Position numbers and translations under genes: made by a program. A stretch of DNA of 64,000 nt from Takakia lepidozioides (lineage: Eukaryota > Plantae > Bryophyta): the NCBI GenBank assembly GCA_030704615.1, contig CM060731.1, positions 94,178,001 through 94,242,000 on the forward strand, written 5' to 3'. Below are positions 1 through 64,000 of the stretch, in pieces (within the stretch, counting starts at the first letter, position 1; each line of letters starts with the position of its first letter). The notes under the pieces are model-generated. The model was not told where the DNA came from and made no database searches. It saw only the letters and a program-made list of their open reading frames with translations.

Positions 1-901
1 TGGTTCATATGAGTTCTTGGTGATGCCTTTTGGGCTCACTAATGCACCGGCGACCTTTAGCACGCTGATGAACAGCCTTTTTCAGGAGTGGTTGGATGAC
101 TTTGTGATCGTGTACATCGACGACATCTTGGTGTACTCGAAAACAAAGGAGGGAACACCCTGGAGCACCTCAAAAGGGTGTTCCAAAAGTTGCGGGAAAG
201 GAAGCTGTACGCCAAAGCTTCAAAATGCGAATTCGGGGTCACAAAAGTGGAGTTCTTGGGGCATGTGATTACACAGGATGGGATCAAAATGGATGACAGA
301 AAGGTGAGGGCGATCTTGGATTGGGAGCCTCCGACTTCGGTCCCGGAGTGCGATCCTTCCTAGGACTCGCCTCCTATTACCGGAAGTATGTGAGAAATTT
401 CGCCAAGATCGCGGGGCCGTTGTCGGACCTTCTGTGTAAATCCAAAGTCTGGGTATGGAACACATTTTGTGGCCAAGCTTTTGCTGAATTGAAGCAGCGG
501 ATGGCGGAAGCTCCAGTCTTGAAAATCCCGGAGTTTCGATCGTCCATTTGAGATTCATACAGATGCGTCGGACTTCGCGATTGGGGGTGTACTTATGTAA
601 GATGAACGTCCAGTGGCTTACGAAAGTAAGAAACTAAATGAAGTGGAGGCCGACGCACAAAAAAGAGATGAAGGCGGTGGTGCACTGTCTTGAGCTTTGG
701 CGCCACTATGTTGGTTCCAACCCAGTGAAGGTGTTCACGGACAATGTCACGGTGAAGTATTTGCCACGCAGCCCAAGTTGTCCCCAAAACAACTTAGGTG
801 GCAAGATACTTTGGCGGTATTCGACGTGGATATCCAGTACAAACCGGGACGAGACAACGTGGTGGCCGATGCTTTAAGTAGAAAGCAGCAGCTCTTGTTG
901 G
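1..901 (+). mobile_element. Ty3/Gypsy LTR retrotransposon pol fragment (RT + RNase H), frameshifted, cut by window start and gap
   Basis: [17 protein letters not shown]...[10 protein letters not shown] (RT YxDD), [41 protein letters not shown] and NVVADALSR (RNase H), spread over three frames with at least one in-frame stop. Confidence 0.93.
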
Positions 902-1401
902 NNNNNNNNNNNNNNNNNNNNNNNNNNNNNNNNNNNNNNNNNNNNNNNNNNNNNNNNNNNNNNNNNNNNNNNNNNNNNNNNNNNNNNNNNNNNNNNNNNN
1001 NNNNNNNNNNNNNNNNNNNNNNNNNNNNNNNNNNNNNNNNNNNNNNNNNNNNNNNNNNNNNNNNNNNNNNNNNNNNNNNNNNNNNNNNNNNNNNNNNNNN
1101 NNNNNNNNNNNNNNNNNNNNNNNNNNNNNNNNNNNNNNNNNNNNNNNNNNNNNNNNNNNNNNNNNNNNNNNNNNNNNNNNNNNNNNNNNNNNNNNNNNNN
1201 NNNNNNNNNNNNNNNNNNNNNNNNNNNNNNNNNNNNNNNNNNNNNNNNNNNNNNNNNNNNNNNNNNNNNNNNNNNNNNNNNNNNNNNNNNNNNNNNNNNN
1301 NNNNNNNNNNNNNNNNNNNNNNNNNNNNNNNNNNNNNNNNNNNNNNNNNNNNNNNNNNNNNNNNNNNNNNNNNNNNNNNNNNNNNNNNNNNNNNNNNNNN
1401 N
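902..1401. other. Assembly gap (500 N)
   Basis: Run of exactly 500 N. Confidence 1.
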
Positions 1402-2042
1402 CGGGCGTCCCCTGTTCGATATTCGGTGCCGAATTCCTTCCTTCCGGGGTTGAATGTGACGGCCAACTGCATGCCACTCCCCCCTCCCCGACTGCATCCG
1501 AACCGCCCCGGATGGAAATTCGGCGCTTTCGTTTTTTTTTCCATCTGGGGATGTTTTTATGCGTCCAGTTTTCGGCCTGACCCCCCCGACACGACTCCCT
1601 TTGGGGCCCGGATGGAAATTCGGCGCCGAATCTCCCATCCAGGATATTCTCTGTCGCACACACTCCGGCCTCTGCGCCCGAGGCGACTTCATCCGGGCTT
1701 CCTCTGTTGGATATTGGGTGCCGAATTTCCATTCGGGGTAGTATGTGAGGGCACGGTGCCGGCTTTCCCCCTTCAGCCGTCATCATCCGGACGGCCCCCC
1801 CACTTTCTGACTGCATACCGTTGGCAGTTATTGCGCAAAGACCAGGGGCCGCATTCCGGAGACAAGGTTCATTAACACTCTCTGACTGGGATTTTTGAGA
1901 TAGTTGGCTCCCTGGATTTGGATCAGGCTTCGTCGCTCGGACAAATCGGCATCGCATTCATTCCCATCGCTGCACCCCCTTCTACCAGGGAGCTTCCCCC
2001 CGCTCCCCGCATCCTCCTGTCAGTCTTGTGTGCACATCTCCC

Positions 2043-5000
2043 ATGGCGGAAAACCCGAGCGCTACAGTGTACTGCCCTCCTCACGAGCATAGAGCTTCAT
2101 TTCCGTGCAGAGGGGACACCTGCCGGGTGATGGAGAAATATCTGTGCGTTCGATACCACCTGAAACCGGGGTCGGTTTTTTTGGAGGAGGAAAGGAAGGA
2201 CTCAAACGGCCTTGTTGTCGAGAGTATTGTTGTGCTCCACGATGGCAGGGAATTGCGAGTTCCACCATCGGACAGCGTCATATACAGGGCTGTTGGGGAC
2301 TTCATTTGCCCGCCAAATGCACCGTCTATCCTGGCGCCTTCCACGAAACAATCCGCGAATCAGAGAGTGGGTACCTCAAAGAGAGAAGTCCGCAACGAAG
2401 TAAATCCAGAGCCGAACCCATCCATGAAGACGACCGAGAACCGGGTTGTTCACAACCTGTCCGACTCAGACGAGGTCATGGAAGTTCCGAGGTCGTCCTG
2501 GAGATCAGGCAAGTCCTCAATGGACGTCAGTGGAGGAGGGAGTCATATTCCCAGCACGAGCACCGCAGTTCGATCTATTCTAGAAATTCTGCGAGGGCTT
2601 CACCTGGAGGGACACCGGTCGGAGCTGGCCGGGCTGGACTACAGCAAGTTCGCAATTAAATCGGTTACATGCCTTCCCGCCGACGTCGACGGTAATATCT
2701 TCTTTGAGTTCCCTCCTCGGGCGGACTACTCGAGGGCGTCCGGAATGTTGACAGATATGGATAGAAAACATGACGGTCATCCTTGGTGCGTTACCAAAAC
2801 CACCAGCATGAAGATGCTTGATGGTGTGCGGGTGCGCTACGTTGTTTGTGCGGGCGCGTTGCGGTGTTTCTCCCCAACTTGCTTCCACTTTAAATCCAGA
2901 GGTCACAGGAACGAGACCGATTGGACAGGCACAGCTCACCAACCATTTCGAGCTCAGGAGAAGGTTCCGAACTCCACATTTAAGTGTGCGCATTGCAAAG
3001 AACCACCACACTGCATGTCTGTTTGTAATGCCAAGCAGTTCTATGTGTTGCACCGTTTCCCTGACCTCACCCGAGCTTGCATACACGTTGGTTCCCATTG
3101 TCACAAATTGGCGAGGGGGAACTCGCGGGAGGCTGCCCACGAAGCAGAGCAGCTCGTTCAGGAGGAGGTTAAGTTGAGACCGGGTGCCAAACCCAAACAG
3201 ATACAGCTCCAAGCCGCCCATAAGATGGCATTGGCCAGAATTATGTCGGAAGACGGCTCCGATAGAGTTCCTCTCGACGAGAAGGAAATGGAGGCATTGC
3301 TGGAGTCGGTGTCCCACGTATGTTCACCGAATGTCCGAAACCACATTGTCTCATGCAAACAGAAATTGGGCGTGGCTCGGATATGCACTCCATTCTGGAG
3401 GTGAAGCGACGATGTGGATATGACTACATTCATGGAAGTAGGTTTCCAGGACAAGGGACTGAGGCAGATCGTTGTTTCGTATTCAAAATGTCCACGTGTG
3501 GACCTGGCAGTGGCGTCGAACTGGTCGACAGGATGACGAGTGGCTTGTCAAACAGTTGGGTCATGTTCGACCATATCAAGCGAATTACAAATCACCAGTG
3601 GGTGACAATGGGTGCACATGTCTACGACACCCACTGCAAGATGCTAATGACAATTGCTATTTGTGAGATGAAAGGAGAGGACACACAATCGGAGATGCTT
3701 CTTTGGCAGGGAATAAACGAACAGATGGCCAAGGCGGGATTGCCCCCTCCCAATTTCCGTGGTTTCATGGCGGACAACGCACAAGCAAATTGGGCTGCCA
3801 TCCGAAGGGTGTACGGGCAAGACCCCAATGTTCCCATGGAAGGCAAGGAGAGATCTTGTGGGTTCCATTTTCTGCAGAGCCTTTCGCAGTACACAACCAG
3901 GCTCGTGGCGCCAAATTTCAGAGAGGAGCACCGTTCCATGTGCCTTGCGTGGAAGCGCGCTCCCACCTTGGATGATGCAGAGACAAAGTTTGCATGCATA
4001 CGGGCTTGGTGGACATCGTCAGGTGCTGTAAGGAAATCAGACGAAGAAGCAATGGTCAGTTGGCTAGCATGGTGGCATTATCGTTTCCTCCAGTTCGGCG
4101 ACTATATGCGGGAGGTGAGTTGCACGAATTCGCGTCCCGTTGGATATTATTCTTGGCCATATTTGTAACTTGCTTGTAACCTCAACATGTGCTTGTGCAG
4201 GAAATGTGTCTCGACTCCGACACCGACATGCCCACGACAAACATGGCCGAATCAGTGCACTCTTCCTGGCGTGCCTCCTCTGCGGCGCATCTGGTGGACA
4301 TCCTCACTGCCACAACGGAGGACATTGTGAGGTCAATTATGCAGCAATGCAGGTACAATGAGTTCTTGAAAGGGAAACAGTGGGGCTTGGGGCCGGACAG
4401 GCAGGAAATGCTGATGCGGACTGCCTCCAGATCGAAGAATCCTCGGAAGTGGGCGGCGGCCTTGCGAGAGGGCCTTCGGGACACGCCATTGCTGCGAAGA
4501 GGCCAACATTTGGAAGGAGATGTTCATACCCGTCCAGTGAGACGAAGACTTGACGAGGCACCTGGCGGAGAAGAGGATTCATGGCGAGCTGACAAGAATA
4601 TTCGCACGCTCCCTCGTGGTCCGGTGATGTTGTCCGAGGAGGTCTCGTCGAGCACCGGAAGTCCTGCACGTTCAAGATCGCCATCTCCTTTGAGCACAGG
4701 GCGCGTGCCCCGGCAACATAACGAGCCATCTGTAGTAAAGCAATACAACATTCCCATTGTGGAGACAAGAGTGTCGGAGTCACAGTGGAGAATTGCGAGG
4801 ACATTGCCGCCGGCATTTCGAGGGAAGTGTTGCGCCATCCGGGTGGATACGAGAGCACGCTGTGGTGAGATGATTCGGAGGAACCCACACGGTGCTGTAC
4901 CTGCACCTTGTTTCAGCGGCAGATTTTTGACTCCCACATTTGCTCACGCCACAACGCAGACATTTTGGTTCTGTAGGCACGACATAATGACCTGTGTATT

Positions 5001-5622
5001 TGGCAAGCCCAAGTACGGGATTCAGGGAATGCCGGAGCCTCCGGGCGTCTGGCCTGTTGCACCGGGTTGCAGCCTCTCTCAGAATGAGGCGGATGCTCTA
5101 TCTGCAGCAGGATTTCGAATGGTGCAACGCACAGACATCCCGGCCCACGCATTTCCGGTTCCTCAGACCCAGCCATTGCAGACTGCTCGGTCCAGTAGAG
5201 ACGGATTGGACAATTCTGCACATCCCACAATGCGATTCGGAAGAGTGAAGAGACGACACCCTCCCAACAAGTTGAATGAGACTCGGATTGCCAATGCTCT
5301 TGGGATGGCTTGCACTATTCAGAGCTCCGTGGACGTACCCCCACCCGGCCTTGGGCGTGTGTATCGGATGGCAACGGCCGGCTCGGCTGTACGCGACGAT
5401 GTATACACAATTACGATTGGAGTGGAGCCGACTTGCAACTGTACGGACTTCTCGTTGATGGAAGCAAAGAAGGGTTCGAAGTATTATCCGTGCAAGCATC
5501 TGTATTACATTTACCTGAAGAGGTTGAGGATGAACGTGACTATTGATGACTTTATTCATGCACCGGCGTTGAGCGTGAACGAGCTGCACAAACTCCTCCT
5601 TAGGGATTCCAGAAATCATTGA
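2043..5622 (+). CDS. MULE-family transposase (GCM/WRKY-like Zn finger, DDE core, SWIM); one frameshift near 3370 and intron 4115-4200
   Basis: N-terminal DGHPW...C-AGALRC...CAHC...C...HVGSHCH; core VMFDH...FMADNA...CGFH (D, D, CxxH). A GT-AG intron (GAG|GTGAGT at 4115, TGCAG| at 4200) joins in frame to TTNMAESVH (catalytic E). C-terminal SWIM CNC...CKH. Start codon uncertain (2043 or 2130). Confidence 0.82.
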
Positions 5623-5780
5623 TGGGGCACACGGAATCCTCCATATGGATATTTTCAAATGCATTTTGCTGTATCAGACTTTTTTTTTGCAGTGTAATGA
5701 AATGCACCCCAAAAACTCCTGGAATGAGGCAATATTCCATTCAAACTGAGATCCAACAGAAGCAGTTGTGGGGCCATTTC

Positions 5781-6085
5781 TGGAAAAATGGCGCCGAATT
5801 TCTCTTTTTGGGGCCGAAAACTCGCTAAGTCCCAACATGCACTGGTACCTGTGTTTGGGAAAATGGCGCCGAATTTCTCTTTTGGGGCCGAAAACTCGCT
5901 AAGTCCCAACATGCACTGGTACCTGTGTTTGGGAAAATGGCGCCGAATTTCTCTTTTTGGGGCCGAAAACTGGCTAAGTCCCAACATGCACTGGTACCGT
6001 GTCTGGAAAAATGGCGCCGAATTTCTCTTTTTGGGCCGAAAACTGGCTAAGTCCGAACATGCACTGGAAAAATGGCGCCGAATTA
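5781..6085 (+). repeat. Tandem repeat of a ~74-bp unit, 4+ copies (subterminal repeat of the MULE)
   Basis: ATGGCGCCGAATT recurs at 5788, 5863, 5937, 6011 and 6072. Confidence 0.92.
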
Positions 6086-7419
6086 CCTGTCATGAGGGGA
6101 CCTATAGCCGTGGAATTCGGCACCATTTTTCGCCAGAGAGACCTATTGCCGCGAAATACGTCGCCGTTTTTTCAGGTTACGGACCCTATTACCGCGAAAT
6201 TCGGCGCCATATTTGCACATGTCGCTGGGAATTGGCATGAGCGGAAGACGAAATTTCATGAGCACAACTGTCAAAAGTGCAATTTTTCCTTCAAGGGGCC
6301 GAATAATATATTTGTTTTTCCTGACACATTGCATTAAATTATTGTTTTTTATTGTTTTTTATTTTCGAAATTTGTACTTCTGCTCATGAAAACCGATTGT
6401 GTTACTACTCTGCTCATGCCGCTCATGCCGCTCATGCTCATGAAATAGCAAACCTCCGTTTAATGGATAGCAACGCTATCACATAAACCAATGTTGGTAA
6501 CCAACTTTCTCTCCCTCTACAGGCCACTTGATAATTCTTTATCACTCCATTCTCCAGACCCCACTCAGGATCAACATCATGCACTCTCTTAAGAATATTT
6601 TCTTTGCAACTGTTTGGCAATTCCAAGAATCTCTGAAAGAATTGCTTGGACAACCTTTCTTTCTCAGTTCCACAAGGAATTTGATTCACATCAAATTCTT
6701 TAATTCTCCAACCACCATGATCCCACCAGATGCCTGTCACATCTGATTGTTCTTGATACAGTTCCCCAGTATGGTCGCCAAATGTCGAGCGGCTTTTACT
6801 CACCCATCCCTTTACTATCCTAGGCGGGAACTCTAAGATAGAAGAGTTGGATATCTCTAAGCACTCAGCCAGCTCAGAACAATCAGTCATGACCTACAGC
6901 TAGTGTATCATGGTTGTGCTTCCTGTTTGTATTTCTTCTTGCTTTCACGTTAACAAATTCCCTTGTTGTGTATACTTAAGCATCAGATTGCTTCAGTAAT
7001 CTTTCAGGTTCCATTCCCTCATCCATGCATTCCACAGCTTCACTCAAGTATCTCTACACAGTGTGATTGTATCGAATAAGTATCAAATTAAGATTTATCA
7101 TGTATCAGGCCGAAGCCATGGCGTCTCTAATATATTCTATAATATCACTACAACTTTGCATGTATCGAGCATCTACTCATCATCTCTCCTCCTTCACTGT
7201 GCTCTCCATCCTTGCTCCCGTTCCTGCTCTCCGCCTGATCTCCTCTCGTGAATGACCAAGAAGTGCTCTCTGTGAAGTGTCCTTCATGTCGCTACTCTGC
7301 TTAATTTATCTGCAAGCTGTTCTAACCGCCTAACCGTCATCTCAAGACAGGATGCATGTTCCCTCTGTAGATGTCATTCCCACACAGACGTTCCCTACCA
7401 TGGTAACCGTTCCCTATGT

Positions 7420-7645
7420 ACGCTGTGACGGGCTGTGTAAAGCTGTGTCGGGTTGTGTCGGGCTGTGACTAGCTATGTAAAGCTATGTCAGGCTGTGATA
7501 GACCGTGACTAACTGTGATAGGCTATCATTGACTGTGATAGACTGCGTAAGGTTGTGTCGGGCTGTGTAAGGCTGTATGGCTATGATAGACTATGATAGG
7601 CTGTGTACGACTGTGTAAGACTGTGACTGAGTGTGTAAGCCTGTC
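7420..7645. repeat. Degenerate 10-bp minisatellite (GGCTGTGTAA / GACTGTGATA-like)
   Basis: About 20 consecutive 10-bp variants such as ggctgtgtaa, agctgtgtcg, ggctgtgact, gactgtgata. Confidence 0.85.
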
Positions 7646-9563
7646 TACCACCCCTAAAGCCTGTGCCGGTCACCCTAAGGCCTCTGTTGGTCTAAGTCTA
7701 CCATCTATAAGTCTGCGCAAAAATTAAGGGTACCCCACAGAGCCCATAAAAGTGTCTAAGTCCCAGACAACCCTCTAACAACCTACAGAAGTATATATAG
7801 GGAGTAGTAACCCTAAGAACGGTGCAAGCCCGTTGGTGACCAAAAGCTAGTGAGTAAGCGTGCGAGCTGGAAAGCGACCAAGGTGTGGGGAGCTATTCCG
7901 GACTGCCATCTACCAAAGGGAATTTCCACTAGGCCAAAGTGGTGGAGGGTCTTTTAGAGGCGCAAGGGGGACCGTTATGGCCCGGTGAGCAGCCGAAGCT
8001 CCGAGTTGGCCCGGCGGCCAGTTTGGGAGTTAGGCGCGCGCATCAAAGCGAGTAACTATGATTTGAAGGGGAGTTTACCGAAGTGAGGTGCACGACACCA
8101 CACCTGAAATAGAGACACAGGCTAAACGGGCTGAACCGTGAAGGGCAATTGAGAATAAAACTGGCAGGCCCTACACCAGTGTGACAACCCATTTAGCCAG
8201 ATTCTTTAACTAGGTGTTGGGCAATTTCAATTTCCTGGAGGAGATCTTGTAGAGGATCCTGAACTATGTCATTCCAGCCCAAACAACTAGGTCTCATTTT
8301 CTCTAGCTAAATTACAGAATTGAACATGCAAACTCAGGGACGAGTCTGATGAGAGGGCAAAACAGATTGAAATAGGTTGAAGAAGAAGGTGCCCTCACCA
8401 CATTGTCCTTGATTGTTCCACCATTGACTGCGGTTGGAAACGTGTTCATTCCAGAGCTTCTCCCCATCTCTGTTATCTATTTTTCGATACTTTTATGTTG
8501 CCACATTGGCAGTAACATGTCAAAATCACTCCAAAACCACCCCACATCCACCAACGAGCTAACTTGCAGAATTCAACCTGAAAATTTAGGGCCGACTCTG
8601 AAACCTCTTTGCCCTTGTCCAGGGCTCGATGCACCCACATTTTGCATACATGTCCACCAGGGTATGGGTTTAGAAGGACATGTGGTACAATTCCAGCTCT
8701 GAAGATGTCGCCATGGACCTCTTTCCCCTTTTCCAGAGCTGCCAGGGCAGTGTTCAGAATGACATTTGGTACAATTCCAGCTTTGATGGTATCCCCATGC
8801 ACCTCTTTGCCCTTCTCCAGGGCTTGATGCACCCACATTTTGCATACATGTCCACTAGGGTATGGTTCAGAGTGACATTCAAGGTACAATTCCAGCTCTG
8901 AAGATGTCGCCATGGACCTCTTTCCCCTTTTCCGGAGCTGCCAGGGCAGTGTTCAGAATGACATTTGGTACAATTCCAGCTTTGATGGTATCCCCATGCA
9001 CCTCTTTGCCCTTGTCCAGGGCTCGATGCACCCACATTTTGCGTACATGTCCACCAAGGTATGGTTTGAAATGACATTTGGTACAATTCAGCTTTGAAGA
9101 TGTCGCCATGGACCTCTTTCCCTTTTTCCAGAGTTGCCAGGGCAGTGTTCAGAATGACATTTGGTACAATTTCGGCTTTGATGGTATCCCCATGCACCTC
9201 TTTGCCCTTGTCCAGGGCTCGATGCACTTCGATGCACCCATATTTTGCATACATGTCCACCAGGGTATGGTTCAGAATGACATTTGCTACAATTCCAGCT
9301 CTGAAGATGTCGCCATGGACCTCTTTCCCTTTTCTAAAAACTGCCAGGGCAGTGTTCAGAATGACATTTGGTACAATTCTAGCTTTGATGATATCCCCAT
9401 GCATCTCTTTGTCCTTGTCCAGGGCTCGATGCACCCACATTTTGCATACATGTCCACCAGGGTATGGTTCAGAATGACATGTGGTACAATTCTAGCTCTG
9501 AAGATGTCGCCATGGACCTCTTTCCTCTTTTCCAGAGCTGCCAGGGCAGTGTTCAGAATGACA

Positions 9564-9735
9564 GACAACCAGCATGTAGCCAATGGTAATGGGCACATAC
9601 CACGTTGGATGTGGTTGTGGGTTCAAACCACGGTCTGGTGTGTTATGAAGGTGTCCACCTTCCTAGCAAAAGGCAGTAGCCCTTCGGGGTGAAGTGACTC
9701 CATAAGTTACGCTTCCTTCGGGAGGCGTCATACTT
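9564..9735 (+). mobile_element. tRNA-derived SINE, copy 1
   Basis: Box A TAGCCAATGG, box B GGTTCAAACC, 3' T-run, flanked by the 12-bp duplication TTCAGAATGACA (9552-9563 / 9736-9747) of a site that is single-copy in uninterrupted array units. Confidence 0.82.
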
Positions 9736-10545
9736 TTCAGAATGACATTTGGTACAATTCCAGCTTTGATGATATCCACATGCACCTCTTTGCCCTTCTC
9801 CAGGGCTCGATGCACCCACATTTTGCATACATGCCCACCAGGGTATGGTTCAGAATGACATTCAAGGTACAATTCCAGCTTTGAAGATGTCGCCATGGAC
9901 CTCTTCCCCCTTTTCCGGAGCTGCCAGGGTAGTGTTCAGAATGACATTTGGTACAATTCCAGCTTTGATGGTATCCCCATGCACCTCTTTGCCCTGTCCA
10001 GGGCTCGATGCACCCACATTTTGCGTACATGTCCACCAGGGTATGGTTTGAAATGACATTTGGTACAATTCAGCTTTGAAGATGTCGCCATGGACCTCTT
10101 TCCCTTTTTCCAGAGCTGCCAGGGCAGTGTTCAGAATGACGTTTGGTACAATTCCGGCTTTGATGGTATCCCCATGCACCTCTTTGCCCTTGTCCAGGGC
10201 TCGATGCACTTCGATGCACCCATATTTTGCATACATGTCCACCAGGATATGGTTCAGAATGACATTTGCTACAATTCCAGCTCTGAAGATGTCGCCATGG
10301 ACCTCTTTCCCCTTTTCTAAAACTGCCAGGGCAGTGTTCAGAATGACATTTGGTACAATTCTAGCTTTGATGATATCCCCATGCATCTCTTTGTCCTTGT
10401 CCAGGGCTCGATGCACCCACATTTTGCATACATGTCCACCAGGGTATGGTTCAGAATGACATGTGGTACAATTCTAGCTCTGAAGATGTCGCCATGGACC
10501 TCTTTCCTCTTTTCCAGAGCTGCCAGGGCAGTGTTCAGAATGACA

Positions 10546-10718
10546 GACAACCAGCATGTAGCCCAATGGTAATGGGCACATACCACGTTGGATGTGGTTG
10601 TGGGTTCAAACCACGGTCTGGTGTGTTATGAAGGTGTCCACCTTCCTAGCAAAAGGCAGTAGCCCTTCGGGGTGAAGTGACTCCATAAGTTACGCTTCCT
10701 TCGGGAGGCGTCATACTT
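10546..10718 (+). mobile_element. tRNA-derived SINE, copy 2 (duplicated with the array)
   Basis: Near-identical to 9564-9735; box A TAGCCCAATGG, same TSD. Confidence 0.82.
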
Positions 10719-11531
10719 TTCAGAATGACATTTGGTACAATTCCAGCTTTGATGATATCCACATGCACCTCTTTGCCCTTCTCCAGGGCTCGATGCACCC
10801 ACATTTTGCATACATGCCCACCAGGGTATGGTTCAGAATGACATTCAAGGTACAATTCCAGCTTTGAAGATGTCGCCATGGACCTCTTCCCCCTTTTCCG
10901 GAGCTGCCAGGGGTAGTGTTCAGAATGACATTTGGTACAATTCCAGCTTTGATGGTATCCCCATGCACCTCTTTGCCCTTGTCCAGGGCTCGATGCACCC
11001 ACATTTTGCGTACATGTCCACCAGGGTATGGTTTGAAATGACATTTGGTACAATTCAGCTTTGAAGATGTCGCCATGGACCTCTTTCCCTTTTCCAGAGC
11101 TGCCAGGGCAGTGTTCAGAATGACGTTTGGTACAATTCCGGCTTTGATGGTATCCCCATGCACCTCTCTTTGCCCTTGTCCAGGGCTCGATGCACTTCGA
11201 TGCACCCATATTTTGCATACATGTCCACCAGGATATGGTTCAGAATGACATTTGCTACAATTCCAGCTCTGAAGATGTCGCCATGGACCTCTTTCCCCTT
11301 TTCTAAAACTGCCAGGGCAGTGTTCAGAATGACATTTGGTACAATTCTAGCTTTGATGATATCCCCATGCATCTCTTTGTCCTTGTCCAGGGCTCGATGC
11401 ACCCACATTTTGCATACATGTCCACCAGGGTATGGTTCAGAATGACATGTGGTACAATTCTAGCTCTGAAGATGTCGCCATGGACCTCTTTCCTCTTTTC
11501 CAGAGCTGCCAGGGCAGTGTTCAGAATGACA

Positions 11532-11704
11532 GACAACCAGCATGTAGCCCAATGGTAATGGGCACACACCACGTTGGATGTGGTTGTGGGTTCAAACCAC
11601 GGTCTGGTGTGTTATGAAGGTGTCCACCTTCCTAGCGAAAGGCAGTAGCCCTTCGGGGTGAAGTGACTCCATAAGTTACGCTTCCTTCGGGAGGCGTCAT
11701 ACTT
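11532..11704 (+). mobile_element. tRNA-derived SINE, copy 3 (duplicated with the array)
   Basis: Near-identical to 9564-9735, same TSD. Confidence 0.82.
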
Positions 11705-12324
11705 TTCAGAATGACATTTGGTACAATTCCAGCTTTGATGATATCCACATGCACCTCTTTGCCCTTCTCCAGGGCTCGATGCACCCACATTTTGCATACA
11801 TGCCCACCAGGGTATGGTTCAGAATGACATTCAAGGTACAATTCCAGCTCTGAAGATGTCGCCATGGACCTCTTCCCCCTTTTCTGGAGCTGCCAGGGCA
11901 GTGTTCAGAATGACATTTGGTACAATTCCAGCTTTGATGATATCCCCATGCATCTCTTTGCCCTTCTCCAGGGCTGCTAGGCTTGCACAAGCATTGCAAA
12001 TGCACACGATCCAACGGAAGTCAGATGGTCAGTTCCTCAAGGGGAAGACGGGATCTTCGAAAGTGTAGCCGATGATCAGTCCACTGGGCATGACAAAGAA
12101 GATGAGGGGGTGGAAGGAGTGCAGGACAGTCATGGATAGGATGAGGATAGTGATGATGACTTCCAAGATGGGTCGGAATTCAAATAAGTCCTTGTACATT
12201 TTAATTCTTTTCCCAAATATATAAAAAAACTTATTTTTGAAGTGGAGGTCTCCTGGCCCCTGTTCTTTTTTTGAAACCACCTCCGATTTGTGGACGGAGC
12301 AGAGCACAGTTCCGATAAGGACAA

Positions 12325-12697
12325 GGAAATGCGGTGCCGCATTTCCATCCATAAGCCGGAAATGAGGTTCCGGATATCCACACGAAAACGGAAATGTGGC
12401 ACCGCATTTCTATTCTGGTTTTGGAAATGCGGCACCGCATTTCCATATTGGACATGGAAATCCAGCACCACATTTCCTTTGCTGGGCATGGAAATCTGGC
12501 ACTGCAATTCTTTGCACATGACGGAAATGCGGTGCCGCATTTCCAAAACACATGCCATAAAAATGTGAACCTGCGCACCCATTTCTGTTCCGGAGACGGA
12601 ATTGCGGCGCCGCAAATCCGGACGACTTGCACATCATAGGTGAAGCTTCCAGACATATATGCAGGGGAATAAGGGAATTGCGGTGCTGCATTTCCCA
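12325..12697. repeat. Array of ~22-bp palindromes (GGAAATGCGGTGCCGCATTTCC) at ~33-bp spacing; probable DNA-transposon subterminal region
   Basis: About 9-10 variably degenerate copies near 12325, 12358, 12390, 12423, 12456, 12490, 12523, 12598 and 12674. Confidence 0.8.
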
Positions 12698-12850
12698 ACC
12701 AGGGCCACTTGGGCATGTGCCTCCTTCGATGTGGATTCCGAAAACCCAAGGCTTTCCTCACAGAATGGATAGAAACAGACAGTACAACTTTCCGTTTATG
12801 CAAAGACCCATTTTTACCTTGACCTGATGACTATGAAATCGCTCTTCTAT

Positions 12851-12873
12851 TGATTGATTGATTGATTGATTGA
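12851..12873. repeat. (GATT)n microsatellite
   Basis: tgattgattgattgattgattga. Confidence 0.9.
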
Positions 12874-13539
12874 GAGATATTGTATAAAGGACATCACAAA
12901 TTCTCGACCGTGGGCCAGAAACTAGTAGTGCATAAAATACAATCAAACTGAAGATGCACATTACACAGTTCAGTGAGGGCACGATGGGTTGTTTTATTGA
13001 TCGATCACGGTGTCTCACATTAAGCAAGTCTACACCACATATGGTCCATGCAAATCTAAACCCTTAAGCCTTCTGAATGGGCGTCACCAAGTTGACGGAA
13101 CTTCGATAGGCCTGAAGACGAGGTCATGATTGGCGGCACCTCCACGTAAATTGGTGGAGATGACGACAATGTCATGCCCATCAATGATACCACCATCATA
13201 CATTGAAAGGGTCACTGTGGGCCTCATGTGCTCGTGCGATTCATCCTCGAAACTTAGGCGAATATCCCCATTCAGTGGAAAAGCGGAGTGGACTTATAGA
13301 AAAAGAAAAAAGAAAAAGTGAGGAGCCGCTTGAACTCACCTCTGCGCCAGAGCTGTGACTGCTTTGCGACGTCCCCAGGGGGCAGCGTCGCCCCTGTGAT
13401 TTCCCGAAGTCGCTTCTCCTCCTCCTGCCAAGGTGGCCGCCCTTCTCTCCCCTTCTCTCTCCCCTTCGCGACGGCGCCTAGGCACCGAGGTTTTCCGGCG
13501 GGGTTGCCACACTGGCGCTCCGCGGCTGCACTGGCCGCT

Positions 13540-13850
13540 GCTCACTCCCCCTCTCAATCTCTCAATCTGAATCTCTCTCTCCCTCACTCTCTTCCTCCCT
13601 TCCCTCTCTCCCTCCCTACTCTGTTTTTTTTTGCTCTCGAGCTCTCCCGGGTGCAACTACCCCCGTGCGCCGGAGTGTTTTTCGGCGGCAGTGACGCAGC
13701 GCTGACGCGCCACAGTGTTCAAACCCGTGCGCGCCCTCCCTCTCCGTCCCATTCTCTCTCTCTCATTCTCCCTCTCGCCCTAATCTCTCTCCCTCACTCT
13801 CTCCCTCTTCTCCCTCTTTTTGTTTTTGTTTTTGTTTTTTTTTTTTAGCT
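13540..13850. repeat. CT-rich low-complexity region with partial internal duplication
   Basis: Two pyrimidine tracts that share ctctctccctcactctc, each followed by a T-run. Confidence 0.7.
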
Positions 13851-16201
13851 GTTTGAGCGAGGGAGCACGCCCCCGCCACTGTGTGACGGAGCGCCAGCGT
13901 GAGGGAGCTGCCACGGGCGCCCGCGTGCAAGTAAGCTGCCAAGCATTTCTAGTGAGTGGAAACAGAGCTATCCCATCAAGCGCATGGCACTGCTACCTTC
14001 CATGATTGCACTGCCATTGACCACCAAACGTCGTGCCTCACATAGGCACCGAACGTAGTGGACCCTGGTTTGCAACAAAAATGCACTTGTACCGTTTGAC
14101 ATTGACGCGGGTCTTCTCCCTTCTAGCCTTGTCTCACTCATATGCCTTAGGAGGTCACATATCGCATTGGTCAGAGACCTATGTTGGACTCACTCGACAT
14201 ACTGTTAGTGCCGCATATTCTTCTAACTCGTTTGTTCCGTCATTACACTCGAACGTCCGAAAATATGTTGCCCTTAGTTCTGTAGATGTTAGGGTAAATC
14301 TTCTTGAGTTTCATCTTTTGACCTCGTCTTTTCGCAGCTGAAGTAGTCATTAAGATGCCAGGGTATTCCATCATGAGCTTCATTGTAGACTCTCCAAATT
14401 CTTAATCTACTTGGGGTCGTCCGCCCATATGCAGTCAACAAGAGCAATTGGCCCTATATTGCACCCGCATTCATTGAAAAAAATGGTCATCACCATCAAA
14501 ACCGACAAACCGAGGAAGTGTCCTCATAAAAACATCTACAGGCCCCACCAGATGCATCTTCCTTTTGACCACTGTGGCGACCATATCGTTAAGTTTCCCA
14601 TGCTCGCATTCAACTCGTTCGGTAAGCGTAGTGTTATTCTACATTAACAGTGTAGAATATGGTGTTAGATTTTTATTGGCTCATCCTACATATCGATGTC
14701 AAAAAGATGTAATTAGTCCCTATTACAACTTCCCTAGATAAAACGTACATTAAATACCCTTGATAAACCCTTTATCAAATTCCCTCAATTATTTCTATCA
14801 CATTATTACTAATGATTAATTTTGATAATATATTATATATATCGCAGTAATATTTAATTTTAAGCTTGAGTTCAATATTTACTTTTATTTTTATTTTTTA
14901 TAGTTAGTATCTTTTATGTGGTACGAGTTGGTCGCCTTTAGCATTTTTGGATAAAAGATGTTTTGTTGTTGTTTTTGGGGGGTCAATCCCAAGACTTAGT
15001 TTGCTTAAGTACTGCGATCTTGACTCCCCGCTCACTTGATTTTGGACCGACATGCTTCACATATGTGGGGCTGGGATTCCCGCATTGATAGTATTCTCCT
15101 TTACATATGGACAGAGTGGGTAGTTGGAAAAGAATGAAGATGAGCTAGAGGAGTTGTATTGTCTTATGGTTTTCCTTAATACAACAGCTAGTTTGGGATT
15201 AGTGAGGTGGCAGCTTTGGGTGATGTAGGTGGACTGGGATCTGGTTGTCCACTGTGACAGTGCCACATGGCCTATTGTTTAGATTAGGTTTTCAATCTAT
15301 TTAACCTGGAAGCTTGGGCTTTCGGAGGAGGTGGTTATGTTCTGGTTTCATGGCAATGTGTACTTTGAGTGTGCTGGATGGAAGTGGAATTGGTTGATTG
15401 GATTGAATTTGTTAGATGGATCCTCTACGGTATACTCCCTTATTTGCAAAGCATAGTTCTCCGACTATATCCCCATAGTCTAGTTTCATAGAAGAATAAC
15501 CCCTAGAACGAGAATCTTCCGTCACAAGAGCTTGTCTGTATTCCTGAATGATGTCTGCAACTCGGCAAACAAACGATTTGAATTCATTTACCGTGGGTGT
15601 CCCATTACTGTGCAACGTGAAAAACTTATAATCTCGATGATGTTTTCGTCGATGGTTGAAGTGCTGGACTCCCATGAGAACAAGGTTGGCCCGACCCTTT
15701 TAAAAGAGAGAGGAGACACCACAGGTTCAGGGAGAATCAACTTGCTAAAGAAACAGACCTGCAGGTCAAAAGACCAGGGTTTCTTCATTACCTTGATCTA
15801 AAACATTCACATTCGAGAGGATGCCAAGGAACTCCTCAGAGGGTGATAGGACCTTCAAGGTAGGCAGCAGCAATGGATGTATAACCAACGAATCCACTTA
15901 GAGATAGATACATGGACGAGATCCACAGAAACCTACCGGGCATGTTGCCATTGCCAGTCAGTGTGACTTTATCCTTCCAAATTAATTCACTTGATCTACT
16001 CACTGACAGAATTCTTCAGAAAATGCTCTGAAGATGAGCTGGTCAAAGCATGCTCTATCTACAGAAGAATCCTGTACAGCAACAACCCTGAATTGGGGTT
16101 TGCCACAAGAAAACTAAGATTACATCTAATTTTCAAATTAAGTGACAACTCAAATTATCATCATCTACGGAAATATTTGTTGCTAGTGTGCCCCTGTGAG
16201 C

Positions 16202-19200
16202 CTAAGCATTGCTGTCCATCTTTGATGCTTTGCTTGGAGACGACTTAGTAGCTTGCAGATGTAACCTGGGTACCAGAGGCTTGGGTGATCGTGAGTTCCG
16301 ATCAAACCCCCTCACACAAATATATCCTGGAGACAAGCTATCCCATATTAGTCCCAGTTGCAAGAATATATGCATGTTGCGTCATTATTTGGGTATGGCA
16401 TGGACCTAGACTTGCCAGCCCCATGACAACCTCAGATACAGAACAGTTCCTGATTGGAAAACGTGAAAATCCGTTTCAAGAGATAAGCATCGCGAAGCCT
16501 ATGGTCACAAGGCTCACTCTGCCAGCCACATCTGTGAATGCCATCATTTTCTTTCGTGTTTTCTCTCTCTCACACACCGGGAGACCAGATGAAAATACAT
16601 ACACACACGGACAGCAGCAATTGTGCATGAAATGAAGGCTCCCTATACCTCGCCAAAAGCATGCTTGAATCTCCTCTGTTGTCATACCTGTTTCAGATTA
16701 CCCAAAGGCCAGATAGCAGGGTTTAATATCTTCTGATAATTACCAGAGAGGTGTAGAACGAGAGGGGACACAAGTAGAACAACAAATCACAAACAGGAAA
16801 GTGTCACAAAGGCAGAATACCTCATGGGAAAAAGATATAAAAGAACAACATGCCTGGCTTTATGTCCTTGCTTATGGACCACTGCCTACAGAAAATGGTA
16901 CATAGCCCTCTCTTGTGCAATTGTGTGCTGCGAGCGTTTGGAGTCACTCCCCGGAGCTCTTCCAATGGTTCCACCCATGTTATTTTTAATATCACAATAC
17001 TTTTATTCTCTGGAATACCTTGAGATCCTTCAGGTATGGCAGTAGGCATGAGCTGATCATCACTACAAGAATTGGGGACAATATGCATCTTTCTTACCTC
17101 TCTTGAGCTCATCTGGTACAACATCCCTCCAGGCTTTCATGGAAGCTGGAACAGAGCAATTCTGCTGCCTTTCTGGCTCTGATCCCTACGTAGTACCTAT
17201 GTAGTAGGTAGCGCCCTGCAGCGCGACCGCTACCTAGTAAATAGGTCATACTTCATCCTCAAAGTACACACATTAGCGATTTCTTGTGCATGGTGTTCCT
17301 TGCCTGTTCCTGTCCTGGTGCTTACTAGGTCTCTACTGCAGTTGTAATTATGCTCGGGAGGACCTGAGGCAATGCTTCTAGGGAGTAGCTGGCTTGGAGG
17401 TTTTGTCCACTTGATTTGGGTGGCCTGCCAAAGATTTCAGATGTATGTGTGAGCCAGGATTGGAGTTACCTCGAAAAATACTCGTTACAGATGTACCGAA
17501 GAAAACAAAGCGGCGTCGGAGATTCCAGAGCAATGTACGAGGGACTTCTACAGGCTGTAAACTGCTTGTGTGGTCTGCAAAAACCTGCCGTCATCACCAT
17601 TTCCATGTTATGAATTGTGCTAGCCAAAATATTTAGCTACCAGCAGGAGGGAGTCTTTGTGCCTCAAGTTCCCGAAGCCAATTCTTAGGATCTGCATGTA
17701 TGCCATACCTGGCTCTGACTCAGCCGTCTTTGCAGGGTGTGGTGACTATTGATAGTCTATTTCGAGGCTCCATCCTCACCCAACTCTGTTTGCATGCCAA
17801 GCTCTTGTGTACAAGCTTTTCCAAAATGATGACAGTGGACGACAATCTAGATGTTTCTTAGAAATAGAGGAAGGAATAATATGAAAAGGGGCTGTATACC
17901 TCATTGACTTGAAAATAAGTACCATTCAGAGGAAAACTGCCCTGCATTGCTGTTCTGCATGGCACCTGTTTCAACCAGTGTGTTTCCATCAGAGAGTCTA
18001 CAGTACGAAGGTTACTGCATGCCTGGTCTTGTACATCTTATCCACTAGTCCATTGAGGTATCAGTGAGAGTATCAGCCTAAACATCCAGTAACCAATCAC
18101 TATGAATCTTGAAGGGCTTTCCTGTTGGTGCTGCCATTGACCAATCTGCGAAATACGGAGTTCTTCAATACTAATGGGAAACCAGCATAAAAACTTGGAT
18201 GAAAGTACCCAGTTTAGATATGAATTCCTCTTTGTGAGGAGCACAGGAGCATGCTGCAGAGGAACCCACCATCCATACTTTTCCAATGATACCTATGTAA
18301 ATTTCCAAGGTGCGCTTCCATTGTGTGTACAGTAACTTGCCGCTGTCCTTACTGCTTGTTCTGTGGGCTATTTTATTTTTGGCCTCGTATACTGACAAAG
18401 AGTGCATCAAATGAATGCTTACCAATAGTGTGCCTTTGACCGTCTCAGCCTCACCACCATGACCAGATGATGCAAAAGGATTATCCTCATGACAGTCCTC
18501 CAAATTCGGTATGGTCCCAGGGGTTTCACCTACAAGACCCATAGAAGGTCAACAATGTTGTGCTACTAAGGAAATCATACACCTGGTTGCTGGAGAGGCA
18601 TCCACCTACCGGTCATTTTGAGGCACATGACCGGGGCCTCACTCTCCCAAGCCATGAGTCAGTCATGCTAATATAGAATGTCTGCATAGTTCTTTTGAAA
18701 CTTTTGGTAAAGGGTATGAAATAGTTCTATGTAAACAGCTCTCTCCTGCTTCTAGATGAGATGGTGTCAAAATACCTAGTTGTAGCAGGTACAAGATGAA
18801 TCAAAGCTGAGAAGTACCTGGGCTCCAAATTGCAAGTAGATAACAACAAGGATCATCAGGTTCTCTGGTGTCCATCTGTTCACAGGAAAATCAGTAAGTA
18901 CAGTTGGCAAGTAACTATACAAGGAGTGAATTGACCCTATGGTGAAGAGTAGTAAGTTTTAAGGTTAAATGTGTAACCCAGGAAAAACAGAGTAACAGTG
19001 AGAGAAGTATTACCCCTTCAACAAGAGGATGATGATCTGGGAGTTCATACCTGCAAACGATGCACAAATTCAGTTTCTGTTTTAGCCAGGCATGGCAAAA
19101 TATGTGTACATTTCTTTCCCCAGGCGTTTAACAGCAGTGAGTGAATGGGTCTCTCTGGTAAGTGGACCAACCCTTACCCTGACAACACCAGCTACAGTTA

Positions 19201-22200
19201 TCTTTCTTTAGGAATCTGACAGATGATGCCCATATTTGTTTCTATAATGATTTCCATGTTTGAAATTGTATGCCTTTGAGACTCCACTGCAAAAGTCTAC
19301 CCGTCAGCATCACGGGTCAAGGTCTATGGTTGGACATTGCCTTGGCTCCTTCAAGCTCAGTAACCTTGCAGATAGGGGATTCAATGAGAAAAAACTACCT
19401 GACAGGATGTAACTATGGGTGTTGTCCATTTGCTTGCAGAATAAAATGAGATAGAAATACGGCAGAGACTGCCAGGGTGTTCACATTGTGTCATAGAAGG
19501 AAACGATTGAGGCAGCTAGAGAGCGAAAACTGATAAAACAGAGCTTTATGGTCAAGTTTGCTTCTCACACGTAGTGAACGGTTCGGAGACGGCCAATGTT
19601 CTTCAACTTGGGCACAGGTATGGAGGCAGCTCCAGGGGGTAGCAGAACAAGCTCTTGTGATGGCACATCTGACATCAACGCTTCTGATGATGGAAATATA
19701 CCAGGACTTTCCAAAGTCATCTGAGTATTCACTCCTGAATTCATCCCAATAGTCGAAGAACTGGGTAGCTTGCGCTTTGATTTATCCACCTCAAAAGATG
19801 TAGCTTCTGAGGGTGGAGAGAGATCTGCCAAATCTCCATGGAGCATCCTTGACACTGGTTCTGACTCTGTTGCAATGTTGTCAGGGTTGGGCAACTGGCA
19901 GGAGTTTGAAATGTCAACCTGCATTGGCTCTCCTAAATTTGATTCCTTTAGAAACCTTGTGACCACTGAATTGTCCTTTATCTCGACAGAAAATGGTTCA
20001 TCCTCAATATCACAGTCTGATAGATCAGCATCCGATTGCTCGGGTGAACTTGGCTCTTCAATAATGGGTTCACAAAATGCTTGAGACACTGCCTGCAGGG
20101 TTGGAAACATCAGTGCAGTTTCCTGTTGGTGCCCCACTTCAAGAACAGTTGAGTTTCCAGAATTTGCTTCTGTGGCTGTTGGTGGTAATGCCAGGATAGG
20201 TTTACCCTCTGTCTCTTGCGAGGGGAGCGCCAGCTTGGCACTGTCATATTCACCACCAAAACATTGTTGACATGTTAGAAGATCCACTCAATTCAGAAAA
20301 ATCAACATGAATGTACTGTTACACAGTTCCTTGCATAAAATTGGCAAATACACAAAGTTGCCAAAATCATGATACAGAAGTTACTGCAATGTTGATATGA
20401 CCCAATGAAGTACATCTAGATATCCTTAAAAATCTTCTTATAACAGTGCTAAAGGGCAACGGCAATGGATAGCAAAATTCTACCTGGCTAGAGCACTGGC
20501 AAAGTGCTTGCAGTCACCCCGCATGGGGCATGCATTGCAGTTTGGCTTGCTCTTAGTGCAGAAGACCTGCCATGCAGAACTTGCCATGAGTTAGTCAGCT
20601 TGCCTCTACCTCTCCATCATGACAATGAAGCAGGCCTATTTCTCCCAGTACAGTATCACCATCTTAGTGGATATAGTAAGACCTCTAGCAGTCATTGAAG
20701 GTAAGCATTAGAAAATGCAGACAACATTCTAGATGCACTGGCAACTCTGAACACAATAACTCGAGAAAAGAATAGAAGACCTTTCCAAATGTGATCATCT
20801 GGTAGTGGAGCTCATACCTGCAATAAAGGATCCAAAAATTCATGACACCTTTAGATGCAAATGAATGTAAGCAAGGAGATCACACATATCATACTCAACA
20901 TTCCAAACAAATAAGCTATTCATCACAGTGTGGAAACTTGAAGACTTCTGTAATCAACGAGATAGAACAAACAGAGCCATGCCAACTGATTGAAGTCATG
21001 TCAAACATGTGGCTGCAAATAAGGAGAAGGTGCTGTCAAGCTTACAGAGTCTGCTGGTCAAGAGTGCAAAGCCGGGGCCACAAATACTTTTGGATCGTTG
21101 CCTGAACGGGGTACCTGTTAAATTCCATCATAGTACACTATTCAGACAACTGAACTCCGGATCTAAGCAGAGTGAACCCCATTAAAAAAATAGAAGAATT
21201 CAGCTCTGCAACTTCTGGCACTGTCTCACTGCAAAGTAGAAGGTCAGATTTTTCCAACACCTGTCCATGGTGCCAAGACTTCTCCTGCGGTATAACCCCA
21301 TTATCTCGTTCTAAACCCTCAACATTCCAGTTACATGAACTGTTACCAAACTTCTGCATCTGTAAATGCAGATGCAATTCTAAAGACTGCTTATTTAAGA
21401 ATCAAACTCTGAAATTCGTACTAGAGCTCCAGCTGTGTGCCCCTCTGACTAATTTGCTGAAATGCTTGTCTCATGCAACTTACAGTTCAAGCAAATGGAG
21501 CTGCAGTTCCTCTGGTAAGGGCTCCAAAGGCACCCAGCCTAGCCTCACACATATACGTCCTACATTTGTGTCCACCTGGTATGCAATATGACAAAAATCT
21601 CATGTTAGCACTGAACTAGTACCACCTATGTTTAGCAACAGTCAGGACCCACTTTCGTTTTAGACAGTTAGGAAGAGATGGGGGGCCTCAACACGAGGTG
21701 AACACACGTTTTCTGAATACAGCATTTTAAGTTCTCAATATGGCATTGGCATCATGGCTCGCTAGAACTGTCACAATCCTGTCTGACCAGCAGGTATTTC
21801 GTACTGAGGTAGATGCATGCACTGGCCAAATATGCCAGGATGAAAGTGGCTAAGTCGTGACCAGACGTATTTTCATCCGGACGATGAATGGATTACATCC
21901 ATGCTTACCTGCACCGCCTCCATTGGCAAATGAGAGTTTATTCCGTTCACTTGACAGTCGTAATCTTCCAACAGGAGGTTGTAAAACCAGGCCACCATGA
22001 TAGGACAGCCAGTTTTTACTGGGATTCCGCTGCTGAGCTGTAGGGCCTATTTAGTGTACAGTGCTAAGAGTCATGATGTTAATCTCAGTTTCCCCCTTGA
22101 AATGATGGACTTCCAAAGATTCACTCACAGGGAAAGCAAGATGGTGGAGGGTGAGAAGGCGGATGCACTCTACGCTCTTAAGACCCAGTCCTCGCACGCT

Positions 22201-25200
22201 TAGAAGGAAGTCCCTGCAGGCAGTAGCAAGGAAAATTCAAAACAGAAATTCTCAGTTTTTCTAACGAAATGAGAACAACAAACAACAACTGAAGTTCTCT
22301 CTTTTTCAGGACATGAGATTGACAGAAGCATCACTACAGGATTGAGAGAAATGCTCATGAAGTAGTATCTCCTCAAGATCACCCTCTATTGCCACACCAT
22401 GGCTCTTTCTCTCTTTTGTGGCTTAGAGTAACATTGACGGAAATTCACTGGGTTCAATTTTCACAACATTGCAATCAGTGTGACAACCACAAACCAAATG
22501 GATGAACACCAGCTTCTAGATGATAATGAACAAGTTAACTGAGAGTATCTTGGAAAGACTTACTTGGCATCATCGAGGGGGAGGGACCGGAGCCATTCAA
22601 GGTCAAGACTGCCATGTTCTATGTGCAACCTTTCAAGGAAGGCCTGCGAAACAAGCTCATGAAGATTAATTCCAATCGATCCTATCAGAAATGAGAAGCA
22701 TCCATAGACATGAATTTTCAAGTTCAACAATGTTGAGGTCCATTACAGCTTAACGTTTGGATAACAGCATCCTCAATCACTTTGAGAAAGTGCAAATAAG
22801 CATGTGGGCCCCCATCATGATTCGGTAACTTGCCATACAATGCGTACTATCTGGAAAACCATTCTCCACAGTTTAATGTAGGACTTCCGCATGTCTGTCT
22901 GGCCACCATGTGTCTCGGGAGACAGCTTGCAGAGAAGACCATGGCAGCTGTGAAGCATTGGAAATACCAGCAGTCATAGATGCACTGCTCTACAAATGCA
23001 TTCTGAAGGAGAAAGAGTCTGTATCACATCAGACCTTGATTCTTCCAGCAAGGATCCAATTCATCCCACGCTCCTTGATGACGTCAGCAAGATCTTCGAC
23101 TTCAGCATGACGAACTGCCTCCCAATCAACACCATCCTCTGCAAGTGGACTCCTTTCATGCTTGTGGCCACTATTGCGACTTTGAATTTTCTCACCTTTA
23201 GCATCAACACCACCTCTCAAGGCTTCCCAATCAAAAGCTTTTCTGCTACTTATTTGACTTTGCTCCAATCTGGCTCTCTCAGGCCCGGTAAGTCGTGTTG
23301 GATTGAACTTGCCCTTGGTTATCGTTGATTCGTTCATCGCCTCGCTACTTACCACATTGTCTTTGGATAGCTCTCTCGCATCATCTCTTACCTCTTGCAT
23401 TGGAAGCAGATCCACTGGTGTATTGGCTGCAGAGCTGTCTAGCTTTAAGATTGAACTGTCTTCAAGCATGGCTTGGACAGTTGGTGCTAGACTGTCTGCT
23501 GAGGTAGCCTCCATTTTGTCATTAGGACAACCAGTACCAATGGTAACGCTCACTGATTTTTGAACAAGCTCCTTCTCCTTGCCTTGCTCTTGGTGGTGCC
23601 AACTCTTCTCCTCACACTCTAGTAAACCTACTTGTACCACCTCTGTCCAGGAAAGAACTGTCTCCCCACATTCTAGCTGACTTTTGGCACATCCCTCATC
23701 CTGATCTTGTTGAGTGCCACTGTCCCTATCGCGCAGGAGCTCTGGCCAATTATCAACTGAGAGAACATGACTGGTAGCTGGTTTGCAGTCACTGACAGCT
23801 CCATTTGGATCCAATCCTTCACGACGGTGATGCTCTGAACAACTCAAAAGTGTTGCAGTTGTGGCATCACAATCCTGCATTGTGAGTCCTAACAATTCGT
23901 TTTCCAAGGGGTCACCAACCTTTTCAGGAGCACTAGCCTGGTTTAAGCCAGTGACACCCCGACCAGTCGCAGGGAACCGGGCTCTTACACACATGAATGC
24001 TGAGCTGCAACCACTCACATAAGTTGGGGGGAAAGATTTTGTCATCAGTGTAATGTCCACAACCAAGAAGAGGTAAAATGGCAGGCAAATGTCAACAAGG
24101 AGCATCTGCTTGTTGGGACGCATTTGCTTCTAAGCAATGTAAGCTCTCTGCACAGGCAATGCTACAAGGACACCAATCCCGCCCACTCATGTATGGAGGC
24201 TGATGCTCAGGCTGATAGGAGGTCATCCATGGTGAAAATTCATTGACATAAAAGTCTTTCTGAACTGCCATGATGTTGTACCACCTTCAACTTGCTAACT
24301 TAACTTGCATTTCTAAATTTTTATCAAGCTCATTCTACTTCGTGATTCTCTGGTCCCCCTTTTGCATTCAGATTTCATTTCTCGATTACAATCTGCAAAC
24401 TAGAAAAAGCCAACCACATACGCGTTCTATCAAAACTTCCAGAGCAGGTCTAGATTAGATTGACTTCTCTCTCACTGAGGCAAATAAATGAATAATGAAA
24501 CGGTACCTGGAAAGAACGTCATTCACATTTTGTGTCAGGAATGCTCCTACCACTGAATCCACCACCGAGCCCTTCCACCGCGAGAAGCTCCGATCACCTG
24601 CAGCCGCGTCCCAACACAGTATACAAACAAAACCTCGATCACAAATTTGCAAGCAAAGCAATGCCAACCTAGTCAGGTCAGTAGCCAGACTAACCGGGGG
24701 AACTGGTTGTGCTAACTACTTCTAAGAAAAGCTTAATCCCCACAGGCATAGGCAGGTTCGGGTGCGCCACAACGCTTGAAAGACTCCCATTCCTTCTACG
24801 CGCGGCGTGGATGTCGCGGTATCTGATTACGTCACATATCTTGGAGTAAGTGATCCTTGCACCCTCTACACGAGACAATATGGCATCAAGAAACAGGTTT
24901 ATCACGCGGACGTTAACGGCTATCGAGCCAACATTCAGAGACACCTTCCTGAAGTATTTTTTGCGGCTCGGTTGTCAGTGGTCACACACAACATCATGTG
25001 ACTGTGAAATTTGGTGACAGGAGAGTAGCCGCTCAGGGTTTCTGATCACCAAAAGATTGGCACCAAGGGACTCATGAGCATGCTGGTCAAGAGACTGTTG
25101 GAATTCCTGTCCATCCACGATTCTACCACCTGTTAATCTACCTCAAGCGATTGTCTTCACGATCAGAGACATCAAAGATGACTGCATCCGCATGTCTACT

Positions 25201-28200
25201 TCTAGGTCATCCTCTCCACGTCCATTGCCAGGGCTTCGGGCAATTCCAGAGTCGGTTCACACAGGGTGCGGATGGAGACAGAACAGATGGGATGGCACAC
25301 CTCCATAGGACAGTAACCCAAGAAGATATCATATGTCCAGTATCGTAGTAACATGAGGGGTGGGCGGGGGGGACACGACACTTTTCTCTATCAGAGCAGA
25401 GGGGATGCTGCCGTCTTTTCAGAGACTGCGAGTTCAGGGCTGTATGAGTTCAGGAAAATGGTGGAATTGGCTTCCAGTTACTCACCATCTAGTGACGCTC
25501 TGTCATTTGAAGGGGCTGTCATCAAGAAGCAGGGACATGAGCAGGCTTTGCAAGAAGCCACTTTCATAGACATCTGAGATGCCTGCATCCTCATGCCTTA
25601 TTATTTGTGTGATGTTCTGCTCATTATCACTAGGGATGATACACCACGAGAGTGCAATTAACATGAGGTGGGGAGTGAATACCATTTCCTTTCTCCTGCC
25701 CAGTATAGTATGAGATCATAAGGAGATACTAAGGTTTTTCCAGAGACTGCTAGGTGTCTACCCCAACGGGTTATCCACTACCAGGACTGGAACAGGCTGA
25801 TCAGTCAGGACCTAAGGGATACATCTGTGACAGAAATGAGATCCAGATTGCCAGCTCACCCCAAAGCTCCAGTTCTACGGAGACAGTATCCTTGGGGCCT
25901 TACTAGTGTCTGCCATGTTCTCTTTGGGCATTTCAGAGTCGGTACACAAGCCTATGGATCAAGACAGGCAGATGGCAGAACATACCTGGTGAGGATTGTC
26001 CAGTATGGAACTTAACAAGAGGTGGAAAAAGACCATTTCTTTTTCTCCTGCCTGTACAATGATATCAGTGGATGATACTGCTGTCTTTTCAGACTCTACG
26101 CAACCTTTTCAGGAGGCCTTCCGTTTTTAAGACAAAAGTGCTTAGCTTAACTGCCTGAGGCCCCCGACCCGGGCTGAGTTTTCTGGGGACCTACTATGTC
26201 CACCGAAGGGTTTACTTTTTACTTCGGTTTGATTTGCCGTCTGGTTTTGGACTCTATTTTCCTCCTTGCTGCAGCTGTAGCCTGGCATGGCAGGGCCTGC
26301 AGAAATGGTATGTTAGGGTGTATACATCAAACGATAGTCGCAGAGAAACCTGTGTTGAGGAACAACCAATGTAGAAGTGTTGAGGAACTGGCTTGGGCTT
26401 CTTGGTTCTGCAAAATACTCCTGAGTGTTTTAAGTGATGGTGGTTAGCAAAGGCAGAGACAAACCTTGTACCAAGTGCATGTGTGAGATGAAGCTCTCCG
26501 CACGTGCTTTCATGATTCTCCTCTCTTCAGCCCACTTCAGTTCCTTATCAGAATCTGTCTCGTTTTCCATATTGCCACTCTTTCCCATCAACAGCTTCCA
26601 CACTCTCATGGTCTCTGTATCCAGCACTACTTTGGGTCTAGGTTTTCTCTTTCGCAGGGGGTTGAAGGGTCCGTCGTATGGGACTAATGCTCCATTCTTG
26701 CCTTCATATGGGACCATTTGAAGCCCCTGAGATGAGGCATCATTGTTATGTTCTGGTTGGGCAACTTGTTCTGTATCCTGCAGTGGGAGGTATTGCTGCA
26801 TTACTTGGGGCCAAAGAGCTATAACTCGAAGCATTTGGAGCCCCTGAGATAGGGCATTAAAGTTATTCCGCTGTTGCATGACTTGCTCTGCGTCCATTAT
26901 GTGGGGCCAATTAAATACAATCTCCTCTTTCTGTATTGCTGGGAGAAGCTCCATTACATGCGGCCACAGGGCCACAACTGGGTCCCTCTCTGTCTCTGGG
27001 AGATGCTCCAACACATGGTGCCAAAGGGCCACAGGTGACAGTGAGATTCCAGGAAATGTCAGCAACCCTCTTAGATATACAATGCGCTGCAAGTCATTCA
27101 TCGATAGAAATGGGATTGGTTGATGAACAAGAACAGAACGAGGGCAAAGTGACTGAAATAGAGTTGTGAGTTCAGTGCTGCTCCCGTTCATGGCCTCGTG
27201 GAGCCCCTCAAATCTGGCCATAGATGACATGGTTTGGACTGAACCCTGATGACTGTAATGATATGCCCCTGCGTGTGATACTGGCTGAAAAAACTGGGAG
27301 CCCCTATGCTCAGTTACGATACTTTCTGACCTGCTGTCATTCGAGTTGTCATTCCTTCCCACTGAACCAGCAATCTGGCCATTACAAAACCTGTCCTCTG
27401 ATGCTGCAAATGACTGGGCATCACAAAATCTCCTCTCTGATGCTGCCTCAATGTTGAACTGTTGTATGAGAGACCTCCTGACGGAATGTGAATCGGAGTT
27501 CGACTGTTGCACAACATCAGACGACCCTGCCATCTCTGGACTATGATTTGAATTTAGGTCATTGATTATTGGTGTCCCCTCCCATGAGTCTCCTTCAGCA
27601 TTGACAGAATCTATGATATGCCTGTCTCCTGCACCATAGGGCTCCATATTAACCCTTTCTTCTCTTCTCTTATAGGTTTCTATAGTAACCCTCTCCCTGC
27701 CCTTTGAGGCAGTTCGCCGTTTCATGAAAGACCGACCCGTCGTGACTGACTGTTCCACCCTCCGGTTGCTTGAAGCATTGATTGTGGACTCTTTCCCAGA
27801 CAACTCCCTGTCATTGTATGTCTTCAAAGAAGATGTTCTGTTTGGGGGTGACTCAACAGTCCACTGCTCCCTCAAAGACATCCCTGCCGGTGCCACGATT
27901 CCAAATGTAAATTGCTCTACAAGAGACGTTCTGACCAGCTCTGCCCCATCATTTGACAATCCTACAGAAGATCTCCCCTCCCATGCTACACCATTGCTCG
28001 AAAACTCTGTAAAAGATTGCCCATTCATTGTAGCTTCAGCAATTGAATGTCCCATACTTGACCTCCCAACCAGTGCCTCTCCAGCAGGTTGCTGTTCCAA
28101 AATGGAGCATTGTACCATTCCTGTCTCGACATTCGAATGCTTTGTGACTAGGCTCTCGTTCTTCGTTTTCTTTTGTCTTATCTTTACATTCGACTTCTCT

Positions 28201-31200
28201 GTGAGTCTGAATTTTTCACAACTGTCACATTCGCAGAAGGCCTTATCATGACCTATCTTTCTTGGCTGGTCAGTTGGAGAGTTCAAATTCTCACCCTCAA
28301 CAGGTTTTGGCTGCTCTCTTCTGTACATATTATTGACAAGAGCTGCAGCGTTGTTGACATGGACAACGGACGCAGGTATGGAGCCTACTCTGTCAACTGC
28401 CATCTCAAACCCTGTATTTCTCACATGCTTTACATGGTTCCCATGGTCAGTCACATCATCACCTGGAGTGCTTGAATCCCCTCCCTCTGCAAGACCCTTT
28501 CGTTTCTTCATATATTTCCTTTTTGCAGAATTGTCATTGAAAGCCGAAGGAATGCCTCCAAATCGTTCTCCACATGATGTCTCCACAACCCCTGAATTGC
28601 ACCCAACATCAATTCAACAGTTCTTTGCATGTTTTGAATGAAATGCTTAATTCAAAACCTACCATATAAGGCTACACATATCAATGCCTTATTTCTTGAA
28701 GAATGATCTAAGGCCAGGCTTTCTATGAGAGGCTCTCATGGACCTATGTCAGTGCATGATTAAACTGAAATGACCATCCCATCAGATCCAAATTGTGCAT
28801 CCTTCAGTTGTACTGGAACAAGTTGCCTCAAAGTCAGCTGCAATGGTATACTTACCCACTCCATCTGTGCTAGTTGGCTTTCCCATCGGTCTTCCATTTG
28901 TCTTCTTCTCTTTAGGAGCCTTTGCAGGTCGCTTGTCCTTAGCAACCTTTGGGGTGTATTTCCTTTTGACCTTGCCATTTACGACTGTTTCCAGCAAACC
29001 AGGGACCTCATTTAGATCAAATGAATGTCCTTCCTTCCTTCCATGGGAGCTCTCCAGAGCAGTCACTATTGGCACATGTGAATGACCAGATCTATCCTGA
29101 GGGAGATCCCGTTGGTTAGCTTGTGTGATTTCAGAGACTGCAGAGTCCGCAGCTCCTTGTGTTGGAACAGTAGATGAGATACTCGGAGGCAAGTAGACAT
29201 GAACTTGCGAGCTTGATTGAGGAAGTGTTGTCTCAGAAGCACGGAAACCAGCATGTCTTTTCGTTGGCAACCAAGAGCGCAAGGATTTCTCCACATGCTT
29301 TTTTTCAGGTGTGGCAGGTGTCTCCAGATTGTTTCTTGCTGATGCATACTCCAAGTATGTCTCTTGTGGGGCAGATCTGCATGGAGAGACCAGAGGGTTC
29401 CTGTTGCCAATTGCAGTAGCAGGTATTGCTGCTTGAGAAGCCCTCTGAAACTCATGCAATCTTGCCCCAAATTCAGCACTTCCATGAGGTTGACATGGTA
29501 AAAGAGTCGCCTGAGCTGGTGCCACAACAGTGGTGCAACTTGCACGGACATAAGAGGTCTGACTTGAGTTACTCATAGAGACTGTCCTCAGTTGATCTCT
29601 AGCAGTACAGGGTATGCTGGGCACTCCCAGGATGTTCAGTTGTCCATGATTCTGAAAGTTGCCACTGCCCAATGGCATAAAGGTTGACTGTGTGCTGCTG
29701 CCATCTGGCTGAGGCGGAGGGGTTGATGCAGAGGATCCAAAGCTTGATAAGGCAAACAAGGGGGAGGGGGAATTTATATCATTGAATAAGCATGCTGGAT
29801 AACTTACAGGGGATGCCAAATTTTGCCTGGCTGGTGCTGGAGCTTGCTCTTCAGTTCCAGGTCTTAAGAAATTTGCATTGGCAACTCCACCTTCACTTGA
29901 TGAGAGTGTGGGGCTGGCACTTACTGAGATTGGATTATAGATATATCTTCCATTTGAGCCACCTGCAAGGAATATGTTACTGTCCACATCACCGTAATGG
30001 CCACCTTCAGAAGCAGGATGGGTCAAGCTACTACACAAATCACCCTTGGCAACATCATCATGAGACATGTTTGCTGGGATGCAACTGCTCTCCAAATCTT
30101 TACAGACATGGCATTCACAAACTTGAAGGGAGCAGGTGCCCATGTCACAACATGAATTGCTGGCTGCGGTAAGACAAGCCTCCAAATCCCCGTGAGCATT
30201 ATCTGCACAAAACAGAGTGACAAGCATGATCTGGCAACATTCACAAAGTTTCTACACTTAAACCCAGATGTCTTAGGAATTGGCTTCAACTCTCATGACC
30301 TGGGTCCTCATTAACATCTACTGATCTAGGGCCTGCAGCAATGCTCAACTAATGGATACCGACCCAGAATTCAACTTGTGGGGACAACTGAGTCTCAGCG
30401 ACTGAAGAGATTCCTTGGAAGTGGTTTTGAGAGTTACCAGCATTCACTGCGTTTGTCTTAGCTCTGCCCACAGGGTCTGAACCTGTCTCCAAGTTACCAT
30501 GAGAGTAGCCAATGGGGACGAAACCTGTGGTCAAGTGGGCACAAGCATTCCCTGCTTGAAGCTGACCTGCATTCCCCGAGGTCATCCTCGAGGGTGGGTA
30601 TGGTTCTTCAAAAATTCTGGATGCCTTGGATGTACATAATTCAACCATAGGAAGCTCCTCTGAAGTCCCTAGAGAGCCAACAGGCCTGTTTGACTGTGCA
30701 TCTAGGCCAGTAGATTGTGGAGTGCTGACGATGATGGAAGAGTTTGAATTAGTTGAGAAGTACTGTGATAAATCTATATAGAGACTGGAAATCTCGTCTT
30801 TGTCTGCACTGATGCAAGCTAAGGGCCCAGAATTTGGTGCTACATGACGACCCCCAGTAGATTTCTGTGGCCTATTGTCTAACGAAGGGACTGGACTGGA
30901 TGTCGCAGGTGAAGTCTTCCTACCATTTGATTGTCTCACATCCTCTTGGTCAGATAGCAGATATCCCAATGCTTGGGGAAGTTGTTGGGTGAGTGAGTTT
31001 CTCTTTCTTTTCTGTGGCTTCTCTGGCGTTGGTGGGCCTATTACAGAGTCCCCTTGCAAGCCACATGCCCCCTGCTTCCTGGGCATGATGTCTGGACCAG
31101 GGGATATCCCCTGGCCCAAATTGGAAGCCGATTTCTGGAGTGTGAGAGCCTGGACCATGTTGTCCTCTAGCAGAATTTCCTCTCGCTCGCACTGAATCTT

Positions 31201-31618
31201 GTTATTCTGCATTGCAAGGATCTGCCCATTGAGCACCAGTGAGTGAACCTGCAGCAGAAAAGTGAATCTGATGTAAGCAATCTATACCATACATCTCTCT
31301 GCCCCACATTTCTCCACCAGTGAAATCAATGATCTGTGGGCACAATCACTCTGCTAGATGTTTTGTGCTGCAACCATCACATACCAGGCTTCAGGACAGG
31401 CATCAATTTTGGGCCAGCCTTTCCAGTCAGCACTTTGATGCAGGCATCAAATGCCCAAACCATTAAATGCCCTCAGAACCACCCCGAGTGAAAGAGTACA
31501 TTTTACCGTCGGATGAGGATATCAACAAATTGTCATTGAGCACACCGGAACTGACCTGAACGCTCTTCTTGTAGATCCTTTGCTGTAGTCTCCTCTCCCT
31601 CATGAGTTGATCCAGCAT
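16202..31618 (-). CDS. DME: DEMETER/ROS1-family 5-methylcytosine DNA glycosylase/lyase (DNA demethylase), ~2,380 aa, ~20 coding exons
   Basis: Exons by GT-AG and phase: 31618-31556 (tentative first; alternative ATG 31212), 31248-30360, 30202-28856, 28591-26465, 24597-24507, 24004-23035, 22643-22564, 22213-22129, 21575-21484, 21114-21046, 20817-20781, 20566-20484, 20240-19569, 19050-19014, 18875-18818, 18529-18423, 17965-17900, 17584-17470, 16687-16649, 16326-16202; total 7152 nt, in frame. Motifs: KRKYTPKV; domain A PRPKVVLDTETMRVWKLLM...HMHLVQGDRSFSRWKGSVVDSVVGAFLTQNV; HhH GLGLKSVECIRLLTLHHLAFPVDTNVGRI; 4Fe-4S CTKSKPNCNACPMRGDC; RRM-like VPCRTAMQGSFPLNGTYFQVNEVFADH...CFWRGYICVRGFD. Orthology to DME versus ROS1 is not resolved. 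Confidence 0.95.
17195..17246. repeat. Short fold-back (probable MITE remnant) in a DME intron
   Basis: Arms ACCTATGTAGTAGGTAGCG and CGCTACCTAGTAAATAGGT, 19 bp with 2 mismatches. Confidence 0.7.
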
Positions 31619-34600
31619 CAATCAAATGCCTTCCTAATGCCTTCCTGACCTAGGACTGAAGGGTACTGGCTATTTAGGACTACGCCAACACTTTCCTCAG
31701 TTCCGTTCACAACTTTCTGAACCTGAGCCAGGATGGAACTCAGTGCTTCCTGTTTCAGTACATGTATGAGTGGGTGCCCTTGCTTGCCAGTAGCACAGCC
31801 CAGCTGCTGCTGATGGTCATGCAGCACATTTACCAAAGACAGGAGCCACCTGAATTTCCTATGTAAAATCCAGTCATACTGTTTGTTCCATTTTTTGGTC
31901 CACTTCCATGCAACTATATAAGGTGTTGTACAAGCTCATCATAGGAACATAACCGTCCAAATCAATGACCTCCTTCGACAGACCCTGAGGATTAGAGCTA
32001 GCTGTGTCTTGATATGCGGAGCAAGTGTGCCTTGTGGGGAAAACCCTCCTCTTCTGCAAATTTCAGGCAGTTTTCTTTTTCTCTGTAACTGAGAAGTATG
32101 CCTGCAGTTTGGTGCCTTCTCTCCAATAAGCAAGTATGTCCCCTGCAAAAAGACAGTTATCCCGAAAATTCCCATGAACAGAGAGAACCTCAATGAAGTC
32201 AAGTGGGGTAAAGGCACAAGCATCTTTTGGAAGCCTTAGGTCTAAATTTGAACACTGATACCCAACCACAGGTAAGATTCCAGGCATCTGCAAGTACCTT
32301 GGGCCCCCTAAGGAAAGCAATCTGTGTGTCAATCCACCAGCCTAGATAATGAGCATTAGATACATGGGGTCTACATACTAACTACAGACTCTAGTCTGTC
32401 AGCAATCCATGCTCCACAAGCAACCCCAGCACTGGTGAAGTCGGCAGGAGATGAGCTAATTATTATGTTCTGTGACTGTGTCCCAGTCACTGCGTTGGTA
32501 GCCAGTCACATCAGTTGGCAGGACTGACGCCTCCAATGCTCCACCAGCAGGTAACTTACTAAGACCCGTATTGTGGGTGGGTCAGATCTGACGGGATGGG
32601 TTTATTCTTATCAAAACATGATTAAATACAGGCCAGCCTTTGACAAAGGGTACTTCAAATGTTGTATCACATAAATTACATCGTCAATCCCAAGTGGAAA
32701 GGAGTCCAAACACCCATGGCATGGCAAGTGATGATGTAAGATACAGCAGGGTTCCTCTTGTGAGGTCTCGGGGATCCTCCTTGGATTAGGATAAAAAGAA
32801 ATTTGAAAGAGGTGTCTACCAATCAAGCATTGCAGCAGGAGCTTAGCAGGTTTAATCTTTAAGTGTTGCCCAACCAGCGTGCACCCCAGGGACACCATCA
32901 AAAGGCTGCATACTGAAATTAATGCATTGTCAAGTTTCTGCAAATATGTTTCATTGGTGTCCAACACTGACCTTCAAAAGAGCCCAATGAGGATTGGTGC
33001 AAATTCTTGTGCGGCAATCAGACACACGTAGGTTTTTGTGCTCCGATGACCCCAGCTGGTGACTGATCTGCCCTTGCAACCAAGTGGCCCACCACATGTT
33101 CAACTTCTCTGCATTTTGTACTGGCCCCTGCTAGCGTCCACCCTTCAAACCAAATTCACAATCCTCAAGCGTAAGTAAGCAGCACCTAAAAGTTGCCCAA
33201 CAGAAGCACATTTCAAAATTTAGATCTTCGCTTCTGTGCCTTAAGGGTGCTTATGGAGTGGCAAATACGGCGCTCCGAGTTGGAACGTCCAGCAACAACG
33301 TCTCTCTGCGCGATGATATTCTCTCGTCTTACATTCACAATTTGCCTCTTCAATTTCTTTTTAGCTGCTCTTTGATCTCACAAACTCACCCTCACCCTGT
33401 CTCGCTGACGTTGTAACGTTCCTTTCTTTCTTTCTTTCTTCGCTCTCCCTCTCTAGGTTCCCATGGACTCTGCCTCTCTCTAAGTCTGTCAACACACCCG
33501 CATACGCACATACTCCATCCAGAGCAGGGCTACGGCAAGCACAGGTTAATCAGGAGATTCACTCCTGTACTTAGGTCCAATGCGCTCATGACAGAGGGGT
33601 TTTCATGTCACAGTACTCATTCCACACACATTGTGCTTTGGGCAACATAGGGATAACGTTCAATATGAGGCATTGTTGGCACTGCACAGGACGTCGATTA
33701 CCTTGCCCATGGTACCCGGATTTTGACATGTCAACATGAATTCAGGCATTCTCATTTATCCCCGACCCAATTCGAGATAGGGAGACGAGACTACATGTGG
33801 CCGGCGTCTGCAGAGCCCGCCTGTGATTTGAATTGATATTACCATGATACTGATCCAATCATTTCAGCTTCGAGCTGATGTAGAAGCCGAAGCATCACCT
33901 CAGAAGGCTACAATCGGGTCCCAGGTTCACACTTTTAGTGATCTAGAAGTGCAAAATTTCCCAAGATCTACTCACCATCTCTTACTAAGGACCCAGAATT
34001 CATGTAGTATGACAGACACCTTGGAAACAATTGAGATGTAGGAATAGCACATGCACAATATGCCAGAAACACTCAGAATGTGATTGAAACACCTGGATTT
34101 TCATTGCAATACCTCCCATCCTGAAAAATTGAGAAGAATCAGCCACTAAATCTTACTCAGGCAATCAATCCCAATTCGTGTACATTAAGCCCTTCCAGCC
34201 ACCACCACAGCACGAAAGAAAGCTGCTTGAGATCCGACAGACATTAATAGAGGCGATGCATCAGGGCAGAAGATCCAGAAAGGAAGAACCTGGAAATCAA
34301 AGTGCAGAGAGAGAGAAGAGAGATGAGCGAGATGGACAACACCCATAGCACATGCAATTTCACCGGAACAAACCCAGGAAAAGGGGAAAGTGAGGACCTG
34401 GAACCGGATTTCTGTGATAAGGTACCACCATGCAAAGGCGATAATTGACAGAAAAAGGACCTGGAAACCCAAGTGTAATTAGAGAGGCGTAGCGTAATGC
34501 GAGCGAGGTACAGTGGGTGCAGATGAGAGAGAAGAGGTACAGACGCGTGCCTTCTCTGAAATCATGGTGGCAGGCTGCAGGTCTGTCGTGACTGTCCGGC

Positions 34601-37159
34601 ACAAGCCAGCGAGCAGCAGCAGCATCCCCCAAAAACAAAAAAGTAGAAAACTACGCACACCAGAAACCAACGACGTGGGCGGGCCCCACCTCCCAATTTT
34701 GCTAATTTCTTGCTCCTCCCTCGCCCGCACCAAATCTCTTCTCCAAATTTGCCCAATCCTCTCGCAAATCCCCCTCATGCATAGTGACATTTCTGCAAAG
34801 CCGCCAGTCATTAAGATGGACTAGACTCTGTTGGCTCTTTACTAGCTACGCCTCCACCCTCTCTTACTCCTAAGCTTTTGTTTTTACTCTGTCACCCACC
34901 ATTTCGCCTACCCTCTCCTACACTCCCGCGGACCGACAGGTCATCCCCGGTCACCGTATTCCAAGCCAGAATGTCTATCTTTCAGATCCTGAGATGAAGA
35001 TCGTGCGTCAACCACAACGTGGCACGTCACAGGGAATCCTCAGAGTGCATCGAGTGAGCCGGCCTGCCTAGCCTGCGGTGGCCTGCTACTCTGGTACACT
35101 CCGCAGCGCCACCCAGCTGTGACCTACCTGACCTGACCTTACCTCACACCACTCACTTACCTCTTCCCTGGGAAACCAAATTTTGTTGGTTGCTGTGGGG
35201 TCGCGTTTGGCGGTGTGCTAAAATAATGAGAAAAAAGAAAGTGGGACAAGATAAATTTTCTTTTGTGTGGGTAGCGGAGGGGTCAAATGTTGAGCTGCAG
35301 CTTTGCAGTAAGGCTGACACGCTGTTTATGACTAAGGAGTGCCCTAAGGCATACGTAGTGTGGAATGTTGGATTGCTGTAAGGGCGGCCCAACAAAAAAT
35401 TACAACTATCAAATTGGTGGATCTGTCATATATGTTTGTCCAACTCACTTTACGCAATAACCCTTCGTAAGGCTCTAGAAAACTTTTCATAAAAAGAAGG
35501 GTTTTCTTGCAACGTTGTGGAATCTCATTTCACCAAAAACACAAACATAAAGCATAGGACATGTGATTTTATTGCTTCCTATGATGACACCAAAACTTGG
35601 AAAAGAAAACAAGTTTGCTGCCTAAGTTGACTATGGCCACCTGTAATTTCAGTTTCTCAATCTGCAGAAAATTCGTTTCTGGGTTAAATGTCGAGATTTA
35701 AATGTCGAGACATTTAACCCATAAAGGTCCAAGTTGGCTCTCCAAATTTTGGTAAAGCATGGATGGCAAAAGCCAAGATGCTAGCAAACCCAACAATATC
35801 ATCTGATTCTTGCATTGGGATTTCATTGATGAATGAGACCCAAAGGACCTCAAATAAGTAGGAGGATCAAAGAGCGATTGTATGACCCTCAATTGACAGA
35901 GGACCTCAATACACTTGGGTGGGTTGTAGTTATTCCTTTGAACATTGGAAGCACTTGGATAGCCCAATAATTACATATCCAGTGGAGTAATATTGCTAAA
36001 AAAGAGATGCTAAGTATAGTTCTTTGACCACTCCCACCAGCAAGCACAAAAGCTAGAGTGAGATGCAATGCAGTTGTGGGTTCACTTTTAAATAGGTTAC
36101 GGCAAGCAATATTGCAAGGCAAACAGACTTGTGTGGCGAGATTTTGCGTCTGTTGCTTTTGGTTGGAACAGTGGGGATTCGGGAAGGTTCTCCGTCGGGA
36201 TTTATACACCAAACGAATAATTAGTGTTGAACAGATAATAGCACCTGGTACTAATGTTTCCTCAGGTTAGACTTTACCTGACCGGAACAAGCTCCCAATA
36301 GTTTGGAGGGTGAGTGCGCTCGTTAGTGAGAACAACAATGATTCCCTGTCAAGATTCGTAAAGAGATTAGCGGAAGGGTGTAGATGGCAAAGGAAAACAG
36401 AACAAGAATGACGAAGATGGAGGGATGGCGGGCTGCACATAGACCAGCGGAGGATGCACTTTAGGCATTTAATGAGAGAGCCAGAATTAAGGAGAGGAGC
36501 GACAGAGAATGGGGTGTGGTAAGAGCGACCGTGCACATTGAAAGGGGGTACTCAAGGGAGTGTAAGGGAAAGAGTAAAGCCTGGAGGGGTTGGGGTGCGC
36601 ATTTACTCGCAAACCCAGGCCAGCAATGCCAATGCGGTCGTTAGCCGGGTCGCAACGCCGCCCGCCGCGCCTGCAAAGTCGCTGATGATCGCCTGCCGCC
36701 GCTGCACTGGCGCGGCGTAGCGTTACTCGCGATCACGTCCGCGATCACGTCTTTTGCTTGTTCTCTGTTGTTCGTTACCACTCAATTAAGTTCAAAGTTT
36801 AAACTGGTAGAAATCGATTCAGGGAATTATGAAGCATTAAAATGCAGTTTTTCCTTCGCCCGCTTGGAGTGTTGTGCCGAGGGGAGGAAAGGGGGCAGGG
36901 GCAGCCCATTTTTTTTCATTTCTGCCTGGGCCTGGACGTGGCGATATTTTCTGGGGGTTAAGTGCAGAGGTGGCGACAGGTACAATGTCCACCTGGATCC
37001 TACCTGGCTACAGGTATGCAATATATTGTGCAATATGGCGATTTCTTGAAAATGTCAAGGATATTTCTCAGGCGACACAGCCTTTATCTTTAATTTTTTT
37101 CTAAGAGAAACACCTAGGAGCGACACCTCCCAAATCAGGCCCCATAATTATAGTGAGAG

Positions 37160-37325
37160 GAAAAAATAACCTCTTTCAGAGTAACCTAGCCCTGAAAGCT
37201 TTCGCAAGGGACACCGCCCAAGGGAAGGGAAAGAAGAACATACCACAGCCATAAAGGTAGCAGGATTTGACCCCAGAATCATCTGGGTGGCACTCAGTGC
37301 ACTATCTAACTGAGCTACCAATTGT
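37160..37325 (-). mobile_element. Putative tRNA-derived SINE (second family)
   Basis: On the - strand: box A TAGCTCAGTTAG, box B-like GGGTCAAATCC about 33 nt downstream, short hairpins and a terminal T-run; no TSD seen. Confidence 0.55.
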
Positions 37326-39321
37326 TGGTAGCCCTTTTAAAAGCAGAAACAGGTGGCGAAATCGCAATTCATCTTGGCGCAATGGGGCGCCAGCCCTTGG
37401 ATTTAAGGCGCACTGCTTCCGAGTTCTCAGGCGAAATGTGTGGGTCCCCCGGTGCATTCTGGCACCAGGAACCGCCACTATGTGGCGAAGTTTTTTATTT
37501 TGGCCCTTTTTTTTGCATACAGGTTTCGCGGGCCAACTTTTTTTTGGTGCAATCTGGCTTTTTTTTCGCCCAAAAAGTAGGCTGGGCGGGGTTGTGTTGT
37601 GCATTAACGACAACAAGCGCCAACTAGTTTTTCGTAATTTCTTTGGAGACTATAAATCATTCTTTTGGAACTACAATTCACTCCCGAGTTCCAAGAGCGA
37701 CTGTTCCCCAATTTTTCTTTCCATGAAGCCCGTAAGGTGTTCCTTCATAGTCAACCCACCAAATTACAGCTTATTAAAATTTATATATTGCATGGTATTA
37801 GATATTTAATATTATATAACATATTCCAATTTAACATGAACTATCAGTTATAATCTGAAAACCTTAAAATCTCATAACAATGTTGGCACTCGAGAGACCA
37901 CCAACCCATGCACCTCACAATTTATATCGAAATCTGTGTGTATTTTGGGCGGAGGGGTTAATCTTAGCTAGCATGGGAGAATCTCTTACACCAAGTATAA
38001 ACATTTTAAGAACATTATTAGTTTTACCGCATAGAGGTCAAAGCGTCAAAGCCGTACCTATTCTAGTATAATGAGTCGCAGAAACCTCATCAGCCAATGG
38101 AGTTCTACTTATATGTAAACATTAAAAACAATGTACCGAGTTTCAACTGTTTATTTCATATTTGTAGGAGCGATAGTAGAGGAAACATACGCCCTGGGTG
38201 TGACAAATAATGTCCACGACGTAATGATTTGACTAATAGCCAAGCCACACATAGCATTTGCCTCTGTTGGCAAGACGCACGTCAGGGGCGTCTTCCTCAC
38301 GTGGCAAGGCAAGCGGCCACACAAGCCCCATCCTTCCTTGCTGGGACCCAGTTTGAACACTAGGGATTGGTAGCTAAGATCTGGCAAGGCAAAGGGCCAA
38401 GTCATGATAGATGTATTTCCTCCATTTCCTGCTCTTATGGCGCCTTCCCTACGCCCTACTACATGTTGCAGCATTCACAGAACACACTTCCATCTTCATA
38501 ACGTATTTTCTTTTGCCTTACAAAACTATGTCGAGCGAACTCCCCACCGCATGTAGAGCTGCATGACACTGTTGCGCGCCAAGGGCCCGCGTTATGGGAA
38601 CTGCGTTGAGGCAACGCATATGTCATGTGTGGCCTGGGTACGAGGGTCAAGGTAAGGGCGAGGCCTATAGGCCCGGAGTGTTGCAACGATAAAGGTGCTC
38701 TCTATGATCGACAATGATGCCTATATAACGGCCCAAAGCATACCGTTGAGGAACCTGTCAAGCCTCTTTTAAGTATATGCGATTGTTGATGCTTACCGAT
38801 TCACGCATGTTGTATAACGCTCACACATCACTTCTTCCCCCACATCCAGTTTTGTGCCCTAATGCAAAAATGTATGTATCTCTGATTGTCTCGTAATTAG
38901 AAACGCAAGTTCATCTTCTAAATTTCAAGAGTTTCATTTTTATTTTTATTTATTTTTAAACAGGGAACAGAGGCCATGTGAGAATTTTATATGGGATTAT
39001 TAGGGGAAAAAAATTAAAACCCCCAGATATAAGGCACATATTCCAGCATCTAGGTCACGGGGTGATTCCCCCCTCGTAAGCCTTCACGGCCTCCAGGGTG
39101 GTTAATTTTTTCCACAAAAATGCAATATATTTTGGGACTCCGTTCCCTTTCTATAACCAAAATTTAAAAAAATAAAATAGAAACACATACATTGTAGTCA
39201 GTGAAAAGATGAGCCAACCCCTCAAGATAGAAGGAGAACAAATAGGAAGCAAACGTCGTAGAAACAAAAAAGCATCAAGTCCAAAGTCTAAAAGGAATGC
39301 ATGAAGAAGGCAATGATAAAC

Positions 39322-41085
39322 GCCTCTCATTTTTGAATAATTGGGAGTTTATGTCTCACGTATGGGCCAGGACGCACAACCTGCGGACCGCAGTCCCCCC
39401 ACCCACGGCCATGGCAAGCCCGCGGGTCGGTCCACCCGACTCGCCTCCGCTAGGTCTGCCCGATGGGGGTCTGCTTCGTCCGGCAGACCCACGCCGAACC
39501 CGCACAACAGAGCAGACCCGCGCAGACGTGGCGCGCATATGCCCGTCTAAATGCAGTTATATCCAGACCGTCCGAATTAAGGGCATGGCATCGCAGTCAC
39601 CGATCTCCTGAGACCCCTTTGCTTTTTTTTTGTGTTTCCTCCTCTTTCGTCTTCCCTCGTCCCTCGTCTCTCGTCCCATGCCTTTTGTTGTTTGTTGTTT
39701 GGTGTATGACGTTGGTTGTTTGACTATTTGGACCCAACGGTTGTGAAGAATCCCGTAGCATGACTCGGCGTGAAGGAGCCGTGGACTCCCGTGCCAACGT
39801 CCGTTGTCGGAATTTGTTGCGCACCGAACTAGTGGACCTTCCATATGTTAGCATGACAGTGCGGGGATCGACAGACCTCATGAGGGGACCATTCAAATGA
39901 TCAGACGGATGGGGACGGAAATGCAGAGACAACAGAGACAACCACGCTTATAAGATTCACCGTATTCGCTGTTCTTTCGTCTTGGACCTTTGTTGATTCT
40001 TGTGTTCCACCAGCCCGACGTCCGGACCTCCTCGCTTGACCTTCGGATCCCTGACACTCACATTGTTGATGCACTTGTCCTCTGGACCCTAGCAACACTG
40101 ATACCTGGACAGGGTCGTATTGGAATATGTCATCGACACACCCCTGGAGTTGGAGTTCTGCAAGCATGTAAGACAGTATGAACCCTATCTACATCAACAT
40201 GTACATGTGGCGCAAGCATAGGAAGAAACTGGAAGTGCGGGAATATGGTGCAGACATGACAAAGGTTAGATATGTGTTAGCTCTTGGAGCTATTCTTGTT
40301 CCACACCCTTCGCGTGAACATGCACATTTATGTAAAATTGGGTGGAACACCCGTCTCTACTCTCCTCTCCAAGTACAGAGTCGCCCACTCTCTCCCAGGG
40401 AATACAGGCCGTGTGGACGCGCACGTGGGTGCCCGTGCGACTCTCATTCTTCCAGTAAAGATCTTTGCAGGAAAATGACCCATCCTTTGGTGTTTTGAAG
40501 ACATTGTCGAGTGGACGTATAAGAAAGCCTTTCAGGTTGGGCATCGACGGCCGCTGCCACATATACTATAGTACCATTTCGCGCACGCTTCAACACCTGC
40601 AATATGACCTGCAAAGGTGGAAGCGAATGATACATCACGCACGTTCTTGCCAGGAGGGAAGCCAGGCGGCAGGAACAGACCACAGGGGAGGAAAAGATCG
40701 AGAAACACTCGCAGATTGGTGGCTGCGATGCGATGCTTAAAATCCGGACGGATAGGATGGCAGCGCGGCTTCATGGTCAGATGCGCGCCACGTCATATGG
40801 GGTTTGCTTGGGTCCACTTGGGTCTGTCAGTTCTGGCTGCTCTGGCTGCTCTGCCGGCTGACCCAGCCGCGGCAGACCCAACGGGGACGGGCGCGCCGGC
40901 GGACACAGCGGCGACCGCGGGGCGGCCTGAGCCACGGACCGTGGGTGTGGGGTTGCTGACCGCACTGCGCAACGCGGATGGCCGGTGCGGGGGCCGGCGG
41001 CGGGGGCGACCCCACGGCCGTGCGTCTGTGCGCGTCCTGGCCCACACGTGAGACATTAACTCCCAATTATTCAAAAATGAGAGGC
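39322..41085. mobile_element. Non-autonomous Mutator-like element (MULE)
   Basis: TIRs of at least 55 bp (GCCTCTCATTTTTGAATAATTGGGAGTT... / ...AACTCCCAATTATTCAAAAATGAGAGGC) and perfect 9-bp TSD ATGATAAAC (39313-39321, 41086-41094). Confidence 0.92.
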
Positions 41086-41453
41086 ATGATAAACCCTGAA
41101 TGATTCTAAGGCCTACAAAAGGACAAAAGGAGTAGCGAAAGTGGAGGTGTGAAGCCTTAGAAGTGTCCTTCGCGTGCCGCCAATTAATGGTACGCTCAAA
41201 CTCTGGGCAGGCGGTGGATTGTTGTGCGGATGTTGCGCCAGCAGTCTAGGGGTTGCTTGTTCCAAACGCATTCGTCTTGCAAGTACTACCTCCCTTGATG
41301 TGCCCATGTAGCTCTGAAGATAGCATGGAGCGCCGCTACACTGTGTGGAGCTCGCTGGAAATCTTCGCAAAATTTGGCCCAAGCCATTTTTTTTTTCCTA
41401 CATTTGATGTGGCTTGCAATTCAATGTAATTGTTTATGGCCCTGCGTTCTTAA

Positions 41454-41957
41454 CCCCTACACGACGACGCAACCCGATTCGAGTTGCATTGTTTTTCATC
41501 CACGACATAGAATCCGTGGATGAGGTTGGATGAAAGAAATTCCTGAAGCAAAATTGGGCGGGCTGTCCTCAAGCGTGTGTAGGGATTCACGGCACTTAAA
41601 ATTAATCAAAGTGGGGCTGTAGGGAATTTTTTTGAGCTCGGGCTACACCTAAATTTGTGTGGATTATGGGTGTCCAGAACGTTGACTTGCCCACGGCAGG
41701 TGCAGGCAAACGCCGGCGAGTGAACTGACGGGGCCGCATGTCCACCCGTGCAAACAGCGGACGCCACCCGCCCCTGGTTGTGCAAGGGAGCGGTCGTTCG
41801 TTCGGCCGGGTGACCTTTGAAATGGCTGGTTTTTGATGATGTGGCCTCCAAAACACTGGTTCAAATTTGTGGATGATTCAGAATAGTAAGACATGTAGGT
41901 ACTAGGTACGTACAATTTTTGGGGTGGCCCACAAGAATAGGTCTAGTCCTTTAAGGG
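41454..41957. mobile_element. piggyBac-like MITE (degenerate copy)
   Basis: TTAA|CCCCTACACGAC ... GTCCTTTAAGGG|TTAA; right end matches the reverse complement of the left end of 54146-54902. Confidence 0.6.
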
Positions 41958-43664
41958 TTAAAGGCTGGAGTATGCAAAGGGTTCAAGGAGTCTCCAGGCT
42001 TGAGAAATGTTTAGGGAGCCATTCAATGACGGACAAGTATTGGATGCAGTAGGTGGATGAAATCTGTAGATGAAGTTCTCGGTTTTCATTCACATTCCCA
42101 CACTGAGACGAATATTTCCATTCATAAGTGCAAATGCAGGACTACGGAGAGAGTCCAGGCTTGAGAAATATGCAAAGGGTGTATGGAGGGTGTTACTGAT
42201 TCTAAAAATTTGCACAATCAATTAAATCAAGAGATGTGTAGATAGAAAATTCCATCCCTATATATAGTTGAAAGTGTAAATAGGATGTAGTTCATCCGGT
42301 CAAGTTGGTGCATGTGGTCAAGAGATACATTGTACAGTAATGGGGCAAACATAGGGTTTCATCCAGCACGAGCCGTTCTACCATACCTGTCTACGCTGTC
42401 CAACGATAATTCAACGTGCTGACAGGAAAAAAAAAAAAAAAAACATTTTGAATTTTATATTATATATTCTGATAACTTTCAGAACTGCACAAATTCCAAA
42501 AAGACTGCTGAACCTCTTCTTCAAAAAACATTAATTATTCTCTTCCCTGACGAATAGCATGGGCAAGTACCTTATACAAAGGTGCCACCTGGATTAGTGT
42601 GTAGAATTTCAGATCACTTTACAACCAATTACTAATTTATACAATGCGGGCCAAAATGTGAATTCCATGCATTTGTTAATGACTTCAAAAGCTTCAACTT
42701 CCCGTCACCGTCCTAGGTTGGCCAACGACAAAAACGAAAATCTTGAGTTATGAGAGACATTGGTTTATTAACTGATGTGACATGGAGGAGCATCATATTA
42801 AAATGAATGTCGGTGGCTAAACCTGGACATTGAATCTGTTGGGCTTGATGGATTTGACTGCACGCTGCCTCAAGGCACAAAGGAAGGGTGAGTTGGATGG
42901 CTGCCGTTTGAACTCATACCAGGGCCACATAGGCCAAATATGTCCGCAACGCAGCTCCCATAACGCGGGCCTTGGTGCGCAAGGTTGTCAGACTGTCCCT
43001 AGGCTGGCGCCACTGCATTTGGGCATCCGAGTTCTCCAACGCAGCCGAACGCAGCCGAACGTACGTTCCGGGAAGCGTGCACCAGACCATGGACGTCCAC
43101 ACGTCCTACGTCATTTTCACGTGTGTTGAGCCGTTGGATTACAGGCCCTCTCAATCACTCCTAGTTTGCCACCTTCTCGACGCATTGGGGGATGGCAGGC
43201 AGTGTGGCCGCCATCTTGCAACATCGCGGGGCCTGCGTTCAGCCACTGTTGCTTTCTGGCTTTATTTCGCCTAAAAAATATGGGTTGGTTCCGTTGTCAA
43301 TGACACTACCGCTCCGATTCTCACTAATAAAGCCATTGCTAAACATCGCAATAGCCGCCTAAAAAACTTGTTCCACAAGAGTGGTATGGCAGCAGGAGGA
43401 GTCCGTTGACGTGGATATAACTTATGGGAGCTGTCAAACCGTTTTGTCACCACACCGACACAATGGTGACGGCTGTAAATTCTGATGGATAAATGTGGAA
43501 TGGTACTAACTGTGGTTAGCGGATTGTGATGCGTGATGGCCGGGCCACACAGGGCAAAAACCTCGTTCAGGTGACCCTTTTGGCTTATTGCAAATGCAAG
43601 CAACTTGGAGTACCGGTGCATATCTCAAAGCCTATCAAACGAGCTTTGTGGGCTGCGACACGCC

Positions 43665-43908
43665 CAATGTTTTTCTTTTTGGCGAAAAATCGCCATATTT
43701 CGACCTGGAAACTCGGTCAGCTACTTGTACAAAGGTAGTAAAATCCGAGATTTTCGCCAAAATGCACCAGGAGATAAATTTCAGGAGCCTAATCTTGGCG
43801 ACGTGGACCAATGAGAACGTGACACCTGGAATATAGCCACTTTGCACTGGGTGGAATTCACAGGTGGCCCCGCCAGCGATTTTGGGAATATGAAAAAAAA
43901 ACACACTG
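43665..43908 (+). mobile_element. hAT-type MITE
   Basis: Termini CAATGTTTTT ... AAAACACACTG, 8-bp TSD GACACGCC (43657-43664, 43909-43916); related copies at 55271, 55620 and 57177. Confidence 0.85.
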
Positions 43909-46900
43909 GACACGCCCTTGTAAAAAAAACAGGGAAAAAACAACAAAAAAAGAGCCAGAAAGCGCGCGTTTCCTGGCGGAGTGTCACCATAAGGCACCAA
44001 AGGAACCACCCCCTGGCGCCTGGATCCCATGGCACCCGCCATCAACGCGGCCGGCGCTGTTGGCGTGGCAGCCGTGGGGGATCTCGCCAGGTGCTGCGCC
44101 CTGGGCCGTCCGTTTGCCAAGCGTTTTAGGGCTGTAGGGTGGTGGCCATCGCACTTGCGATATAAAGCTAAATAAACCTTTTATGGTAGCCACTTTGATG
44201 CAATATAAGGTAGAAAGACACCGCAATATGAGCAGGTCCTAAAAATGGACCCTATTTTTGGGGGTGTAAAGTGGTCCCGCCTGCCCTTAAATGGCGACCT
44301 TACTGCCAACGGGCCGATTTAGGTTCCTTCGTGGTCATTGTGGGCCCCATGGTGCTTTGTTAGATGAACAAAAACGTACCAGCGTATTTGCCAAATGGAG
44401 GCCTTTTATAGGATACCTTTTGCTCTTGTGGCCGATCTGTTGGGTGAGTTAGTGGCCATTTTCAAGTGCACATCTCTCGTGCATATCAGGTCACATGTAG
44501 GCTTCATATTAGATAATATTTCAGTGAGTTATGGTACCCCGCTCAGGCATAGCTTTTTTGTGCCTGCCACTTTTGAATATATATCAATTAGCCACTTCGT
44601 CCAAAATTCATGAAACCAATTCAACCACAAGCTGTTTGTTCAATTGCTCATCCAGTCATAAAATTTTTCCCCTTCCTGCACCAATTGTATGGGCATATCT
44701 GCTTAAGCGCTTACATTTGGGTGTAACTACCTTAAGGGCCCTTCGGGCTAGGTTTATCTGCCCTGCTTTGAACACGTGTCGCCCTTGAAATGTCTTCTTG
44801 GTCATCTTTGGGCGCCATATTGCGACAGTATGGTGCATAGTTGTAGCCACATATGACCCATGGAAACAGCTGGTTCGCCACCTATGCACTGTACACCACC
44901 AGTTTGTAGCCACATGGCCGCTGTACATGAAATGGAAAAAATGGGCTGGATGGAACATCTCGTAAATGTTTGGCATTAACTATGAATGAATGATGATACT
45001 TTATTGTTGTGCATGGGAAGCCCTAGTGTCGCATGGCCACATAATAACCGCACACAAAAGTCATCTTTTATTCTTGGAAAATAGTTGGCGAATCCTGAGG
45101 CAATGCAATGCGTCTACATATACGATGGAATCTTACGCAAAAAATAGATGGTCTGTTTTACATGTTGGTGGGTTTGTGAATCTGCCCGACAACATATGGC
45201 TAGGTGGCAAACTTCGGCGTGCTGGATGATAATGGGAGTTAGGGCGGACCCGGTGGAGACTGATAACTTGGAGGTCCGCCAGAGTGGGCTCCAAAGTAGC
45301 AACGCGCTAAACGTGGCGGCGTTCAAAAAGCCTTGGCTCGCCTGCCTCCACGGATTTCCCCACTCCCGTGCAAAAGCCGTGGCTTGTCGCGTCACGCTCG
45401 CCCTTCGCCAATAATGCAGCTGCCCGCCTGCCCGCTTCCGTGCACCGCTGCCCGCTGTCAACATGTAATATTGCCAGTAATCTGCGCAATCAATTATCGG
45501 CCAGATTGCGTGATGGTAAAAGTGTGGCAGCAATAAAAGTGTACTCTATACGCATAGAGAACATTAAAGTACACGTTCCCTTCACAATGGATGGATCATG
45601 GATGCAAGCGAGAAGAATCCCGATGCATGAGTGGACGAAGAATCGTGCGCCACTCCCCAATATTCCTGCGCCCCCCCCTCTCCCCGGTTTTTTTTCACAC
45701 GATGATTCTGGAGTCATGAATAGGCCATGTAAAGAGGCCCTAATATTACATTGTGGACAGCCAATTCCCATTCAGACATGTGTCTGTCTTCACTCGGTTC
45801 TTCCTAACTTGTTTTGCTTTTCCACAGTTGCGCTCAAGACCCCAAGTTTTGTGTGATGCTCGCCAAAGGGCCTGCGACTACAGGGTCCTAGACCAAATTG
45901 GGAAATAAGCCAATAAGTGAGCGGCACCTATTGAGTAGGATACCACCCTGTTTAAAATACAAGAAAGTTGGGTACCAACTCATTAGTTGTTTCTAACATT
46001 TGTGGGTACCCAATTCCACATGTTGAGAGCATCCAATCGTTCCTTCCACTTGTATCAAGCATGTAAATATGTCCTTTCCAGCTTTTTTTGGTCATTTCGA
46101 TTCTTCCAATATCATAGTCTAATGTTAGTTTCAAGTCTTGGAATGCTGATGGAATTTCTCATCAACCGAGAGTTCAAATTATACTCTCCTAGCTTTACTG
46201 AGGCAATTACTCATGGACTTTGATACCAACAACACTACCAACAACACATTGATATAAACAAGCCTCATATAAAATAAATAAGTACCCAACAACATCAGTT
46301 GTGGGAACTTTTGAAGGTAAAAAAAGGAGAGAGGATTGGAGCGACCAATAGGAATGTAGAAAAGGGTGCAGCTGAGCGAAGCAGGAGGCCGAGGGGACGT
46401 GTGTCCAGCCACATCCAGGCGCCCATTGTGGGAATGTGCACACCTGGCATGAACCAGCGAAGGCTAGAGACGGCTGGCCCCGCCGCTCACAGAGGGTATA
46501 TAAAGGAGGGTCCGCTCCAACTTACTACCTACTACTGACTAATCTACACCCAAGGCCTCCACTAAAAAGCAAAAATGTGGAACAGGTACCATAAGAAGAT
46601 CATACGCTAGCTCAAATGGCAATGAGCTCTCTTGCTTTTTCGCAAAGCATAAGGGGGAGGTGAGACTAATAAGGGCATGACTTACAACATACCAATGGGT
46701 CGCTGTATAAGGTTCTTGACCACATTTTCTCCGTTGACTTCAACATGATGCATAGTCTCTCTTCTACATAAGAGAACTAATAACAAAGGGACCATGGTTA
46801 ATGTCACTCGCTTCTTTCCTTTGGTTCTCTTTCCTTCTGATCCAATCAAGAATCTAGTTGGACCCTAAAGGAGTTTGATTAGCATACTGGGCTACAGTTC

Positions 46901-49429
46901 AATGGACCACCTGTCGATTCCATCCCTTGACTAAAGTCACTTGGATTCCTGCAGTTGTATCATCCGAGGAGCAACTTGTGTCGATAACACATTTTGGCTA
47001 GACTCTTGCGAATACACCAAAAAACTCCTCCACTGTACTCGCTGGGTTCTAATTTGGTAAGCATGTAAAAATAGTACACTCCAGGAATTTTACCCTGTTT
47101 GCAGCACCCAAATAAAAAGGATGATACTATTGAGTGCAAGGTGGGAATATATGGTGATATCATTTATATTATAGGTGTGCATCAGTTTACATATTCCTTT
47201 GTGAGCAAGGCATGACGAGGTGCATGTAGTGCTTTGAAAGTGATGCATTTTATAATTATGTTGTTACATGTTGGATGGGCTCTCGCCCTCCTGTACTGTC
47301 ATGCTTTTAATGTAAGAAAGCCAAGGCAGCAAAGAGAAGAGGACAAACATCAATAATTGAGCGAAGATGCACGTACCACGAAAAGGCTCCATGCGACGTA
47401 GCCCTGGACTCGATTGCAGCGATTGCGATATGCATGATCCCCGTTTTACATGCACAACCCATCACTCTTCAAAGCTTTGCTACCTTGCCCCCATCATCTT
47501 CATTGCTCCACATTTTAGGCATTTTTGGAAAATTAAAAATTAAAAATTAATTCAGTGTGATGAAGGATTGAACCTAAGAAATATGCGCAGTGGCTTCAAG
47601 TGTCCAAAGCGTGCAGGTGTGAGAAAGAATGGAGAGGAACCGCTAGGGTAGAACACCCTATGACCAACCAAATAAGGAGAAATTACACTCTACAGATTTA
47701 GATGAAGATGTCATCCATGGAAAGCTTATTAGTTCCACAACCAGCCTAATACCAAATAAACAAAAAAACAAAGTATAAGACTTAAGATACAAGAAGTAAA
47801 TAGGCACAAATAGGCACTTGGCCTTCCATGGCCATGGCCATTGCCATTGCTCTCTATTAACATTATTAATGATATCTATGACCATTGTCAACCCATTGGT
47901 TTAATGCGATAGTAAAAGCCTATTAGTTTCATAAAGTGAGTCAATCACCATAGTTACGGTATCCTATGACCTATGACCATCCTCCCATGCGCAAATGACA
48001 TCTAATGTCTTATGTGGACAGCCTAGCCGATCTATTGTCGATGCGCAGGACTTGAAAGTTATACGGATCTAGGATGATCTTTCTTCTGGACCTATGCTCT
48101 GTTTCTCTATGGAAATGCACTAACTTTGAAAAAAAAATTTTCGTATAAGCATTTTTTACTTACTTGACAGATACGAACTGGAGAATGAATTCATTCTACT
48201 GCACCATTATAATATCATGCGGAATGATCTTTTTCATTTTACTTGTAGAGACTTTGTTTTCAGATCTTGACAGTCATGGCTTCCATGGCCACTCCAGAAC
48301 AATGCCTGAAAAATTGCCATATCAAACCAGTGACCTGTAGAAGCTCATCCAAAAGCCAGATTCACCCTAACATATACTTCAGCTTAAGCATTAGAAAGCT
48401 GAGATAGTGGTAATGTCAATAAGTTGTTACATCAACCTAATAGGCTCTGGCCATAAGCCGGGAAACTGAAAACCACAAAATTGTTCTCATAGAAGTTAGG
48501 GCATGTTTGCTCCTTGCTCTCTTGGCAGGACAAAAACTGGCAACTCCTTCTGGAGTAGTGTTCTCACTTTCCAACGATCCGATTTCATGATCTTCTAGTT
48601 TATCACCGTCAATTTGTCTTGATGTCTCACCTTGAATAATATTCAAGTTTTGTAATTCTGGGAACTCTTTTCTCAACCGAGCTTCTCTTTCTACAGCATA
48701 TTTCTCTATTCTTTCAGCTCTGTCTTGTTTAGCTTTGTCTTTAATTTCCTCATTCATTCCCACATCATATATAGAATTCCTTTTCAGCACCCTTTAATCA
48801 GTCTTGATATGTCAGTAAGAAAAATTATAGTGGTCTCTACCATTTCTCCAAGATTTACCCTATCTTGCCAGAATCCGTATTACGACTTAATTTTCCCTTT
48901 ACTGATTGATCACCAATCTTTCAATGGGCACAATAATATCATTTGTCTTTCTCAGTGTATCTGACTTGTAACAAGTCTTTGGGTATCCAGTACTCCAACT
49001 GCTTCTATGATCATATGACAATATTCATAATTTGAACATCCTTCCCTAAAAATATAACTAGTGTAGCAAACTTTTCTGATTGGGATTAGAGTAATCAATA
49101 AAGCTAGACGGGACAACCATTCTTCACTTCTAATTCTACATTCCCAAGGTGCTCGTGTAATACTGATCACTCCTCTCTTTAATCCCCATTTGTCATCTTC
49201 TTTCTTAATTGAAAGAAACAGAGAGATCTACTACAGGCTATAAATATTTGATAGCTATTAGTTGAAGTAAAAATCAGCAATGATAAGTCCTCAAATGTTT
49301 CACTAAGCAAAGCAAAACACTGTGTCTAATCTGATATGCTATAGAATGAACTCCATTTGAAATGAACAAACATGTAATATAACTAGCTACTATTTGAATT
49401 GTACTAGCGACAATGAATCACATCTGAAA

Positions 49430-51807
49430 CATGTCTATGTAGTGTCACGACAGTAACCTGCCATTGTGCTTGGTCTCTGATGACAGAGTTGGGGCATTGG
49501 CAAATTCGTGATGGCTGTAAGTGCAGGTCGCATTGGCTGACCTGAATTTCCATTGACTCCCTTGTCTCCTCTCCTTCTTTCCAACACTCTCCTTCTTGCT
49601 GCTCTTTGAGTAGGACTTGACATTCCAAGGTTTACACCATGATAGATGTTTGGATTAGCAGTCACCCCACTTCTGATGGCTTAGTGGAAAGCATTGCCCA
49701 TAGCTCTGACATTATGTGTTTGCCAATAAGCATCAAACGCCGCTTTTTGGCGTTTCTCTATGGCTTTCTCACTTGCTTTCTCGGCTGCAGAACGTGTCTC
49801 TTTGCTTCAGTCGTGCCTTTTCTTCTGTCTCTCGCCGTTTCTTCTCTCTTTCCTTTTCAACAGCCTCTCTCATAAGGGTTTTTTGTTGATTGTTGTGTAC
49901 TCCGTAGAGGTCATGACAATGGAATTGGCATAGTCAACTAATGACTATTTTCCTTTTGTAGGCTTGGCTGGAAATCGAGGCAATGCAAAGAAGGACTGGC
50001 TTGACTGGTAAGTATCTTGTGTGCACTGCACGTCTATTTCTGAACTCTGTCCATTATCAGAAACCTGATTTGTGGCTCATTGCAAATTGACAGCAATGTT
50101 AGATCCCACAAAAAAATGTTGCATTTGACTTTCTTCCATGTAAGTAACATCATTGGTTGGCTGGGATTGTTCACTTGCTATGTCAATGAGTGAAGTGCCC
50201 TCACCGAGAGGTAGAGAAGGCCGCACACTTGTGTTTGTGTCCTCGTTGCTTCTCGATGCTTGATATTCATTCGTATCAAGTGGACTGTTTTCGATCATGG
50301 ATAATAGTGCAGCTGCTCCAGCAGTAGTATTTGCTTCTACCTCGACCTCTGCTTCATCATTCTCGCTCTCTGACCCTGTTTCAGGTTCATCTCTTTCAGC
50401 ATCAAATTGTTCAGAAGGTCCAACTTTACTCTCCATTGCGTGAGGATTGAAAGGCCAAATTCCAGTGGTGCGAAAACCAGCCCGAATATTTTGAGGTAAT
50501 AGCCTCCTTAACAGCTTGGTCAACCTATGATGCCAATGCATTTTTGTCGGGTTCCACAAAGTTTCTTTGCAGCATTTCAAAGTCACAAATGCTTCGAAAT
50601 TTAGTTTTGAAGGGCTTAAAGCAAGCCCACATCGAGGGGCTGTAGAGCATGTGAGGTATGGGCTGGAAGTGTCACCATGTCCAGCCAATCTCCATAGCAT
50701 ACTGAATTGCTTCAATCGTGACGTGGGTACCATGTCCATCCAATATTAGCAAGTATCGATTTTCTGTCGAAATCCCACCTGGAACTTTCTTTTTGAAAAA
50801 AAACCAGCCACTGTTAAACAACTTGGCCGTCATCCATGCCTTTTCTTGCATTGCCATGCAAGCCCCTGTCTCACAGTCTTGAATGTAATCCTCCATGATT
50901 CGTTTGCCTCTGAAAATGAAGTAGTTAGGGATCCTCCCTCCTTCAGCATTTACACATGCATTTACAGTCAACCATTCTCTAGACTTGGGTATGGTGCTGT
51001 AGACATAATGCGAACTTTTCTTAGCAATGACCCTTGCTCCAGAAGTTCGCCCAGCTTGACACCCTGTTTCATCGCTATTCCAAATGTGTATGGAAGGATA
51101 GTGATGCTTCGCATACAACATTTTCAAATTGTTGTAAAATGTTTCACAATGTTTGGAAGTAAGTGCTTTAGCCCTGCCACTTCCAGCCCTTCAGCCATTC
51201 TGATCGCAAGTTGTGGATATCTTCTTCTAAACCACTTCAACCATGAGTGACCTGGAATGCCGTTTGTGAAAAGGGTGGCTCTGATTTGAATTAACTCACC
51301 CACTTTCAGCTTCAATTGGTGGACTGTAACTGAATGACCAATATCTTGCATGCGTAAAATCCAGTCTACCACTTGGTCTTCCTCTTCCACTGAGAGAACA
51401 CCCTTAGCACCTACTTTTCTTTGCTTTGTTTTCCCATTGAGGTGATCTAGCAAGGAAGTATAAGGAATGTTCCAATGCTGACCTGCTTATCTGATGCTCA
51501 TGGTACCTCTTTCCACGACATCCATTGCTTCTTCCAGCGCATCATCACTCCACAACCCTATTTTTGTCTTGTCTTTCCCTCGTCTTCTCTCGCTTTCTTG
51601 CTGACCCGGGGTTGTGGATGGTGGAGTTGGTGTTGCACAAAGGGGTTCAATAGGGGCTGGAGTTACCGCTGGTTTTGACCGGTTTGTTTTTTTCCCTCTT
51701 TTGTTGGTTTGAGCGGAAGCATTACCAACAGTGGAGTCTGATGCATGACCACCTTTGACAAGCTTTTTCTTCTTGGCCACATTTAGATCTTCTACTAACC
51801 ATTGCAA
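49430..51807 (-). pseudogene. pogo/Tc5-like (CENP-B-related) DDE_1 transposase, frameshifted
   Basis: HTH_psq-like WSDDALEEAMDVVERGTMSIR; CENP-B HTH LSVEEEDQVVDWI...PGHSWLKWFRRRYPQL; DDE_1 IWNSDETG...WLTVNACVNAEG...AWMT...LLILDGHGTH; NIRAGFRTTGIWPFNP; then acidic, coiled-coil and Cys-rich tail. Element termini not identified. Confidence 0.88.
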
Positions 51808-51841
51808 TGCAGTATTGATCCAACTACAGACACATCAATGA

Positions 51842-52348
51842 CTAGCGTCTAGTACTAGGGATGTCAATCAGTTTCACTCGCCACTCCAATCCACGATCTT
51901 TGTACCACTTTGCTAAGTTCAGCTCTTTTGGTTTCTCTCCTATGTAAGGATCCTTCCCCCATGAATGAACAGACCTGTGACGTACCCAATTTTCCATAAA
52001 TTCGTACAAGTTTTTGTGATTTTCCTGTGCATATATTTTGTAGAGTGGTTGACCTTCTATGAATTCATGAAACAGTCTAAATTTATCCCAATCTAAGTCT
52101 TCTTCTTCCCTATCATTTTTTATCCCCCTAGGCAATCACCTTTTCACTGACTCTATCCTCTTCCCAGAACGCACTTTCTTCACAGTGGATGTCCACTTGA
52201 AATACTTATAATCTGCAAAATGCTGCCTCACCAAGATGTCTACAGGGTTGTCTCCTAAAACTTGTCCCTTGTCCCTTGTACTAGAACTTGTCCCTTCCAT
52301 GAACAAAAAACTGTATGTGTGGTTTGAAGAAAAAGATTCTCTGCCCAC
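51842..52348 (-). pseudogene. Interrupted ORF of unknown function immediately upstream of, and co-oriented with, the pogo transposase
   Basis: Abutting ORFs 52348-52136 and 52135-51842 with protein-like composition; no recognised motif. Confidence 0.35.
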
Positions 52349-53579
52349 ATTTGGAGGATAAGGCTTTGCTATAAAAAAATATGAGGAGCATTAGAACAAC
52401 TATGACAGCAGTTCAAGTAAGGATATAAGAGAAGAACCCATCATGCAAGCATAACGGAGCTGAAGTTTCGAACTACTCTGCAAATGCTTGTTGCCGCCAA
52501 CAATCAGAAAGGTTCAAAACACATATTCAAATTGCAAAGCGCGCTCACCCAAAGTCGAAATACAAGCCACTGCAAGACTGAACAATGACTAGTGAAAACC
52601 CTAAAAGTGTGTAATGTATGACACAGCCCCGATATGATAAAAACCCAAAGTTGTCAAGACCACATTCATCCATAGTCCTTTCATCTGTGCATGACCATGC
52701 CGGTGGGGTCCGTAAGACAATCAATAGTGCGCCTATTACCATACAATGCATCGTTCAACAAATGTAACCTATTATAGGTCCGCCCATGCCCAGTATTCAC
52801 CCCATAGGTTGTCTGTCAGATTGACCAGTAATGGGGTGGTGGTTGGTGATAGGGTGTTCTACCCTACTACAAAAGCTGGGTTCGCGTTCCCTTCTAGACC
52901 TATGGAATATTGAATATAGATAAGCTAGAGTTGCCAGATTGTGCTGCGAGAGGGCCACCATGGACACCCTGTTTTGGACCTTAAGAAAAAGATTTGGGAT
53001 ACCCACATACACCCTGTTGTTTAATTTTGGGTTAAATATGAACCAAATTGAGTTTTATATGCTAGCTATCAAAAAAAAATCTACTCCAGCCTAAACTAAA
53101 TGATGATTGTGTGTCAATTCATCTATCCGCATTATTTTATGACTCTTAAATACATCATCTACTTCTTAACTTATCTTTTGCAAACGTCTTGCAAGACTTA
53201 GAAACAACACCACTTAATTCTTTATTATTTATTGGCTCCTCTTTATTCTAAAGAGAAGTTTACGCATCAGTGTCAAAAATCGTTAAGCCCCTTTTTTGCC
53301 TTTCTATATGTCATCTCCTCTTCTTTGCTACAACTACTTCCATGATTTACCTTCTCCAGGTAACACCTCCCTGAGCTAACATCTCTATTATTGAGCAACT
53401 TATGAAATTTTCAAGTTTATTATAGATGAAAATAGATTCCACTATTCATGAGGAGGAGCTATACAGAGACAAGGGCTCTCATTTTAAGATAGTAGCGTCT
53501 TCAATGCGCCTGTGGGCCCCGCCAGTATGGCCCATGGGGTCACCTTGTAAGCCCACCGCGCCCATCCACAGGATCTGCC

Positions 53580-53785
53580 GGAGGGTCCATTGGAGAGTCC
53601 AGTCACTTATGGATAGTGTGTTCGAGGGTCCACCCACTCTCCAAAGTCCGGTTGACGCAGAGTCCGCTGGAGAGGGTCCACTCTGCAATCCGGTCCACTC
53701 TTCTGTGCAGAGTGGACTCACTCTGAGTCTGCTGGAGGGTCCACTCTACACTCCAGTCCAAGTCAGTTGGAGGGTCCACTGCCGT
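53580..53785 (+). repeat. Degenerate tandem repeat with GAGGGTCCAC core
   Basis: GAGGGTCCA recurs about 5 times at 35-65 bp spacing, with interleaved AGTCC motifs. Confidence 0.75.
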
Positions 53786-54145
53786 AGAAAAACAAGATTT
53801 AGGAAAATATCTGAAAGAACTAGTATACAAAATGTTTAATTAATAACACACATTACGACCTGACAAGAATTGCACACCAAACCTCGTATATCTTAATCAT
53901 TGCTCTTAACCATCACACTACCCATAGCTTTTTGAAAATCTTGGAACTATTTAATGTTTTATCTGCATTACCAGCGCATGCAGACAGACCCAGCAGCAAT
54001 AGACAACCCTCCGACGGGGAGAGGCGCTCCCACGGGTGCACATTGAAGACGCTGTTATCATATAATGAGAAGCATAGACAACTAGCCGCCTCATCTCTCA
54101 TATAACTTGATTTAACTTAATATGCATAAATGTTTTGTTTCTTAA

Positions 54146-54902
54146 CCCCTAAAGGACGAGCACCTTTTTGGTGGGCCAAAAGGTGTGTACCCTCGTGAGG
54201 GTAGGTATCAGGCTGTAACTTGTTAACCCCGATCTTGAGGAGGTTATAATAAAATAATGTGCCCTAATATGTAGATGTATTCCAAAATTGCATGGGTAAG
54301 CTGGTTTGACCACCAAATTCAAGTATCAAGTTGAATTTTCCCATGTACAAACCTGATTATATGGCACCTAAAGGAATGTTTTCCCCAAAAATCAGACCAA
54401 GATTCCAAAAAGTGAGATAGATTGCTATGTATTTGTAAATCTGGAGGATAAATTGTCAGATTTTGGCTTCCTTTCCATACACCCAAGAGGTAATATTTGT
54501 TTTCAAATTCCTCTTATAGTACGTGCACAGTAATTTTATTTTTTTCTAAAGGAAACCTGGGAGTGACTGCTCACAATTCAGGCCCTTGAGGAGGGGAAAA
54601 GTAACATTACATAGTGCCTTGTCCAGCATTATGATAAAATACGAGCCCTAGATGTTATTTACAGATTGCCCATTTGGCCTACCACGTAGGCAGGTCAATG
54701 GTGCTTTTCCAGCCCCCCGTCCTTTGGAAAATTCTAGAGAGTGGAGCTTCAGTTATTTTAGGGCGTTGTAATTCTCACATGTGCTCCTCCCTAATGTGCA
54801 CCATTACATTCAGGGTTCACTTCCATCCACTGTCATCCATAAAAAACTACACATGGATGAAATCTGAAACAGGTCGATTGGGGTTACCTCATCCTTTAGG
54901 GG
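54146..54902. mobile_element. piggyBac-like MITE
   Basis: TTAA (54142-54145) | CCCCTAAAGGACGAG ... CTCATCCTTTAGGGG | TTAA (54903-54906): 15-bp TIR with one mismatch, no ORF. Confidence 0.78.
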
Positions 54903-55270
54903 TTAAGACTAAAGACCCTAAGTCTCTTTATATGTTTAAATACTAATTGTTATTTTGAGGGTGGGACGTCTGCAGTCAGTCAGAATTGCTCTGGGCAGAA
55001 GCAGCAGCGAGTTCATGGCAATCGCTGGGTTGCAAGCATGTTGTGCTTTGGGTACTTACATTTCGTTTTCTTTGCCAACTTTCACTGTTGCTTGGTTCAT
55101 TTTATATGATATGTGTGGGATGCAGACAATCTTGTCCAGGGGCCTCTCGTTTTTTTTAATAATTTGGATCATCATCAGCACCTCTGGAGGGCCATTAACA
55201 GTGTGAAAGGAAACAGCTCTTTGTGCAGGCGTAGCAGCAGGTTTGACTGTTAAATAGCTTCCAGGGCCCC

Positions 55271-55537
55271 CATTGTTTTTTTTTCCCTGGCGACAAATCG
55301 CCAGAATTTGACCTGGAAAAAGGGTCAGCTACTTGTACAAAGGCATTATGGGGGTTAAAAATCGAAAAACTCACCAAAAAGCGGCCATAGTTGTATTATA
55401 TGAGCCTGATTTTGCCTACGTGGACCTGTAAATCGTGCCACCTGTTATATAACGACTTTTCTAACCCTGCCACCTCGTTATTCTCACCACATGGTTGCTG
55501 GGTAGAATTTTGGAAAAATGAAAAAACAAAAACGCTG
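55271..55537 (+). mobile_element. hAT-type MITE, same family as 43665-43908
   Basis: Shares TGGCGA.AAATCGCCA, GACCTGGAAA, GGTCAGCTACTTGTACAAAGG and ACGTGGACC blocks; no clear TSD. Confidence 0.75.
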
Positions 55538-55657
55538 TTCCAGGGCAACAGGCCACGGCCTCCAGTCTTGGTTATTTTTTCCAAGACTCCTATTAATACG
55601 AATTAAAGGGCCTCCGTCCCAGTGTTTTTTAATCTGGCAAAAAATCGCCAGATTTCG

Positions 55658-56049
55658 TACTAGAGAACGGGCCGTGTTTGGCCGATTCTGCCCTGTAAGC
55701 GGCTTTTGGGCGAGCCCTATGGCCGCGCACAGGGCAGAGTCGGCCAATGCGGCCCCATTCAATAGCGTTAAAAGCAGGTGTGGCGGATTCTCGCCGCTAC
55801 GTGGCGCAATATGATTGAGGTTCGATTATCCCATATCGATTGCCCAGGTTCAGAGCCCCAGAGAGGATATTAAGGGGGCGAGCCTCAGGGGAAGGTGGGG
55901 GGTTGATGGCTGATGACATGGGCCTCGGTGGTAGGTGTGCAGTCCTCTGTGCGTAATCGGCCATCCCTGCCGATTCTGCCCTGGGTGGCCGATTTGGCCT
56001 AAGAATTAGGCCGAAAAAGTGGCAGAATCCGCCACACCTGCTTTTAACG
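55658..56049. mobile_element. ~390-bp non-autonomous element with asymmetric inverted repeats and a terminal hairpin (Helentron/Helitron-like), copy 1
   Basis: Interrupts the MITE sequence GATTTCG|ACCTGG without a TSD; 26-bp IR CGTTAAAAGCAGGTGTGGCGGATTCT is internal at one side and terminal at the other; long hairpin next to ACTAG. Confidence 0.6.
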
Positions 56050-56274
56050 ACCTGGAAAATGGGTCAGCTACTTTTACTAAGGAATTACAAGAGTAAAAAT
56101 TAAAAAATCGCCAGAAAGTGCCACTGGTCAAATATCAGGAGCCAGATTTGTCCTACGTGGACCTATTATATTATGACACCTGTAATATAGCCACTTTTCT
56201 AACTAGGTCACCTCGTTAGTCTCGCCATATGGGCACTGGGTAGAATCTACATGTCGTTCTGCCTGCGATTTAGG

Positions 56275-56665
56275 TACTAGAGAAGGGGCCGTGTTTGGCC
56301 GATTCTGCCCTGTAAGCGGCCTTTGTGCGAGCCCTATGGCCGCGCACAGGGCAGAGTCAGCCGACACGGCCCGTTAACTGGCGTTAAAAGCAGGTGTGGC
56401 GGATTCTCGCCGCTACGCGGCGCAATATGATTGAGGTTCGATTATCCCATATCGATTGCCCAGATTCAGAGCCCCGGAGAGGATATAAACGGGCGAGCCT
56501 CAGGGGAAGGCGGGTGGGTTGATGGCTGATGACATGGGCCTCTGTGGTAGGTCTGCCGTCCTCTGTGCGTAATCGGCCATCCCTGCCCATTCTGCTCTGG
56601 GTGGTGGATTCGGCCTGAGAATTAGGCCGAAAAAGTGGCAGAATCCGCCACACCTGCTTTTAACG
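56275..56665. mobile_element. Second copy of the ~390-bp Helentron-like element
   Basis: Direct repeat of 55658-56049 with scattered substitutions and the same termini. Confidence 0.6.
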
Positions 56666-57176
56666 AAATGTGAAAAACAAAACACTGCTCCGTCCCCTTT
56701 CTTTAAGGGGAAAAAAAAAAGAGTAAGGCATTGTGTAGAGTAAGGATCTATTGTCTTGAATAGAGAAAGTTCCAAAATAAATGAGGTGCGACATTTGCAG
56801 GGCTACTTCCTCCCCTTTGAAGACTCCAATAGGCATAGGGACAAAAATAGATATGTGCCAGAGAGAGTGTTTTGTTCCAAAAGAACCGGACAAGCCTAAT
56901 AAAGAAGCGTATGTTTCTTGGAAGACGCGCAAAGATTGCACGCCCTCCCAGCCCCCACTCCTTCGCACACAAGCTCATCACACCCCTACACATTTGTGAG
57001 CAGTCGTCCCTAGCCAGGCAAGCAAGGATGCTGTCTCTCTACTCTCCTCATAAGGTAGTAATAACACCTAAACGTGTGCGTGACCTTGAATGGACCCAAG
57101 CCTGCTTTTTGCACCTGTCCCATCAGGTTTGACAGGCAAAAAAAGGCAAAAACAAAATAGCCTGTCAAAAGAAACA

Positions 57177-57462
57177 CTGTGTTTTTTTTTCTCATATTTC
57201 GAAAATCGCTGGTGGGGCCACCTGTGAATCCCACCCAGTGCCCATGTGGCGAGAATATCGAGGTGACAAAGTTAGAAAAGTGGCTATACTCCAGGTGTCA
57301 CGTTCTCATTGGTCCATGTTGCCAAGATTAGGCTCCTGAAATTTATCTCCTGGTGCTTTTTGGCGAAAATCTCAGATTCTAACTCCAATATTCCTTTGTA
57401 CAAATAGCTGACCGAGTTTCCAGGTCGAAATCTGGCGATTTTTTGCCAAAAAGAAAAACACT
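57177..57462 (-). mobile_element. hAT-type MITE, inverted copy of the 43665-43908 family
   Basis: Reverse complement matches 43665-43908 over most of its length. Confidence 0.82.
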
Positions 57463-57619
57463 GGCAAAAAGGCAAAAATTACTGATATTTATTAGCAATT
57501 TTATTAGTAAGTCCACCTAGGAGAGGCTAAAAAAAGTACAAATTGTTAGTAGTTACTGCTAATCTTACTAGTAAGTCCACCTAGCGGAGCCTTACAGAGG
57601 CACTGCCAGCTGGACCCTT

Positions 57620-58208
57620 TGTCGTGCACCTAAGCATCGTGCCACAACATACATCGCTGTCCACCACACAATCTAAGCACACAATCCTAGAAAGCTATAC
57701 CACAATGATAAGAGATGAAAAATGAGAGAAGTAGAAGACAATGAAAGCTCTCAAAGCATGAAGCAATCACATGAAGAACAAGCCCTAGTCCTTCCAAGTG
57801 AAATCCACTCTATCACATAAACTAAGTCAAGCCAAGGGCACCTTTGCTAAAGGAATCCACCCAACAAAGCCCTCAACACACTCCCTCTCAATACCTAGAG
57901 CTATGGAGGTGAGAGAAGCTCATGGAAGCTCAACTACAAGAAGATGAGCCTCCTCAACACTCACAAGGGGAAAACCTATCTCCATGTCTCAAGTGAGGCT
58001 CGACACCTCACTTGGCATGTGAGACCAAATGAAGTCCCAACACACAAAATATAAATATAAATATCTAAAATGTTTTAGTTAACTAGAAGTAGGTAATTAG
58101 ATAACCATGACTAAAACCATGATAGCTGTCGTGCATCTAAGCATCGTGCCACAACATACATCGATGTCCACCACACAATCTAAGCACACAATCCTAGAAA
58201 GCTATACC
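57620..58208. repeat. ~80-bp direct repeat (57620-57700 and 58127-58208); probable LTR-derived sequence at the 3' end of the Gypsy element
   Basis: TGTCGTGCA.CTAAGCATCGTGCCACAACATACATCG...CCTAGAAAGCTATACC twice; both copies start with TG and lie just downstream of pol. Confidence 0.6.
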
Positions 58209-58466
58209 CCAATCGCCCCCTAGCTGGTGGTTAGGTCCCTCTAACTCCAGATAGCTACAAGATGTAATAGCCACAGCCGTACTAAGTCCTCTATCACTGT
58301 CCCTATTGTACTCAACTCTATAGACCAAGAGGCCGGGTACAAGAGCAACCCCATCGTTAGTTGTCGTCTTGCAATATGTGAACTTGAGTCAGGATCTCAT
58401 ATGTTGGTCTCCTAGTAGCTTGGCCTTGCATTTCTTGTTAGCCTTCCATGGTTGTATCCACTCCCA

Positions 58467-58612
58467 CTATCCAATGCAATGCGGACATAACCAATCCCCA
58501 TCAGGAACCATCTCAAGAGGTGGAGTCAAGCATCCCATCCCAACCTCTAGAGCATTGATCACACACCAGCATGGTGGCTGCCCTCTAGCAGACCCACGCA
58601 ACATGCACCTCA
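58467..58612 (-). other. PHD finger at the integrase C-terminus (degenerate)
   Basis: CMLRG...MLVCDQCSRGW/MGCLTPPLEMVPDGDWLCPHC*; second Cys replaced by Arg and a frameshift at the expected His. Confidence 0.85.
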
Positions 58613-61600
58613 AACTTGCAGGTACCACTGCCAGGTTTGGGTCAACCCTCCATCAACATTTGGAAGGTGACATGGCGCGCAATTACGCACATGGTCCTTC
58701 CAAATCATGCCATCCCGACCCTCCAAGATCAGGACTCCTAAGGGCAACACCTCTCGAACCCTCAAAATAGTACGTCCTGCAGTCACATCCAAGGTCGTAG
58801 GAGTAGTCTGCTGCAGATAAACATAGTCACCAGGGTTGAATCTCCGAACCCCAGGACGATAGCCCCCACCACGTATGGTAGCATACCTCAACGTATCATG
58901 ATGTTGTGCAATGGCAAGGTTCTCGAAAGCCATGGGCATGACTTTCTTGAACAACTCTGCACGCTGCATCAATGCACGTGCCCACACGTCCGGATCGTCA
59001 AGGTTAAGAACTGTAGCAGCTTCTCTGCGAATGGATGTAGGCAAATCCGGCTATCGGCCAAAGAGAAGAAAGTATGGTGAGAAGGGAGGCAAGTGATGCT
59101 TGCTTGCTGAACCTGTAGCCCATGGTTAACCAGGGTAACTGAAGGTCTCAATCTCCTAGGTGTCCCTTCTACAAGCCATACTTGCGCAAACCCATCTTTA
59201 CTGTCTGAACAACTATCTCTGCCAAGCCATCGGCCTCAGGATGATCCCGAGAAGTGGTGCGGTGGTCTATCAAGGCCTTGTCACACAAAGCCTGAAACTC
59301 CCCCAAGAACTCTCTCCCTTGGTCCGTGAGTACCTCAGCTGGAGCACCGGATCGGCTAAGCACACAATCCAAGAATGCATACGCAGCTCCCTCACTAGCC
59401 TTATCAGGCAATGGAACCATTCAATCCACTTGGAGAAGTGCTCTACCATCATCAACACGTAGTTGTTGTGGCGCATGGTCAGTGGCAACAGCCCTGCGAA
59501 GTCAAGACTCCACTTGTAGCCCAATCCCATGATCGGAAGAGGGTGCAATTGTGGAGTAGGGGCGTTGAATGAAGCACGCACCCTGTCAAACACCATGCAC
59601 CTAGCCACAAATTGTTGCACCTTTGTGTGCATACCACGCCACCAATACTGCCCCTGCAGTAGACTATGAGTGCGTCGCACCCCAAAATGCCCCAACTCAT
59701 GGGCATGCCGCACTAACCGTGCCCGCTGTGTTGGGTGAGGCACAATCCTCACTCAACCATCCTCCCACACTCGGAGCAGGTGTGTCCCCTCCCACTTGAA
59801 CCTCTTGGCTCGTTGTAGGATCCGATCCCTCTCCTTGGTAGTCACAGTGGCTGCAGTGTCTCCAGTGCGGAGGTAGTCCAACACAACTGAATCCTCATGT
59901 ATATCTTTGGCGGCACCTTGCTCATTGCTGGCCTCAGGGTCCTCAGACACTTGATCTACAGTCATCCATGTTGCAGGTCCAACCTGGTCTTCCGCTGCCA
60001 AGATACACAGAAATGCAGATGCATGCCATCCGGGCACCATCTCCTCGTCCGTCTCACCATGCTACCGAGCTCCAGTGTCATCCTGTTGGCTCGTGCATGG
60101 ATTGCGACTCAACCCATCTGCATTGCGATTGACCAAACCCGGTCGATGCACCACCTGAAAGTCATACTCTTGAAGGATGAGTGCCCACCGTGCAAGCTTC
60201 CCCGTAAGCTTGTCTGACTCCATGACAAGGGTGAAGAGATTGCCGTATAGATAGCACCTGAAGTGTGCCACGGCCCACACTGCAACTAAGCATTCTCCCT
60301 CATATGAGCTATACTTAGACTCTGCAACGTTGTTCGAGCGGCTAGCATAAGCCACTACGAACTCTCTCTCCTCATCATCCACCTGTGTGAGCACCGCTCC
60401 AAGCCCTAGCATGCTCCAATCTGTATGCAGCTGAAAAGGACGCCCCTGATAGGTCGTCTCAAGATGGGCGCCGAGGTCAACCTCGCCTTGAGCTCTTGAA
60501 AAGCTTGTTCTTGCTCATCTTCCCACTGCCACTCCTAGTCCACCTTGGTCAGCTTGGTTAGAGCCATTGCAATGGCACTAAATCCCTTAACAAACCGTCT
60601 ATAATAGTTTGCTAACCCCATGAAAGCTCGAACTTGGCTCACATCCATGGGGCGTGGAACCTGTGCAATGGACTCTACCTTATTCTGCTGTACCCCCAAT
60701 CCTCCAGGATATATCATGTGACCCAGATACTCAATCTGGTTGTGGAAAAACTTGCACTTTCCCGGATGTAACTTCAATCCGTGCGCCCTCAAGCGCTCAA
60801 ATACCCCCTGAAGGTGTCTCTCATGCTCTTCCACCGTAGCACTAAAGATGATGATGTCATCTATGCAGCACCGAGCAAACTCCACCCCTGCTAGAATCCT
60901 GTCCATGACTCTCTGAAACTCTGCCGGAGCGTTCTTAAGCCCAAATGGTAAGAACCGCCACTGGTATAGGTAATCCTTCCCGTGCTCATTGATCCCCCAG
61001 AATGCCGTCTTTTGCTTATCCGCCTCCTTGATCGGCAACTGGTGATATCCGGATCGTAAATCCAACGTGCTAAAGACCTTGGCATGCCCAATGGCATCAA
61101 AGATCTCCTCTGGTGTTGGCATGGCATACCTATCGGACTTGGTCTGACGATTTACAGGCCGGTAATCACCGCACATACGTCTCTCCGTCTAATTGCCAAA
61201 GACATCCTTCTTGGCTGGCATCACTGTGGTTGAAGCATACTCTCCCCCAGATAGCTCCACCAAACCAGCCTCCCAAAGGTCCTGAGTTCTCATCTGTGTC
61301 ACTGTATCTATAGGGTCTCCGAAAGATTGGCGTGTCAGTAGCCAATTCAATGCGAATCTCTTGACCCTTCAATGCTCCTCAGTCCTTCAAACTGAAGGCA
61401 AAGCAGTTCCTGTAAGCCCTCAAGAACCGTCGTATACGTTGTATCTCTCCTCCGGTGACTATAGGTCCAACATCAGGCTCCCAGTTGTCCTCCGTGACTG
61501 CAACCTTGAGTCCAGCAGGCTTAGAGGTAGAAGACGCATCCCGTGGTTGCTATGCTGCAACCTGTTGAGCAGTGACCACTACCTCCTCAGTCAGTGACAA

Positions 61601-61864
61601 TGTCTCATCCTGCCCCATCATCCCATCCTTGAGGATCTCCTCAATCCGAGAAAAATCCCCAACCTGATCCATCACCGCCGCCTTGGCTGCCAACTCCTTC
61701 TGAACCTCTAGCACCTCCCACGTGTGCCATGGATGCGGCCTGCACCTCATGGTCCTCACCTGCTCGCCCCCACTCGCTGCCTGTACCGTCTCGGTAGGCA
61801 GGGAGACCATGAAGGGAAGTGTACTCCGTACTCTGCGCTGCTCAGCCATAGCCAAGCTGATAAT

Positions 61865-62800
61865 CTAGGTCAAGCAATTGAGATCCATTGCTTGCCCCAA
61901 CACCTGACGACGTGATGCCTCAGAAAGAGATGGCACCCGTCGTGGTACCTGTGGTAAAACCCATCGCCCGCTCGCGCTCGTCAGCATTGGGCTCCACTAA
62001 TTGTTGCAACTGGCTATCCCACAAGAGGCCAGGTCCACCATCCCGAAAAGCATGGGATCTTGGGAAGTTGAGCAGTGTAGATGATGTTGCTCGTGGTTGA
62101 CCCACCCTGTTGACCACTGCCAAAGGCGTCATCGTGTCTCACACGTTGAGACTGCCTCCCTGTATCAAAATGTTATCCACTGCGAGGTGTGCTGGCCGCT
62201 GCACCCCATCAAATGCACGCTTGAGCAGTGCGGGTGGCATCAAGTTAGTCCACCATAGCCGTGGACGATGAGCCCATGACCCCACTGCAGTTGCATCCAG
62301 TAACACTGCTGACCCAAGCCACGACCGGACTTGATGCACACTGGCTATCACCCTGGCCCGAGAATCACCCATCAGTGGCACATTCTCCAAGATGTATGCT
62401 GGAGATACAGCTTGATGAAGCTGCAAGTGGCGCAAAATCCGCACCATCTCCCAAAACAGACCCGTCCTCGAGTCTCGCAATCCATTGCCATGCCCGGCTG
62501 ATGAATGCCCTTGGCAGGGCCAACCTGCCCACTACCAGATCAATGGAACCAACCCGCTCCAATCCTGTGCCCCAGCAACGAAATGTCTGCTAGCAAGGCT
62601 TGTTGGTATCCACGAACTGCAGACATTGGCAACAAATCAGGGTACTGCTGTACCAACTAAGCAACATGGCGCAGTGAGACGCGTCGTGCAGTCTCATCCC
62701 TCTCCACATACAGGTAACGTCAAACTCGTACACCTGCCTGCAGTACTGCAGCCAATCCAGTGCTGATCCCGCCAAACAAGTCCAGAAGGCATATGCCTTC
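61865..62800 (-). pseudogene. DNMT3-like cytosine-5 DNA methyltransferase domain within Gypsy pol
   Basis: Motif I LLDLFGGISTG; IV IDLVV/AGWPCQGHS; LFWEMVRIL; VI YILENVP; VIII AHRPRLWWTNL; IX ERERAMGF; X RRQVLGQAMDL, all in canonical order. Confidence 0.9.
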
Positions 62801-64000
62801 ATCCGAGCACTGCCACACAAGAGGTGTGGTGTCCAATGGCGACAACTGAGGTGGTTCTGGTGCAATCACCGCACTCTCCTCTTCTCCTGACGGCACGAAG
62901 GCCTCTACCCAAGCTTGTTGTACCCGTCCATCAGCAGCCTGCTGCAAATCCTTGCTCGTACCCCATAATGGAGTGTGAGCAACCATGGCAGGCAACTCCG
63001 CCGTACCATGCATGTCATCCTGCTCTGCTGGAGGGTGCACATCCTGCATGGGCATTGCCTTCCAGCAATTCTCCAGGCCAACTAACTGCAGCTGTAAAGG
63101 CGGCTAGTGTTGACAGCTTGCCCCGCTGGGCAGCCACAATACCCCCAATGAATGTCACAGGGAGTTGTGCACGACGGATCCCCTGACTGCCATCCAGGCC
63201 TGTAGGATGCTGACTCCTCCCAAAAGTCCAGGGTGAAGCCCATGGGATATAACACTGCCCCACCAACAAGGACATCATAAGAGACCGCGTCTGTCACAAT
63301 GGCCTTGGCTCGCATCACTGAGCCATCTACAGGATGATCTGGTTGTAGTCCAATGGCCAACTCACGCCGTGTCATGCCCCGAGCCTGCTCTGATCCTCCC
63401 AGAGATGTCTGTATCTGGAAAGGACAAGGCTCCATATCTGCCTCCATGAGGCCCAAACCTACAATAGCAGCTCTGCCCAACATCAGTGGCTGAGCTCCTG
63501 AGTCCAACAAGACCCGCAGTGGCCAGTACTTCTTGCCTGTCGGTCCACTCAAAGTGAAAATGCCTCCCTGGTTGTCTAACAAGACAACTCCAGGTGTCAC
63601 CATGGCACGCTCAAAGGCTGGCCTAGCTGACAGCTCCGTCAACCTGGCAGCTGCAGCTTGACATGGCGCAGCCGTGGCAGTCTTGACCCTCAAATCCGAG
63701 TATCCCTCTGCCACTACACCTTCCAATAACTCCGCAGAAGATGAAGTGACCTCCCCACTTTCGCAGAGTGTTGCTGCTAGTCTAAACATTGCAGCTGGTC
63801 TTACCCCCGGCGTCACAATCATGGTTGCCAAGAACAGTGGGGCTTGACACACAGAGGTGGCTGCCCCCAATAACACACCGGCTGCACTAGCCTTGGTAGC
63901 AGGTGTCAGTGCTGCACGTGTAGCTCTCCCCAATGGCATAGTAACCTTCGCCTCGGTAACAGTCGGGCGAGAACTAGGTGCCATGGATGGCGTCGACACT

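Follow-up and report, generated by a model that had tools for sequence, protein, structure and literature searches.

A DNMT3-like methyltransferase in a high-copy bryophyte Ty3/Gypsy family, followed by a conserved in-frame stop

Background

It is not settled why retrotransposons retain a silencing enzyme. In the window analyzed here (the whole stretch of 64,000 nucleotides), the motifs of a C5 cytosine methyltransferase lie between the protease and the reverse transcriptase (RT) of a Ty3/Gypsy element, and the host is a land plant. Such elements were described as absent from land plants such as tracheophytes in a 2019 opinion (PMC6338049), and DNMT-carrying Gypsy elements are cited as streptophyte only in PMC12344493, as far as the accessible parts of these texts go. 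The locus raises the questions of whether the methyltransferase is an inherited part of the element, how it would be expressed and on what it would act.

What the window contains is probably the 3' portion of a dead member of a high-copy bryophyte Ty3/Gypsy family that carries a DNMT3-like methyltransferase, a judgement made jointly with the steps of readthrough, self-priming, circle formation and cDNA marking proposed below. The kind is already known from Klebsormidium; what is new is a conserved readthrough-type stop after the methyltransferase, together with the structure of the element ends.

Organization of the element

The following features were assigned, in the direction of transcription:

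63085..63999 (-): last part of the Gag region, and aspartic protease with LLDSGA at 63510-63493; match to Asp_protease_2 below cutoff (E=0.0095); protease region 58% identical to that of Marchantia protein P0012
61841..62791 (-): DNMT3-like C5 cytosine methyltransferase domain, motifs I-X, interrupted by stops and frame changes
start 62788 (-): motif I, LLDLFGGISTG
62525-62508 (-): motif IV, GWPCQG
62390-62376 (-): motif VI, LENVP
62300-62283 (-): LDATAV
62270-62241 (-): motif VIII, HRPRLWWTNL
61979-61956 (-): motif IX, ERERAMGF
61897-61883 (-): motif X, GQAMD
61553..61840 (-): C-terminal tail of ORF1, of low conservation; motif X, tail and pre-RT region share one frame
61544..61552 (-): in-frame TAG, then CAA CCA; conserved ORF1 stop in a CAR-YYA readthrough-type context (consensus as given in the accessible part of PMC2194720)
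60538..61188 (-): reverse transcriptase; RVT_1 E=2e-31
60065..60514 (-): RNase H; RT_RNaseH E=2e-24
58613..59752 (-): integrase (zinc-binding domain, core and C-terminal part), frameshifted; Integrase_H2C2 E=7e-15; rve E=7e-6, below cutoff
58470..58652 (-): C-terminal PHD finger; PHD E=0.003, below cutoff; Cys/His pattern plain in relatives
58214..58223 (-): polypurine tract directly before repeat B1; 89% identity with relative L045 across 54 nt of this region
58127..58213 (-): repeat B1, 87 nt, ending in CACGACA
58125..58126 (-): GC spacer of 2 nt between B1 and A2, a putative internal integrase site; CA-GC-TG in relatives, CA-GC-TA here
57707..58124 (-): putative repeat A2, placed by comparison with the complete relatives L034, L045 and L058; its 5' partner would be outside the window
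57620..57706 (-): repeat B2, the 3' end of the element (CACGACA), 97% identical to B1; step in contig depth near 57500

The 5' end of the element lies beyond the window. By Pfam, RT, RNase H and the integrase zinc domain score above cutoff, and the protease, rve and PHD matches are weak. The element is placed within Ty3/Gypsy by its domain order (protease-RT-RNase H-integrase), the DDE type of its integrase, its TG...CA ends and the shortness of the target duplication, although the two complete, identical LTRs of that class are not found at its ends, the order in L034, L045 and L058 being A-coding-B-GC-A-B.

The first-pass annotation had described the methyltransferase as part of the pol polyprotein. 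It does lie on the same strand and in the same frame, between protease and RT, but a conserved in-frame stop splits the two: the methyltransferase ends ORF1 (Gag-protease-DNMT), and RT, RNase H, integrase and PHD finger follow the stop. The split terminal repeats with their internal integrase end, the self-primer predicted in relatives and the C-terminal PHD finger had been overlooked there.

The methyltransferase domain

Motifs I, IV, VI, VIII, IX and X follow one another in canonical order from 62788 to 61883 on the minus strand, with the protease on one side and RT on the other, and the domain is colinear with intronless relatives, in agreement with the earlier description of a non-permuted, intronless enzyme at this place. 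An uninterrupted piece of 130 residues (62142-62531) matched PF00145, the family proposed for checking (E=1e-10, 41.9 bits versus a cutoff of 22); the other three of the four methyltransferase-region pieces scanned gave no match to this family. With the motifs PC, ENV and RxR in order and the Pfam score above cutoff, the domain belongs to the C5 cytosine methyltransferases. Identity with DRM was rejected, because the motif order is not circularly permuted.

The copy is dead, and frameshifted as originally noted: in-frame stops are found at 62722-62720, 62659-62657 and 61867-61865, and the frame changes four times, near 62528, at 62170/62130 (a compensating pair) and at 61937. Sibling contigs from this organism do not have the break at 62528. 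In the dead copy, every catalytic position that was checked is intact; these positions are nearly invariant among 133 homologues (Cys in 132, the motif VI Glu in 132, both motif VIII Arg in 131).

A relative with an intact domain, L030, was used for comparison with known structures. Its best PDB sequence match is human DNMT3A (E=4e-11), followed by weaker matches to HaeIII (1e-4), to entry 4onj (7e-4), which we take to be a DRM, and to HhaI (8e-4). The predicted fold also best matches DNMT3A/B (E=4e-10, TM 0.54), and every top fold match listed is a DNMT3; the mean pLDDT of the model is 61. Compared with the catalytic domain of human DNMT3A/3B, the catalytic motifs are kept, whereas identity in the structural alignment is only about 17%, PWWP and ADD domains are lacking, and the target-recognition region is poorly modelled (pLDDT <50), so that sequence specificity is not readable from the model. 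By these comparisons the window domain is best assigned to the DNMT3 family, closer to DNMT3 than to DRM or bacterial enzymes, and the initial label of DNMT3-like stands.

Copies and conservation

Contigs of the same organism pile up over positions 57500-64000, with a summed depth, which is not a copy number, of 4e5-1.2e6 on the coding region and 57 on the unique flank. The DNMT and RT are covered to a similar depth, and a 5009-bp contig from a second organism carries DNMT through PHD in one piece. A protein search, answering the call for relatives in other bryophytes, returned 22 proteins, eight named Marchantia polymorpha and three Calypogeia fissa. From 206 pattern matches in a metagenome scan, 62 loci were obtained; RT follows the DNMT in 39 of these, and the remainder end or break off sooner. 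Having been picked by a DNMT query, these loci cannot reveal siblings devoid of the domain. None of 46 pattern matches in IMG/VR is a relative.

Selection was evaluated from dN/dS ratios, as had been suggested. For the DNMT they are 0.07-0.12 between the window and four relatives and 0.15-0.20 between two other families (between-family dN 0.21-0.30, dS 1.5-3.5; pairs with L055 are saturated), indicating purifying selection. RT gives about 0.06 and the protease 0.15-0.30, and two dead copies of one family give 0.9, as neutral decay predicts. Within this high-copy family, which is under purifying selection, the DNMT domain is fixed. The proposal that the methyltransferase is an inherited Gypsy part in a land plant agrees with the Marchantia and Calypogeia relatives, the depth and these ratios.

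The same contig bears a spliced gene for a DEMETER/ROS1-type DNA demethylase (window 16200-31300, minus strand), in which about 18 exons were matched, those at the 5' end being very large. Its named matches come from Sphagnum (summed tblastn score 1121), Ceratodon (1057) and the lycophyte Diphasiastrum (759). By this gene, the host is a seed-free land plant, closest to mosses in a comparison without liverwort or hornwort proteins.

It is highly improbable that a piece of a host DNMT3 was captured just once, that the domain sits in a nested insertion or that the contig is an algal contaminant: loci chosen by DNMT cannot show domain-less siblings, but the similar depth of DNMT and RT, the contig of a second organism, the RT behind the DNMT in 39 of 62 loci, the separation of the same two groups by DNMT and RT trees (see below) and the moss-like DEMETER gene all speak against it. 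Nothing that the first-pass annotation had named as fatal to its own reading, i.e. no PF00145 match, domain-less siblings or a nested insertion, or an algal or contaminant contig, came to light.

Relatives in the green lineage

With E values up to 1e-30, a profile search yielded 483 clusters. Two layouts occur among the best 149 new proteins: protease-DNMT-RT, which is that of the window, and RT-RNase H-DNMT-integrase-PHD; RT precedes a full DNMT in 44 of these 149. The second layout is found in P0219, a protein of the chlorophyte Monoraphidium; the search behind it covered proteins longer than 2238 residues only and is silent on vascular plants.

In a tree of 133 DNMT domains (midpoint root), none of them a host DNMT3 or DRM, the window falls in a clade of 19 leaves with Marchantia, Calypogeia and metagenome families (support 1.0). 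This is nested in a clade of 40 leaves (0.95) with Klebsormidium nitens GAQ93235 (P0109) and Closterium proteins, which bears out the relationship to charophyte retrotransposon DNMTs that had been put forward. The RT tree splits the same two layouts with a support of 0.999. The window family is thus placed, by its sequence, as a land-plant branch of the known KnitGypsy-Dnmt3 kind. On these trees, descent from streptophyte algae would be the simplest reading.

KnitGypsy-Dnmt3 of K. nitens, according to the accessible text of PMC5890265, has Gypsy domains, an intronless, non-permuted DNMT3-like domain, DIRS-like repeats and purifying selection, all in common with the window family. The combination given in the legend to its Fig. 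4c, a Gypsy element that has DIRS-like repeats and a DNMT3-like domain free of introns, is found here as well, and the clade of 40 under the midpoint root argues for common descent; GAQ93235 is presumably one of the copies described there. The window family differs in having a land plant as host and a high copy number. In KnitGypsy-Dnmt3 the DNMT is in the ORF of RT, whereas here the frame is the same, with a conserved stop in between. Readthrough, self-priming and an internal integrase site find no mention in the main text of PMC5890265, as far as accessible.

Our literature search found no description of the family in land plants; supplementary figures of PMC5890265 and PMC12344493, subscription papers and Repbase were outside its scope. 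The accessible text of the preprint 10.64898/2026.05.21.726589 likewise cites the kind as streptophyte only and makes no mention of bryophytes, moss, Marchantia or readthrough, and bryophyte elements are not mentioned in the accessible parts of PMC6453930, PMC10952607, PMC9033089 and the preprint 10.1101/2021.11.30.470311. With the family present in Marchantia, the question of why the enzyme is kept can be put in a genetic model. A practical consequence is that a number of unnamed Marchantia gene models with PF00145 represent ORF1 of a transposon and do not belong in counts of host DNA methyltransferases.

P0056, P0073, P0105, P0219 and others form a large and diverse group with the DNMT between RNase H and integrase, of which Monoraphidium is the one named member; no report of a chlorophyte DNMT3-Gypsy of this layout was found in the literature examined. 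A second Gypsy element, at positions 1-1900 of L007, has an RT nested among the DNMT-bearing ones, the contig beginning inside RT.

Terminal repeats

Complete relatives (L034, L045, L058) have the repeat order A-coding-B-A-B, with A of about 340 nt and B of about 115 nt, and the window keeps the B-GC-A-B end only. The arrangement agrees with that given for KnitGypsy-Dnmt3 in the legend to Fig. 4c of PMC5890265, the part of that figure accessible. The elements end in TGTCATG...CACGACA, and a 4-bp target duplication was found in all six with both ends identified; they are therefore inserted by a DDE integrase. Membership in the DIRS/Ngaro/PAT class was rejected on the same grounds, an rve-type integrase and 4-bp duplications being set against a tyrosine recombinase without duplication.

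At the internal B/A junction the end motifs stand head to tail, separated in 8/8 cases by a spacer of 2 nt (GC in 4, AT in 3, AC in 1), and B1 begins directly after the purine tract. The A|B junction is flush in five of seven relatives, with extra bases in two: in L042, which is internally rearranged, they begin with 9 bases of the primer site, and in L034 they are a filler ending in the bases that precede B1. Ligated circle junctions would be expected to look like this. The sequence that follows the 5' A repeat lacks an initial TGG and is complementary to A positions 164-181, about 26 nt below a TATA-like box; transcription is predicted to begin about 160 nt into A. The match is perfect over 10-17 nt in 9 of 16 5' ends (7 of them at positions 164-181), with controls reaching at most 9, and the other 7 have no primer complement above background. 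Both self-primer and 5' end were seen in one relative family only, which is not that of the window.

These features suggest the following route. The RNA would prime its own reverse transcription, the bases after the 5' repeat pairing with a stretch of that repeat, and the polypurine tract would prime the second strand, to give a linear cDNA with LTRs of the form B-GC-A. Its ends may then be joined into a two-LTR circle, which the integrase would open at CA-GC-TG inside the first LTR, removing GC. Opening at the first internal site would account for the integrated order A-coding-B-GC-A-B. We hold the chances of integration by way of a circle to be even. The model also predicts a mirror product, A-B-GC-A-coding-B, and its absence from all 18 5' ends (three pairs are duplicates) speaks against it.

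In the self-primed elements Tf1, Tj1 and Tcn1 (PMC4600332, PMC6317226, accessible parts) the primer site is likewise complementary to a stretch of the 5' repeat, without the TGG start of tRNA priming; those have ordinary paired LTRs, unlike the split repeats, PHD finger and methyltransferase of the window family. Foamy-virus integrase, in what is accessible of PMC1180852, similarly cuts a palindromic head-to-tail site in a two-LTR circle. There the site is the ligated end junction, whereas here it would be a templated site within the LTR, the ligated junction being left inside the element. Integration from a circle, as suggested by the end structure, would depart from the route usual for LTR elements.

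Split repeats may also be completed as in the end-completion model of Ngaro and PAT elements, the transcript spanning A to B2 and the B-GC-A junction templating both ends of a linear cDNA, with no circle. This would account for A-coding-B-A-B as the only form (0/18 5' ends with an upstream B), and the repeats of Klebsormidium are called DIRS-like by de Mendoza et al. in the accessible text of PMC5890265. It leaves unexplained, though, why B1 adjoins the polypurine tract and A1 the primer site, as well as the extra A|B bases, including the primer-site letters in L042, and we regard it as unlikely. As a proof of integration from one-LTR circles, the A-coding-B forms (L024, L040) and B-only ends (L009/L025, L010, L031) were rejected; L024 would be due to recombination or assembly collapse, its flanks being the same as those of L051/L057, which keep B-A-B. 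The literature search gave no description of split repeats in Gypsy for the bryophyte family, Repbase and most subscription papers being outside its scope.

The stop before the reverse transcriptase

After the METHYLTRANSFERASE, the frame of motif X in the window reaches TAG CAA CCA at 61552-61544 and then runs on in frame into the pre-RT region. TAG or TAA, and never a sense codon, stands at this site in the window and in all 43 loci reaching the region, in frame in 42 of them (L054 is shifted by a later break). The 46 loci and the window represent 40 distinct copies, of which 31 have TAG and 9 TAA, followed by CAACCC in 33, CAACCA in 3, TAACCC in 2, CAACTC in 1 and CAACTA in 1. Background decay puts stops at 1.1% per DNMT column on average, with a maximum of 23%. 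The exact CAR-YYA is present in the window, L030, L055 and L059/L060 (4/40 distinct copies); 33/40 are one base off (CAA-CCC), which is the form of the commonest family. Tail length varies among four families (100, 114, 116 and 148 codons) and their silent sites are near saturation, yet all have TAG-CAA-C(C/T), and the frame is kept across the stop in all three with the pre-RT region in view (L055 ends too early).

Protein models of Marchantia and Calypogeia end about 70-100 residues past motif X, and the three from Marchantia that extend to pre-RT, RT or RNase H sequence are without the stretch of the stop. A point against the stop is P0019, the nearest sibling of the window copy, which terminates sooner within the tail, where the frame differs between the two. 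Klebsormidium-like Gag-protease-DNMT proteins from three clusters (P0109, P0112, P0162, P0236, P0237) end 12-13 residues past the aligned domain, hinting at an ORF boundary in these as well. A single open frame is found in several relatives that fall outside the bryophyte clade (P0207-P0211, P0051, P0197, and P0130 and P0206 of Closterium), so the stop is not needed everywhere.

CAR-YYA after a stop is the readthrough signal of tobacco mosaic virus, and downstream structure is not required for it (PMC2194720, accessible part); no stimulatory hairpin was found after the stop in the elements (z +0.7 to -1.4), a point against readthrough, as is the one-base departure of the commonest family. In the copies that fit exactly, the in-frame stop is followed, as in the viral UAG-CAR-YYA, by CAA-CCA or CAA-CTA. 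The conserved stop is, in our view, quite likely a signal of this type, which ribosomes would pass now and then. Stop-separated frames are also known from MuLV, Tca2 and SIRE1, where the stop follows gag or pol; in contrast with these and with the virus, the stop of the window family follows a captured chromatin enzyme, and protease and methyltransferase would be in the abundant product. The literature search gave no description of CARYYA in retrotransposons for the bryophyte family (Repbase and most subscription papers outside its scope).

The stop could instead be the true end of ORF1, with RT-integrase made by re-initiation or from a spliced RNA in which the TAG closes an intron; even then the methyltransferase would be produced at Gag level. 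TAG does suit a YAG acceptor, and the commonest family, one base off CAR-YYA, has a run of T just upstream and an ATG two codons downstream. The other three families, however, have neither a pyrimidine run before the stop nor an ATG after it (CGG, GTG, AGG), and the codon after the stop is never CAG. The frame maintained across the stop, L059/L060, where Pro is changed to Leu yet CAR-YYA is kept, and L055, with CAA on both sides of the stop, also argue against splicing or re-initiation, which we consider rather improbable.

With readthrough, the methyltransferase would be made at the level of Gag, in large excess over RT and integrase, and many copies would therefore be packed into each particle. 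Such a readthrough stop predicts that the enzyme is needed at the structural-protein level, narrowing its possible functions.

Possible role of the enzyme

Two DNMT3 domains borne by DIRS elements of Symbiodinium methylate CG de novo in yeast, and the one Klebsormidium Gypsy-borne domain tried gave an inconclusive negative, according to the accessible text of PMC5890265; a demonstration of activity for any Gypsy-borne DNMT3 was not found in the literature examined. In the proposed scheme the packaged enzyme would methylate CG sites of the new cDNA, so that the copy would enter the genome already marked like host DNA. This is the weakest step. Action on cDNA in the particle, to which we give slightly less than even chances, is favoured because the enzyme is fused to Gag before a leaky stop and because, in the other layout, it stands among enzymes that act on cDNA.

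The methyltransferase might rather work in the nucleus or on RNA, methylating resident copies or target chromatin and so limiting the activity of the element itself or of competitors. Expression at Gag level yields far more enzyme than one cDNA needs, self-limitation is among the options in the accessible part of PMC5890265, and the PHD reader is on the integrase, apart from the enzyme. A Gag fusion would, on the other hand, co-assemble with the particle, the chlorophyte-type relatives place the DNMT between RNase H and integrase, among cDNA-acting enzymes, and by Pfam the domain is without a targeting domain of its own. We regard action in the nucleus or on RNA as unlikely.

CpG observed/expected ratios are 0.50 in the window, 0.28 in L030 and 0.19-0.37 in host exons. 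Depletion in the element is no stronger than in exons, and as a mark specific to the element it was rejected, for it does not set the element apart from them.

At its broadest, and we would offer this as speculation with little probability, a green-lineage Gypsy group, carried over from algae to bryophytes, would replicate by an undescribed route, from self-primed cDNA through a two-LTR circle to integration at CA-GC-TG inside an LTR, and the methyltransferase, loaded by readthrough, would mark the cDNA and may shield the second, identical integrase site. If true, such shielding would account for the absence of the other possible product.

Other sequences in the window

On the minus strand, a long array of degenerate, frameshifted repeats is found at 8450-11460, which look like PLS-type PPR motifs, presumably; the one ORF scanned gave no Pfam match. 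A frameshifted DNA transposase of pogo/Tc5 type lies at 50077-51486 (matches to HTH_Tnp_Tc5 and DDE_1). On the plus strand, three consecutive long ORFs at 1899-5622 (501, 300 and 480 residues, the last with a weak SWIM zinc finger, E=0.004) are possibly a little-known DNA transposon, and a short stretch at 694-901, adjoining a gap of 500 N, reads, by its motif, like the end of a Gypsy RNase H. At 43660-43910 and 55270-57470 lies a dispersed, MITE-like repeat that has several inverted arms and contains a tandem duplication of 616 bp, just outside the 3' end of the retrotransposon.
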